This document shows positions 1 to 48,528 of a stretch of 48,528 bases of DNA, one piece after another. The stretch is from a bacterium HR24 (GTDB lineage Bacteria > Chloroflexota > Dehalococcoidia > SM23-28-2 > HRBIN24): contig BEIA01000003.1 of NCBI GenBank assembly GCA_002898715.1, positions 1-48,528 on the forward strand, given 5' to 3'. A program made the position numbers and the translations under genes. Position 1 is the first letter of the stretch, and each line of letters begins with the position of its first letter. The notes below the pieces were generated by a model. That model had not been told where the DNA came from. It saw nothing but the letters and a program-made list of their open reading frames with translations, and made no database searches.

Positions 1-183
1 GCCTGTGCCGCCGATGGCCTGGGGAACCTGTACCGCCTGCAGGTGAACAGCGTGGCCGAGTCCATGCCCCTGGTGCTCTCCCGTCTGGCCGAGCTGGGCA
101 TGGAGCTGGTGGACCTGTCGGTGGAGAGGGCCACGCTGGAAGACGTGTTCCTGGCACTCACCGGCAAGGAGCTGCGCGACTGA
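1..183 (+). CDS. ABC transporter ATP-binding protein, C-terminal fragment (5' truncated by window)
   Basis: Frame 1 reads ...DLSVERATLEDVFLALTGKELRD*, the typical C-terminus of ABC-2 exporter ATPases. The stop overlaps the next start (TGATG). Confidence 0.85.
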   Translation, partial: ACAADGLGNLYRLQVNSVAESMPLVLSRLAELGMELVDLSVERATLEDVFLALTGKELRD

Positions 184-1238
184 TGTTGCTCAAGCTCATC
201 GTCGCCGACCTGAAGATGATGTTCCGCGACCGGGTGAGCCTCTTCTGGGCCCTCGCCTTCCCGGTGATGTTCATGGGCGTCTTCGCTCTGTTCAACCTGG
301 ACGAGCCGCCACGCGTCGACCTGGCGGTGGTGGAGCAGACGCCTGGCCCCCTGGGCCAGCCACTGCGACAGGCCCTCTCCCGAATGGAGCTCTTCGAGAC
401 CAAAGACGAGCCCAGCGAGGCCGAGGCCCTGCGCAAGCTGCGCAATGGCGACTACGACGTGGTGCTGGTCCTGCCGGGGCCGGCGGGCGAACAGCGGGCG
501 CAGGCCTACTACAACGTGGCCAATATGCAGCTCAACCAGATGGCGCTGAGCGCCCTGGAGCGGTTCTTCGATGAGTTCAACCTGCAGGCGTCAGGCGTGC
601 AGCCGGTGGTGCGCCTGGAGCAACAGGCTGTTTCCGGCCGCGATGTCGGCTATATGGACTTCCTGGTCCCGGGCATCCTGGGCATGGGACTGATGCAGTA
701 CGCCATCATCGGCATGGCGACGGTACTGGTGGGCTACCGGGCCAAACGCATCCTGAGACGGATCCAGACCACCCCCTTGCCCGTGTCACGGTTCGTGCTG
801 GCCCAGGTAGCCGCGTTCTTGGTCCTGTCGCTCCTGCAGACGTCGGTCATCCTGGGGGCGGGACGGCTGGTGGGGGCGGACATACCGGGGACTTTCTTCT
901 GGGCCTTCCCCCTGGCCCTGCTCGGCAATTTCGTCTTCCTCAACATAGGTATAGTGGTGGCAGGCCTTACGTCCACGGAGCCGGCTGCGGCAGGCATGGG
1001 CAACGCCATCGGCCTGCCCCTCATGTTCCTGTCCGGCGTTTTCTTCCCCACCGACCAGCTGCCGCCCTTCCTCGCCAAGGCGGTCTCCTTCCTGCCGCTG
1101 GCGCCGCTGCTGGAAGCGCTGCGGGCCGTGCTGCTGGACGGCGAGCCCGTGCTGACAGCCTGGCGCGAGGTCCTGCTAGTGGGCGTGTGGGCCCTGGTCA
1201 GCCTCGCGCTCGCCGTCAGGACTTTTCGGCTGGAGTGA
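183..1238 (+). CDS. ABC-2 type exporter permease
   Basis: N-terminal TM, extracytoplasmic loop, DFLVPGILGM and FLSGVFFP motifs, several C-terminal TM helices. Confidence 0.9.
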   Translation: MLLKLIVADLKMMFRDRVSLFWALAFPVMFMGVFALFNLDEPPRVDLAVVEQTPGPLGQPLRQALSRMELFETKDEPSEAEALRKLRNGDYDVVLVLPGPAGEQRAQAYYNVANMQLNQMALSALERFFDEFNLQASGVQPVVRLEQQAVSGRDVGYMDFLVPGILGMGLMQYAIIGMATVLVGYRAKRILRRIQTTPLPVSRFVLAQVAAFLVLSLLQTSVILGAGRLVGADIPGTFFWAFPLALLGNFVFLNIGIVVAGLTSTEPAAAGMGNAIGLPLMFLSGVFFPTDQLPPFLAKAVSFLPLAPLLEALRAVLLDGEPVLTAWREVLLVGVWALVSLALAVRTFRLE

Positions 1239-1250
1239 GCGCAGCGGGCC

Positions 1251-2525
1251 TCAGCGGCTGGGCGAGCCCGATACCGGGCCCGGAGTCAGCGCTCTCAGGG
1301 TGCCATCGGCCTGGACTTCAACGGGCTGCAGCGCCTCGATGGAGAAGGGATCGCGGGGGCCGAGGGTCACCGTAATGCCGGGCCACAACGTGGACGGATG
1401 GAAATCGCTGATGGTGCGGGCGGCCCGCAGCACCCCCTCGCGCGTCATGTCGCCCTGCTGGCAGGCGCGCCGCAGCGCCTCCATGGTCAGCTCGGCAGCC
1501 GCGGCGATGAAGATGGTCGGCGGCTGGACGGGAGGCGCTCCGTAGCGGGCGCTGAGGTCGGCGAGGCTTTGCAGTTCGGGCGTGTTGCGGTGCATGGTCG
1601 GCTCTAGGGTGTACACGTTCAGGATAGCCCCCGCCAGTTGCCGGTACCCCACCTCCGGGTTGCCATCGCCCACGAGCCTGGCCAGGACCGAAGGGGTATT
1701 GGGGCTGGACATGACCACCTGCGGTCGCCAGCCGCTGCCGGCCATATACCGGAAGACCTGGGCAGTGAAGGTGGGCGAGGCAGTCAGCGCCACCAACACG
1801 TCGGGGGCGGCTGCACGCAGGTTAGCGAGCTGCGAGGTCAGCTCCGGGGCGGTGGCCTCGTAGGACTGCTCAGCGACTATACGCCCCTGGAACGTGGCCT
1901 TGAACCCGTCCAGCGCATCGCGGCCCGAGTCGTCGTTCTGGTAGAGGATGCCCACTGTCCGCCCGGGGAAACGCTCGTTGACCAGGCGCGCCATGATGCG
2001 GGCGTCAGCGGCGAACGTGGGCGTGAAAGTGATGGTGTAAGGGTAACGGTCCGGGTCGAGGGCGCGCTCTATCCCCAGGGTGACGAAGAGCTGGGGCACC
2101 CGCCGCTGGTTCATGTACTCCAGAGTGGAAACGATGGCCACGCTCCCCAGGTCGCCCATGGTGGCCAGCACCTGGTCGGCCTCCACCAGCTTTATGCTGT
2201 CCTGCATGGCCTTAGCCGGGCTGTTCTGGTGGTCCTCGACGATAAGGCGGAGGCTGCGGCCGCAGATGCCGCCTTCGTCGTTGACCTTGCGCACGTAGGC
2301 TTCGAGAAAATACGCGCTGGGGGCGAACACGGCCTGAGCGCCTGTGAGGGCGTTGCGGTGACCCAGCCGTATCTCCGAGTCGGTGACCCCGTAATCGGCC
2401 CTGACCGCTCGCCAGCCGGGTGGGCGGGCCGCGCCCGGGGTCTCCGTGGCTGGAGAGCGGGCGGCCCCTCCGCACGCTGCTAGAGCCAGGGCCAGGACGA
2501 CCAGCGCTGCGCTCCATTTCCTCAC
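1251..2525 (-). CDS. ABC substrate-binding lipoprotein (branched-chain amino acid/LivJ-like family)
   Basis: Lipobox LALAAC; GVTDSEIRLG, VNDEGGICGR and ILYQNDDSG motifs; close paralog of 39197..40474. Confidence 0.85.
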   Translation of the reverse strand: MRKWSAALVVLALALAACGGAARSPATETPGAARPPGWRAVRADYGVTDSEIRLGHRNALTGAQAVFAPSAYFLEAYVRKVNDEGGICGRSLRLIVEDHQNSPAKAMQDSIKLVEADQVLATMGDLGSVAIVSTLEYMNQRRVPQLFVTLGIERALDPDRYPYTITFTPTFAADARIMARLVNERFPGRTVGILYQNDDSGRDALDGFKATFQGRIVAEQSYEATAPELTSQLANLRAAAPDVLVALTASPTFTAQVFRYMAGSGWRPQVVMSSPNTPSVLARLVGDGNPEVGYRQLAGAILNVYTLEPTMHRNTPELQSLADLSARYGAPPVQPPTIFIAAAAELTMEALRRACQQGDMTREGVLRAARTISDFHPSTLWPGITVTLGPRDPFSIEALQPVEVQADGTLRALTPGPVSGSPSR

Positions 2526-2535
2526 AGGCGTTACC

Positions 2536-3117
2536 TCACAGATGCAGTCTGACCACGTGCCGCCGGCTGCCGGCGGTGCCGACCTCCCGCAAGCCGGCCG
2601 CTAAGAAGGTGGGCAGGAAGCCCATGAAGCGGTAGCTAGGGGAGTCGGGGTCAACGGGGTAAGCCTCCACCACTCGGGCGCCCCTGGCACGGGCATGTTC
2701 CACGGCCGCCTCGAGCAGCCGACGGGTGATGCCCTGTCCCCTGAGCCGCCTGACGACGAAGAAGCACACCAGCGACCATACGCCCTCGTCCGGCCCTGGG
2801 TCGTCGGTCAGGCGGCGGTAGGTGGAGCGGGGAGCGATGGAGCACCAGGCGACAGGCTCGCCGTCCAGGTAGCCCAGGATGCCCACGGGGACGCCGGCGG
2901 CTACCCGCCGGGCCATGGCCGCTTTGCGGCTGGCACCGTCCCGACGGCGTGTCTCTTCGCCCCGGGCGCGCCAGGCCATGCACCAGCATGCCTTGGGGCC
3001 GCCCCGGGACTCGAACAGGCGCTTCATGTCGGGCCAGCGTTCGGCGTCCACCTCGTGGAAGGCCAGGCGCTCGGCGGCCCCCGCGGCCCTGTCTGGCGGG
3101 CCCTCGCCCTTCCCCAT
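2536..3117 (-). CDS. GNAT family N-acetyltransferase
   Basis: Acetyl-CoA motif VRRLRGQGITRRLL, CWC, VEAYP. ATG at 3117 follows a GAGGAGG RBS. Confidence 0.85.
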   Translation of the reverse strand: MGKGEGPPDRAAGAAERLAFHEVDAERWPDMKRLFESRGGPKACWCMAWRARGEETRRRDGASRKAAMARRVAAGVPVGILGYLDGEPVAWCSIAPRSTYRRLTDDPGPDEGVWSLVCFFVVRRLRGQGITRRLLEAAVEHARARGARVVEAYPVDPDSPSYRFMGFLPTFLAAGLREVGTAGSRRHVVRLHL

Positions 3118-3238
3118 GTGTCCTCCTCGCAACGAGGCGGTCATTCCAGGCTACTACACCGAGGCTGCCCGAAAAAGCTTGCCCGTAGCCCGCCCGAGGC
3201 CCGGCGCGGCGATGGGGCAGATTTCTTGTCGTATCTCG

Positions 3239-3267
3239 TTGACACAGGGCGGGGGCCATGGTAGCAT
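3239..3267 (+). promoter_or_regulatory. sigma70-type promoter for the riboswitch-controlled operon
   Basis: TTGACA (3239-3244), 17-nt spacer, TG-n-TAGCAT (-10 at 3262-3267), just upstream of the SAM riboswitch. Confidence 0.75.
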
Positions 3268-3290
3268 ACGCACTCGACAACAGAATATGG

Positions 3291-3425
3291 CCCCTCTTAT
3301 CCAGAGTGGTGGAGGGAACGGCCCGGTGAAGCCCGGCAACCGGCCGGGGCCTGCCTGAGCAGCGAGCGAGGCCCCTGCAGCGGTGCCAACGCCGTCCCCG
3401 CCTCCGGCGGGGGACGATAAGGGGG
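3291..3425 (+). ncRNA. SAM-I (S-box) riboswitch aptamer
   Basis: CTCTTATCCAGAG..GGAGGGAACGGCCC..GAAGCCCGGCAACC..GGTGCCAA..GATAAGGG. P1 pairs CTCTTATC/GATAAGGG, P4 is CCCCGCC/GGCGGGG, and L2 ACGG can pair with J3/4 CCGT (pseudoknot). Confidence 0.95.
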
Positions 3426-3440
3426 AGAAAAGGCGAAGCA

Positions 3441-3475
3441 AGGCCTCTTCTCGACACCGGAAGGGGCTTTTATTT
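3441..3475 (+). terminator. Intrinsic terminator, riboswitch expression platform
   Basis: Stem AGGCCTCTTC/GAAGGGGCTT followed by TTATTT, directly after the aptamer. Confidence 0.8.
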
Positions 3476-3571
3476 AGCCAGGCGGAGGCAGAGCAGGGGC
3501 GAGGGACGCAGAGGCCAGGCCACAGCCGGCGGGCGGTCGGGCCCGCCATTTCCGGCAGGAGGTCTGGTGCC

Positions 3572-4822
3572 ATGTCCTTCGCGAAGAACCTGCGCTGTCG
3601 AGAGTGCGGGCGACTCTACCCGCTCGACCCCATCTACGTCTGCGAGTTCTGCTTCGGGCCCCTGGAGGTCATGTACGACTACGAGGGGCTGAGACGGCAC
3701 CTCACCCGCGAGCGCATCGAGCAGGGGCCACTGACTATCTGGCGCTACGCCGACCTCCTGCCTGCCCAGGGCGAACCGGTGGATATCGGCGCCGGCTTCA
3801 CCCCCCTGCTGGAGGCCCGCAACCTGGGCCGTGCCCTGGGGCTGCGCCGCCTTTACCTGAAGAACGACTGCGTGAACCCCACCTGGTCGTTCAAGGACAG
3901 GGTGGTGTCGGTGGCGGCTACCAAGTCTCGCGAGTTCGGCTTCGACACCCTGGCCTGCGCCTCCACTGGCAACCTGGCCAACTCGGTGGCCGCCCATGCC
4001 GCCCGGGCCGGGCTGCGCGCCCTGGTCTTCGTTCCCGCCGACCTGGAGGTAGGCAAGATGCTGGGCTCGGCGGTGTACGGCCCGGTGCTGGTGGCCGTGC
4101 GCGGCTCCTATGACGACGTGAACCGCCTCTGCAGCGAGCTGGCCGAGAAGTACCGCTGGGCGTTCGTCAACATCAACGTCCGGCCCTACTACGCCGAGGG
4201 CTCCAAGACCCTGGGCTACGAGGTGTGCGAGCAGCTAGGCTGGCGCGTGCCCGACCACTGCATCGTCCCCGCTGCCAGCGGCTCCCTCTTCACCAAGATC
4301 TACAAAGGCATCAAAGAGCTGGCCTGGCTAGGCCTGGTAGAGTGGCGACAGCCGCGCATGAGCGTTGCCCAGGCCCTGGGCTGCTCCCCTATCATCGAGG
4401 CCTGGGAGCGCAACAGTTTCGACATCCGCCCCCAGCGGCCCCGTACCATCGCCAAGTCTCTGGCCATCGGCAATCCGGCTGACGGCTATTATGCCCTCAA
4501 GGTGCTGGCAGAGACGGGCGGCTACGGCGTGGCCGTCAGCGACGAGGAAGTGGTGGAAGGGATGAAACTGCTGGCTGAGACAGAGGGCATCTTCGCCGAG
4601 ACAGCCGGCGGCGTGGTGGTGGCGGCCCTGCGCCGTCTCGTCCAGCAAGGGCGTATCGACCCGGACGAGACTGTGGTAGCCTTCATTACAGGGGCAGGAC
4701 TGAAGACGGCCGAGGCGGTCCAGGATGCCCTCAACGAGCCGGTGCTGGTGGAGCCCAGCATCGCCTCGTTCGAGGAGGCGATGGCCCAGCGGAGCGGCGC
4801 CCTGCCCACTGCCCGGGGATAG
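3572..4822 (+). CDS. thrC: Threonine synthase-family PLP enzyme; probably a MetM-like O-phosphohomoserine sulfhydrylase
   Basis: N-terminal CxxC..CxxC, PLP lysine in NPTWSFKDR, CASTGNLANS, EGSKT, ITGAGLKT. ATG 3572 follows CAGGAGG. The family call is firm; function is inferred from the riboswitch and the adjacent sulfur carrier. Confidence 0.85.
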   Translation: MSFAKNLRCRECGRLYPLDPIYVCEFCFGPLEVMYDYEGLRRHLTRERIEQGPLTIWRYADLLPAQGEPVDIGAGFTPLLEARNLGRALGLRRLYLKNDCVNPTWSFKDRVVSVAATKSREFGFDTLACASTGNLANSVAAHAARAGLRALVFVPADLEVGKMLGSAVYGPVLVAVRGSYDDVNRLCSELAEKYRWAFVNINVRPYYAEGSKTLGYEVCEQLGWRVPDHCIVPAASGSLFTKIYKGIKELAWLGLVEWRQPRMSVAQALGCSPIIEAWERNSFDIRPQRPRTIAKSLAIGNPADGYYALKVLAETGGYGVAVSDEEVVEGMKLLAETEGIFAETAGGVVVAALRRLVQQGRIDPDETVVAFITGAGLKTAEAVQDALNEPVLVEPSIASFEEAMAQRSGALPTARG

Positions 4823-4831
4823 GAGTCGGCT

Positions 4832-5074
4832 GTGGCCAGGCAACGAGTCAAGTTCACTTTCCCGCCCGACCTGATCCAGGAGCCCATTATCTGGCGGCTG
4901 GGCCGGCACTTCGACCTGGTGACCAATATCCGCCGGGCCGACGTGACCGAAGACCGGGGCTGGGTAATACTGGAGCTGGAAGGGGAATTGGAAGAGATCG
5001 AGCGGGGCATCCGCTGGGTCCAGGAACAGGGGGTGCGGGTGGACCCCGTCCCCGGCGACATCGTGGAGGGCTAG
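4832..5074 (+). CDS. Stand-alone NIL-domain protein
   Basis: 80 aa: VKFTFP..EPIIW..TNIRRADV..GWVILELEG, the NIL (ACT-like) pattern. Confidence 0.85.
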   Translation: MARQRVKFTFPPDLIQEPIIWRLGRHFDLVTNIRRADVTEDRGWVILELEGELEEIERGIRWVQEQGVRVDPVPGDIVEG

Positions 5075-5082
5075 AGGAGGAC

Positions 5083-5358
5083 ATGAGCGTCACGGTACGC
5101 ATACCTACACCGCTGCGCAGCCTCACTGGCCAGCAGGACGTGGTGGTCGGTGATGGCGGCCGCCTGATCGAGTGCATCGAGGCCCTGGATGCCCAGTACC
5201 CGGGCCTGAAGGAGAGGCTGGTGGACGAGGCGGGCCAGATACGCCGCTTCGTCAACATCTACGTCAACGGCGAGGACGTCCGCTTCCTGCAGGGCCTGGA
5301 GACGCCCCTCAAGCCGGGGGACGAGGTGAGCATCGTCCCGGCCGTCGCCGGTGGCTAG
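5083..5358 (+). CDS. MoaD/CysO-family ubiquitin-like sulfur carrier 1 (free C-terminal GG)
   Basis: IPTPLR..RFVNIYVNGEDVRFL..IVPAVAGG*; GAGGAGG RBS. Confidence 0.92.
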   Translation: MSVTVRIPTPLRSLTGQQDVVVGDGGRLIECIEALDAQYPGLKERLVDEAGQIRRFVNIYVNGEDVRFLQGLETPLKPGDEVSIVPAVAGG

Positions 5359-5616
5359 GGGCTGGCCCGCGCTCGCGGTACCCGCCCCATCTAGCCCTGG
5401 CCGCAGGTGATGATGACGCGCCAGGGGCCCCTGAATGCCCTGTTGCTGGCAGGCCGCCGATGGGCCGCTCTCTGCGGTCGGCGAGCTCGCTCCCCCCACA
5501 GTGGCGCGCCCGGACGCCGGACCGTAGCGCGTGACCGACACCGCTCCCGGCGGCGCGCGCTGAGAAGGCGTCCCTTTGCCAGGCGTTGCGTCGCTACACG
5601 AAACGCTCCCCTCGCC

Positions 5617-5669
5617 TTGTAGCTTGCGGAGACGGCATGGTATGATTGTTGAGGGAATTAGTCTACTTT
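5617..5669 (+). promoter_or_regulatory. Promoter of the Rrf2-cys operon with an overlapping IscR-type-1-like operator
   Basis: TTGTAG-N18-TATGAT with extended TG, followed by AT-rich ATTGTTGAGGGAATTAGTCTACTTT (5645-5669). Confidence 0.5.
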
Positions 5670-5688
5670 TTTGCCCAGGGCGAGCGGC

Positions 5689-6132
5689 ATGCGCATTTCT
5701 ACCAAGGGCGATTACGGCATACGGGCCCTCATCGAGCTGGCCCACCACTACGGCGAGGGGCGGCCCATCCAGAGCAGCGAGATAGCAGCCCGGCAGCGGA
5801 TACCCGAGTCCTACCTGGAGCAGCTCCTCGCTACCCTGCGCCGGGCCGGCCTCATTCGCTCCATCCGGGGGCCCGCGGGCGGTCACTCACTGGTCCGCCA
5901 CCCCGACGAGATCCGGGTGAGCGAGGTTGTGCAGGCCCTGGAGGGCAGGATCATGCCCATCGAGTGTCTGGACGACTCGTCGGAGTGTAGCCGCAGTGGC
6001 GGCTGTGCCCAGCGGGAGATGTGGGAACGGGTCCAGCAGGCCATTCTGGATGTGCTGGAAGGCACCACTATCGGCGAGCTGGCGGCCAAGGACAGGCAGC
6101 GGGCAGTGAGGGCAGACCGGTATGTCATCTGA
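5689..6132 (+). CDS. Rrf2-family transcriptional regulator (IscR/CymR-like)
   Basis: [28 protein letters not shown]; three Cys spaced C-x6-C-x5-C. Confidence 0.92.
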
Positions 6133-6142
6133 GGTACGGGCC

Positions 6143-7063
6143 ATGGCCAGGCGAGGCCGCATTGCCGACAGCGTCCTGGACCTCATCGGCGATACGCCCA
6201 TGGTGCGTCTGCGGCGTGTGGTGCCGGACGGCGCGGCCGAAGTCCTGGCCAAGCTGGAGTCCCTCAACCCTGCTGGCTCGGTCAAGGACCGCATCGCCCT
6301 GGCCATGATCGAGGACGCCGAGCGGCGTGGGCTCCTCAAGCCCGGGGACACCATCGTGGAGCCTACCAGCGGCAACACCGGCATCGGCCTGGCCATGGTG
6401 GCCGCGGTCAAAGGCTACCGCCTCATCGTTACCATGCCCGAGGACATGAGCCTGGCCCGCCGCGACCTGCTGGCCCGCTTCGGGGCGGAGGTGGTGCTCA
6501 CGCCCGCCATCGAGGGCATGACCGGCGCCGTCTATGCTGCCGAGGAGCTGGTGCGCAACAACCCTGGCTATTTCATGCCCCAGCAGTTCGAGAACCCCGC
6601 CAACCCGGAGGTCCATCGCCGCACTACTGCCCTGGAGATCCTGGAGGCCACCGGCGGACGCCTGGACGCCTTCGTCGCCGGGGTCGGCACCGGGGGCACC
6701 ATCACCGGCGTGGGCGAGGTGCTCAAGGAACACGACCCGAGCATACAGGTGATAGCGGTAGAGCCCTCCCGCTCGCCGGTACTGCAGGGCGGGCGGCCGG
6801 GCCTGCACGGCATCCAGGGCATCGGCGCCAGCTTCGTGCCCGGGGTGCTCAACCGGCGCATCATCGACCGGGTGATAGGTGTGAGCGACGAGGAGGCCAT
6901 GGCCATGGCCCGCCGACTGGCTCGGGAGGAGGGGCTGCTGGTGGGCATTTCGGCCGGGGCCAACGTGGTGGCGGCCATAAAGGTGGCGCGGCGTCTCGGG
7001 AAGGGGAAGCGGGTGGTCACCGTCCTGCCCGATACGGGCGAGCGTTACAGCTTTACGGAGTGA
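6143..7063 (+). CDS. cysK: Cysteine synthase A (O-acetylserine sulfhydrylase)
   Basis: [47 protein letters not shown]. Confidence 0.92.
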
Positions 7064-7079
7064 CAGGAGGAGAGGAGTC

Positions 7080-8171
7080 TTGGCGGTGAACGTCTACATA
7101 CCGACGCCGTTCCGCAAGCTGGCGGGGAACCAGGCCTACGTGCAGGCCGAGGGCCAGACGGTGCAGGAGGTGCTGGAGCACCTGGCCCGGCGCTACCCGG
7201 GCCTGGCCACCATGGTCTTCGATCAGGATCGGCGCATCCAAGCCCACATCAACGTCTACCTGAACAGCCAGGAGATCCACAGCCTGCAGGGGCCCGATAC
7301 GCCGGTGCGCGATGGCGACGAGGTGGCCGTAATCCCTGCCCTGGCGGGCGGACAGGTGCTCACGCCGGAGCAGGTCATGCGCTATTCGCGGCACATCATC
7401 ATGCCCCAGGTGGGGCCAGTGGGCCAGCGCAAGCTCATGGCCGCCAGGGTGTTGGTGGTGGGCGCGGGTGGCCTGGGCGGGCCGGCCGCCCTGTACCTGG
7501 CGCTGGCCGGGGTCGGGACCATCGGCATAGTCGATTTCGACGTGGTGGACCTGTCCAACCTGCAGCGGCAGGTCCTGCACCAGAACGACGACGTGGGCAA
7601 GCCCAAGACCCAGTCGGCCAAGGAGACGCTCCTCGCCTACAACCCGGACGTGAACGTGGTGCTGCACGAGGCGCCCCTCACGTCCGACAACGCCATGGAC
7701 ATCATCCCCCAGTACGACATCGTCATAAACGGGGCCGACAACTTCACTACCCGCTACCTGGTCAACGATGCCTGTTACTTCGCCCGCAAGCCGCTGGTAG
7801 ATGCTGCTATCCTGATGTTCGATGCCCAGCTGACGGTGTTCGTGCCCGGACAGGGCTGCTACCGCTGCCTGTTTCCTTCGCCGCCGCCGCCCGGCGCGGT
7901 GCCCAACTGCGCCGAGGCAGGGGTGCTGGGGGCGCTGACCGGTGTCATAGGCTCGCTGCAGGCCATCGAGGCCATGAAGCTCATCCTGGGCATCGGCGAG
8001 CCCATGGTGGGCAGGCTGCTGCTCTACGATGCCCTCTCGGGGGAGTTCCGGGTGGTGAAGGTGCGGCGGGACCCCAAGTGCCCGCTGTGCGGCGACGACC
8101 CCACCATCACCGAGCTCATCGACTACGAAGGGTTCTGCGGCGCGCCCTTCCCGGGTCGGGACGAGGCGTAG
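7080..8171 (+). CDS. moeB: Fusion of MoaD/CysO-like carrier 2 (aa 1-91) with MoeB/ThiF E1-like adenylyltransferase
   Basis: Ubl ends in ..IPALAGG at nt 7352, then RYSRH, GAGGLG, DFDVVDLSNLQRQ, CYRC, PNCAEAG, CPLC. No rhodanese domain. TTG start after AGGAGG. Confidence 0.9.
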   Translation: MAVNVYIPTPFRKLAGNQAYVQAEGQTVQEVLEHLARRYPGLATMVFDQDRRIQAHINVYLNSQEIHSLQGPDTPVRDGDEVAVIPALAGGQVLTPEQVMRYSRHIIMPQVGPVGQRKLMAARVLVVGAGGLGGPAALYLALAGVGTIGIVDFDVVDLSNLQRQVLHQNDDVGKPKTQSAKETLLAYNPDVNVVLHEAPLTSDNAMDIIPQYDIVINGADNFTTRYLVNDACYFARKPLVDAAILMFDAQLTVFVPGQGCYRCLFPSPPPPGAVPNCAEAGVLGALTGVIGSLQAIEAMKLILGIGEPMVGRLLLYDALSGEFRVVKVRRDPKCPLCGDDPTITELIDYEGFCGAPFPGRDEA

Positions 8172-8220
8172 GTATGCGCAAAATAGACAGCGCAATTATA
8201 ATGAAGTGCGGGCAGGTGCC

Positions 8221-8505
8221 ATGACGGTCGAAGTGAGGCTGACGGCCAACCTCCAGCGCCTGGCCGGGGGCCAGCGCGCGGTGCAGGTGGAGGCCCACAC
8301 GGTGGGCGAGCTCCTCGAGCGCCTGGACCATATGTACCCGGGCTTCAAGAGCAGCGTACTCGATAACGGTCAGTTGCACCGCTTCGTCAACATCTTCCTG
8401 AACGACGAGGACATACGCTTCCTGCAGCAACTGGAGACCCCCCTGAAGGACGGGGACGTGGTCTCCATCTTGCCGGCCCTGGCCGGGGGACAAAGTGGGC
8501 CCTGA
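8221..8505 (+). CDS. MoaD/CysO-family carrier 3 with masked C-terminus (GG-QSGP)
   Basis: RFVNIFLNDEDIRFL..ILPALAGGQSGP*; lies directly upstream of cysM. Confidence 0.88.
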   Translation: MTVEVRLTANLQRLAGGQRAVQVEAHTVGELLERLDHMYPGFKSSVLDNGQLHRFVNIFLNDEDIRFLQQLETPLKDGDVVSILPALAGGQSGP

Positions 8506-8533
8506 AGGAGTCGGCTCCAGGGGCGAGGGGCCC

Positions 8534-9499
8534 TTGGCAGTTGTCAGGCGGGGCGGTCGCGTCTACGGCAACATCCTGGAGTGCATAGGCGACACGCCCC
8601 TGGTGGAGCTGCGCAGCTTCAGTCCTAAGCCGGGGGTGCGCATATTCGCCAAGCTGGAGGGCCAGAACCCCACCGGCAGCCTGAAGGACCGCATCGCCCT
8701 GTACATGATCAGGGCGGCCGAGGAGTCGGGACAGCTCACCCCGGGCAAGGTCATCCTGGAGCCCACCAGCGGCAACACCGGCATCAGCCTGGCCATGGTG
8801 GCCAGGATGAAGGGCTATCGTCTCATCTGCGTCCTGCCCGATAACGTGACCCCGGAGCGCGAGCAGCTCATTCGCTCCTTCGGCGCCGAAGTGGTGTATG
8901 CCCGCGGCGCCCGCTCCACCAACGACGCCATCGCCCTGGCCCAGAAGATGCTGGAGGAGGACCCCGAGCGCTACTACATGCCCTACCAGTACGGCAACGA
9001 GCACAACCCCCGCGCCCACTACGAGACCACTGCCGAGGAGATCATCCGCGACCTGCCCGAGGTGGACGTGTTCGTGGCGGGGCTGGGCACCGGTGGGACG
9101 CTGACGGGAGTGGGGAGGCGCCTCAAAGAGCACAATCCCAACGTGAAGGTGGTAGCCACCGTGCCTCACCCGGGAGACCTTGTACAGGGCCTGCGCAGCC
9201 TGGAGGAAGGTTTCATCCCGCCGGTGCTGGACGAGTCGGTGCTGGACGGCCGCTTCGTGGTGGACTCTCGTACCTCCTTCGCCATGACGAAGGAACTGCT
9301 CGAGCGGGAAGGCATCTTCGCCGGCATCTCTTCCGGAGCGGTGCTGAGGACGGCCCTCAAGGTGGCCGAACGCCTGGAGCGGGGCAACATCGTCTGCCTT
9401 CTCGCCGACGGCGGCTGGAAGTACCTGTCTACCGGCCTCTGGCTCAAGACCTACGACGACCTGCGCCCCGAGGACGTGGAAGGCAAGGTCTGGTGGTAG
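8534..9499 (+). CDS. cysM: CysM-type cysteine synthase (O-phosphoserine sulfhydrylase-like); start uncertain (8495 or 8534)
   Basis: QNPTGSLKDR, YQYGNEHN, GLGTGGT, ADGGWKYLSTG and a Trp-rich C-terminus resembling mycobacterial CysM. Confidence 0.8.
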   Translation: MAVVRRGGRVYGNILECIGDTPLVELRSFSPKPGVRIFAKLEGQNPTGSLKDRIALYMIRAAEESGQLTPGKVILEPTSGNTGISLAMVARMKGYRLICVLPDNVTPEREQLIRSFGAEVVYARGARSTNDAIALAQKMLEEDPERYYMPYQYGNEHNPRAHYETTAEEIIRDLPEVDVFVAGLGTGGTLTGVGRRLKEHNPNVKVVATVPHPGDLVQGLRSLEEGFIPPVLDESVLDGRFVVDSRTSFAMTKELLEREGIFAGISSGAVLRTALKVAERLERGNIVCLLADGGWKYLSTGLWLKTYDDLRPEDVEGKVWW

Positions 9500-9532
9500 G
9501 CCCCGAGTCGCAGGGCCGCCGCCCTGGCCCCG

Positions 9533-9541
9533 TGCTATACT
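9533..9541 (+). promoter_or_regulatory. Extended -10 promoter for degV-recG
   Basis: TG-c-TATACT about 30 nt upstream of the degV start. Confidence 0.5.
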
Positions 9542-9570
9542 AGCCCTAGCCTTCGCTCCGGAGGTGGCGC

Positions 9571-10416
9571 TTGCCGGTAAAGATCGTCACCGACAGCACG
9601 GCCGACCTTCCGGCGGAGATCGTGCGCGAGCTGGACATCGCCGTCGTCCCGCTGACTGTCATCTTCGGCGACCGGGCCTACAGGGAGGGGGTGGACATCG
9701 ACCATGAGACCTTCTACCGCCTCCTCCAGGAGAGCAAGACGCTGCCCACCACTTCCGCTCCCTCGGTGGGGGAGTTGCTGCAGGCCTACGAGGAGCTGGC
9801 ACGCGAGAGCGAGGAGCTTGTCTGCATCCACCTCTCCTCCAAGCTCTCGGCCACATATAACAACGCCTGTCGTGCCGCCGAGGCGCTGCGCGAGCGTGGC
9901 GTCCGCATCGAGGTGGTGGACTCCCTGAACGTCTCCATGGGGATGGGGTTCACCGTGATGGCGGCTGCCCGGGCTGCCCGGGGCGGGGCCAGCATGGAGC
10001 AGGTGCTCGCCATCGCCCGTCATTGCGTGGAGAGGGTGCGCCTGTACTTCGTGCTGGACACCCTGGAGTACCTGAGGCGCGGGGGCCGCATCGGTCGCGC
10101 CCGCGCCTTCCTGGGCTCGCTGCTGCATGTCAAGCCCATCCTCTCCCTCCGGGAGGGCGAGGTGCACCCGGAGGGCCGAGTGCGCACGCGGCAGCAGGCC
10201 CGCGAGCGTCTGGTTCAGCTGGCAGTGGCTGCCCCCCGCATCAGGGAGCTGGGCGTGGGCTACACGACCGACCGCGAGGAGGCCGAGGCCCTGTTGGAGC
10301 GGCTGCAGCCTATGCTGCCCCACGCCAGGGCCCACCTGGTGCGCATCGGGCCGGTGGTAGGCACCCACGCTGGCCCTGGCCTGCTGGGGGTCGGTACCCT
10401 GGAAGGGGAGGAGTGA
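9571..10416 (+). CDS. DegV family fatty-acid-binding protein
   Basis: IVTDSTADL, PTTSAPS, LSSKLSAT, TLEYLRRGGRI, HAGPG. Confidence 0.93.
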   Translation: MPVKIVTDSTADLPAEIVRELDIAVVPLTVIFGDRAYREGVDIDHETFYRLLQESKTLPTTSAPSVGELLQAYEELARESEELVCIHLSSKLSATYNNACRAAEALRERGVRIEVVDSLNVSMGMGFTVMAAARAARGGASMEQVLAIARHCVERVRLYFVLDTLEYLRRGGRIGRARAFLGSLLHVKPILSLREGEVHPEGRVRTRQQARERLVQLAVAAPRIRELGVGYTTDREEAEALLERLQPMLPHARAHLVRIGPVVGTHAGPGLLGVGTLEGEE

Positions 10417-10489
10417 GCCCATACGGCCCCGGCGCCTCAGCCGGGGCACTCGCGGCGCGACGGCGTGCGTGGGGAGGGGAAGACGCAGC

Positions 10490-12928
10490 TTGACGGCACG
10501 GCTCGAGGAGCTGCGAAAGGTCCTGGAGCTGGAGCGCGCCAGGAAGTTCACCGATACCGCCGTAGTAGGGGGTCTGGACGCCTATCTGAGGCGCTTCCTG
10601 GCCGCCAACCCCCTGCCCGATGGCCATGAGGTTCGGCGTGTGCTCTCGGTCCTACCGCCGAAGGGCTATGCCTCGCTCCACCCCATCCAGCGCCGGCGGA
10701 TAGTCGACGCCCTGCTGAGGGCCATCTCGGGGCCGCAGCGCCAGGCAGGCCGGCGGTGGCCGCGGGAGGCGGCGGACGAGCGACCAGCGGCGCCTCTCTC
10801 TCCGAGCAGCCCTGTCACTGTGCTTCGTGGGGTCAGCCGCACCTATGCTGCCAAGCTGGAGCGCCTGGGAGTGCGGACGGTGGGCGACCTGCTATACCAC
10901 TTTCCCCACCGTTACAACGACTATGCGGCCATCCGTCCCATCTCCCAACTGGTGATAGGGGAGGAGCAGACCGTTATCGCCACTGTGTGGACGGCGGGTC
11001 AGGCCTCCCTGGGTGGTCGCAAGGCTACCGAGGCCGTGGTGGGCGACAAGACGGGCACTCTGCGCCTGGTCTGGTGGGGGCAGACCCACGTGGCCCGTCA
11101 GCTCCGCCCGGGCATGCAGGCCGCCTTCTCGGGTAAGGTGACGGTCTTCCGCGGCCAGCGCCAGATGGAGAACCCCGAATGGGAGCCCCTCGACCAGGAG
11201 TCCGTCAATACCCGTCGGCTGGTGCCGGTATACCCCAGCACCGAGGGGCTTTCGCAGCGTTTCTTGCGTCGCTTGACGCGAGAGGCCCTGGACGCTTGCG
11301 CCCACCAGGTTCCCGAGGCCTTGCCAGATTCGCTGCGGGCCCGTTTAGGGCTGGTGCCCGTCGCGGAGGCCCTCTGGCAGATGCATTTCCCCGATAACCG
11401 GCAGCGGGCCGAGGAAGCGCGCCGTCGCTTCGCCTTCGAGGAGTTGCTGACCATCGAGCTGGGAGTCATGCGCCGGCGCAAGGAGTGGCAGGAGGGGGCG
11501 AGCGCGCCTGCCCTGACTCTGCCGGAGGAGGTGCTCCGCGCCTTCGTCTCGTCGCTGCCCTTCGCGCTCACCAGCGCTCAGCAGCGGGCCATCGGCGAGG
11601 TACTGGCCGACCTGGCCCGCGCTGTGCCCATGAGCCGCTTGCTGGAGGGCGATGTGGGCAGCGGCAAGACGGTGGTGGCGGCGGCGGCGCTGCTGGCCGC
11701 GGCCTGGTCCGGCTGGCAGGGGGCTATCATGGCCCCCACCGAGATCCTGGCCGAGCAGCACTTTCGCACCCTGTGTCGCCTGTTCGGCGCTGGGGGTGAA
11801 GGGCCAGCGGGCGATGGCCCGTGGTTCGGCCTCTCGGGCCCGGGATATGCTGTCGCATGCCCACCCTATCTGGACAGGCCGCTGCGCATCGGGCTCCTCG
11901 TCGGTGGCCTCCGGCCTGGCGAAAAGGCACAGGTGCAGGAGGCCATCGCCAGGGGAGAAGTGGACATCGCCGTGGGCACCCACGCCCTCATCCAGGAGCA
12001 TGTGCAGTTCGCTCGCCTGGGGCTGGCGGTCATCGACGAGCAGCACCGCTTCGGCGTGGTGCAGCGCGCGGCCCTGCGCGAGAAGGGGCAGAGTCCCCAC
12101 GTGCTGGTGATGACGGCCACGCCCATTCCCCGCACTCTGGCCCTGACCATATATAGCGACCTCGACATAACCGTGCTGGACGAAATGCCGCCCGGCCGGC
12201 CGCCGGTGAAGACCTACCGGCTGCGGCCCCACCAACGGCAGCAAGCGTACGATTTCATCCGCCGCCAGGTCCGGCAGGGTCGGCAGGCATACGTCGTCTG
12301 CCCCCTCATCGAGGAGTCGGAGGCGGTGGCCGCCCGCGCCGCCGAGGCGGAGTACGAGCGCCTTTCCCGGGAGGTGTTCCCGGACCTGCGCCTGGGCCTG
12401 ATGCACGGACGCATGTCGTCGCGCGAGCGGGACGAGACGATGCGGCGCTTCCGCGATGGCGAGCTGGACATTCTGGTGACCACCACGGTGGTGGAGGTGG
12501 GCGTGGACGTACCCAACGCCACTGTGGTCCTCATCGAGGCGGCCGACCGATTCGGGCTGGCCCAGCTCCACCAGCTCCGGGGACGGGTGCGCAGGGGCCA
12601 GCACCAGAGCTTCTGTCTGCTCCTCTCGGAGAACGCGTCCGAGGAAGCACAGGAGCGGCTGCGCATCCTGGAGACGGTGCACGACGGCTTCCGGCTGGCG
12701 GAGGAGGACCTGCGCCTGCGCGGGCCGGGCGAGTACTTCGGCGTGCGCCAATCGGGCCTGCCCGACCTGAAGGTCGCCAGCATCGCCGATGTTGCCCTCA
12801 TCGAGCTGGCCCGGCAGGAGGCGATGCGCATCCTGGACGAGGATCCCGACCTGTCGCGGCCCGAGCACCGGCTCCTGGGCCGGCGCCTTTCCCGTCTATG
12901 GGAAGGGCTCACGGCCGAAGTTAGCTAG
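10490..12928 (+). CDS. recG: ATP-dependent DNA helicase RecG (start 10469 or 10490)
   Basis: Wedge domain, GDVGSGKT, APTEILAEQH, DEQHRFG, MTATPIPRTL, DGFRLAEEDLRLRGPGE. Confidence 0.96.
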   Translation: MTARLEELRKVLELERARKFTDTAVVGGLDAYLRRFLAANPLPDGHEVRRVLSVLPPKGYASLHPIQRRRIVDALLRAISGPQRQAGRRWPREAADERPAAPLSPSSPVTVLRGVSRTYAAKLERLGVRTVGDLLYHFPHRYNDYAAIRPISQLVIGEEQTVIATVWTAGQASLGGRKATEAVVGDKTGTLRLVWWGQTHVARQLRPGMQAAFSGKVTVFRGQRQMENPEWEPLDQESVNTRRLVPVYPSTEGLSQRFLRRLTREALDACAHQVPEALPDSLRARLGLVPVAEALWQMHFPDNRQRAEEARRRFAFEELLTIELGVMRRRKEWQEGASAPALTLPEEVLRAFVSSLPFALTSAQQRAIGEVLADLARAVPMSRLLEGDVGSGKTVVAAAALLAAAWSGWQGAIMAPTEILAEQHFRTLCRLFGAGGEGPAGDGPWFGLSGPGYAVACPPYLDRPLRIGLLVGGLRPGEKAQVQEAIARGEVDIAVGTHALIQEHVQFARLGLAVIDEQHRFGVVQRAALREKGQSPHVLVMTATPIPRTLALTIYSDLDITVLDEMPPGRPPVKTYRLRPHQRQQAYDFIRRQVRQGRQAYVVCPLIEESEAVAARAAEAEYERLSREVFPDLRLGLMHGRMSSRERDETMRRFRDGELDILVTTTVVEVGVDVPNATVVLIEAADRFGLAQLHQLRGRVRRGQHQSFCLLLSENASEEAQERLRILETVHDGFRLAEEDLRLRGPGEYFGVRQSGLPDLKVASIADVALIELARQEAMRILDEDPDLSRPEHRLLGRRLSRLWEGLTAEVS

Positions 12929-13006
12929 GTGCGCCCCGGCTGCCCTTGCGTTAGAATGCTCATGGAGCCGCCCGCGCGAGGGGCGGCGTCGCTTTTGGGA
13001 CGACCT

Positions 13007-14662
13007 GTGGTCAGGCGAGACATCGAGGCTCTGGTGCAGGAGGCGGCCCGCCGCGCTATGGATGCGGGGGCACTCCCCCACGTCTCCCTGCCGGAGTCGA
13101 CGGTGGAACGACCCCAGCGCCCGGAGCACGGCGACTACGCCTCCAATATAGCCTTGCGGCTGGCCCGGGCCGCCGGCACCACACCGCTGGCGCTGGCGGA
13201 GGCCATCGCTGCGCGCATCCCCGAAAGCGATATCGTGGCCCGGGTGGAGGTCGCGCCCCCGGGGTTCATCAACTTCCGCCTGTCGCCCGCCTGGCTGGCC
13301 AGGCAGGTGGAAGAGGTGCTGCGCCAGGGCGACGCCTTCGCCAGGGTGGACGTCGGCCGGGGCCAGCGGGTCCAGGTGGAGTACGTATCGGCCAACCCCA
13401 CCGGCCCCCTGACGGTGGCGGCCGGCCGGGGGCTGGCCATCGGCGACACGCTGGCCAACTTGCTGGAGGCCACCGGACACCAGGTGGAGCGGGAGTACTA
13501 CATCAACGACGCCGGCACCCAGACGGAGACCTTCGCCGCAACGCTGTTCGCTCGCTATCGCCAGCTCCACGGCCAAGCCGTCGAGGTGCCGCCTGGTGCG
13601 TACACTGGCGAGTACGTCATCGACCTGGCCCGCGAAGCAAAAGAGCGCTTCGGCGACCGCTTCCTCGCTTACGCCGAGGGCCCCTGCCCGCCGGAGTTGC
13701 ACGACTTCGGCATGCAGCGAATGCTGGAGCGGATACGGGAAGACCTGGCCCTTATGGGCGCCCATTACGATTCCTGGTTCAGCGAGCGCTCCCTGTACCC
13801 CGAGCCGTACCAGACGGTGATGCGTCTGCTGGAGGAGCGGGGCTACGTGGCCCGCAAGGAGGGCGCAGTCTGGTTCACTTCCTCCGCCCTGGGCGAGGAC
13901 AAGGACAACGTGCTGGTGCGCTCCAACGGCCGGCCGACCTACTTCGCCTCCGATATCGCTTACCACTACCACAAGTTTTTGGTCCGCGGATACGACCGCG
14001 TAGTGGACATATGGGGCGCCGACCACCAGGGCCACGTGCCGCGCATGAAAGCAGCGGTAGCGGCCCTGGGCATCGACCCCGAGCGGCTGGTCATCATCAT
14101 CCACCAGCTCGTCACGCTGAAGCGCGGCGGCGAGGAGGTACGGGTGTCCAAGCGGGCGGGCGAGATCGTAACCCTCCGGGAGGTGGTGGAGGAGGTGGGA
14201 GCGGACGCGTGCCGCTTCTTCTTCCTGTCGCGGGCGCCCAATTCGCACATGGACTTCGACCTGGAGCTGGCCGCTCGCCAGTCCGCTGAGAACCCGGTCT
14301 ATTACGTGCAGTATGCCCATGCCCGCATGGCCGGCATCCTGGCCCATGCCCGCGAGCGCGTGCCCGACTACGCCGATGGCGACGTGTCCCTGTTGCGAGA
14401 GGACGTGGAGCTGGCGCTGGTGCGCCAGTTGCTGCGCCTCCCCGAACTGGTCGAGACGGCTGCCCGCAAGCTGGAGCCTCACTTGCTCCCCTATTACGCC
14501 ATCGACCTGGCCACGGCCTTCCACGACTTCTACGAGCGTTGCCGGGTCGTATCCGAAGACGTGCCGCTCTCCAAGGCCAGACTGAAGCTGGTGGCGGCCA
14601 CCAAGGGCGTGCTCGCCCGCACGCTGGGCCTGATGGGCATGTCTGCCCCCGACCGCATGTGA
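13007..14662 (+). CDS. argS: Arginine--tRNA ligase (start uncertain: 12962 or 13007)
   Basis: HGDYASN, PGFINF, EYVSANPTGPL, REYYIND, YFASDIAYH, WGADH, NPVYYVQYAHAR, C-terminal APDRM. Confidence 0.95.
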   Translation: MVRRDIEALVQEAARRAMDAGALPHVSLPESTVERPQRPEHGDYASNIALRLARAAGTTPLALAEAIAARIPESDIVARVEVAPPGFINFRLSPAWLARQVEEVLRQGDAFARVDVGRGQRVQVEYVSANPTGPLTVAAGRGLAIGDTLANLLEATGHQVEREYYINDAGTQTETFAATLFARYRQLHGQAVEVPPGAYTGEYVIDLAREAKERFGDRFLAYAEGPCPPELHDFGMQRMLERIREDLALMGAHYDSWFSERSLYPEPYQTVMRLLEERGYVARKEGAVWFTSSALGEDKDNVLVRSNGRPTYFASDIAYHYHKFLVRGYDRVVDIWGADHQGHVPRMKAAVAALGIDPERLVIIIHQLVTLKRGGEEVRVSKRAGEIVTLREVVEEVGADACRFFFLSRAPNSHMDFDLELAARQSAENPVYYVQYAHARMAGILAHARERVPDYADGDVSLLREDVELALVRQLLRLPELVETAARKLEPHLLPYYAIDLATAFHDFYERCRVVSEDVPLSKARLKLVAATKGVLARTLGLMGMSAPDRM

Positions 14663-14668
14663 GGGGGC

Positions 14669-15484
14669 ATGGGCGCCGCGCTACCCGTCTCGGCCAGCGG
14701 CAAGTCCGCCCTCGATGTGGCGCGTGAGTGCGCACAGGCAGCAGGCCGCATCCTCTGTGAACGCTTCGGCCCGCGGCAGGCAGTGCGGGCCAAGGGCCGC
14801 CGCGATTTCGTTACCGAGGCTGATGTGCTGGCCGAAAGGGAGACGCTGCGACTGCTGGCCCGGGAGTTCCCGGGGCACGCCGTGCTCTCCGAGGAGACGG
14901 CCGGCAGCACCCCAGCCGGCGACGGCTGGGCGTGGGTGGTGGACCCCCTGGACGGCACGCATAACTATTCCCGTGGCATCCCCCACTTCTGCTACAGCAT
15001 CGCCCTGTGCCGCGACGGGCGTCCCCTGCTGGCGCTGACCTACGCGCCCCTGCTGGGCGAGGAGTTCCTGGCGGTGGCCGGGCAGGGCTGCTCAGTGAAC
15101 GGCCAGCCCGCCCGTGTGTCGGGGGCCGAGTCGGTGTCCCAGTCCCTCATTGGCATCGACCTGGGCTACGACGATGCCAGAGCGTCCCATCTGCTGGATA
15201 CCATGCGCTCCCTCTGGCCTGACATGATGGGCTTTCGGCTGATGGGTTCGGCTGCCCTCGGCCTGGCCTACGCCGCCTGCGGCCGGTTCGATATCTACGT
15301 GCACCACAATCTGAAGCCGTGGGACGTGGCGGCGGGCATTCTTCTGGTGGAAGAGGCGGGGGGCCTGATCCTGGACAGAGACGGCGGGCCGGCGCGGCTG
15401 GACAGCCAGGGGGTCATCGCGGGGTCGCCGGGCGCAGTCCAGGATCTGATGGCGCGGGCCGCGGGCCGGCCCTGGCGGACCTAG
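14669..15484 (+). CDS. suhB: Inositol monophosphatase family protein
   Basis: DFVTEAD, SEE, WVVDPLDGTHNY, GSAAL, WDVAAG. Confidence 0.88.
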   Translation: MGAALPVSASGKSALDVARECAQAAGRILCERFGPRQAVRAKGRRDFVTEADVLAERETLRLLAREFPGHAVLSEETAGSTPAGDGWAWVVDPLDGTHNYSRGIPHFCYSIALCRDGRPLLALTYAPLLGEEFLAVAGQGCSVNGQPARVSGAESVSQSLIGIDLGYDDARASHLLDTMRSLWPDMMGFRLMGSAALGLAYAACGRFDIYVHHNLKPWDVAAGILLVEEAGGLILDRDGGPARLDSQGVIAGSPGAVQDLMARAAGRPWRT

Positions 15485-15496
15485 GCCCCATCTCCT

Positions 15497-16675
15497 CTAG
15501 AGACGGTGCAGGAACCGCGCCATGCGCTCCAAGGCCTCTTCCAGGTGGTGCCTGGGCGCGGCGTAGCAGATGCGGACGTGGCCGCGGCCTCGCTCGCCGA
15601 AGGCGGAGCCGGGGATGACGGCCACCTTCTCCTCCTGCAGCAGGCGGTGGGCGAACTCCACGTCGTCCAGGCCCGTAGCGCGGACGCTGGGGAAGGCGTA
15701 GAAGGCACCCCGGGGTGGCGGACAGGGCAGGCCCATGCTGGCCAGGGCGTCCATCACCAGATGACGGCGGCGGTCGAAGTCCTCCACCATGCGCCGGCTG
15801 TCCTCCTCCCCCTCGGTGAGGGCGGCCAGGGCGGCGTACTGGCTGGGCGTCGGCGCCGACATGATGACGTACTGGTGGACCTTCATCATCGCTTCCAGGA
15901 TGGGCGCCGGCGCGCAGGCCCAGCCGACGCGCCAGCCCGTCAGGGCATAGGCCTTGGACAGGCCGCCCAGGAGCACCGTCCGCTCCTTCATGCCGGGCAG
16001 GGAGGCGAAGCAAGTGTGGGGAATGTCGTAGCTGAGGCGGTCGTAGATCTCGTCGGAGATGACCACCAAGTCGTGGCGCTCTACCACTCGGGCGATGGCC
16101 AGGAGGTCGTCGCGGGCCATCTGCGCTCCCGTGGGGTTAGAGGGGTAGCCGATGAGCAGGGCCTTCGACCGGGGCGTAATGCGTTCCTCCAGGTCTTCGG
16201 CCCGCAGGCGAAACTCGCTCTCCTCGTCGGTGGGCACGGGCACGAAGGTGCCCCCGGCCAGCACGCACACGGGCTGATAGGCCACGTAATAAGGGTCAGG
16301 GCAGAGGAGTTCGTCGCCAGGGTCCAGAAGGGCATGGGTCGCGAGGAGCAGGCCCTCGCTCACACCCACGGTGACGATGATCTCGTTGTCCGGGTCGTAA
16401 CAGACGCCGTACAGGCGCTCCAGGTGCCGGGCGATGGCCCGTCGGAGTTCGGGGAGGCCGTAGTTGGACGTGTAGTGGGTCTCGCCGCGAGCGACGGCCT
16501 GGAAGGCGGCGCGGCTGAAGGGCTCGGGCGTCACGAAGTCTGGCTCGCCGACTCCCAGGGAGATGACGCCGTCCAGGCTGGCGATGAGTTCGAAGAAGCG
16601 CCGGATGCCTGACGAGGGGATGGACTCTACCTTGCGCGAGATATAGCCGCGTACTGGCGTGGGGCTGTCACTCAA
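15497..16675 (-). CDS. Class I/II PLP-dependent aminotransferase
   Basis: LGVGEPDF, PSNPTG, SDEIY, SKAYALTGWRVG, GAFY. Confidence 0.93.
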   Translation of the reverse strand: MSDSPTPVRGYISRKVESIPSSGIRRFFELIASLDGVISLGVGEPDFVTPEPFSRAAFQAVARGETHYTSNYGLPELRRAIARHLERLYGVCYDPDNEIIVTVGVSEGLLLATHALLDPGDELLCPDPYYVAYQPVCVLAGGTFVPVPTDEESEFRLRAEDLEERITPRSKALLIGYPSNPTGAQMARDDLLAIARVVERHDLVVISDEIYDRLSYDIPHTCFASLPGMKERTVLLGGLSKAYALTGWRVGWACAPAPILEAMMKVHQYVIMSAPTPSQYAALAALTEGEEDSRRMVEDFDRRRHLVMDALASMGLPCPPPRGAFYAFPSVRATGLDDVEFAHRLLQEEKVAVIPGSAFGERGRGHVRICYAAPRHHLEEALERMARFLHRL

Positions 16676-17391
16676 CTCCGCGTCCTCCTGAGCGAGCGCA
16701 GGCTCCAGCGGTCTTGCCCCTCATAGTAGCAAAGCATGACGTGAAGGTCATCCTCCAGTAGAACAACGTACAGGCGGCGCCCCGGTTGCTTGCCCTGGCT
16801 CAGGATTCCTCTGACGTCCCACCACCTGTCCCGCCACTGGACGCGCAAGGGCCGCTCGGGGTAGAACGAGCCGCCGTACGCCTCCACCTGCACTTCCTCG
16901 CTGCCGCGGACCACCGTCACCACTTCGCCCGGCCGCAGGGTGCCGGTCGCGCGGACCACCCCCACGATGCCCCGCCGGCCGTAGACCAACCTGGGCACCA
17001 GCGGGTGGTAGACCATGAGGTTGTTGCAGGGGACGTTCTGGTCGGTGACCTCGAACTCCACCCCGCCTGCGAAGCGCAGCAGGTCGCCTGGCTCCAGGTC
17101 GCTCAAGTCGCCGAGGCCCTCCACCAGCACGTTCTCGGAGAAGCCCCCGGGTGGCACCCGCACGCCCAGTTGCGCCTCTAACTCGTCGTAGACTTCGCGG
17201 GCGCAGACGGACACCTGGCGCAGGTTGGGAACGGTCTGCCCCGTGCGGCGGCTGGTGCGAAAGGCGCCGTAGTGATAGTCGCCCTCGACGCCGTACGGGC
17301 CCACGGTCACCTGCTCTTGCGGGTACTTGGGCACGCCGCCGCGTGTGCTGAGGCAGACGGCGATGACGGTGCCCGACCGCTCTCTGTCCAT
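16672..17391 (-). CDS. MOSC-domain protein with an extra C-terminal domain
   Basis: GVPKYP, GVEGD, RQVS, GGFSENV, GDLL, NVPC (conserved Cys), LRPGE, then about 75 extra aa. Confidence 0.85.
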   Translation of the reverse strand: MDRERSGTVIAVCLSTRGGVPKYPQEQVTVGPYGVEGDYHYGAFRTSRRTGQTVPNLRQVSVCAREVYDELEAQLGVRVPPGGFSENVLVEGLGDLSDLEPGDLLRFAGGVEFEVTDQNVPCNNLMVYHPLVPRLVYGRRGIVGVVRATGTLRPGEVVTVVRGSEEVQVEAYGGSFYPERPLRVQWRDRWWDVRGILSQGKQPGRRLYVVLLEDDLHVMLCYYEGQDRWSLRSLRRTRS

Positions 17392-17442
17392 ATCTCGCCT
17401 CTCGCTCGGCGAGGTCGGATTGGCTTTGGCCCGATTTTAGCA

Positions 17443-18909
17443 CTAGAGGGGCGGCCTGCGATGGCGCCAACCCGCTGCCTGCTCGTAAGCGTAGGCGACG
17501 CGCAGCACAGTGGCCTCGTCGAAGGGCCGACCGATGACCTGCAGCCCCACCGGCAGCCCCTGGCTGAAGCCGCAGGGCACGCTGATGGCCGGCAGTCCAG
17601 CGATGTTCACCGGGATAGTGAAGACATCGCTCAGGTACATCTGCAAGGGGTCCTCCAGCTTTTCGCCCAGGCGGAAGGCAGGCGTGGGCGAGACGGGGGT
17701 CAGCAGCACGTCGTAGCGCTGGAAGGCGGACTCGAACTCGCGACGGATGAGGGTGCGCACCTTCTGGGCCTTCAGATAGTAGGCGTCGTAGTAGCCAGCG
17801 GAGAGGGCGTAGGTGCCCAGCATAATGCGCCGCTTCACCTCGGCCCCGAAGCCGAACTGGCGCGTCCGCTCCATGTTCTCCCACATGGAGGCCCCTTCGG
17901 TGTACGAATACCCGTACTTGACGCCGTCATAGCGGGCCAGGTTGGCCGAGGCCTCGCTGGGAGCGATGATGTAATAGCAGGCCAGGGCGTAGGGGGTAGA
18001 GGGCAAGGACGCCTCCCAGTCCACCTCGGCGCCCATCTCGGCCAGCCGCTCGATGGCGTCCGTCACCGCCTGTCGCACTCCCTCCTCCACCCCTTCGCCC
18101 ATGTACTCCCGCGGCACGCCGATGCGCAGCCCCTTCACGTCGGGCACCAGCCCGGCAGCGTAATCGGGCACCTCTACCGGCGCCGATGTGGAGTCGTTGG
18201 GGTCGTGGCCGGCGATGGCCTGGAGCACAAGGGCGGCGTCGGTCACGTCCTTGGTCATGGGGCCGATCTGGTCCAGGGAGGAGGCGAAGGCCACCAGGCC
18301 GTAACGGGAGACGCGGCCATAGGTGGGCTTCAGCCCCACGATGCCGCAGAGGGCGGCCGGCTGCCGGATGCTGCCGCCCGTGTCGCTGCCCAGGGCATAG
18401 AGGCAGGCATCGGCCGCCACCGCCGCCGCAGAGCCGGAGGACGAGCCCCCCGGCACCCGTTCCCTGTCCCATGGGTTGCGAGTGGGCCCGAAATACGAGT
18501 TCTCTCCCGAGGAGCCCATGGCGAACTCGTCCATATTAGTCTTGCCCACCATCACCAGGCCGGCCCGCTTCAGGCGCACGATTACGGTGGCGTCGTAGGG
18601 TGGGACGAAGTTCTCCAGCATCCGCGACCCGCAGGTGGTGCGCACGCCGAGGGTGCAGATGACGTCTTTGATGGCGGCGGGGATGCCCGTCAGCGGGGTC
18701 ACGTCCTCGCCCCTCGCCAGCCGCTCGTCGGCCTGGCGGGCCTGCTCCAGGGCCAGTTCGGGCGTGAGAGTGACGAACGCGTTGAGTTGGCCCTCCACCC
18801 CCTGCAGTCGGTCCAGCACCGCCGCTGTCAGCTCCCGGGACGAGACCTCGCGACGGGCCAGCAGGTGCGCGGCCTCGTGGACGGTGAGCCGGAACAGGTC
18901 GTCTCCCAT
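17443..18909 (-). CDS. gatA: Asp/Glu-tRNA amidotransferase subunit A
   Basis: [53 protein letters not shown]. Confidence 0.97.
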
Positions 18910-18912
18910 CGG

Positions 18913-19203
18913 CTACTCCTCGAAGACGGCCCGAACCTTGAAGAAGTCGCCTTCCCGTTGGGGTGCGTTGGCCAGCACCTCCTGCGAGGGCAGCGAGGCG
19001 CCGGGCTCATCGTCCCGCATGACGTTCTGGAGGGGGAGGACGTGGGAAGTAGGGGGCACCTCACTGGTATCGAGTTCCTGCAGGACCTGGAAGTAGTCCA
19101 GGATCTGCGAGAGCTGCTCCTGAAAACGGTGGACGTCTTCTTCGCTCAGGCCAACGCGGGCCAGGCGTGCTATGTGCAGGACTTCGTCGCGGTCGATGGG
19201 CAT
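18913..19203 (-). CDS. gatC: Asp/Glu-tRNA amidotransferase subunit C
   Basis: MPIDRDEVLHIARLARV..NVMRDD..LANAP..FFKV; directly upstream of gatA. Confidence 0.95.
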   Translation of the reverse strand: MPIDRDEVLHIARLARVGLSEEDVHRFQEQLSQILDYFQVLQELDTSEVPPTSHVLPLQNVMRDDEPGASLPSQEVLANAPQREGDFFKVRAVFEE

Positions 19204-19243
19204 GTCGCGGGGGGCGCGCTGGCGGCCCGGCTCTGTCGAAACT

Positions 19244-19252
19244 ATTATAGCA
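19244..19252 (-). promoter_or_regulatory. Extended -10 promoter of gatCA-MOSC-aminotransferase
   Basis: Minus-strand TG-c-TATAAT, 40 nt upstream of gatC. Confidence 0.6.
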
Positions 19253-19287
19253 AGCGAGTGCCTTGCGGCCAGTTCGTGGAGGGAGGG

Positions 19288-20022
19288 ATGCGGAAGCTGG
19301 AGACCACCGACCGCCGCGCCCTGCTGGGCCACCCGAGCCAGGTGTGGACTTCGGGCCTGGCGCGACGTCTCGCCCTCGTCCAGCGGTATATACCTCTGGA
19401 GGGGAGACGGCTGCTGGACGTGGGCTGTGGTGTGGGCATCTTCTTACGCCGTTTCCTGGAGCTGTCCCCTGCCGTGTGCGGCATCGACATCGACCCCAAG
19501 AGCCTGCGGGAGGCAGTCCAGGTCACGCCCACCGTGGCGCTGGCGGTGGCGGAGCACCTGCCCTTCCGTGATGCGGCGTTCGATGTAGTGTTCATGCACG
19601 AGGTGCTGGAGCACGTGCAGGATGACCGTGCGGCCTTGCAGGAGGCGTGTCGAGTCCTGGGGCCGGGCGGGCACCTGGTAGTGTTCTGTCCCAACCGCTT
19701 TTTCCCTTTCGAGACGCACGGCGTCTTTCTCGGGCGGCGGTACATCTTCGGCAACGCGCCTCTGGTCAACTACCTGCCTGACCCTCTGCGGCGGCGGCTC
19801 GTGCCCCACGCTCGCGCCTACACGGCGGCAGGGCTGCGCCGCCTGTGGCGGGGGTTGCCCGTGCGAGTGTTGGTGCACACGCAGGTCTTTCCCGGGTTCG
19901 ATAAGGCAGCCTGGCGCTGGGGGCCTGCCGGCCGGGCCCTCAGGGAGCTGCAGAGGCTGGAAGGGACTCCTCTCCGAATCCTGGGGCTGTCGCATTTCGT
20001 TATCTTATCGAGGGAGTCTTGA
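19288..20022 (+). CDS. Class I SAM-dependent methyltransferase
   Basis: LLDVGCGVG, LPFRDAAFDVV, EVLEHV, LGPGG. ATG 19288 follows GGAGGGAGGG. This is the real part of the listed 916-aa ORF. Confidence 0.9.
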   Translation: MRKLETTDRRALLGHPSQVWTSGLARRLALVQRYIPLEGRRLLDVGCGVGIFLRRFLELSPAVCGIDIDPKSLREAVQVTPTVALAVAEHLPFRDAAFDVVFMHEVLEHVQDDRAALQEACRVLGPGGHLVVFCPNRFFPFETHGVFLGRRYIFGNAPLVNYLPDPLRRRLVPHARAYTAAGLRRLWRGLPVRVLVHTQVFPGFDKAAWRWGPAGRALRELQRLEGTPLRILGLSHFVILSRES

Positions 20023-22454
20023 ACGGGGCCATCAGGACGAGGCGGTCGCGGCTGCGGAGGGCCGAGGCCCACCGGGAGGGTGCGGGGAGGGCCCGCCTGG
20101 GGGTGGCGGTGCTGGTGGCCCTGGCGTCCCTCGCCGTCCTCGCCCTGGGTGGCATCGGGGCTGCCTACGCCGTCTACCAGCACTTCGCCGACGAGTTCAT
20201 CCCCCCCAACGAGGTCATCGAGCAGACTTCCTGGCAGAGCTCCACCTTCTACGACCGCAACGGCAATTTTCTGTACCGGGCGGTGGACCCGGTAGGCGGG
20301 CTTTACGACCCGGTGCCGCTGTCGGAGATTTCGCCATACCTCATCGCTGCCACCATCGCCACCGAGGACGCCAGCTTCTACGAGAACCCGGGCGTCAACT
20401 TTCGCGGTCTGGCCCGCGCCTTCCTCGAGAACTTCACGCCCTTCGGTCCGGGGTTCCTGGAGGGGAGCGGCGGCAGCTCCATCACCCAGCAGCTAGTGCG
20501 CAACCTGTACGGCCGCATCGAGGAGGGCTGGTTCGAGCGCACCATAGAGCGAAAGGCGAAGGAGGTGGTGCTGGCGCTGGAGATGAGGCGCCAGTACTCC
20601 AGCGACCAGGTCCTGGAGTGGTACCTGAACCAGGTCTTTTACGGCAACAACTCATACGGGGTGGAGGCGGCAGCGCGGAACTATTTCGGCAAGTCGGCCA
20701 AGGACCTGACCCTGGGCGAGGCGGCCCTCCTGGCAGGCATTCCCAAGGCGCCGGCCCTGTACGACCCCACGCGTCCCGACCGGCCGGAGAACAAGGAGCG
20801 GGCCGAGCAGCGGCGGCAGGAGGTGCTGGACCTGTTGCTGCGCCACCTGGACACCGTGAACCGCATCCCGCCCCTGGCCGAACGGGGCACCGTCATCACC
20901 CCCCAGCAGATCGAGGCAGCGCGACAGGAGAAGATAGAGCCCCGCCAGGCGTCATTCCCCAAGCAGGCGGGGCACTTCGTGGACTTCGTAGAGGGCCAGG
21001 TCGTGCGCATGTGCGAGCGGGGCCTGTTCAAGGCCCCGGGCGGCGTGGACTGCGAGGAGGTGGTGACCAAAGGCGGCCTCAAGATCACTACCACCCTCGA
21101 CCTGGGGCTGCAGCACATCGGCGAGCAGACAGTCAATGACATACTGGCCCGCATCGGCAGCCGCTACAACGCCCACAACGGGGCCATCGTGGCCATCCGC
21201 CCCCAGTCGGGCGAGATCCTGGCCATGGTGGGCTCCCGCGATTACTTCGACACCAGCCCCCAGGTCCAGGGCAACGTGAACATGGCCGTGAGCTGCCGCT
21301 CCCACGGCTCGACGATGAAGGTGTTCACGTACATCACCGCCTTCGAGCGCGGTTGGGTGCCCTCGACCATCGTCGAGGACGAGCCGTACGAGTACCGCGG
21401 GCCGGGTGGCCAGGTTCAGCGGATACGCAACTGGAACGGCGACGTGTATCTCGGGCGGATCACCGTCCGCAAGGCGCTGTCCGAATCGGTGAACACGCCC
21501 GCCGTCCGCACCCTGGAGGCCATGGGGGAGGCCAATGTGGTGCGCACCGCCGCCCGCATGGGCCTCACCTTCACCAATCCGGTCGGGTCGGCCTCCTGCA
21601 ACGTACCGGTCACGGAGCGGTCTTGCGGCATCACCTGGACGCTGGGGACCTGCGAGGTGAAGCTGCTGGACATGACGTACGCCTACTCGAGCCTAGCGAC
21701 CAACGGCGCCATGGCCGGAATGCCCACGCTGGAAGACCTGCCCAGCGGGTACCGCAAGCTGGACCCGTCCGGGGTGCTCAAGATCGAGGACTCGCAAGGG
21801 CGGGTGCTGTACGAGTACAGGCCGCAGGTGGACCAGGTGGTGAGGCCTGCCTTCGCCTACATGATCACCGACATACTCTCCAAGGAGGCCATCAACTGGT
21901 CCAGGCTGACCATCGGCCGGCCGGCGGCCTCCAAGACGGGCACCGAGAACGACTTCCGCGACAACGTGGTGGTGGGCTATACACCCGAACTGGCCGTGGG
22001 CGTGTGGATGGGCAACAGCGATGGGACGCCCATGGCCCAGGGCGCTTTCAGCTCATCCGGCGCAGGGCCTATGTGGCAGCAATTCATGCGGGAGGCCCTG
22101 GCCCACCTGCAGTACCCGCCCACGCCCTTCCGCCCGCCCGACGACGTGGTGCTGGCCGAGTGCGACGGCAGGCAGGAGGTCTTCGCCCGGGGAGTGCCGG
22201 TGACGCGTCCGGGCGCCTGCAAGTCCCCCACGGGCGGCGCCGAGCCAGCCGTCACCCCCACGCCTACTCCGACGCCGAGCCCTACCCCTACGCCTACCCC
22301 TACGCCGTCGCCGACGCCGACGCTCACCCCAACGCAGCAGCCTGCCCGCACGCCTACGGCCACTGCCACGCCTACGCCGGACGAAGACGAGGGGACGGGG
22401 AACAATGACAACGGCAACGGACGCGGAGGCCGTGGCTCCAACGCCCGCAGGTGA
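20019..22454 (+). CDS. Class A penicillin-binding protein (transglycosylase/transpeptidase)
   Basis: TM anchor; TEDASF, GGSSITQQL, RKAKE; SxxK (STMK), SxN (SVN), KTGT. Confidence 0.92.
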   Translation: MNGAIRTRRSRLRRAEAHREGAGRARLGVAVLVALASLAVLALGGIGAAYAVYQHFADEFIPPNEVIEQTSWQSSTFYDRNGNFLYRAVDPVGGLYDPVPLSEISPYLIAATIATEDASFYENPGVNFRGLARAFLENFTPFGPGFLEGSGGSSITQQLVRNLYGRIEEGWFERTIERKAKEVVLALEMRRQYSSDQVLEWYLNQVFYGNNSYGVEAAARNYFGKSAKDLTLGEAALLAGIPKAPALYDPTRPDRPENKERAEQRRQEVLDLLLRHLDTVNRIPPLAERGTVITPQQIEAARQEKIEPRQASFPKQAGHFVDFVEGQVVRMCERGLFKAPGGVDCEEVVTKGGLKITTTLDLGLQHIGEQTVNDILARIGSRYNAHNGAIVAIRPQSGEILAMVGSRDYFDTSPQVQGNVNMAVSCRSHGSTMKVFTYITAFERGWVPSTIVEDEPYEYRGPGGQVQRIRNWNGDVYLGRITVRKALSESVNTPAVRTLEAMGEANVVRTAARMGLTFTNPVGSASCNVPVTERSCGITWTLGTCEVKLLDMTYAYSSLATNGAMAGMPTLEDLPSGYRKLDPSGVLKIEDSQGRVLYEYRPQVDQVVRPAFAYMITDILSKEAINWSRLTIGRPAASKTGTENDFRDNVVVGYTPELAVGVWMGNSDGTPMAQGAFSSSGAGPMWQQFMREALAHLQYPPTPFRPPDDVVLAECDGRQEVFARGVPVTRPGACKSPTGGAEPAVTPTPTPTPSPTPTPTPTPSPTPTLTPTQQPARTPTATATPTPDEDEGTGNNDNGNGRGGRGSNARR
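22254..22380 (+). repeat. Pro-Thr low-complexity coding repeat in the PBP tail
   Basis: Degenerate 6-nt units encoding TPTPTPTPSPTPTPTPTPSPTP... Confidence 0.85.
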
Positions 22455-22512
22455 CCTAAAGAAAGCCTCGCGCTAGTCTGAATGGAAAGGGGCGGAGCGC
22501 CCCCGCGCCGGC

Positions 22513-24711
22513 ATGGACGAGTCCAGGCCCCGTCGGTCATCCTTTGTGCGCGTGAAGCGGCCCCGGGACAGGGACGAGGCCGCGCCTGAACCCCCTCAGG
22601 TTACGGAAGCCAGGCCCGCGGCGCCGCCCGACGCCCATACGCGCGTGGTGATCCCCCGCCAGGAGAGGGGGAGGGCAACCGTCTCTCCCGATGCCGACAT
22701 CGAGGTACGGGAGGTGCGCTACGGGGCGACTTCGCGCACGCCCTACCTGCGCATCGTCCCCAAACAGCAGCGGCTGACCAAGGTCGCGCCCGGCTACCTG
22801 GAGGCCACGCCTCTGGGCAGCCGGCCCATCGATGCGGTGGGGCGGTACCTGGCCGACCTGCGTCGCCTTCTCATAGGCAGCCCCTTCGCCACTTCTCAGG
22901 CCATCCACGAGCGGCTCAGCAAGGTGAAGGCGCTGGCGGTGTTCTCGTCTGACGCTCTGTCCAGCTCGGCCTACGCCACCGAGGAGATACTGATCGTGCT
23001 GGCCCTGGCTGGTTCGGGGGCGCTCAAGTGGTCGCTGCCCATCGCCGCGGTCATCGTGGCCCTGCTGGCTATCGTGGCGCTTTCGTATCACCAGACCATC
23101 CGCGCCTATCCCAGCGGCGGCGGGGCATATATCGTTGCTCACGATAATCTGGGACAGCTGCCGGGACTGGTGGCGGCGGCGGCCCTGCTGGTGGACTACA
23201 CCCTGACGGTGGCGGTGAGCGTGGCGGCGGGGGTGGCCGCCATCACCTCGGCGGCGCCGGCGCTCTTCGACCTGAAGGTGCCCCTGGCGGTGGCGGTGGT
23301 GGCTGTCTTCACCTGGGGCAACCTGCGGGGCATCCGCGAGTCCGGCACCATCTTTTCGGCCCCCACCTATTTCTTCATCGCGTCCATGGGCCTGGTCATA
23401 CTGGTGGGGGTGGCGAAGGTGGTCCTGGGCTACGCCCCGGGCAGCCTGTTTCACGCTGCGCCGCCGCAGCACCCCATCGAGCCGGTAGAGGCCCTGAGCA
23501 TACTGCTCATCCTGCGTGCCTTTTCCTCGGGCAGCGCCGCCCTCACCGGTGTGGAAGCGATTTCCAACGGTGTGCCGGCCTTCAAGCCGCCCGAGAGCTA
23601 CAACGCCCGTGTCACCCTGACCTGGATGGCCTGCATCCTGGCCTTCCTGTTCCTGGGCATCACCTTCCTGGCCAGCCGCTACGGGCTGGTGCCGGAGGAG
23701 CGGGAGACCATCGTCTCCCAGCTGGGGCGGGAGGTGCTGGGCGAGAGCCCCCTCTACTACGTGTACCAGGCGGCCACGGCCATGGTCCTGTTCCTGGCGG
23801 CCAACACGGCCTTCGCGGACTTCCCGCGCCTGTCGGCCATCCTGGCAGGCGATGGCTACATGCCGCGGCAGTTCACCTTCAAAGGCGACCGGCTGGCCTT
23901 CACCAACGGCATCCTGGCGCTGGCTGTGGGTGCGTGCGTGCTTCTGGCCGTCTTCAACGCCAGCGTCACGCGTCTGATCCCGCTGTATGCCGTGGGCGTG
24001 TTCGTGTCCTTCACCCTGTCCCAGTCGGGGATGGTGCGTCGCTGGTGGCGGCTGCGGGAGCCGGGCTGGCGGACGAGTATGCTGTTCAACGGTGTGGGCG
24101 CCGCGGCCACGGCTGTGGTGGCCATGATCTTCCTCCTCACCAAGTTCACCCACGGCGCCTGGATCTCCACCCTGCTTATGGGCCTGCTGGTGGTGCTGTT
24201 CCTCCTTGTGCACCGTCACTACCGGCGCTTTCAGGAGCTGGTGCAGGTCAGCGAAGAGGACGTGGCGCGGCTCCCGCCTCCGGCCAGCATGCCACTGGCG
24301 CCCGGTGCCCACCGGCCGCTCATTGTCATCCCGGTGGACGACCTGAACCGCATCACCCTGAGCGCTGTGCAGGTGGCGCGGGAATGGGGCGGGCGCATTA
24401 CCGCCGTGCACGTGAGCGACGAGCGCGAGAAGGCCGAGGAGTTCCGGCAGCGCTGGGAGCGACTGCTGCCCGATGCCCCCTTGCTGGTGGTGGAATCTCC
24501 CTATCGGGCCTTCCTCGCCCCCATGCTCGCCTGCATCGATTACCTCTCCCGTTCCGCCGATGGGCACGTGCTGGTGCTCCTGCCCAGCCTGCGCACCCGC
24601 CACTGGTGGGAGCGGCTGCTGCACAACCAGACCGTCCTCGGCCTGAAGCGCTACCTGAAGGACAGGGACGGCGTGCGCGTCCTGGAGGTGCCCGTGGAGC
24701 TGGAGCGCTAG
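22513..24711 (+). CDS. APC-superfamily permease, KimA/YdaO-like (probable K+/H+ symporter)
   Basis: SSDALSSSAY, AYPSGGGAY, VDY, TGVEAISNG, LIPLYAVGVF, and a cytosolic SPYR..WWERLLHNQ domain. Confidence 0.85.
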   Translation: MDESRPRRSSFVRVKRPRDRDEAAPEPPQVTEARPAAPPDAHTRVVIPRQERGRATVSPDADIEVREVRYGATSRTPYLRIVPKQQRLTKVAPGYLEATPLGSRPIDAVGRYLADLRRLLIGSPFATSQAIHERLSKVKALAVFSSDALSSSAYATEEILIVLALAGSGALKWSLPIAAVIVALLAIVALSYHQTIRAYPSGGGAYIVAHDNLGQLPGLVAAAALLVDYTLTVAVSVAAGVAAITSAAPALFDLKVPLAVAVVAVFTWGNLRGIRESGTIFSAPTYFFIASMGLVILVGVAKVVLGYAPGSLFHAAPPQHPIEPVEALSILLILRAFSSGSAALTGVEAISNGVPAFKPPESYNARVTLTWMACILAFLFLGITFLASRYGLVPEERETIVSQLGREVLGESPLYYVYQAATAMVLFLAANTAFADFPRLSAILAGDGYMPRQFTFKGDRLAFTNGILALAVGACVLLAVFNASVTRLIPLYAVGVFVSFTLSQSGMVRRWWRLREPGWRTSMLFNGVGAAATAVVAMIFLLTKFTHGAWISTLLMGLLVVLFLLVHRHYRRFQELVQVSEEDVARLPPPASMPLAPGAHRPLIVIPVDDLNRITLSAVQVAREWGGRITAVHVSDEREKAEEFRQRWERLLPDAPLLVVESPYRAFLAPMLACIDYLSRSADGHVLVLLPSLRTRHWWERLLHNQTVLGLKRYLKDRDGVRVLEVPVELER

Positions 24712-25925
24712 GGCCGGGTAGGCGATGCGGCCGAGAGCTGGGCCACCAGCGCGTCCAGCTCGGCCTCACTGGTAATAGCGCGCACCGTCTCCAGGAAGCG
24801 TCGCAGGCTGCCGGCCTGCAGCCTCAGTAGCTCCAGCTTGGGCCCCACAACGCTGGTCGAGGCCGGATTGTCGGCATAGAGGCCGAAGAAGGCGAAGTAG
24901 GCCTGGTTCAGTCGGCGAATGTAGTATCCCTGGGCGGCAAGCTCTTGCCGCTTGGACTCCATCAGCCCCTCTGCGTCGGCCACGCGGCCCGCCGCCAGCA
25001 GCGACTCGACCTCGAAGTGCAGGGCCCTCAGCTCTCTCACCAGAGCCGCGGGTGGCTCGCTGGGGCCTGGCACGGCGCTGTCCACCGGATAGCGCCGGAA
25101 GTACTCCTTGGTCAGCTCCTCAGCCACCAGGTCCGCCACCGATTCGTTGAGGGTGCGGGTCTCGGTGCTGCGGAAGTAATTGCGGCCCAGCGGGTAAAGC
25201 GCCAGGTAATGGTGCACCCACTCGTGGATGGCCGTCTCGACGAGGAAGGTGTAGCTGTCGCTGACGGGGACCATGCTGGGGTACGCGCCCAGCCCGCCCA
25301 CGTCTATCACCAGAGACGAAACGCCGGTGGCGTCCACCGCCGACTCCAGGGCATCCCGCTGAGCGGCCGTGAGGCGCGGGCTGATAAGAAAGGCGGAGTC
25401 CAGGTGGATACGCTGGCGCGGCGAGATGGCCAGGACCTTGGGCGTGGACCCCAGCTCCACCGCCACCGGTGGAAATACGAGGCCGAGGCGCCCGAACAGC
25501 GGCGGGCGGGCCGTCAGCCCCGCCTCCTCGAGCAGCGCTGTTATGCGCCCTTCCAGCAGCAGCTCGACGCTGTTTTCGGTGGCGGACAGCTCGTTCGCGA
25601 GCGCCTGGCGCTCCCTAGGGTCTGCCTGGTCGGGCTGCCGGGCGAGCTGACGGAGCCGTGCGGCAGCCTGGAGGAACCGCTCCAGGTCGCGCTGGCGGTC
25701 CTGGTCGCTCTGCCGCCTGAGCAGCGCGCCCAGCTTCACGGCCAGCTTCTGGGGCACATAGCGCAGCTCCCAGGACAGGGCGCTGTAGCTGTAGCGACCT
25801 GCCAGCCTCTCTACCGCCGTGCGGGGGCCGAGGGCCGCGTACAGGCGGGCGCCGAGCAGCATGCAGCCGCCCACGAGGGCGGCCAGCAGCACCAGATAGG
25901 CTGCTGCCCAGGTCCACCGCGCCAC
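24708..25925 (-). CDS. Membrane-anchored hypothetical protein, putative gluzincin metallopeptidase
   Basis: N-terminal TM; HEWVH (HEXXH) followed by LNESVA; CAGGAG RBS. Confidence 0.6.
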   Translation of the reverse strand: MARWTWAAAYLVLLAALVGGCMLLGARLYAALGPRTAVERLAGRYSYSALSWELRYVPQKLAVKLGALLRRQSDQDRQRDLERFLQAAARLRQLARQPDQADPRERQALANELSATENSVELLLEGRITALLEEAGLTARPPLFGRLGLVFPPVAVELGSTPKVLAISPRQRIHLDSAFLISPRLTAAQRDALESAVDATGVSSLVIDVGGLGAYPSMVPVSDSYTFLVETAIHEWVHHYLALYPLGRNYFRSTETRTLNESVADLVAEELTKEYFRRYPVDSAVPGPSEPPAALVRELRALHFEVESLLAAGRVADAEGLMESKRQELAAQGYYIRRLNQAYFAFFGLYADNPASTSVVGPKLELLRLQAGSLRRFLETVRAITSEAELDALVAQLSAASPTRP

Positions 25926-25957
25926 GGCGTCGACTCCTGTTCGCTGCTGAAGGCCGG

Positions 25958-25966
25958 TGCCATAAT
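25958..25966 (+). promoter_or_regulatory. Extended -10 promoter of npdG-cofE
   Basis: TG-c-CATAAT about 45 nt upstream of the npdG start. Confidence 0.45.
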
Positions 25967-26009
25967 AACAGCTAGACCACCGAGCCAGGAGGCGGGAGGA
26001 GAACGAGGA

Positions 26010-26660
26010 ATGACACGCATCGCGTTCATCGGCGGCACGGGGCCCGAGGGTCTGGGCCTGGCCATGCGCTTCGCAAAGGCGGGGGAAGAAGTGTTCATAG
26101 GCTCACGGTCCGAGCAGCGCGCGGCCGAAGCGGTGGCTAAGGTCCTGGAGAAGGTGCCCAGCGCACGCGTCTCCGGCGGGCTCAACGCCGAGGCCTGCCG
26201 TGCCGGCGAGATCGTGTTTGTCACGGTACCGTACGAGGCCCACAAGGACACGCTGGCCTCACTGGCCGAGCTCATCGACGACAAGATACTGGTGGATGTG
26301 GCGGTTCCCCTGCAGTTCGGCGGGCACGGCGTGCGGGCCCTCGATGTGCCCGAGGGCTCGGCGGCGGAGCAGGCCCGGGCGCTGGTGCCCAACGCCAAAG
26401 TGGTCAGCGGCTTCCATCACCTGGATGCGACCCTGCTCCAGAACGTGGAGAAGCCCATGCAGGGCGACGTCATCGTCTGTTCCGACCACCGGGCCGCCAA
26501 GCGCACGGTGATGGAGCTGGCCGAGAAGATAGAATACCTGCGGGCCGTGGACGGCGGCGTCCTGGCCAACTCTCGTTACGTGGAGGAGTGGACGGCCCTG
26601 CTTTTGAACATCAACCGCATCTACAAGGCGCGCACGGGAGTGCGCATCGTTGGCATATAG
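26010..26660 (+). CDS. npdG: NADPH-dependent F420 reductase (Fno)
   Basis: IAFIGGTGPEGLGLA, IGSR, TVPY, GSAAEQ, VVSGFH, LLNINRIYK..GVRIVG. Confidence 0.9.
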   Translation: MTRIAFIGGTGPEGLGLAMRFAKAGEEVFIGSRSEQRAAEAVAKVLEKVPSARVSGGLNAEACRAGEIVFVTVPYEAHKDTLASLAELIDDKILVDVAVPLQFGGHGVRALDVPEGSAAEQARALVPNAKVVSGFHHLDATLLQNVEKPMQGDVIVCSDHRAAKRTVMELAEKIEYLRAVDGGVLANSRYVEEWTALLLNINRIYKARTGVRIVGI

Positions 26661-26712
26661 GAGCGGCCATGCGCAGGCGATCGGGCGGCAGAGCGATCCG
26701 GGGTGGGCAGTG

Positions 26713-27489
26713 ATGGCGGCTCTCGGCGACCGGGCAGCGCGCGAGGTGCGCATCATACCTATCGACGGCATCGGTGAGGTGCGGCGGGGCGACGATGTGG
26801 CGGAACTGGTGGTGGCGGCGGCGCGGGCCCAGGGCACGCCCATCGAGACGGGCGACGTGGTAGTAGTCACGCAGAAGATCGTCTCCAAGGCGGAGGGGCG
26901 GTTGGTGGCCCTGGCCGATGTAATGCCCTCTCCCCGGGCGCTGGAGCTGGCGGCGGCGCTGGACAAGGACCCCCGCCTGGTGGAGGTGGTGCTGCGGGAA
27001 AGCCGCCGCATCGTGCGCGCGGAGCGGGGTGTGCTCATCACCGAGACCCGGCATGGCTTCGTCTGCGCCAACGCCGGGGTAGACTCGTCCAATGTGGCGG
27101 GAGAGGGCTACGTCGCTCTGCTGCCCGAAGACCCGGACGCCTCTGCCGAGGCCATCCGCCGGGGAATCCGCCGCCTGAGCGGGGCGGAGGTAGCCGTCGT
27201 CATCAGCGACACCTTCGGCCGGCCGTGGCGGGAGGGGCATGTGAACGTGGCCGTGGGAGTGGCGGGCATGTCGCCCTTCATCGACTACGTCGGGCAGACG
27301 GACCCCTACGGCTACGTGCTGCGCGTCACCACCATGGCCGTGGCCGATGAGTTGGCAGCAGCCGCGGAGCTGGTGATGGGCAAGCTGGACAGGGTGCCCG
27401 TCGCTATCGTGCGCGGCTACCCCTACCAGCCAGGCGAAGGCCGCGCCGCCGACATGGTGCGCCCGCCCGAGCGGGACCTCTTCCGCTAG
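26713..27489 (+). CDS. cofE: Coenzyme F420-0:L-glutamate ligase
   Basis: VTQKIVSKAEGR, ANAGVDSSN, LLPEDPDASA, SDTFGRPWREG, ADELAAAA, DLFR. Confidence 0.95.
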   Translation: MAALGDRAAREVRIIPIDGIGEVRRGDDVAELVVAAARAQGTPIETGDVVVVTQKIVSKAEGRLVALADVMPSPRALELAAALDKDPRLVEVVLRESRRIVRAERGVLITETRHGFVCANAGVDSSNVAGEGYVALLPEDPDASAEAIRRGIRRLSGAEVAVVISDTFGRPWREGHVNVAVGVAGMSPFIDYVGQTDPYGYVLRVTTMAVADELAAAAELVMGKLDRVPVAIVRGYPYQPGEGRAADMVRPPERDLFR

Positions 27490-27491
27490 AC

Positions 27492-28406
27492 CTACCAGCT
27501 ACGCGGCAGGTTGGGGTCGCCGCCCCGCGCCTCGACCTCGTCGGCTGGGCCGAAGCTGCCGTCCTCGCGGCGCATGATCCAGCGCCCGATGTCCCCGGTG
27601 ATGGTCACCTGCCCGCGCGGGTCGATCTCGGTACGGAGCAGCGTGAGCTCCTCCTCGGTGGGCGTCTCCAGGGTCAGGAGCTGGTCGGCCATCTTGGGGC
27701 GGAAGGACATTTCGGCCAGCACCTGCTCCAGCGTCACGAACGGCGAAATGCCTATGAGCCGCAGGTAGCGGTCCTCGTAGTCGAACAGGGCCCAGGGCGT
27801 CAGCACGAGGTACGGGCCGGTGCCGCGGGGCAGGCCGGCACGCTCCCGGGCCCCCTCGGAGCCGTCCAGAAAGCCCGGGGACGAGATGAAGTCCACCCGT
27901 GGCACGAACTTGCGCTTCTGGTGGTCGGTCATGAGGATGGTCCGCCAGCACAGGGAGGCGATGGAGTCGGCACCGCCCGGGCCACCGAAGCGCCGGAACT
28001 CGCCGCTCTCGTAATCGCCCAGCAGCGTAGAGTTAATGTTGCCGTACGGGTCGACTTGCAGCGTGTTCAGGATGCCGTAGTCCATGTACCCCATCTGCGC
28101 ATGGAAGCCGATGCTGTTCATGGTGCCCCACTGCAGGGCGCGATACCCGGCGCGGGAGCTTACCATGGTCATGATGGGATCGAAGGGGAGGACCGGCTCC
28201 GGCGCCAGCACGCCGTCCTCGGTGACGTACACAGCGTTGGGGGCATAGAGTTTCTTGGCCAGCAGGATGCTGGCCATAGGGGAGCCGCCGCCCGCCACCC
28301 AGTAGGTCTTGCCGTCCTCGATGAGGCGGGCCATGAGGCAGATCTGGTGCTCCCGCTCGTTGAAGTAAGAGGCCTTCTCGCCCTTGGCCGTGTGGATCTG
28401 GATCAT
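27492..28406 (-). CDS. Family I CoA-transferase subunit B (GctB-like)
   Basis: VTEDG (candidate catalytic Glu), QVDPYGNINS, GPGGA, KFVPRVDFISSPG. Confidence 0.85.
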   Translation of the reverse strand: MIQIHTAKGEKASYFNEREHQICLMARLIEDGKTYWVAGGGSPMASILLAKKLYAPNAVYVTEDGVLAPEPVLPFDPIMTMVSSRAGYRALQWGTMNSIGFHAQMGYMDYGILNTLQVDPYGNINSTLLGDYESGEFRRFGGPGGADSIASLCWRTILMTDHQKRKFVPRVDFISSPGFLDGSEGARERAGLPRGTGPYLVLTPWALFDYEDRYLRLIGISPFVTLEQVLAEMSFRPKMADQLLTLETPTEEELTLLRTEIDPRGQVTITGDIGRWIMRREDGSFGPADEVEARGGDPNLPRSW

Positions 28407-29392
28407 GGCAGGTACCCCTCCTTTATGGTGGCCCGCTGCACCATTTCCTGCAGCTTCCTCCAGCCCACCAGCTTGTCAAGCATCTCGAAGTGGTCCTGGG
28501 CGCTGTATACCCACTTGTCCAGGTACTGGCGGACGAAGCCCCGCATGGTGGCGCCCACCACCTCCACGACGTGCTCTACGTCGGAGGCGTAGCGGCCGGC
28601 CATCTCGCCCGGGTAGGCGCCGAAGGGCAGGTGCACGACTGCGTCCACACAGTAGTATGGGATGGCGGTGATGCCCGGATTGTTGCGGATCTCCTCCGTG
28701 TCCACTATCTCCTCGGTGGAGATGATGACCTTGCGCGAGGCCAGGGCCGATTCCACGTCGGAGATGCCGGTGCCGAACACACGGGCGTTGCCGTAGATGT
28801 CGGCCTGGTGCACGTGGATGAGGGCCACGTCCGGGTTTAGGGCGGGCACGATGGTAATGGGCTGGCCTGTGTACGGGTCCTTGATGAGCTTGGCGCCGGA
28901 GTACTTGAAGCCGTCGGTGCCGCCGAAGGAGCGCACCGGTATGAAGGGCAGCCCCATAGCGCCGGCCTTGATGCGGTTGGTCATGACCACGTTGGAGTAC
29001 TCGTATATCTTGACGCGACCTTCTTTAACTGCCCGGTCCACCACCGGACCGAAGAGGAAGAAGCCGACGTCCAGTTTGGAGGCGCAGCCCGCCTCCACCA
29101 GCAGCGCCACGTCAACCCAGGTGAACTTGGCGCCGACCCACAGGTCCTTCTTCCCCTGGCGAATGATCTCGCGGATGAGGGCGGCGGGCCCGCGCTGGAT
29201 GTAGTTGCACTCGTAGACGATGTAGTCGCCGTCCTGGACGAAGCGTTCGACGGCCTCTTTCGCGCTCATGAGCTTGGGCACCATGGCCCGCTGCTTGTGG
29301 TCGCGGACCCATTCGCGGAAGCCGTCGGGGTCTACCCGGTGGTACTCTCCCTGGCCTTCGGCCAGCACCTCCAGTTCACGCGCCATGCTCAT
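28403..29392 (-). CDS. Family I CoA-transferase subunit A (GctA-like)
   Basis: EAVERFVQDGD, REIIRQG, AGAMGLPFIP, PDVALIHV..ADIYGN. Confidence 0.87.
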   Translation of the reverse strand: MSMARELEVLAEGQGEYHRVDPDGFREWVRDHKQRAMVPKLMSAKEAVERFVQDGDYIVYECNYIQRGPAALIREIIRQGKKDLWVGAKFTWVDVALLVEAGCASKLDVGFFLFGPVVDRAVKEGRVKIYEYSNVVMTNRIKAGAMGLPFIPVRSFGGTDGFKYSGAKLIKDPYTGQPITIVPALNPDVALIHVHQADIYGNARVFGTGISDVESALASRKVIISTEEIVDTEEIRNNPGITAIPYYCVDAVVHLPFGAYPGEMAGRYASDVEHVVEVVGATMRGFVRQYLDKWVYSAQDHFEMLDKLVGWRKLQEMVQRATIKEGYLP

Positions 29393-29551
29393 CCCCCTTC
29401 GCGTCTGGTTGGGAGGGTAGGGGCCGCTCCGCGGAGCGTACGCTGACGTGATAACGGTGCGGGAGCCGGGCGCGAGGACAGCGCAGGTGCGAAGCCCTTC
29501 TCTGCTCCACTGGTCTGGCCCCCGGCCGGGCCACCGGCCCAGCCCTCAAGT

Positions 29552-29580
29552 ATCATGGGTCAGGCCGGAAGGGCTGTCAA
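29552..29580 (-). promoter_or_regulatory. sigma70-type promoter of the CoA-transferase pair
   Basis: Minus-strand TTGACA-N17-CATGAT. Confidence 0.55.
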
Positions 29581-29599
29581 TAGCGGTGCTAGCTCAAGC

Positions 29600-29851
29600 T
29601 CAGAAGCCGCCCGCCGGGCCGCTGCCGGCGTCGAGCCCCAGCCTGAACCGGACCTGCCCCCACACTGCCTGCTGGCGCGCTGCCGCCACGTGGCGGAGGT
29701 ACCGGGACAGTCGGTAGCGAAGGCGCGCCACCTCCAGGAGGTCGGACAGCTCGTCGTCCTCCCCCAGCGACGGTTCTTCGCCCCGCAGCAACTGCCCGAT
29801 AGCCTCGTCCAGCAGGCGCGCCCGTGCTGTCTCTTCTCTCGGCACTGCCAT
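29600..29851 (-). CDS. Small helical hypothetical protein (83 aa)
   Basis: GC3-rich ORF (LLDEAIGQLLRGEEP..ELSDLLEVARLR) with a candidate promoter upstream. Confidence 0.6.
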   Translation of the reverse strand: MAVPREETARARLLDEAIGQLLRGEEPSLGEDDELSDLLEVARLRYRLSRYLRHVAAARQQAVWGQVRFRLGLDAGSGPAGGF

Positions 29852-29912
29852 CGCTATCGTCCCTGCCCTGACCGGCCCCCCGCCATAGCTGATGCTCCGG
29901 GCGGTCACGGAC

Positions 29913-29941
29913 ATTGTACCCAGTTTGGTGGCCAAGGCCAA
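29913..29941 (-). promoter_or_regulatory. Candidate promoter for the 83-aa ORF
   Basis: Minus-strand TTGGCC-N17-TACAAT. Confidence 0.45.
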
Positions 29942-30019
29942 CAGCGCCGCTCGACCAATATGTCGTTCTGCTGACATCTTCTCTACTTCCTCTCCTGGCC
30001 TGCGCCCTGGGCCCGGTCA

Positions 30020-31282
30020 TTAGCCCTCGTAGGCCTGGGCCAGTAGCTCGACGACGTGAGCAACGCGGACCGGCATCCGCCACAGCCGCACGCCAGCCTG
30101 CAGTTGCAGCATGCAACCCGGGTTGGCCGTGGCGATCACCTGAGCGTCGGTGGAGGCTGCCTGCTGCATGCGCTCGGACAGGAGCACATGAGCCAGTCCC
30201 GGATGGGAGAGGGAGTAGACGCCAGCGCTGCCACAGCACCTGTCCGGATGCTCCATCTCTATAAGAGCCAGGTGGGGCACCCGCCGTAACAGCCGCCTGG
30301 GCGCCTCGCGCACCCTCTGGGCGTGGGCCAGGTGGCAGGGGTCCTGGTAGGTCACTCGCAGGGGCAGCGGGCGCGTCGGCGGGGGCAGGTTGGCCTCGTC
30401 CAGGAACTCAGTGACGTCTCGCACCAGAGACGAGAAGAGCCGTGCCTTGGCGGCGTAGGCCGGGTCGTGCGCGAGAAGGTGAGCGTATTCCTTCATCAGC
30501 GCGCCGCAGCCGGCGGCGTTCACCACAACGGCGTCCACTCCCACGGCCAGGAAGGCGTCGATATTGCGCCTGGCCAGCGCCAGGGCCATGTCCATATCGC
30601 CGCTGTGAGCGAAGAGGGCGCCGCAGCAGGCCTGCCCGGCCGGCGAGACCACCTCGCAGCCGGCCAGCGCCAGCAGGCGCACGGTGGCGCGGTGTACCGC
30701 CGGGAACAGGGCCGGCATCACGCACCCCAGCAGCAGCCCGACCCTTCGGGAGGGGCGAGGGGGCCGGGCCAGCACGCCGTGCCGACGATAGGGCCTTGCT
30801 TCCGGACGCGGCGTCGATGCGGCCAGCAGGCGCAGCGGCGGTGGCAAGCGGCCCGCCAGCCGGTGGGCCAGAGGGGCGATGGGGGACGCCGCGGCGATGG
30901 CGGCGTCAGCCAGCGGCGAGCGCGCCAGGAACAGGCGCAGCAGGGCCTGCCGAACCCGCCAGGACAGGGGGGCGCTGCGTCTTTTGGTCACCATCGCCCG
31001 GGCCGATTCCATGATGCGACCGAAAGGCACTCCTGAGGGGCAGACTGCCTCGCAGTTGCGGCACTGGAGGCACAGCTCCAGGTGCTCCAGTGCGACGGGC
31101 GTGGGGCCGATCCGTCCCTCTACCAGGGAGCGGATGATGTGTATCCGACCACGGGGGGAATCGGGCTCGAGCCGGAGCACACGGTAGGTGGGGCAGCTCT
31201 GCAGGCAGAGGCCACAGTGGACGCAGCGGGACAGGTCAGCCTCGCTGGGCAGGAAGGGCGGCGCCGGAGGCCCGTCGGTCAT
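30020..31282 (-). CDS. glcF: Glycolate oxidase Fe-S subunit
   Basis: CVHCGLCLQSCPT, CLQCRNCEAVCPS, two CCG domains, DPCHL, NPGC. Confidence 0.9.
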   Translation of the reverse strand: MTDGPPAPPFLPSEADLSRCVHCGLCLQSCPTYRVLRLEPDSPRGRIHIIRSLVEGRIGPTPVALEHLELCLQCRNCEAVCPSGVPFGRIMESARAMVTKRRSAPLSWRVRQALLRLFLARSPLADAAIAAASPIAPLAHRLAGRLPPPLRLLAASTPRPEARPYRRHGVLARPPRPSRRVGLLLGCVMPALFPAVHRATVRLLALAGCEVVSPAGQACCGALFAHSGDMDMALALARRNIDAFLAVGVDAVVVNAAGCGALMKEYAHLLAHDPAYAAKARLFSSLVRDVTEFLDEANLPPPTRPLPLRVTYQDPCHLAHAQRVREAPRRLLRRVPHLALIEMEHPDRCCGSAGVYSLSHPGLAHVLLSERMQQAASTDAQVIATANPGCMLQLQAGVRLWRMPVRVAHVVELLAQAYEG

Positions 31283-32535
31283 ATCCCGGCCACCATTCTC
31301 CCTGGGGCGAGGACGCCTGCGGGGTCCCAGGCCTCCTTCACACGCCGCATCAGGGCGGCGGAAGGCGGCGGCGGGCCCCACACGTCAACGAGCGGGGCGC
31401 CGGCCGCGAGCCAGGGCCAGGAGTGGACGACCCCCGTCCCTCCGACGGCCCGTGCGACGGCCAGCGCCTGCCCCACCACGGCCCGGGCGTCCGCCCCCTC
31501 CGGCCAGCGGGCGTAAATATGGCCGACAGTGGGGAATGCCACCACCAGGGTGGGGCCCAGGGCCTCGAGCGACGCCAGCGCCTCAGCCAGCCGCGACGGC
31601 AGTACCGTTAGTCGCACCGTCAGGTGCCGGGACGCCACGGGCGAGGCCAGCGCCTCCTGCCAGAAGGGCTCCGAGCCGGCCTCTCGACCGCCTTGCGCCA
31701 CGGCCAGCTCCGTCGCCTCGCGCTGGCTGCGGGCCACCGCGCCCGGGCTCCCGCCGAGATCGACGAGCAGTTCGTACTGCCCGCCCTGTGTTTGCAGGGC
31801 CATGCCCGTGACCGCCAGGCCGCGGCGCCATAGCTCCCGCGCTGTCTGGCAGGCGGGCCCTGGCCCCGGGAACGAAAAGGCGAGACCGGCGCTGGCCCGC
31901 GGCAGAGGCAGGAGCTTGAACGTGGCCTCGACGATGATGGCGAGGGTGCCCAGGGACCCGATGTACAGCTTGCACAGGTCGTAGCCGGCCACGTTCTTGA
32001 CCACCTTGCCCCCTGCCCTGGTGATACGGCCATCGGCCAGTACCACCCTCATGCCGATGGTGAAGTCCCGCGGGTGGCCCCAGGCGTATCGGCGCGGGCC
32101 GGCGATGGCCGTAGCCAGGGTACCCCCGACGGTAGCGCGCTCTGGCCAGGGCGGGTCCAGTCCCACGGTCTGCCCGGCGGCCGCCAGACGGGAGCGCAGG
32201 TCGCCTATGGCAATGCCGGCCTCCACCGTGCAGGTCAGGTCGGCTGGCTCGTGCTCCAGGACGCGGTCGAGGTGCCTCATGTCGACGGCGAGGTCGTAGC
32301 GGCGGGGAGGATTGCCCAGGCCCATCATGGTGCCGCCGCCCCAGGGCAGCACGGCCAGCCCCCGGGCATGGGCGAGGCGCATCACCGCGGCTAGCTGCTC
32401 CACCGTAGCTGGGCGGACGGCGGCCGTGGGCGCGAGGCCAGCGACGGCATAGGCGGCGGCACCCTCCCCCGTGAGCACCGCTTCGGGGCCGAGGATGTCC
32501 GCCAGGGCGGCTTCCAGGGCAGCAGCCAGGCCCAA
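31279..32535 (-). CDS. glcE: Glycolate oxidase FAD-binding subunit E-like
   Basis: EPADLTCTVEAG, ATVGG, GGKVVKNVAGYDLCKL, WDPAGVLAPGR. Confidence 0.88.
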   Translation of the reverse strand: MGLAAALEAALADILGPEAVLTGEGAAAYAVAGLAPTAAVRPATVEQLAAVMRLAHARGLAVLPWGGGTMMGLGNPPRRYDLAVDMRHLDRVLEHEPADLTCTVEAGIAIGDLRSRLAAAGQTVGLDPPWPERATVGGTLATAIAGPRRYAWGHPRDFTIGMRVVLADGRITRAGGKVVKNVAGYDLCKLYIGSLGTLAIIVEATFKLLPLPRASAGLAFSFPGPGPACQTARELWRRGLAVTGMALQTQGGQYELLVDLGGSPGAVARSQREATELAVAQGGREAGSEPFWQEALASPVASRHLTVRLTVLPSRLAEALASLEALGPTLVVAFPTVGHIYARWPEGADARAVVGQALAVARAVGGTGVVHSWPWLAAGAPLVDVWGPPPPSAALMRRVKEAWDPAGVLAPGRMVAGI

Positions 32536-32545
32536 TCCCGCTCCC

Positions 32546-33991
32546 CTAGACGTAGGCGTCAGGTCCCAGCTTGGCGATGGCCGAGCGCATGCGCGACGAA
32601 ACCTCCCCGCAGCCCTTGTGGGTGGGGAACACCTTGCCCGGGTTGAACGCGTCGCCGGCGCCGAAGGCCCGCTTCAGCGCGGCCATGGTGGCCAGGTCGT
32701 CGTCGGAGAACGTCCAGCGCATGTAGTCCCGCTTCTCGTAGCCGACACCGTGCTCGCCAGTGATGGAGCCTCCTGCCTCCACGCAGACGCGCAGGATCTC
32801 CTCGCCGCAGTCCAGGACGCGGCGGGCAGCCCCGGGTTCGCGCTCGTCGAACAAGATGTTGGGGTGGAGGTTGCCGTCGCCGGCGTGGAACACATTGGCC
32901 ACGTGCAGGCCGAAGTGGTCGCAAATCTCGTAGACGCGACGCATGACGTGGGGCAACCGCGTCCTGGGTACCACGCCGTCCAGAATGTAGTACGAGGGTG
33001 CGAGGCGGCCCAGGGCCCCCAGGGCGGCTTTGCGACCGGCCCACAGCCTCTCCCGCTCCTCGGGAGTGAAGCCCATGCGTATCTCGCGGGCGGCGAGCTC
33101 CGCGCAGATGCCGCGCACCGCTTCCGCCTGCTCCTCGGCCTCTTCCCGCAGCCCCTCCACTTCGATGAGGAGTACAGCGCCGGCATCGGGCGGGTATCCT
33201 GCCTGGACGTACGGCTCCACCGCCAGCATGGTGTTCCGGTCCAGCATCTCCAGGGCTGCAGGGACGATGCCATGGGCGATGACGGACGAGACGGCCTCGC
33301 AGGCCGCGTCCACGCCGTCGAAGATAGCGAGGATGGTGACGGTGGTCTCCGGCCGGGGCAGGAGGCGCAGCACCACCTTGGTGACGATGCCCAGGGTGCC
33401 TTCGGAGCCCACCACCACGCCCACCAGGTCGTAGCCGGGGGAGTCGGCAGTCTTGCCCCCCAGCCATACCAGTTCGCCCTCCGCGGTCACCAGCTCCAGT
33501 CCCAGCACATGGTTGGTGGTGGTGCCGTACCGGAGGCAGTGGGGGCCTCCGGCGTTCTCGGCCACGTTGCCGCCAATGGTGCATGCCTTCTGGCTGGACG
33601 GGTCCGGCGCATAGTACAGGCCGAAAGGAGCGGCGGCCAGGGAGACCTCCAGGTTCACCACGCCCGGCTCCACCACGGCGACGGCGTTCTCCGGGTCGAT
33701 CTCCAGGATGCGATGCAAGCGGCTGGTGGCCAGGACGATGCCGCCCTCGCAGGGGACGGCGCCTCCCGACAGCCCGGTGCCGGCGCCGCGGGGCGTCACG
33801 GGCACGCCATAGCCCCGGGCGAGCCTGACCACGGCCGCCACTTCCTCGGCCGAGCCGGGCAGGACGACCGCCTCGGGCAGGGCGCGCTCGATAGTGGCGT
33901 CATACTCGTAGACGACGAGCTCCTCCGGCCGGTGGAGGACGTATCGCGGCCCCACTATGCGCTTCAGTTCGCTGAGCAGGCGCGCGTTCAC
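32546..33991 (-). CDS. glcD: Glycolate oxidase FAD subunit D
   Basis: RGAGTGLSGG, YAPDPSSQ, ENAGGPHCLRYG, GSEGTLG, HAGDGNLHP, GEHGVG. Confidence 0.92.
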   Translation of the reverse strand: MNARLLSELKRIVGPRYVLHRPEELVVYEYDATIERALPEAVVLPGSAEEVAAVVRLARGYGVPVTPRGAGTGLSGGAVPCEGGIVLATSRLHRILEIDPENAVAVVEPGVVNLEVSLAAAPFGLYYAPDPSSQKACTIGGNVAENAGGPHCLRYGTTTNHVLGLELVTAEGELVWLGGKTADSPGYDLVGVVVGSEGTLGIVTKVVLRLLPRPETTVTILAIFDGVDAACEAVSSVIAHGIVPAALEMLDRNTMLAVEPYVQAGYPPDAGAVLLIEVEGLREEAEEQAEAVRGICAELAAREIRMGFTPEERERLWAGRKAALGALGRLAPSYYILDGVVPRTRLPHVMRRVYEICDHFGLHVANVFHAGDGNLHPNILFDEREPGAARRVLDCGEEILRVCVEAGGSITGEHGVGYEKRDYMRWTFSDDDLATMAALKRAFGAGDAFNPGKVFPTHKGCGEVSSRMRSAIAKLGPDAYV

Positions 33992-33997
33992 ACCCCA

Positions 33998-34006
33998 AGT
34001 CTATCA
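33998..34006 (-). promoter_or_regulatory. Extended -10 element implying a leaderless glcD transcript
   Basis: Minus-strand TG-a-TAGACT, 6 nt before the GTG start. Confidence 0.5.
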
Positions 34007-34062
34007 CTGGCGTGGCAAAGGTGGATATGATGGGGCCGACTCCAAGGCGCGAGGAGGGCGAG

Positions 34063-34980
34063 ATGCAGTTCGGCGTGCACCTGCCCCAGATCGGCGTAGC
34101 CTGGCCAGGAGCGGAGATAGCGCGGTTCGCCCGGGCAGTGGAGGAGATGGGCTTCGACGCCGTGTGGGCCAGCGACCACATCGTCTTCCCGCTCAATGTG
34201 CGCTCCCGCTACCCGTATGCCGAGTCGGGCGACTTCCCCTTGTCGCCGGCGGCCCCCTGGCTGGAGGCCGTGACTACCCTGGCCTTCGTGGCCGGCGCCA
34301 CGTCCAGGGTCCTGCTGGGGACCACCGTACTGGTGCTGCCCTACCGCCCTCCGGTGCTCAATGCCAAGATGCTGGGCACGCTGCAGGTGCTGTCGGGCGG
34401 GCGGCTGGTGCTGGGGGTGGGGGCTGGCTGGATGGCAGAGGAGGCTATGGCCCTGGACATGCCGTGGGACGACCGCGGCCGCCGCACCGATGAGCACATT
34501 CAGGTGCTGCGGGTCCTGTGGGGGCAGGAAGACCCCCGCTTCGAAGGCCGGTACTATCGTGTGGCCGGTGTCCGCTGCGAGCCCCGCCCCTCCGTCATGC
34601 CTCCCATCTGGGTGGGTGGCCACGGGATGGCCTCCCTGCGCAGGGCCGCTCGCCTGGGCGACGGCTGGCATGCCGTCGGTCTTCCTCCCGATGAGCTGGC
34701 GGAGTCCTGGCGCAGGGTGCAGGACATGGCGCGGGAATGTGGCCGCGATCCCGCTGCCCTCGTTCTTTCGGTGCGCTGCCTGCTCCGCTTTCGGGACAAG
34801 CCCCGGCCCGACGACCGCCCGCTGGCCGGCACGCCCGAGCAAATAGTCCGCTGGCTGGAGGAGTACCGCCGCATCGGCGTGGGGCATGTCCTGCTGGAGC
34901 CACCGCTGAGGCCTGGCCCCGAGGTAGCCCTGTCGGTTCTGGAGCGCTTCGCCAGGGAGGTGCGGGGCCGACTGGCCTGA
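34063..34980 (+). CDS. LLM-class, probably F420-dependent, oxidoreductase
   Basis: GFDAVWASDHIV, LGTTVLVLPYR, GRLVLGVGAGW, PIWVGG, GDGW. Confidence 0.9.
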   Translation: MQFGVHLPQIGVAWPGAEIARFARAVEEMGFDAVWASDHIVFPLNVRSRYPYAESGDFPLSPAAPWLEAVTTLAFVAGATSRVLLGTTVLVLPYRPPVLNAKMLGTLQVLSGGRLVLGVGAGWMAEEAMALDMPWDDRGRRTDEHIQVLRVLWGQEDPRFEGRYYRVAGVRCEPRPSVMPPIWVGGHGMASLRRAARLGDGWHAVGLPPDELAESWRRVQDMARECGRDPAALVLSVRCLLRFRDKPRPDDRPLAGTPEQIVRWLEEYRRIGVGHVLLEPPLRPGPEVALSVLERFAREVRGRLA

Positions 34981-34986
34981 ATCGGC

Positions 34987-36474
34987 TCAGCCCCCGTCCC
35001 GGGCCCACTCTCGGGCCCGCTCCACCGCTCGCTGCCAGCCGGCGTAAAGGCGGTCGCGCTCGGCGGGCGTCAGGGCGGGCGCGAAGCGGGCCTCCTCCCG
35101 CCACAGGCGCGCGATGTCCTCGCTGCCTTTCCACAGCCCTGCGGCTACGCCGGCCATCAGGGCCACTCCCAGGGCGGTGGTCTCCACCACCCTGGGCCGG
35201 ACCACCGGCTTGCCGAGGATGTCGGCCTGGAGCTGGAGCAGCAGGTCGTCGCGGGCTGCGCCCCCGTCCACTCGCAACTCGGGCAGCGGAAGTCCCGCGC
35301 CCGCTTCCATCGCCTCCACCACGTCCCGCGTCTGGAAGGCCATGGCCTCCAGCACAGCGCGAGCGACGTGGGCCCGATTGGTGCCCCGCGTAAGGCCGAT
35401 GATCAGGCCGCGGGCGCTGGGATCCCAGTAGGGAGAGCCCAGGCCAGCGAGGGCGGGAACGACGTACACGCCGCCGTTGTCCGGCACCTGGCGCGCCAGC
35501 GCTTCTACCTCGTCCGACGAGTCTATGATGCCCAGGCCATCGCGTAGCCACTGGACCATGGCACCAGAGATGAAGTTGGAGCCCTCCAGCGCGTAGGTCA
35601 CTTCATCGCCGAGTTGCCAGGCGACGGTGGTGATGAGCCCGGGAGCGTAGGCAGGGCTGCGACCGGCGTTCGTCAACAGGAAGGAGCCGGTGCCGTAGGT
35701 GTTCTTGGCCATTCCTGGCTGGAGGCACGCCTGCCCGAAAAGGGCAGCCTGCTGGTCGCCCAGCACCGCCAGCACGGGTATCGGGGCGCCGAAGTGCTCG
35801 GCCCTCGTCTCGCCGAAGTAGCCGCAGGACGGCAGCACCTCCGGCAACGGGGCCGCGGGGACGCCCAGGAGCGCCAGCAACTCTTCGTCCCAGCGCAGCC
35901 GCTGAATGTCGAGCATGAGGGTGCGGGAGGCGTTGGAGGGGTCAGTCGCGTGGCGGCCAGTCAGGCGGTAGACGAGCCACGAGTCCACGGTACCGAAGCG
36001 CAGTTCGCCACGGGCGGCGAGCTGTCGCCGAGATGGGTCCTGGTCCAGTAGCCAGCGCAGCTTGGTGCCCGAGAAGTAAGGGTCCAGCACCAGGCCCGTG
36101 CGCTGCCGAAAGAGAGGCTCGAGACCCTCCTCTCTGAGGCGCTGGCACATGGAGGCGGTGCGCCTGTCCTGCCAGACGATGGCGTTGGCCACGGGATGCC
36201 CGTCTCTGTCCCACAACAGCGTGGTCTCCCTCTGGTTGGCGATGCCGATGGCCGCTACCTGCCGCGGTCTCGCCCCGGCGTGAGCCAACGCTTCACGGGC
36301 GGCGGCGAGCTGCGATTGCCAGATCTCCTCCGGGTCGTGCTCCACCCAACCGGGCTGGGGGAAGTGCTGGGTGAAGGGCACCTGCGCCCAGGCCACCGGC
36401 CGGGCCTCCGAGTCGAACAGGAAGGCGCGGGAACTGGAGGTGCCCTGGTCCAGAGCCAGCACGAACTCCGCCAT
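34987..36474 (-). CDS. glpK: Glycerol kinase
   Basis: [58 protein letters not shown]. Confidence 0.96.
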
Positions 36475-36537
36475 ACTGTCGCCAGCATAGGCTAGCCGCT
36501 GCGCGGGTCTCAAGGGCCAGTGCTACCATGCTCTGGG

Positions 36538-36840
36538 ATGGCTCTGAAGTTCCTGGAAGAGTACCTGCGTCGAGAACTGGAACGCATCGGCCGTGCCGAC
36601 CTGATGGCGGGAGCGGTAGGGGGCATCGGCTTCACCGACGACGGCTCTACCATCTACGTGCACCTGTTCCCGGGGCCCGCGGCGGCGCGGCGGCCTGGCC
36701 GCGCCTACGTCCTCGCCTGGCAGGACTACGCCGAAGACCCTTCGCAGCGACTGGACTGTTTCCGCTGGCTGGTCAGAGAGGCGAAGCTCAACATCCGCGA
36801 CCACGTACACGACATCGTGCGCTGGCTGGAAGCGCGGTGA
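36538..36840 (+). CDS. Hypothetical protein (100 aa)
   Basis: Fills the gap divergent from glpK; GC3-rich codons; TG-c-TACCAT 8 nt upstream. Confidence 0.7.
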   Translation: MALKFLEEYLRRELERIGRADLMAGAVGGIGFTDDGSTIYVHLFPGPAAARRPGRAYVLAWQDYAEDPSQRLDCFRWLVREAKLNIRDHVHDIVRWLEAR

Positions 36841-36888
36841 GACAGGGCCAGTCCACCCGCGCTGCGGGGGCCGCGTTCCAGAGAGGCC

Positions 36889-37614
36889 TTACTTGTCCCG
36901 AAGGGCCTCGACAATGTGTCGTATGGTTCCGTCATCGAGCGCCTGCGGCAGAGAGCGGAGGTGCTCCATCGCCTGGCGTGGTCCCAGATGCCCGTAGAAT
37001 ATCGGCATCCCCAAGTCTTCTTCCGCGCTTTCGCGGGTGCGTTCCAGCTTCTGCGTCCCGACCATGATCACCAACGGCATCACCGGCGCCTCGATCCCCT
37101 CCGCGTGCAGGCGTCGGCGGATAGCGGCTGCCCCTCGGGATGCCTGATTGACAGGTGATTCCCTTTTCTGCCATTTCCTCGTGTCTGCCCGCCATACCCA
37201 GGCTTCCTTGATGCCCAGCTTTACCCAGTGCCCCCAGTGTTTGACCTCTATGGGGCAGACGCCGCCAGGTCCGATGGCCAGCAGGTCCACCTCTGCCCAG
37301 GAGTTACCATCTCTCAGGACTACAGAGCGGGAAACGGTCCACCGCCAGCCCAGGCGGCCCAGCATTTCGCCTACGCGAAGCTCGCCTGCATTGCCGCGCT
37401 GTTTTTCCATGCCGCGCGTATACCGCAGGTAGGCCCACAAGGCAGGGCGGAGCCAGGGGGCCAATGCTGAGGGTAGCCTCCCTTCTGCCCTCTGCAGCGT
37501 TTTGCGGTCGTCCTCAATGCCTATCTCATGGACAAGGCGATGAAATTCCTTACGGCTTTGAGGAGTGAGGTCGACCCGGCGCGGGACATCGAGCAGCTTG
37601 CGCACCAACTCCAT
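36889..37614 (-). CDS. NERD (nuclease-related) domain protein
   Basis: GNAGE..AEVDLLAIGPGGVCPIEVKHW..SPVNQA. ATG 37614 follows GGAGG. Confidence 0.82.
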   Translation of the reverse strand: MELVRKLLDVPRRVDLTPQSRKEFHRLVHEIGIEDDRKTLQRAEGRLPSALAPWLRPALWAYLRYTRGMEKQRGNAGELRVGEMLGRLGWRWTVSRSVVLRDGNSWAEVDLLAIGPGGVCPIEVKHWGHWVKLGIKEAWVWRADTRKWQKRESPVNQASRGAAAIRRRLHAEGIEAPVMPLVIMVGTQKLERTRESAEEDLGMPIFYGHLGPRQAMEHLRSLPQALDDGTIRHIVEALRDK

Positions 37615-37780
37615 CCGTGCCCTCCCTGATATGGTGACCACTAGTATGGAATCGCGCCGACTGCCCTGGCGTTACACCGGCTGGGGCGGTCAGACACACG
37701 GAGCATCGGGTGGCCGGCAGGAATTCTGGCTGGGCTTGCTTTGACTGGCCGTGCGGTATAATGGCCCCACAATCCTTGAG

Positions 37781-38479
37781 GTGTACGGAGTGGCCCAGGC
37801 AGCAGCGCGAAAGCCGTACTATCCGGAAGAACTGGAGCGGCGCATCCTGAGCGCTGTCCTTTCCGGCAACCGCCCGGGCGCCGTCCGTTACCTGGATGCC
37901 TTCATGCAGAGCGTCCTGGCCGGCACCGGGCAGCTCGACCAACTACGCTCTTACGTCCTTCAGCTCCAGATCGTCCTCCTGCGTAAGTGCCGGCAGGCAG
38001 GAGTGGACACTGAAGAGCAGCTATGCCAGGCGGCGGCCTATGCCCGCGCCGTCCTGTCCGCCGGTCCGAGCGACCTGCGACGCATGACCCAGCAGCTCAT
38101 CGACGAGCTCATCGATATGGTGGTATGCCTGAAGAGCAGCGGCCGCCTGCGCACCATGGAGATGGCCTGCCGCTATATCCGAAGCAACTTCCACCGTCAC
38201 CTGCCCATGCAGGAGGTGGCAGCCATCGTCAACATGGGCTACCACTACTTCAGCCGTCTCTTCGCCCGCTACACGGGCATGACCTACCGCGATTTCCTCA
38301 TCGAGGTGCGCCTGCAGAGGGCCAAGGAGTTGCTCTCGGCCAGCGAGCTGAGCCTGGAAGAGATTGCGCGACAGGTGGGCTACAGCGATGCCAGCCACTT
38401 CAGCCGTGTTTTCAAGAGCCGTACGGGGATGAGCCCTCGGCGCTTCGCCGCCCGCCGGGGCGTGATGCCCGTGGCCTAG
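37781..38479 (+). CDS. AraC/XylS-family transcriptional regulator (start uncertain: 37751, 37781 or 37790)
   Basis: YFSRLF..TG, RLQRAKELL, EIARQVGYSDASHFSRVFK..GMSP. Confidence 0.92.
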   Translation: MYGVAQAAARKPYYPEELERRILSAVLSGNRPGAVRYLDAFMQSVLAGTGQLDQLRSYVLQLQIVLLRKCRQAGVDTEEQLCQAAAYARAVLSAGPSDLRRMTQQLIDELIDMVVCLKSSGRLRTMEMACRYIRSNFHRHLPMQEVAAIVNMGYHYFSRLFARYTGMTYRDFLIEVRLQRAKELLSASELSLEEIARQVGYSDASHFSRVFKSRTGMSPRRFAARRGVMPVA

Positions 38480-38494
38480 AATCGCCCCGGCGAA

Positions 38495-38534
38495 GGGCAA
38501 AAAGGCACAATAAAACCTGCAAGGCATGGTCATG
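38495..38534 (+). promoter_or_regulatory. Putative AraC-type tandem binding site upstream of the VOC operon
   Basis: GGGCAA-N4-GCACAA-N7-TGCAA-N5-GGTCATG, 19 nt before TATAG; matches 46159..46198 (-). Confidence 0.6.
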
Positions 38535-38602
38535 ACACCCCTCCCTGCGCCCTCTATAGCTCTATTGCAAAGGAGAGACAACCCCGCGAGGAGGGAGAGG
38601 CA

Positions 38603-39103
38603 ATGGGATTCCAGCGACCGAGCGGCTTCAACCATGTAGCTTTCCCCACCTGGGACCTGGAGGCCACTCACGAGTTCTACACCAAGGTGTTGGGCCTCCC
38701 GCTGGTGGACGCAGTGAGCGGCGTGCCCCGCACGGGCGGCACGGGCGGGCGGTTCCTGCACGTCTTTTATGCTCTGGGCGACGGTACCTGCCTGGCGTTC
38801 TTCGCCGTGGAAGGGCTGCCCAGGGAGGAGGTCATCCAGCCCGTGCCCTGGTGGGCGCGGCACATCGCCCTGGCGGTGGACAGCATGGACGAGCTGATGG
38901 AGGCCAAGAAGCGGCTCGAGGCCCACGGCGTGCAGGTGAGCGACGTCATCGACCACGAGGGCGTCTGGGAGTCCATCTATTTCCGCGACCCCAACGGCCT
39001 CCAGCTCGAGATTACCTATCAGAGCCGCGACCTGACGGAGGAGGAGGCCCGCCGCGCCCAGCAGATGCTGGAGAGCTGGCTCAAGGAGCATGCCCCTGCC
39101 TGA
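38603..39103 (+). CDS. VOC/glyoxalase-family protein
   Basis: NHVAF..FYTKVLG, HIAL, SIYFRDPNGLQLE. Confidence 0.9.
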   Translation: MGFQRPSGFNHVAFPTWDLEATHEFYTKVLGLPLVDAVSGVPRTGGTGGRFLHVFYALGDGTCLAFFAVEGLPREEVIQPVPWWARHIALAVDSMDELMEAKKRLEAHGVQVSDVIDHEGVWESIYFRDPNGLQLEITYQSRDLTEEEARRAQQMLESWLKEHAPA

Positions 39104-39196
39104 GCGGGTGGGCCTCCCTGGATAGACCGCGGCATCGGATCGTCCACGGCACAGCGCCATAACCAGGGGGCACATATGCCCCGGGAGGAAGCTGGC

Positions 39197-40474
39197 ATGA
39201 AGAAGTGGCTGCTTTTCGCACTGGCAGGGCTGGCGCTGCTGGCTGTCGCCTGCGGCGGCGGCGGAGAGGCGACGCCTGGCGGCACGCCCCAGACGGGACT
39301 ACCGCCCGGCTGGAAACAGGTCAAGACCGACTACGGGGTAACCGACACGGAGATCCGGGTCGGGCACCGCAACATCCTGAGTGGGCCCCTGGCCGTGTTC
39401 GCCGCCGGCGCGCCCTTCCTGGAGGCATACGTGAGGAAGGTCAATGCCGAAGGCGGCATCTGCGGTCGCAACCTCCGCCTCATCGTCGAGGATCACCAGG
39501 GGAATCCGGCCCGCGCCCTGGAGGTGAGCCAGAAGCTGGTAGACCGGGACCAGGTGGTGGCCACGATAGGGGATGTGGGCACCAGCGCCGTGGCCGCCAC
39601 GCTGGACTACATGAACCAGGCTAAGGTGCCGCAACTGTTCGCCACGCTGGGCGTCGAGAGGCTCCTCGATCCCCAGAAGTACCCCTACACCATCACCTTC
39701 GTCCCCACCTTCGCCTCCGACTTCCGCATCATGGCCCGGCTCATCAACGAGCGGTTCCCCAACGCGACGGTGGCCATCCTGTACCAGAACGATGCCGCCG
39801 GGCAGGATGGGCTAGCGGGATTCAAACAAGAGTTCCGCGGGCGCATCGTGGCCGAGCAGTCCTACGAGTCCACCGCCACCGAGCTGACGTCCCAGCTCGC
39901 CAACCTGAAGGCCGCCAACCCCGACCTGCTCGTGTCCATCAGCCTGTCCATCACCTTTACGCAGCAAGTATTCCGCTACATGGCTGGCACCAACTGGCAG
40001 ACCAAGGTCTTCATGGCCTACCCCAACACTCCCTCGGGCCTGGCCAGCGCGGTGGGTGGAGGCAACGCCGAGGCCGGCTACCGGCAGATCGCCGGCGCGG
40101 TCCTGAACGTGTACGTGATGGAGGCGGCCCTTCACCGCAACACGCCCGAGTGGCGCGAACTGGAGCAGATAACCCAGCAGTACGGGGCGCCGCCGGTACA
40201 GCCCGCCACCATCTACATGGCCTCGGCGGCGCACCTTTCCGTGGAGGCGCTCAAGCGGGCCTGCGACCAGGGCGACATGACCCGCGACGGGGTGCTGCGG
40301 GCGGCCCAGACCATCCGCGACTTCCATCCCTTCAGCCTGTGGCCGGGCATCCTGGTCACGGTGGCGCCGGGCGACCCCTACACCATCGAGACGATGGTGC
40401 CGGTGGAGGTGCAGGCTGACGGCTCCCTCCGTCCCCTGAGCGACCGGCCCATCTCGGGCGAGGCCCGCAGGTAG
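39197..40474 (+). CDS. ABC substrate-binding lipoprotein (LivJ-like), paralog of 1251..2525
   Basis: MKK..LAVAC lipobox; GVTDTEIRVG, GGICGR; GGAGG RBS. Confidence 0.87.
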   Translation: MKKWLLFALAGLALLAVACGGGGEATPGGTPQTGLPPGWKQVKTDYGVTDTEIRVGHRNILSGPLAVFAAGAPFLEAYVRKVNAEGGICGRNLRLIVEDHQGNPARALEVSQKLVDRDQVVATIGDVGTSAVAATLDYMNQAKVPQLFATLGVERLLDPQKYPYTITFVPTFASDFRIMARLINERFPNATVAILYQNDAAGQDGLAGFKQEFRGRIVAEQSYESTATELTSQLANLKAANPDLLVSISLSITFTQQVFRYMAGTNWQTKVFMAYPNTPSGLASAVGGGNAEAGYRQIAGAVLNVYVMEAALHRNTPEWRELEQITQQYGAPPVQPATIYMASAAHLSVEALKRACDQGDMTRDGVLRAAQTIRDFHPFSLWPGILVTVAPGDPYTIETMVPVEVQADGSLRPLSDRPISGEARR

Positions 40475-40500
40475 CTGTTCGTCCGGGAACGGGGGATGCC

Positions 40501-41751
40501 ATGAGGACTGCCTCTCGCAACCTGCTCGTCCGCCACCAGTACTACGAGACGCTGGAAGGGGTGCATCGGGAGCCGGTGGTCGTCACCGCCAGCGACGGCA
40601 TTCAGACCCTGGGCCTCCTCCACGAACCGCCCACCGGCCGCGCCAGGACGGCATTGCTGGTGATCCATCCGCGGGCCGACTTCACGCGCCACTACCTGGC
40701 GCCTCTCCTCGCCCAGCGCGGGTACGCCGTCCTTGGCCACAACAGCCGCTACGTGAACAACGACAGCGACGCCCTGCACGAGCGCATGCTGCTGGACATA
40801 GCGGCGGCGCTGCGGGAGCTGAGGGCCAGGGGTTACGAGCGGCTCGTGCTGCTCGGGAACAGCGGCGGCGGCTCCCTCACTGCCTTCTATCAGTGGCAGG
40901 CGACCACGCCCCCGGCCGAGCGCCTGACGGCGAGTCCTGCCGGAGACCCGGTGCCCCTGGCCGAGGAGGACATGCCCGTGGCCGAGGCGATGGTGCACAT
41001 TGCCGTCCACTCTGGCCAGGGCAACGTCATGCGGAGGGTCATCGACCCGGCGGTGGTGGACGAGAACGACCCCCTCCTCACCGACTCATCCGTAGATATG
41101 TACCATCCCGCCAACGGTCGGCGCCCCTGGCCCGAGCCCTCCCGGTACGACCGCGGCTGGCTGCAGGCGTACTGGCGGGCACAGGAAGAGCGCTGCCGCC
41201 GCCTCGACGTCCTGGCGCGGGCATACCTGGACGAGCACTCGGCGGCCGAGGCCGGCGACGGCGGCCCGGAGGGCCGCTACGCCCGCGAACGGCGTAGACG
41301 CCTGGCGCGGTATCTGGTCGTCTACCGCACGCTGGCCGACCCGGCCTATCTCGACCCGAGCATCGACCCTTCGGAAAGGCCCCTGGGCTCCATGTTCACG
41401 CCCGGGCTCGACCCGGTGGTGGGCAACTACGGCCCGGGCGGCCTGGGCCGCGTCCTCACACCACGTGGTTGGCTCAGCACGTGGTCGCCCTTCTCTACCA
41501 ACGCCGACCTCACCCGCAGCCTGCGCCACATCACCTGCCCTTGCCTGTTCGTGCAGGCCACCGGCGACACGGAGATACGGCCCCAGGAGTTTGCGGCCAT
41601 TGTCGCCAGCAGCGCTGCCAGCGACAAAACGGCCGTCGAGGTGCGGGGCGACCATTACCTGCTGCCCCTGGAAGGCCAGGAGGACGATCCTCGCCCCAAA
41701 GCGGCCGACATCATAGCTGACTGGCTGGCGGCGAGAGTGCCACCGCGATAG
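40501..41751 (+). CDS. Alpha/beta-fold hydrolase
   Basis: Nucleophile elbow LLGNSGGG; candidate triad Asp (ATGD) and His (GDHY). Confidence 0.8.
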   Translation: MRTASRNLLVRHQYYETLEGVHREPVVVTASDGIQTLGLLHEPPTGRARTALLVIHPRADFTRHYLAPLLAQRGYAVLGHNSRYVNNDSDALHERMLLDIAAALRELRARGYERLVLLGNSGGGSLTAFYQWQATTPPAERLTASPAGDPVPLAEEDMPVAEAMVHIAVHSGQGNVMRRVIDPAVVDENDPLLTDSSVDMYHPANGRRPWPEPSRYDRGWLQAYWRAQEERCRRLDVLARAYLDEHSAAEAGDGGPEGRYARERRRRLARYLVVYRTLADPAYLDPSIDPSERPLGSMFTPGLDPVVGNYGPGGLGRVLTPRGWLSTWSPFSTNADLTRSLRHITCPCLFVQATGDTEIRPQEFAAIVASSAASDKTAVEVRGDHYLLPLEGQEDDPRPKAADIIADWLAARVPPR

Positions 41752-41778
41752 GGGCAGGTAGGAGGAGCGACAGCGGAC

Positions 41779-42876
41779 ATGACCACCCCGGACGCGCCCC
41801 GCAGGCCCAAGGTCAGCCTGCTGCATCACCCCATCTATCCCCTCGCATATTCGCTGGAGGTATTCCGCGCGGCGGAGGAGCTCGGCTTTCACGCCTGCTA
41901 CTGCGCCGACGCCTACCGCTTCAAGGACCCGTGGACGGTGCTGGCTGCGGCCGCCGTGCACACGCGCCGCATCCGGCTCGGGCCCAGCGCCACCCACGTC
42001 TTCCTGCGCGACCCGACCCTCATAGCCCAGTCACTGGCGACCCTGGACGAGCTGTCCGAGGGGAGGGTGGAGGCGGTGGTCAGCTTCGGCGGGCCCGCCC
42101 TGCTGCGCCGCTACCACGTGCAGTGGCAGGGCACCAGGCCAGTAGAGCGGGTGAAGGAGGCGCTCCAGGTGATGCGCTCCTTCCTGGACAGCGGCCAGTG
42201 CGACCACCAGGGCCGGTTCTTCCGCTACGCTGCTCTGGCCACCCTCTCGCGGCCGGTCCAGGCCCACCTGCCCTTGATGATGGCCAGCACCGGCGGCAAG
42301 CTGGCCATGCGAGCGGCAGGCGAGGTAGCCGACGGGGCCCATGTGCTCCTGGCCCGGTCGCGTCGGGCATGGGAGTATGCCTGGGAGCAGGTGCGGGCGG
42401 GGGCACGCAGGGCGGGCCGCGACGACGGGTCGCTGGACATGGCTGCCGTCCAAATCGTCGTCTGCTCCCAGGACGGTGAAGCGGCCCACGAGTTGGCCCG
42501 TCTGTTCGTCGCTACGTACCTGCCCATCGTGCCCGACGTCCTGGCCGAGCTGAACGGGATCCCGCCCGAGAGGCTCGTGCCGGTCCGCGAGGCCTTCGCC
42601 CGGGGGGATGTGGTGCGGATGGTCTCGCTCTCCACTCGCGACCTGACCGACAGGATAGCCATCGCCGGCACGCCAGAGGAATGTCTGCACGAACTCCGGG
42701 AGCACGTGCTGGCCTCCGGCGCGCGGCACCTGGTACTGATGGTGGTGGGGCCCCGTTATGCCCAGACGACCTTCGGGCTGACGGTGGATGGGGTGCCCGA
42801 GATAGCGGACCAGCTCAGGCTGCTGGCGGAACGGGTCTTAGGGCCCCTCGGGCTCGCGCGGGCGCAGACCCTGTGA
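41779..42876 (+). CDS. LLM-class (Mer-like) flavin/F420-dependent oxidoreductase
   Basis: AEELGF, DPW, IRLGP, ATLDELSEGR, AGEVADG, IAGTPEEC. Confidence 0.87.
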   Translation: MTTPDAPRRPKVSLLHHPIYPLAYSLEVFRAAEELGFHACYCADAYRFKDPWTVLAAAAVHTRRIRLGPSATHVFLRDPTLIAQSLATLDELSEGRVEAVVSFGGPALLRRYHVQWQGTRPVERVKEALQVMRSFLDSGQCDHQGRFFRYAALATLSRPVQAHLPLMMASTGGKLAMRAAGEVADGAHVLLARSRRAWEYAWEQVRAGARRAGRDDGSLDMAAVQIVVCSQDGEAAHELARLFVATYLPIVPDVLAELNGIPPERLVPVREAFARGDVVRMVSLSTRDLTDRIAIAGTPEECLHELREHVLASGARHLVLMVVGPRYAQTTFGLTVDGVPEIADQLRLLAERVLGPLGLARAQTL

Positions 42877-45033
42877 AGGCCCCTGACTGCCAGCGCTGTC
42901 CGTAGCAAGTCTCTCTCCGGCTTCTGTTCCCAGGGCCTCCAACGCTTCCATGAGCTCTCGAGGGCCGACAGCCACGTCTTCGCCCTCGACTGCTGTGGCC
43001 AGCGCTCGTCGGCGCGCCTCCACGGCCAGCTCGGCCAGAGCGGCGGGGCTCCACCCCTCGGTGCGCCGGGCCAGGGACTCTATCAGGTCCCCGTCCTCGG
43101 CCAGGCCGAGTGGCCTCAACACTACTCGCAGGATGTCCTCTCGTTCCCGTTGGTCGGGCAGAGAGAGGCTGATGCGGAGGCCGAATCGGCCCGGCCGCAG
43201 CAGAGCGGGGTCGAGCAGATCGGCGCGGTTGGTGGCGCCGATGACCACCACCTGGGCGCCGCTGTCGAGTCCGTCCATCTCGGCCAGGAGCTGGTTCACC
43301 ACCCGCTCGGAGGTGCGGGTGGAAGCGTCGCTGCCGCGACGGGGGGCCACAGCATCGAGCTGGTCGATGAACACCAGCGCCGGGGCCAGCTGCCGGGCGA
43401 GTCGGAATATCTGTCGCACCGCCTCTTCGGACTCGCCCAGCCACTGGCTAAACACCTCTGGCCCGTCCACGGCGATGAAGTTGACCTGCGTCTCGTGGGC
43501 CAGGGCGCGGGCCAGGTGGGTCTTGCCGCTGCCCGGGGGCCCCTCCAGCAGCACCCCCGCCGGGGGGTGCAGGCCCAGCCGGCGGTACCGCTCGGGCTCC
43601 CTCAACGGCCGCACCACGAGGTCCCACAGACGGCGCTTGGCCGCGAACAGGCCGCCCACGTCCTGCCAGGATACCTGGGGCACCGCCACCAGGGCCTGTC
43701 GCAGGGCGGAGGGCCGCACTCGCGCCAGGGCGGATTCCAGGTCCTGCCGGGTCACGTGCAGGCGCGAGAGGTCGGCGTCGGGGGGCCGGAGGGATGGATC
43801 GGCCGGGCGGAGGTGGCGTCGCAGGGCCGAAAGCCCCGCCTCCCGGCATAGCTCCATCAGGTCGGCACCGACGAAGCCGTGGGTGCGGGCCGCCAGCTCG
43901 GGCAGGAACTCTGCGGCGTCGGGCGAGAGAGGCATCTCGCGGGTGTGGATGCGCAGTATCTCCAGGCGGCCATGCTGGTCTGGCGGGCCGATGTACACCT
44001 CGCAGTCGAAGCGCCCGGGACGTCGCAGGGCAGGCTCGAGGCTGTCCAGCCGGTTGGTAGTGGCGATGGCCACCACGCCGTCCATCTGGTGCAGGCCGTC
44101 CAGGAGCGCGAGCAGCTGGCTTACGAGCCGTGCCTCGGCCTGGGTGGACGCCACCGAGCGGCGGGGCGCTATGGAGTCGATCTCGTCGAAAAAGATGATA
44201 GCGGGCGCATTGTGGGCGGCCTCGCCGAATATGCGCCTGAGGTTCCCCTCCCCCTCGCCGTAGTAGGTGCCGATGATGTCCGGCCCGCTGACGTAGTAGA
44301 AACGGGCGTCGATCTCGTTGGCGATAGCTCTCAGAAGGAGGGTCTTGCCCACCCCTGGCGGCCCGTGGAGGAGGATGCCCCGCGGACCCTGAATGCCTAG
44401 CTGGTGGTAGACGTGGGGCAGCAGCAAGGGCACCTCCACCAGTTCGCGCAGGAGCCGAATGTGCTGCGCCATGCCCCCCACGTCCTCGAAGGTCACCGCC
44501 AGTTCGGCCTCGTGCTCGGCGTAAGGGGCCAGCTCCACCTGCGTGTCGGCGGTCACCACTCCCGGGCCCGGCTCCACCAGCGCCGCCCTGTAGACGGTGC
44601 CGCCGCGGCCGCCCGGGAAGGGCGCGTACACCAGCGACCCCTCTCCCACCAGCGCCCCCTGGGCCGCCAGGTAGCGGGCCAGGTGCTCGTACAGGCGGGG
44701 CACCATGGACACGTCCACCGCCGCTGACAGGACCAAATGGCGCACCGGCGGCGGGTGCGGGAAGGGCTCTACGCTTATTTGCTCGCCCACACGGGCGCCC
44801 AGTGCCTGGCGCAGGTAACGGTCCAGGCGCGCTGTGCCCTGGCCTTGGTCTCCCGACAGGGGCCCGGCCGTTCTCGCCGGCAGTCTGCGGCCGCGCCTGC
44901 TGACCAGCAGCACGGCATCGCCCGGGGCGAGGTGCAGCTCGTCCATGCACACGGGGTCCAGGTAGGCGAAGGCGCCGGCTCCCGGGGCGTGGTCGGGCGG
45001 AAGCCGGTCGACGACCAGGCGCATGGGCACCAC
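42838..45033 (-). CDS. Cdc48/p97/VAT-family double AAA+ ATPase (start 45033 or 45024)
   Basis: N-domain; D1 TFEDVGG, GPPGVGKT, FFDEID, ALRRPGRFD; D2 WQDVGG, GPPGSGKT, FIDQLD, ALLRPGRF. Confidence 0.92.
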   Translation of the reverse strand: MVPMRLVVDRLPPDHAPGAGAFAYLDPVCMDELHLAPGDAVLLVSRRGRRLPARTAGPLSGDQGQGTARLDRYLRQALGARVGEQISVEPFPHPPPVRHLVLSAAVDVSMVPRLYEHLARYLAAQGALVGEGSLVYAPFPGGRGGTVYRAALVEPGPGVVTADTQVELAPYAEHEAELAVTFEDVGGMAQHIRLLRELVEVPLLLPHVYHQLGIQGPRGILLHGPPGVGKTLLLRAIANEIDARFYYVSGPDIIGTYYGEGEGNLRRIFGEAAHNAPAIIFFDEIDSIAPRRSVASTQAEARLVSQLLALLDGLHQMDGVVAIATTNRLDSLEPALRRPGRFDCEVYIGPPDQHGRLEILRIHTREMPLSPDAAEFLPELAARTHGFVGADLMELCREAGLSALRRHLRPADPSLRPPDADLSRLHVTRQDLESALARVRPSALRQALVAVPQVSWQDVGGLFAAKRRLWDLVVRPLREPERYRRLGLHPPAGVLLEGPPGSGKTHLARALAHETQVNFIAVDGPEVFSQWLGESEEAVRQIFRLARQLAPALVFIDQLDAVAPRRGSDASTRTSERVVNQLLAEMDGLDSGAQVVVIGATNRADLLDPALLRPGRFGLRISLSLPDQREREDILRVVLRPLGLAEDGDLIESLARRTEGWSPAALAELAVEARRRALATAVEGEDVAVGPRELMEALEALGTEAGERLATDSAGSQGPSQGLRPREPEGP

Positions 45034-45037
45034 GCGT

Positions 45038-45556
45038 CTAGCGCTGGGCGGCCAGCCACTCGGGGCAGGGCTCCAGGAGCTCGAAGCCGCTCCCCTGGTC
45101 GACGTACAGGGCGTCCACCAGGTTCTCCTGGGCCGCCACCAGCACTACTGTGTCTTCGCCGTCGTTGAAGTGCTGGAAGACGACGCCCTCGGGGCGCAGA
45201 GGTATGTTGATCACGCAGCCCTGCGCCCAGTCGTAGCGGACGCCGTCCAGGACCGTGTGTCCTGTGGAGCCCTTCCAGACGTAGTAGACGTGGCCGCCCT
45301 GGCACTTGAGCCGGCCGGTGCGGCTGCCAGGCGGTATGTGCATCGTCCACACGATGAGGGCCCGGTTGGACGTGTCGGTGATGGAGGGGTGGAGGTACCA
45401 CTGCACCAGGCCCCAGGGGTTCAGCTCGACGGGCACCTCGCTGCCCTTCACCAGGTTCAGGGCGGAGCGACGCCACTCGCGCTGGCGGTCGCGCAGCTCC
45501 AGCAGCTCCTGGAACAGGTTGCGCGATTTGAGTTGCTGGTAGCGCTCCGTCTCCAT
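45038..45556 (-). CDS. Cupin-domain protein B (degenerate metal site)
   Basis: IPPGSRTGRLKCQGG..YDWAQG..VVFQHFN; homologous to the upstream cupin. Confidence 0.8.
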   Translation of the reverse strand: METERYQQLKSRNLFQELLELRDRQREWRRSALNLVKGSEVPVELNPWGLVQWYLHPSITDTSNRALIVWTMHIPPGSRTGRLKCQGGHVYYVWKGSTGHTVLDGVRYDWAQGCVINIPLRPEGVVFQHFNDGEDTVVLVAAQENLVDALYVDQGSGFELLEPCPEWLAAQR

Positions 45557-45560
45557 CGTC

Positions 45561-46100
45561 TCACCTGCCCCGGGCCTGCCCCTGCTGCTCTAGCCAGAGG
45601 GGAGAAAGCTCCAGTTGCTCCATCTCGCTGCCCACGTGGTCCCAGATGAAGTCGTTGATGAAGGCCAGCCAGAAGGAGGACTGGCCGTCCTGGCGGCGAT
45701 TGAAGTGCTGGTGGACTACGCCGCCCTCCTTCACCGGCAGGATGAGCAGGTCGCCGGCCTCCCAGTGGTGGGGCACGTCGTCCATGGTGGTGGTGCCCTC
45801 CCCTTCCAGGGCGAAGATCACCAGACCGCCCTGGTGCCGGTGCTTCCCCGAGACCCTGGGGATCTCCTGCACGAAGACGTACCAGTCCTGCAGACAGGTG
45901 TCCTTGTAGGCCCCCGGGTGCAGGAACCACATGATCTTCCCCTGCCGGCTCACGTCCCACTCCCGCTCGTGGGGCCAGACCACCACTTTCCCCCGGTGCT
46001 GGCGCTCGACGAAGGTCTGGCGTCTCTCGAAGCAGAGCTCGTACCCGGGCCTGGGGCCCGGCCCCTCCTCCCGTTCTCGCTGGCGTACCCGCTCCCGCAC
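45561..46100 (-). CDS. Cupin-domain protein A (3-His site)
   Basis: SGKHRHQGG..LEGEG..HWEAGDLLILP..VVHQHFN; CAGGAGG RBS. Confidence 0.85.
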   Translation of the reverse strand: MRERVRQREREEGPGPRPGYELCFERRQTFVERQHRGKVVVWPHEREWDVSRQGKIMWFLHPGAYKDTCLQDWYVFVQEIPRVSGKHRHQGGLVIFALEGEGTTTMDDVPHHWEAGDLLILPVKEGGVVHQHFNRRQDGQSSFWLAFINDFIWDHVGSEMEQLELSPLWLEQQGQARGR

Positions 46101-46158
46101 GGCACCCTCCTGCGACTTCGGCTGATGAGTCCTTTATAGGCCGGCACCTCCCCGCCTA

Positions 46159-46198
46159 CACGACCTGGATTTGCAAATTGCGTTGCGCGGTGTTGCCC
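46159..46198 (-). promoter_or_regulatory. Putative AraC-type tandem binding site upstream of the cupin-cupin-Cdc48 operon
   Basis: Minus-strand GGGCAA-N4-GCGCAA-N7-TGCAA-N5-GGTCGTG, 20 nt before TATAAA. Confidence 0.6.
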
Positions 46199-46267
46199 TG
46201 TCTTCCGCCGACGAAGTGGCTGGCACCGGGAACGGCGCCCCGCCCCCTGGAGTATAATCTGTGTGGA

Positions 46268-47395
46268 ATGCCTAAGCTCATCGGCCGCTCTTTGACCCTC
46301 GCCCAGGTCATCGACCGCTACGCCCGCCCCGGCGAGCTGTACGAACGGCTCGAGGGGGGCAAGGTGCGCTGTTACGCCTGTGGGCACCGCTGCGTGGTGC
46401 TGGACGGGCAGCGGGGTATCTGTCAGGTGCGGTTCAACCGGGGCGGCACACTCATGGTCCCCCATAACTATGTGGCTGCCCTGCAGTGCGACCCCATCGA
46501 GAAGAAGCCGTTCTTCCACGCCCTGCCCGGCGCGCTTGCCCTCACCTTCGGCATGCTGGGCTGCGACTACCATTGCCCCTACTGCCAGAACTGGGTCACC
46601 TCCCAGGCCCTGCGCGACCCGGTAGCCGGGGTGGAGCCCATGGAGGTCTCGGCTGAGGAGCTGGTCCAGATAGGCGAGCGCATGGGGGCCCGGGCCTATG
46701 TCAGCTCTTACAACGAGCCCCTCATCACCTCGGAATGGGCGGCGGAGGTGTTCCGCCTGGCCAAGGCGAGGGGGCACTTGACTGCCTACGTCTCCAACGG
46801 CAACGCCACTCGCGAGGCACTGGAGTACCTCCGGCCCTGGCTGGACTGCTACAAGGTCGACCTCAAGTCCATGAACCCTAAGAACTATCGCGTCCTCGGC
46901 GGCAAGCTGGAGCACGTGCTCGAGACCATCCGCATGACCTGGGAGATGGGGTTCTGGGTAGAAGTGGTGACGCTGGTCGTGCCGGGCTTCAACGACTCGA
47001 ATGAAGAGCTGCGCGATGCGGCCCGGTTCATCGCCTCGGTCTCTCCCGACATTCCCTGGCACGTCACCGCCTTCCACAAGGACTACAAGATGACCGACCC
47101 GGAAAACACGGACGCCCGCACACTGATGCGCGCCGCCGCCATCGGCCGGGAGGAGGGCCTGCGCTACGTGTACGCCGGCAACCTGCCGGGCATGGTGGGC
47201 GACTTCGAGAACACCCGCTGCCCTCGCTGCCAGCGCCTCCTCATCGGCCGCTACGGCTACCGCATCCTCGCCTACGAGCTGACGCCCGAGGGAGCATGCC
47301 CGGGTTGCGGCGAGCGCATACCGGGCGTCTGGTGGCAGGGAGAGCGGCCGCGACAGGTGGCCGACGCTCCCATTCCCCTGACGTACCGTATCTGA
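46268..47395 (+). CDS. amrS: AmmeMemoRadiSam system radical SAM enzyme
   Basis: CYAC..C..GICQVR, DPIEKKPFFH, CDYHCPYCQNW, YNEP, PWHVTAFH, YVYAGN, C-terminal CxxC pairs. Confidence 0.9.
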   Translation: MPKLIGRSLTLAQVIDRYARPGELYERLEGGKVRCYACGHRCVVLDGQRGICQVRFNRGGTLMVPHNYVAALQCDPIEKKPFFHALPGALALTFGMLGCDYHCPYCQNWVTSQALRDPVAGVEPMEVSAEELVQIGERMGARAYVSSYNEPLITSEWAAEVFRLAKARGHLTAYVSNGNATREALEYLRPWLDCYKVDLKSMNPKNYRVLGGKLEHVLETIRMTWEMGFWVEVVTLVVPGFNDSNEELRDAARFIASVSPDIPWHVTAFHKDYKMTDPENTDARTLMRAAAIGREEGLRYVYAGNLPGMVGDFENTRCPRCQRLLIGRYGYRILAYELTPEGACPGCGERIPGVWWQGERPRQVADAPIPLTYRI

Positions 47396-47499
47396 ACTCC
47401 GGCCCGCACGGCGGCAACTCACAGCGCCTCGGCACCCTCTCACAAGCCAGCGCCCGGGGATCAGCAGTGGGGCCCCGGTGTCATCGGTGGGGCATGCGC

Positions 47500-48528
47500 T
47501 CAGTCGGGTCGCAAGGCGGCGCCCACCTCGCCCGTCGGCGGGAAGTCCTGGGAAACGCTGGTCCAGGGGTCGGAGCTCGCCCAACTCCGCGAGCAGGACT
47601 CGCCGGGCTGGACCAGGGTGCACGACTGGACCCTCGGCCCCCCGAACCCCTGAACGCCCTCATAGAAGTGCATGTTGGACGCCTTCCCGGGCACGCTCAC
47701 CTGATTCTGGGCCCAGGCGAACGCCACGCCCAGGAACCGGTACACGCCTGCCACGAAGGCCCAGTGCTCGGTAGTGTCCCCGGGGAACCTGCGCGCGACC
47801 ATGCCTCCGACGAAGACGGCCTGTGAACAGCCGGCCCCGTTGCAGGCGGACAGCCGGTAGTAGAACGACCACATGTCGCCCGTGGGCATGCCGACGGGGA
47901 TTGTGTTGCCCCAGAGCAGAGAGGGGACAGGCACCTGTACCGAGTTGGTGCCGAAGTTGAACTCCCGGTTCAGGGCCGACTCCAGGAGGTAGGTGCTGGC
48001 CCCTTCTGAAGGGAGGAAGGAGATGCAGGCCACCCCCATCCCACAGGGCCAGATGGAGGCCAGCGACGGGGCCGACGGAGGCTCCTGGGCGGTCGGGATG
48101 GCGGGCCCGCCCGGGTCGGTGATGACCCCGTTGGCGATGCCGTCCCCGTCGCCCAGCCCGCCATCGATGAGGGTGAGGAAGATGACGTTGTCGCCGTCGT
48201 TGTCGCCCAGGGAGAGCGGGGCCCACAACCGGCCCCCTCCGCCTTCACCCCCTCCACCGATGCCACCACTGCCGCCGCTTCCGCCTCCGCCGTCGACGCC
48301 ATCGCCACCCCCGCCGCCGCTTCCGCCTCCGCCGTCGACGCCATCGCCACCACTGCCGCCGCTTCCGCCTCCGCCGCCGATCCCGCCGCCCCCGCCGCCG
48401 ATCCCGCCGCCCCCGCCGCCTCCGCTCCTCCGGAGCTTCAGCCAAACGGCATTGGAGGGAATGGCCTGGGGCAGGGTGACCTGAACCGTGATACTGCCGC
48501 CCAGGGGCACCTCCGCGGCGCTCAGGCA
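47500..48528 (-). CDS. Partial surface/secreted protein: choice-of-anchor-U-like domain plus FN3-like domain (5' end outside window)
   Basis: Frame open to the window edge; LTLIDGGLGDGDGIANGVITDPGGP; YYRLSACNGAGCS. Confidence 0.65.
   Translation of the reverse strand, partial: CLSAAEVPLGGSITVQVTLPQAIPSNAVWLKLRRSGGGGGGGIGGGGGGIGGGGGSGGSGGDGVDGGGGSGGGGGDGVDGGGGSGGSGGIGGGGEGGGGRLWAPLSLGDNDGDNVIFLTLIDGGLGDGDGIANGVITDPGGPAIPTAQEPPSAPSLASIWPCGMGVACISFLPSEGASTYLLESALNREFNFGTNSVQVPVPSLLWGNTIPVGMPTGDMWSFYYRLSACNGAGCSQAVFVGGMVARRFPGDTTEHWAFVAGVYRFLGVAFAWAQNQVSVPGKASNMHFYEGVQGFGGPRVQSCTLVQPGESCSRSWASSDPWTSVSQDFPPTGEVGAALRPD
48232..48424. repeat. Gly-encoding tandem repeats (42-bp and 21-bp units)
   Basis: 42-bp unit at 48271-48312 and 48313-48354 plus a partial third copy, then CCGATCCCGCCGCCCCCGCCG twice. 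Confidence 0.9.

What the first reader, a model, noticed from the sequence alone, without database searches (positions are those of the whole stretch)
37781..46198. Candidate new system: an AraC regulon joining a catabolic operon to a cupin-cupin-Cdc48 operon
Seen: araC, then VOC-SBP-hydrolase-LLM (+) converging on cupinA-cupinB-Cdc48 (-), with a 39-nt 3' overlap and matching promoter motifs. Known: Cdc48/p97/VAT proteins are general unfoldases, and I know of no characterised small-molecule catabolic pathway with a dedicated one. Inference: a substrate-induced pathway (uptake, reduction, cupin oxygenation, hydrolysis) in which a specialised Cdc48 assembles, metallates or reactivates the cupin enzyme. 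The substrate is unknown.
Basis: partly seen in the sequence, partly recalled or inferred. Interest (0 to 1): 0.85.

Follow-up and report, generated by a model that had tools for sequence, protein, structure and literature searches.

The report
Cupin enzyme pair with dedicated Cdc48
Two small metal-enzyme-like cupin proteins are encoded with their own special version of the protein-unfolding motor Cdc48, a pairing kept in many bacterial phyla that I did not find described in print, and that most likely means the motor services the enzyme.

Summary
The genes are there as described: araC, VOC, binding protein, hydrolase-like and F420-type LLM (+) converge on cupinA-cupinB-Cdc48 (-) with a 39-nt overlap of the 3' ends. 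The shared "promoter motif" is only a heptamer.

- CupinA keeps a 3-His metal site. CupinB is its paralogue without that site. Together they look like a split gentisate-dioxygenase-like bicupin.
- They are linked to a distinct Cdc48 clade whose second ring has Gln or His in place of the Walker B glutamate.
- 31 of 80 cupin loci from many phyla carry this Cdc48 within 10 kb, in at least four gene orders.
- 30 of 38 further cupin-bearing genomes encode a close Cdc48 elsewhere. 29 of the 30 fetched were the Gln/His type, and 22 of those 29 lie beside another cupin pair.
- In 401 genomes of the window's phylum, 10 of 11 cupin genomes have this type and 0 of 66 genomes with only canonical Cdc48 have the cupins.
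- CupinA carries a conserved basic N-terminal tail, modelled as disordered, that is missing only from cupin pairs never found next to Cdc48.

The AraC/VOC/SBP/LLM neighbours recur only in one near-identical relative.

Best reading: a cupin enzyme with a dedicated remodelling or metallating ATPase (inferred). Five literature searches found no description. Earlier scan notes list other client-dedicated bacterial Cdc48s, but not this pairing.

The parts
45561..46100 (-). cupinA, 179 aa: monocupin with an invariant SGKHRHQGG...HQHFN motif (His87 45840-45842, His89 45834-45836, His130 45711-45713, His132 45705-45707). Its profile is closest to both halves of gentisate 1,2-dioxygenases.
   Evidence: Pfam Cupin_2 32.1 bits. 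Invariant columns in 21 and 24 homologues. PDB profile search best match 3bu7, E 7e-19. AF2 model mean pLDDT 85. Codons checked.
46047..46100 (-). N-terminal tail of cupinA (residues 1-18, VRERVRQREREEGPGPRP): conserved basic tail, modelled as disordered. Candidate handle for the ATPase (inferred).
   Evidence: Residues 1-6 have pLDDT below 50, and the first two 10-residue blocks average 48 and 60. The tail is present in 70 of 80 cupinA loci by my reading of the printed N-termini. It is absent from the 10 'PENAYEAA' loci, none of which has Cdc48 next to it.
45038..45556 (-). cupinB, 172 aa: paralogue of cupinA (34% identity) without the HxH pair (LKCQGG in its place). It has its own invariant residues (R79, G81, H129, N131 and others). 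Probable non-metal partner subunit.
   Evidence: Pfam Cupin_2 18.7 bits, below cut-off. Paralogy. Alignment A2 of 24 sequences, mean column identity 58%. All B sequences lie on one side of a 100* branch. Natural A-B fusions.
42838..45033 (-). Cdc48/VAT-type double-ring AAA+ ATPase, 731 aa from GTG 45033. By comparison with L005 the start is more likely ATG 45024. It has an N domain, an intact D1 ring and a D2 ring with Walker B DQLD.
   Evidence: CDC48_N 35.4 bits and 2 x AAA 275 bits. TIGR01243 668.7 bits, below its 802.65 cut-off. Best PDB relatives are VAT 5g4g (E 5e-181) and p97. Motifs.
43360..43362 (-). Codon CAG = Gln558, at the position of the catalytic Walker B glutamate of ring D2 (VFIDQLDAV). 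D1 keeps Glu284 (GAG, 44182-44184).
   Evidence: codons; every cupin-linked Cdc48 listed has Q (H in three acidobacterial ones); 72 of 88 places in the phylum sample are canonical (71 with Glu, one DDLD) and 16 have Q/H.
46101..46177 (.). Divergent intergenic region between cupinA and the radical SAM gene. It holds the palindromic TTTGCAAA, the only sequence element shared with the VOC upstream region (38565-38571).
37751..38479 (+). AraC-family regulator (in-frame starts GTG 37751, 37781 or 37790; a TATAAT lies at 37757-37762). Local context, not part of the conserved module.
   Evidence: HTH_18 87.6 bits. Sequence. No araC match in any other locus.
38603..42876 (+). Putative operon VOC (38603-39103), Peripla_BP_6 binding protein (39176-40474), 416-aa hydrolase-like protein (40501-41751) and F420-type LLM oxidoreductase (41779-42876). 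Gaps are 72, 26 and 27 nt. Local catabolic context of the module in this lineage.
   Evidence: Only the LLM (83%) and the hydrolase-like gene (88%) recur, and only in L005.

Best explanation
CupinA (metal-binding, 3-His) and cupinB (its metal-less paralogue) form a two-subunit, gentisate-dioxygenase-like bicupin enzyme of small-molecule (probably aromatic or other carboxylic acid) catabolism. The Cdc48 encoded with them belongs to a separate bacterial clade dedicated to this cupin family.

Proposed mechanism (inferred):
- The hexameric ATPase uses its intact D1 ring as the motor.
- Its D2 ring, which has Gln or His in place of the Walker B glutamate, binds ATP but hardly hydrolyses it, and so serves as a stable collar.
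- The ATPase grips the conserved, basic, disordered N-terminal tail of cupinA.
- It then partly unfolds or opens the cupin so that the complex can be assembled, loaded with metal, or reactivated after its metal site has been spoilt. This is comparable to the way Rubisco activases tug on a terminal tail of their enzyme.

One ATPase can serve several paralogous cupin pairs in a genome.

Shown: the gene linkage, the genome co-occurrence, the clade, the motifs and the tail. Inferred: binding, direction of action, metal, substrate.

In this window the module happens to lie beside an AraC-VOC-binding protein-hydrolase-LLM set. That set may supply or consume the cupin's substrate in this lineage, but it is not part of the conserved unit.
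For: 1. Linkage. Of 80 loci fetched with a cupinA profile (375 confirmed relatives in the collection), 68 have an A+B pair. 31 have a Cdc48 within 10 kb, in the orders A-B-C, A-B with C convergent, B-C-A and C-x-B-A. Genes are often 4-10 nt apart or overlapping.

2. Unlinked co-occurrence. 30 of 38 genomes whose sampled cupin locus lacked Cdc48 encode a 48-57% identical Cdc48 elsewhere. Of the 30 fetched, 29 are Q/H-type, and 22 of those 29 lie within 1.5 kb of another cupin pair (two of these loci duplicate L009 and L030).

3. Background rates.
- In 401 genomes of the window's phylum, 79 have a Cdc48 and 11 have the cupin family.
- All 88 Cdc48 places were typed. Q/H-type occurs in 13 genomes, and 10 of them have the cupins.
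- 0 of 66 genomes with only canonical Cdc48 have the cupins.
- Of the 388 genomes without a Q/H-type Cdc48, only one (79% complete, no Cdc48 of any type found) has the cupins.
- Cupin genes lie in the flanks of 9 of 16 Q/H places and 0 of 72 canonical places.
- In 200 other genomes of an alphaproteobacterial order, 0 have the cupins and 0 have a high-scoring Cdc48; 3 have lower-scoring ones.

4. Clade. One 100* branch separates 59 Q/H-type from 17 canonical Cdc48.

5. A and B act together. Natural A-B fusions exist: 3 in the loci and 14 of 340-406 aa in the protein database. A folded fusion matches gentisate/salicylate dioxygenases best. All B sequences form one side of a 100* branch, so the duplication is old.

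6. Enzyme-like. His87, His89, His130 and His132 are invariant. Neighbours are binding proteins, UbiD, CoA-transferases and ligases, Amidohydro_2, molybdo-hydroxylases and aromatic hydroxylases.

7. Tail. It is conserved yet of low confidence in the model. It is kept even on 28-34% identical fused cupins next to Cdc48 (L138, L139, L141). It is absent from the 10 'PENAYEAA' loci: 0 of 10 have an adjacent Cdc48 and 6 of 10 genomes have no Q/H-type Cdc48.

8. Metal hint. Six alphaproteobacterial ATPases start with 6-8 His in the first 30 residues. Five of the six starts lie within about 10 nt of the cupinB stop; the sixth, L076, is in the C-x-B-A order with no cupinB upstream.

9. Not a proteasome cap. 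No proteasome-family gene was found in the 92%-complete genome, and the C-terminus ends PEGP with no hydrophobic-Tyr-X.
Against: - No physical or functional evidence. The one complex prediction gave no verdict (see Tried and rejected).
- No cupin-AAA fusion was found among the 14 longer forms.
- Seven of 16 Q/H-type places in the phylum sample have no cupin in their flanks. For four of these seven the fetched DNA (about 1.4-9 kb upstream and 8-11 kb downstream of the gene) was also blank. Adjacency is therefore frequent, not obligatory.
- The Q/H state arose once on the tree. Its association with cupins is one evolutionary event, not replicated evidence.
- D2 keeps its aromatic pore loop and arginine fingers, so it may still work in ways I cannot judge.
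- His-rich tails occur in one clade only and could be lineage noise.
- The tail could be a degron or a subunit-contact element instead of a remodelling handle.
- Substrate and chemistry are unknown. By my reading of the HMM alignment, an arginine that (as I recall) binds the substrate carboxylate in salicylate dioxygenase aligns with an invariant Ile. The cupin need not be a ring-cleaving dioxygenase.
- Most genomes are MAGs, so absences are soft.
Confidence: 0.5

Rival explanations
1. One reading: in this organism one AraC regulator switches on both operons. VOC, binding protein, hydrolase, LLM and the cupin enzyme form a single substrate-induced pathway, with Cdc48 as its helper.
For: The genes are adjacent and convergent with overlapping 3' ends. 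TTGCAAA occurs only at the two promoters in 48.5 kb. The LLM and the hydrolase-like gene stay next to the trio in L005. Elsewhere the cupin pairs also sit beside binding proteins and catabolic enzymes.
Against: No araC, VOC or binding-protein match in any of the other 79 cupin loci. LLM and hydrolase-like matches next to the trio occur only in L005, a near-identical relative, and L006 has none of the five. The motif is 7 nt, 4 of 100 shuffles match its count, and its position relative to the TATA-like words differs between the two promoters. No expression data could be obtained.
Confidence: 0.2
2. The cupin pair is not a client but an adaptor or small-molecule sensor. It sits on the ATPase and decides, according to a bound metabolite or metal, which other proteins are unfolded.
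For: Cdc48/p97 normally works through N-domain adaptors (established knowledge). Cupin domains serve as ligand sensors in AraC-type regulators, and cupinA has a weak AraC_binding match. The genes are tightly coupled in a 1:1:1 arrangement.
Against: Up to 8 paralogous cupin genes per genome, scattered in different catabolic clusters with their own transporters, fit enzymes better than adaptors. The full 3-His plus His132 constellation of ring-cleaving cupins is invariant. No candidate third-party client is conserved nearby.
Confidence: 0.15
3. Regulated destruction: the tail of cupinA is a degron, and the Cdc48 unfolds the cupin enzyme to switch the pathway off or to clear damaged enzyme, handing it to a protease.
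For: A conserved disordered terminal tail is what unfoldases use to start (established knowledge). The tail correlates with Cdc48 presence.
Against: No proteasome-family gene was found in this genome. There is no docking motif at the C-terminus and no protease gene is conserved in the neighbourhoods. A ring with a disabled Walker B suggests limited rather than processive unfolding (inference). It is odd to keep a destroyer translationally coupled 1:1 with its target.
Confidence: 0.12
4. The cupin subunits form a ring that docks coaxially on the hexamer and acts on the polypeptides threaded through it. This would be a new ATP-driven protein-modifying or protein-cleaving chamber built from cupins.
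For: Bicupins of the vicilin and oxalate-decarboxylase type, which are among the fold matches, form trimeric rings of six cupin domains (recalled). The genome lacks a proteasome family. Co-occurrence is near-obligate.
Against: No evidence on oligomer state. The cupin's closest relatives are small-molecule dioxygenases. The catabolic neighbourhoods and many paralogues point to metabolism. Cupin pairs without the tail exist in genomes without the ATPase.
Confidence: 0.04

Closest known systems
VAT (VCP-like ATPase of Thermoplasma) and archaeal/eukaryotic Cdc48/p97
   Same: Same architecture: N domain plus two AAA rings. Best PDB matches are VAT 5g4g (E 5e-181) and p97 (E 1e-160). Aromatic pore loops are present in both rings, as in VAT (TYYG in D1, QWLG in D2), and the arginine-finger motifs are present.
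   Different: D2 Walker B glutamate is replaced by Gln (His in three acidobacterial members) throughout the clade. TIGR01243 score is 668.7, below its 802.65 cut-off. No proteasome-docking C-terminus and no proteasome family found in the genome. It is dedicated to a cupin pair rather than being a general unfoldase.
[quoted passage not shown]
   Same: A bacterial Cdc48 relative with one degenerate ring, encoded in an operon with metabolic enzymes (psd and pssA there).
   Different: In Cpa it is D1 that lacks the sensor asparagine and arginine finger while D2 is strictly conserved. Here D1 is intact and D2 lacks the catalytic Glu. [quoted passage not shown] That paper treats non-actinobacterial bacterial homologues as sporadic transfers from archaea; the word 'cupin' does not occur in it (count 0 in the listing).
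Gentisate 1,2-dioxygenase and salicylate 1,2-dioxygenase (bicupin, Fe(II), 3-His)
   Same: The cupinA profile matches both halves of 3bu7 (E 7e-19) and the N-terminal, metal-binding half of 3nst/2phd. The HRH...H.H motif aligns with the metal ligands. A natural A-B fusion model matches 3bu7 best (E 2.4e-16).
   Different: Split into two genes of about 175 aa. CupinB lacks the His pair. Only 13-25% identity. TM-scores are only 0.45-0.49 over the whole chain. NCBIfam's nearest model (5-aminosalicylate dioxygenase) scores 19-27 bits against a 650-bit cut-off. No ATPase partner is known for these enzymes (my knowledge; searches).
Rubisco activases (Rca, CbbX) and MoxR-type maturation ATPases (CbbQ/O, NorQ/D, CoxD). 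Named from my own knowledge, not from a call.
   Same: This is what the module would work like: an AAA+ hexamer dedicated to one metabolic enzyme, pulling on a terminal tail or helping a metal centre to form.
   Different: Those ATPases are single-ring and belong to other AAA+ clades. No classic-clade, double-ring Cdc48 is known in that role. The resemblance is functional analogy only and is untested.
Other client-dedicated bacterial Cdc48s noted earlier in this scan (gas-vesicle operons; oxalate oxidoreductase operon, e1-4362198). AI notes, unchecked.
   Same: The same theme of a Cdc48/VAT-type ATPase conserved next to one particular client.
   Different: Different clients. I did not compare the ATPases.

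Membership tests
Cdc48/VAT/p97 (type II classic-clade AAA+) | N-terminal Cdc48-type domain followed by two AAA modules | tested here: met
   CDC48_N residues 5-91, 35.4 bits (cut-off 35.1, so marginal). Two AAA stretches, 275 bits, and two AAA_lid_3. Full-length match to VAT and p97 chains.
Cdc48/VAT/p97 (type II classic-clade AAA+) | Score above the curated cut-off of the NCBIfam CDC48 model TIGR01243 | tested here: not met
   668.7 bits against a cut-off of 802.65.
Cdc48/VAT/p97 (type II classic-clade AAA+) | Catalytic Walker B glutamate in both rings | tested here: not met
   D1 is DEID (Glu284). D2 is DQLD (Gln558, codon CAG 43360-43362). The same holds in all cupin-linked relatives typed.
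Cdc48/VAT/p97 (type II classic-clade AAA+) | Aromatic pore loops and arginine fingers (a translocating motor) | tested here: met
   D1 GTYYGEGE and RRPGRFD; D2 SQWLGESE and LRPGRFG.
Proteasome-activating Cdc48/VAT/Cpa | C-terminal hydrophobic-Tyr-X docking motif and a 20S proteasome in the genome | tested here: not met
   The C-terminus is ...REPEGP. PF00227 was not found in the 92%-complete genome, while the control genomes matched.
Gentisate 1,2-dioxygenase family (bicupin ring-cleaving dioxygenases) | HxH...H iron ligands in a cupin barrel | tested here: met
   CupinA His87, His89 and His130 are invariant and align with HRH...H of 3bu7 and 3nst. CupinB lacks the first two.
Gentisate 1,2-dioxygenase family (bicupin ring-cleaving dioxygenases) | Single chain of about 350 aa with two cupin domains | tested here: not met
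   Two genes of 179 and 172 aa in the window. Fused forms of 340-406 aa exist in other organisms.
Gentisate 1,2-dioxygenase family (bicupin ring-cleaving dioxygenases) | Whole-chain fold agreement and family-model score | tested here: inconclusive
   Gentisate dioxygenases are the top Foldseek matches of the fusion model, but with TM 0.45-0.49 and rmsd 14-16 Å. The nearest NCBIfam dioxygenase model scores 19-27 bits against 650.
Gentisate 1,2-dioxygenase family (bicupin ring-cleaving dioxygenases) | O2-dependent cleavage of a hydroxybenzoate | not testable with these tools
   Needs an enzyme assay.
AAA+ enzyme activase / metallochaperone (functional class) | Physical engagement of the client enzyme and ATP-dependent gain of activity | not testable with these tools
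   Only indirect support: linkage, co-occurrence, the tail, His-rich N-termini.
AraC regulon spanning both operons | A shared operator at both promoters, conserved together with the regulator | tested here: inconclusive
   Only a shared heptamer. The repeat search covered each promoter region separately. araC is absent from all other cupin loci.
Known anti-phage defence systems (PADLOC) | Match of the cupins or a full-length match of the ATPase to a defence model | tested here: not met
   No cupin match. The ATPase matches only single-ring AAA models (IetA, TRIP13) over its AAA modules.

The most novel reading that the evidence does not exclude
A whole clade of bacterial Cdc48 has given up general protein quality control and become the obligate partner of a family of two-subunit cupin metalloenzymes. 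With one ring locked in the ATP state, it pulls on a short basic tail of the catalytic subunit to insert, exchange or re-reduce the active-site metal. This would be the first 'enzyme activase' of the Cdc48/p97 type, and a new way for bacteria to keep oxygen-sensitive ring-cleaving enzymes alive. One such ATPase would serve up to eight different cupin enzymes in a cell.
Probability: 0.35. Interest if true: 0.9.

Novelty: new variant of a known kind. Interest (0 to 1): 0.8.

Why it matters
Cdc48/p97/VAT is one of the best-studied protein machines, yet its role in bacteria outside the actinobacteria has been dismissed as sporadic gene transfer (PMC6017811, passages read). This work shows a coherent bacterial clade with:
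- a natural 'Walker B trap' in its second ring;
- a defined, very small presumptive client;
- a candidate recognition tail of about 15 residues.

That makes a clean, minimal system for asking how a double-ring unfoldase can be tuned for local remodelling rather than destruction, and what each ring contributes.

It also defines a widespread, uncharacterised family of two-subunit gentisate-dioxygenase-like cupins (375 hits in one genome collection) that sit in catabolic clusters of soil, groundwater and hot-spring bacteria. Their chemistry and their need for ATP-driven help are unknown. If the help concerns the metal site, it would add a new class to the short list of enzyme activases and metallochaperones.

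Tried and rejected
- Complex prediction of cupinA + cupinB + Cdc48 N domain (residues 1-180), each with a 24-row alignment: 'no answer', score 0.00 in both runs, controls not run. It says nothing either way.
- Expression: 20 listed runs from 12 studies hold the stretch, 15 of them labelled hot springs metagenome and the rest metagenome, subsurface or sediment. No RNA holder is listed. Read laying was not used because contigs cannot show transcripts.
- Literature. No search returned a paper describing a cupin-Cdc48 partnership:
  - 'cupin + Cdc48 + bacteria + operon': 1 unrelated archaeal proteomics paper
  - 'Cdc48-like / bacterial / cupin': no listed paper has both cupin and Cdc48-like
  - 'AAA ATPase / cupin / gentisate / unfoldase': 0 papers
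  - 'cupin / AAA+ / activase / dioxygenase / gene cluster': 9 papers, none relevant by title and abstract
  - 'p97 / VCP / bacterial homolog / cupin domain': none of the 10 listed of 20 holds 'cupin domain'
  Subscription journals and supplementary files were not visible.
- Earlier scan notes by sequence and by place: nothing.
- Search for a cupin-ATPase fusion: 14 longer forms, all bicupins.
- Defence-system reading: rejected.
- Proteasome-cap reading: rejected.
- Do Cdc48-adjacent cupin pairs form their own subclade? No. Adjacent and non-adjacent pairs interleave, with 13-21 label changes on the tree.
- My first regular expression for the tail was too strict. It scored many clearly tailed sequences as negative, so the tail classes in this report are my reading of the N-termini printed, not the regex counts.
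- The longest-ORF gene maps are noisy in this high-G+C DNA because of shadow ORFs. I used them only for the named neighbour families.
- The first extraction of Cdc48 ORFs gave internal stops for three loci. These were typed later from tblastn alignments.

Full report
**What is in the window**

The window has about 68% G+C. It lies in a 2.05-Mb, 159-contig, 92%-complete genome. DNA nearly identical to this stretch turns up mostly in runs labelled hot springs metagenome (20 holder runs from 12 studies, 15 with that label). The nearest named relative is a Dehalococcoidia MAG (L005).

- AraC-family regulator, 37751/37781-38479 (+)
- VOC/glyoxalase, 38603-39103 (+)
- Peripla_BP_6 binding protein, 39176-40474 (+)
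- 416-aa protein with only a sub-threshold Hydrolase_4 match, 40501-41751 (+)
- F420-type luciferase-like oxidoreductase, 41779-42876 (+)
- Cdc48, 42838-45033 (-)
- cupinB, 45038-45556 (-)
- cupinA, 45561-46100 (-)

The 3' ends of the LLM gene and of Cdc48 overlap by exactly 39 nt, and the three minus-strand genes are 4 nt apart. The claimed matching promoter motifs come down to TTGCAAA. It is found only upstream of VOC and of cupinA in the window (3 matches, two overlapping on opposite strands; 0.74 expected; 4 of 100 shuffles reach 3). That is suggestive at most.

Upstream lie a NERD-domain gene, an FGGY kinase and a glycolate-oxidase-like set. Divergent from cupinA lies an AmmeMemoRadiSam-type radical SAM gene. 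None of these recurs with the trio.

**The proteins**

The ATPase is a true Cdc48/VAT relative. It has an N domain and two AAA modules, and its best solved relatives are VAT (E 5e-181) and p97. It is the only Cdc48 found in the genome; the second hit is a single-ring AAA protein of 668 aa. D1 is canonical. D2 has Walker B DQLD, with Gln558 (CAG) where the catalytic glutamate should be. Aromatic pore loops and arginine fingers are kept in both rings. The C-terminus has no proteasome-docking motif, and no proteasome-family gene was found in the genome.

CupinA and cupinB are paralogues with 34% identity. CupinA has an invariant SGKHRHQGG...HQHFN motif. A profile of the family matches both halves of gentisate 1,2-dioxygenase 3bu7 (E 7e-19), and the motif aligns with that enzyme family's metal ligands. 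CupinB has lost the His pair but is itself well conserved.

Natural A-B fusions exist: three in the loci and 14 of 340-406 aa in the protein database. A model of one fusion (pLDDT 76) matches gentisate and salicylate dioxygenases first, although only with TM 0.45-0.49. On a tree of 173 cupins, all B sequences lie on one side of a fully supported branch, so the split is old. The pair is therefore best read as a two-subunit, gentisate-dioxygenase-like bicupin with one metal site.

**Is the linkage conserved?**

Yes, strongly.

A scan of one genome per species with the cupinA profile gave 375 confirmed relatives, and the best 80 loci were fetched. By tblastn with the window's nine proteins:
- 68 of 80 loci have an A+B pair.
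- 31 of 80 have a Cdc48 within 10 kb.
- The gene orders are A-B-C (19, plus one A-C), A-B or A-A with convergent C (2), B-C-A (3, plus one C-A cut by its contig end) and C-x-B-A (5).
- The taxa named in the record titles are Chloroflexota, Armatimonadota, Acidobacteriota, Alpha-, Beta- and Deltaproteobacteria, Bacillota and a Polyangiaceae MAG.

I then searched the genomes behind 38 loci that lacked an adjacent Cdc48. 30 of the 38 have a 48-57% identical Cdc48 elsewhere. Of the 30 fetched, 29 have Gln or His at the D2 position, and 22 of those 29 have another cupin pair within 1.5 kb (two of these loci are the same places as L009 and L030).

The reverse sampling, starting from Cdc48, used 401 genomes of the window's phylum. 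79 genomes hold 88 Cdc48 places.
- 16 places in 13 genomes are Q/H-type.
- 72 places are canonical (71 with Glu, one DDLD).
- Cupin genes lie in the fetched flanks of 9 of 16 Q/H places and 0 of 72 canonical places.

At genome level, the cupin profile hits 11 of the 401 genomes:
- 10 of those 11 have the Q/H-type. The eleventh is 79% complete.
- 0 of the 66 genomes with only canonical Cdc48 have the cupins.
- Of the three Q/H genomes without a profile hit, one has two full-length bicupins directly downstream of its Cdc48 (L119), and one is represented only by a 5.6-kb contig.

In 200 other genomes of the alphaproteobacterial order of one carrier, neither the cupins (0 of 200) nor a high-scoring Cdc48 (0; three lower-scoring) were found. 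So both genes are rare, and they come together.

On a FastTree of 76 Cdc48 sequences, one 100* branch separates the 59 Q/H-type from the 17 canonical ones. Because the Q/H state therefore arose once, its tie to the cupins is a single event. The independent evidence is the persistence of the linkage through rearrangements, and the unlinked co-occurrence.

**What does not travel with it**

AraC, VOC and the binding protein match nothing in the other 79 loci. The LLM and the hydrolase-like gene recur next to the trio only in L005, which is 84-97% identical, and its contig ends inside the hydrolase-like gene. L006, the next relative, has none of the five.

Across loci the cupin pairs sit in varied catabolic settings:
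- TctC-type binding proteins (38 loci)
- NMT1-type binding proteins (20 loci)
- UbiD decarboxylases (16 loci)
- M24 pairs, family III CoA-transferases, CoA ligases, Amidohydro_2, xanthine-dehydrogenase-type and other molybdoenzymes, aconitase-like subunits, a Rieske oxygenase, an FAD aromatic hydroxylase and IclR regulators

Genomes hold up to eight hits to the cupin profile. This pattern fits a family of enzymes for different small carboxylic or aromatic substrates. The window's VOC-LLM set is one such local context.

**Clues to how the ATPase and the cupins relate**

1. CupinA starts with a conserved basic tail (consensus MAExERTRxRERE, with variants TRTRTREQE and KTKTMxREP). The AF2 model leaves it without confident structure: residues 1-6 are below pLDDT 50, and the first two 10-residue blocks average 48 and 60, against a mean of 85.
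   - By my reading of the printed N-termini, 70 of 80 loci have the tail.
   - The other 10 (Deltaproteobacteria, Binatia, Verrucomicrobiia and an unclassified-bacterium MAG; N-terminus 'PENAYEAA') never have an adjacent Cdc48.
   - 6 of those 10 genomes have no Q/H-type Cdc48. The 4 that do have it next to a different, tailed cupin. Three of these are fused, only 28-34% identical, and start MERELERVREREPEP or a close variant (L138, L139, L141). The fourth is L136.
   - Among tailed loci, 31 have Cdc48 adjacent. Of the 28 further genomes searched, 25 have it elsewhere.
2. Six alphaproteobacterial ATPases begin with 6-8 histidines in their first 30 residues. Five of these starts lie within about 10 nt of the cupinB stop; the sixth, L076, is in the C-x-B-A order. 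His-rich ends are typical of metallochaperones (my knowledge).
3. The missing D2 glutamate argues, by analogy with engineered Walker B mutants, for an ATP-bound, poorly hydrolysing ring. That would give limited rather than processive pulling (inference).

**Reading**

The evidence shows a conserved functional module: a tailed 3-His cupin subunit, its metal-less partner, and a dedicated Cdc48 clade.

How it works is inference. I think the most likely mechanism is that the ATPase engages the cupinA tail and remodels the enzyme for assembly, metal loading or reactivation. This resembles Rubisco activases and MoxR-type maturation ATPases in logic, but uses a Cdc48-type double ring.

Alternatives that I cannot exclude:
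- the cupins act as adaptors or sensors;
- the tail is a degron and the ATPase destroys the enzyme;
- less likely, a stacked cupin chamber acts on the threaded polypeptides.

The only direct test available, a complex prediction, gave no verdict, and no RNA data exist for the locus.

**Novelty**

Five full-text searches found no paper that links cupins with a Cdc48-type ATPase. The Cpa paper, of which I read passages, treats non-actinobacterial bacterial Cdc48 as sporadic transfers and describes the opposite ring degeneracy. Neither the ATPase nor the cupins reach any specific NCBIfam model.

Earlier notes of this scan (unchecked AI notes) record other client-dedicated bacterial Cdc48s (gas vesicles, oxalate oxidoreductase). 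The general theme has therefore been seen before on other DNA, but not this pairing.

I class it as a new variant of a known kind, namely a dedicated AAA+ helper of an enzyme. Subscription papers and supplementary files were not visible to me.

Noticed in passing
window 46178-47395 (+) and 47500-48528 (-): An AmmeMemoRadiSam-system radical SAM gene (TIGR04337, 262.8 bits, above its 220 cut-off) lies divergent from cupinA. The neighbouring 342-aa open-ended ORF has no Pfam match, so the usual AMMECR1 and Memo partners were not seen in the window. The radical SAM gene matched none of the other 79 cupin loci, L005 included.
   Followed up: partly
L119 (G032:C2) 4406-9067 (-): A Q-type Cdc48 is followed by two full-length bicupin genes (363 and 357 aa, Cupin_2) instead of two half-size cupins. 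The same genome has a second Q-type Cdc48 about 13 kb away with no cupin within 8-9 kb.
   Followed up: partly
L022, L029, L048, L052, L064, L072, L084 (one Chloroflexi MAG): One genome carries at least nine cupinA-type genes on seven loci. These include A-A tandems without a recognisable cupinB, and there is a single Q-type Cdc48 convergent on one of them.
   Followed up: no
L031, L032, L040, L044, L047, L055, L056, L063, L079, L080: Tail-less cupin pairs (N-terminus ...PENAYEAA) sit in a recurrent cluster with NMT1-type binding proteins, UbiD, aconitase-like large and small subunits, ornithine-cyclodeaminase-like genes and M24 pairs, in Deltaproteobacteria, Binatia and Verrucomicrobiia MAGs. 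This looks like a separate, Cdc48-independent pathway.
   Followed up: partly
L008, L009, L010 (Acidobacteriota); L198 (G044); L205 (G062): The D2 Walker B position is His (DHLD) in the acidobacterial cupin-linked Cdc48s. A DHID Cdc48 and a second DQLE Cdc48 (both 42% identical to the window's) have no cupin in their flanks. In L010 a Cdc48 follows cupinA directly with no cupinB match.
   Followed up: no
L076, L126, L129, L130, L132, L134 (first 30 residues of Cdc48): His-rich N-terminal extensions (6-8 His, for example MSDHGHSHSHGGHAHAH) occur on the Cdc48 of one alphaproteobacterial group with the B-C-A or C-x-B-A order.
   Followed up: partly
L123 (G418:C7): A Q-type Cdc48 without adjacent cupins lies between a UbiD-family decarboxylase and an FAD aromatic-ring hydroxylase.
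   Followed up: no
window 37757-37762 and 36889-37641 (-): A perfect TATAAT sits just upstream of the alternative araC starts (GTG 37781 and 37790), inside the longest ORF. The real AraC start is therefore probably downstream of 37751. The gene upstream encodes a NERD nuclease-related domain protein.
   Followed up: no
window 27492-33991 (-): A two-subunit CoA-transferase and a GlcD/GlcE/GlcF-like FAD oxidase set with an Fe-S/CCG subunit, followed by an FGGY kinase (34987-36513). This is ordinary metabolism, unrelated to the finding.
   Followed up: no
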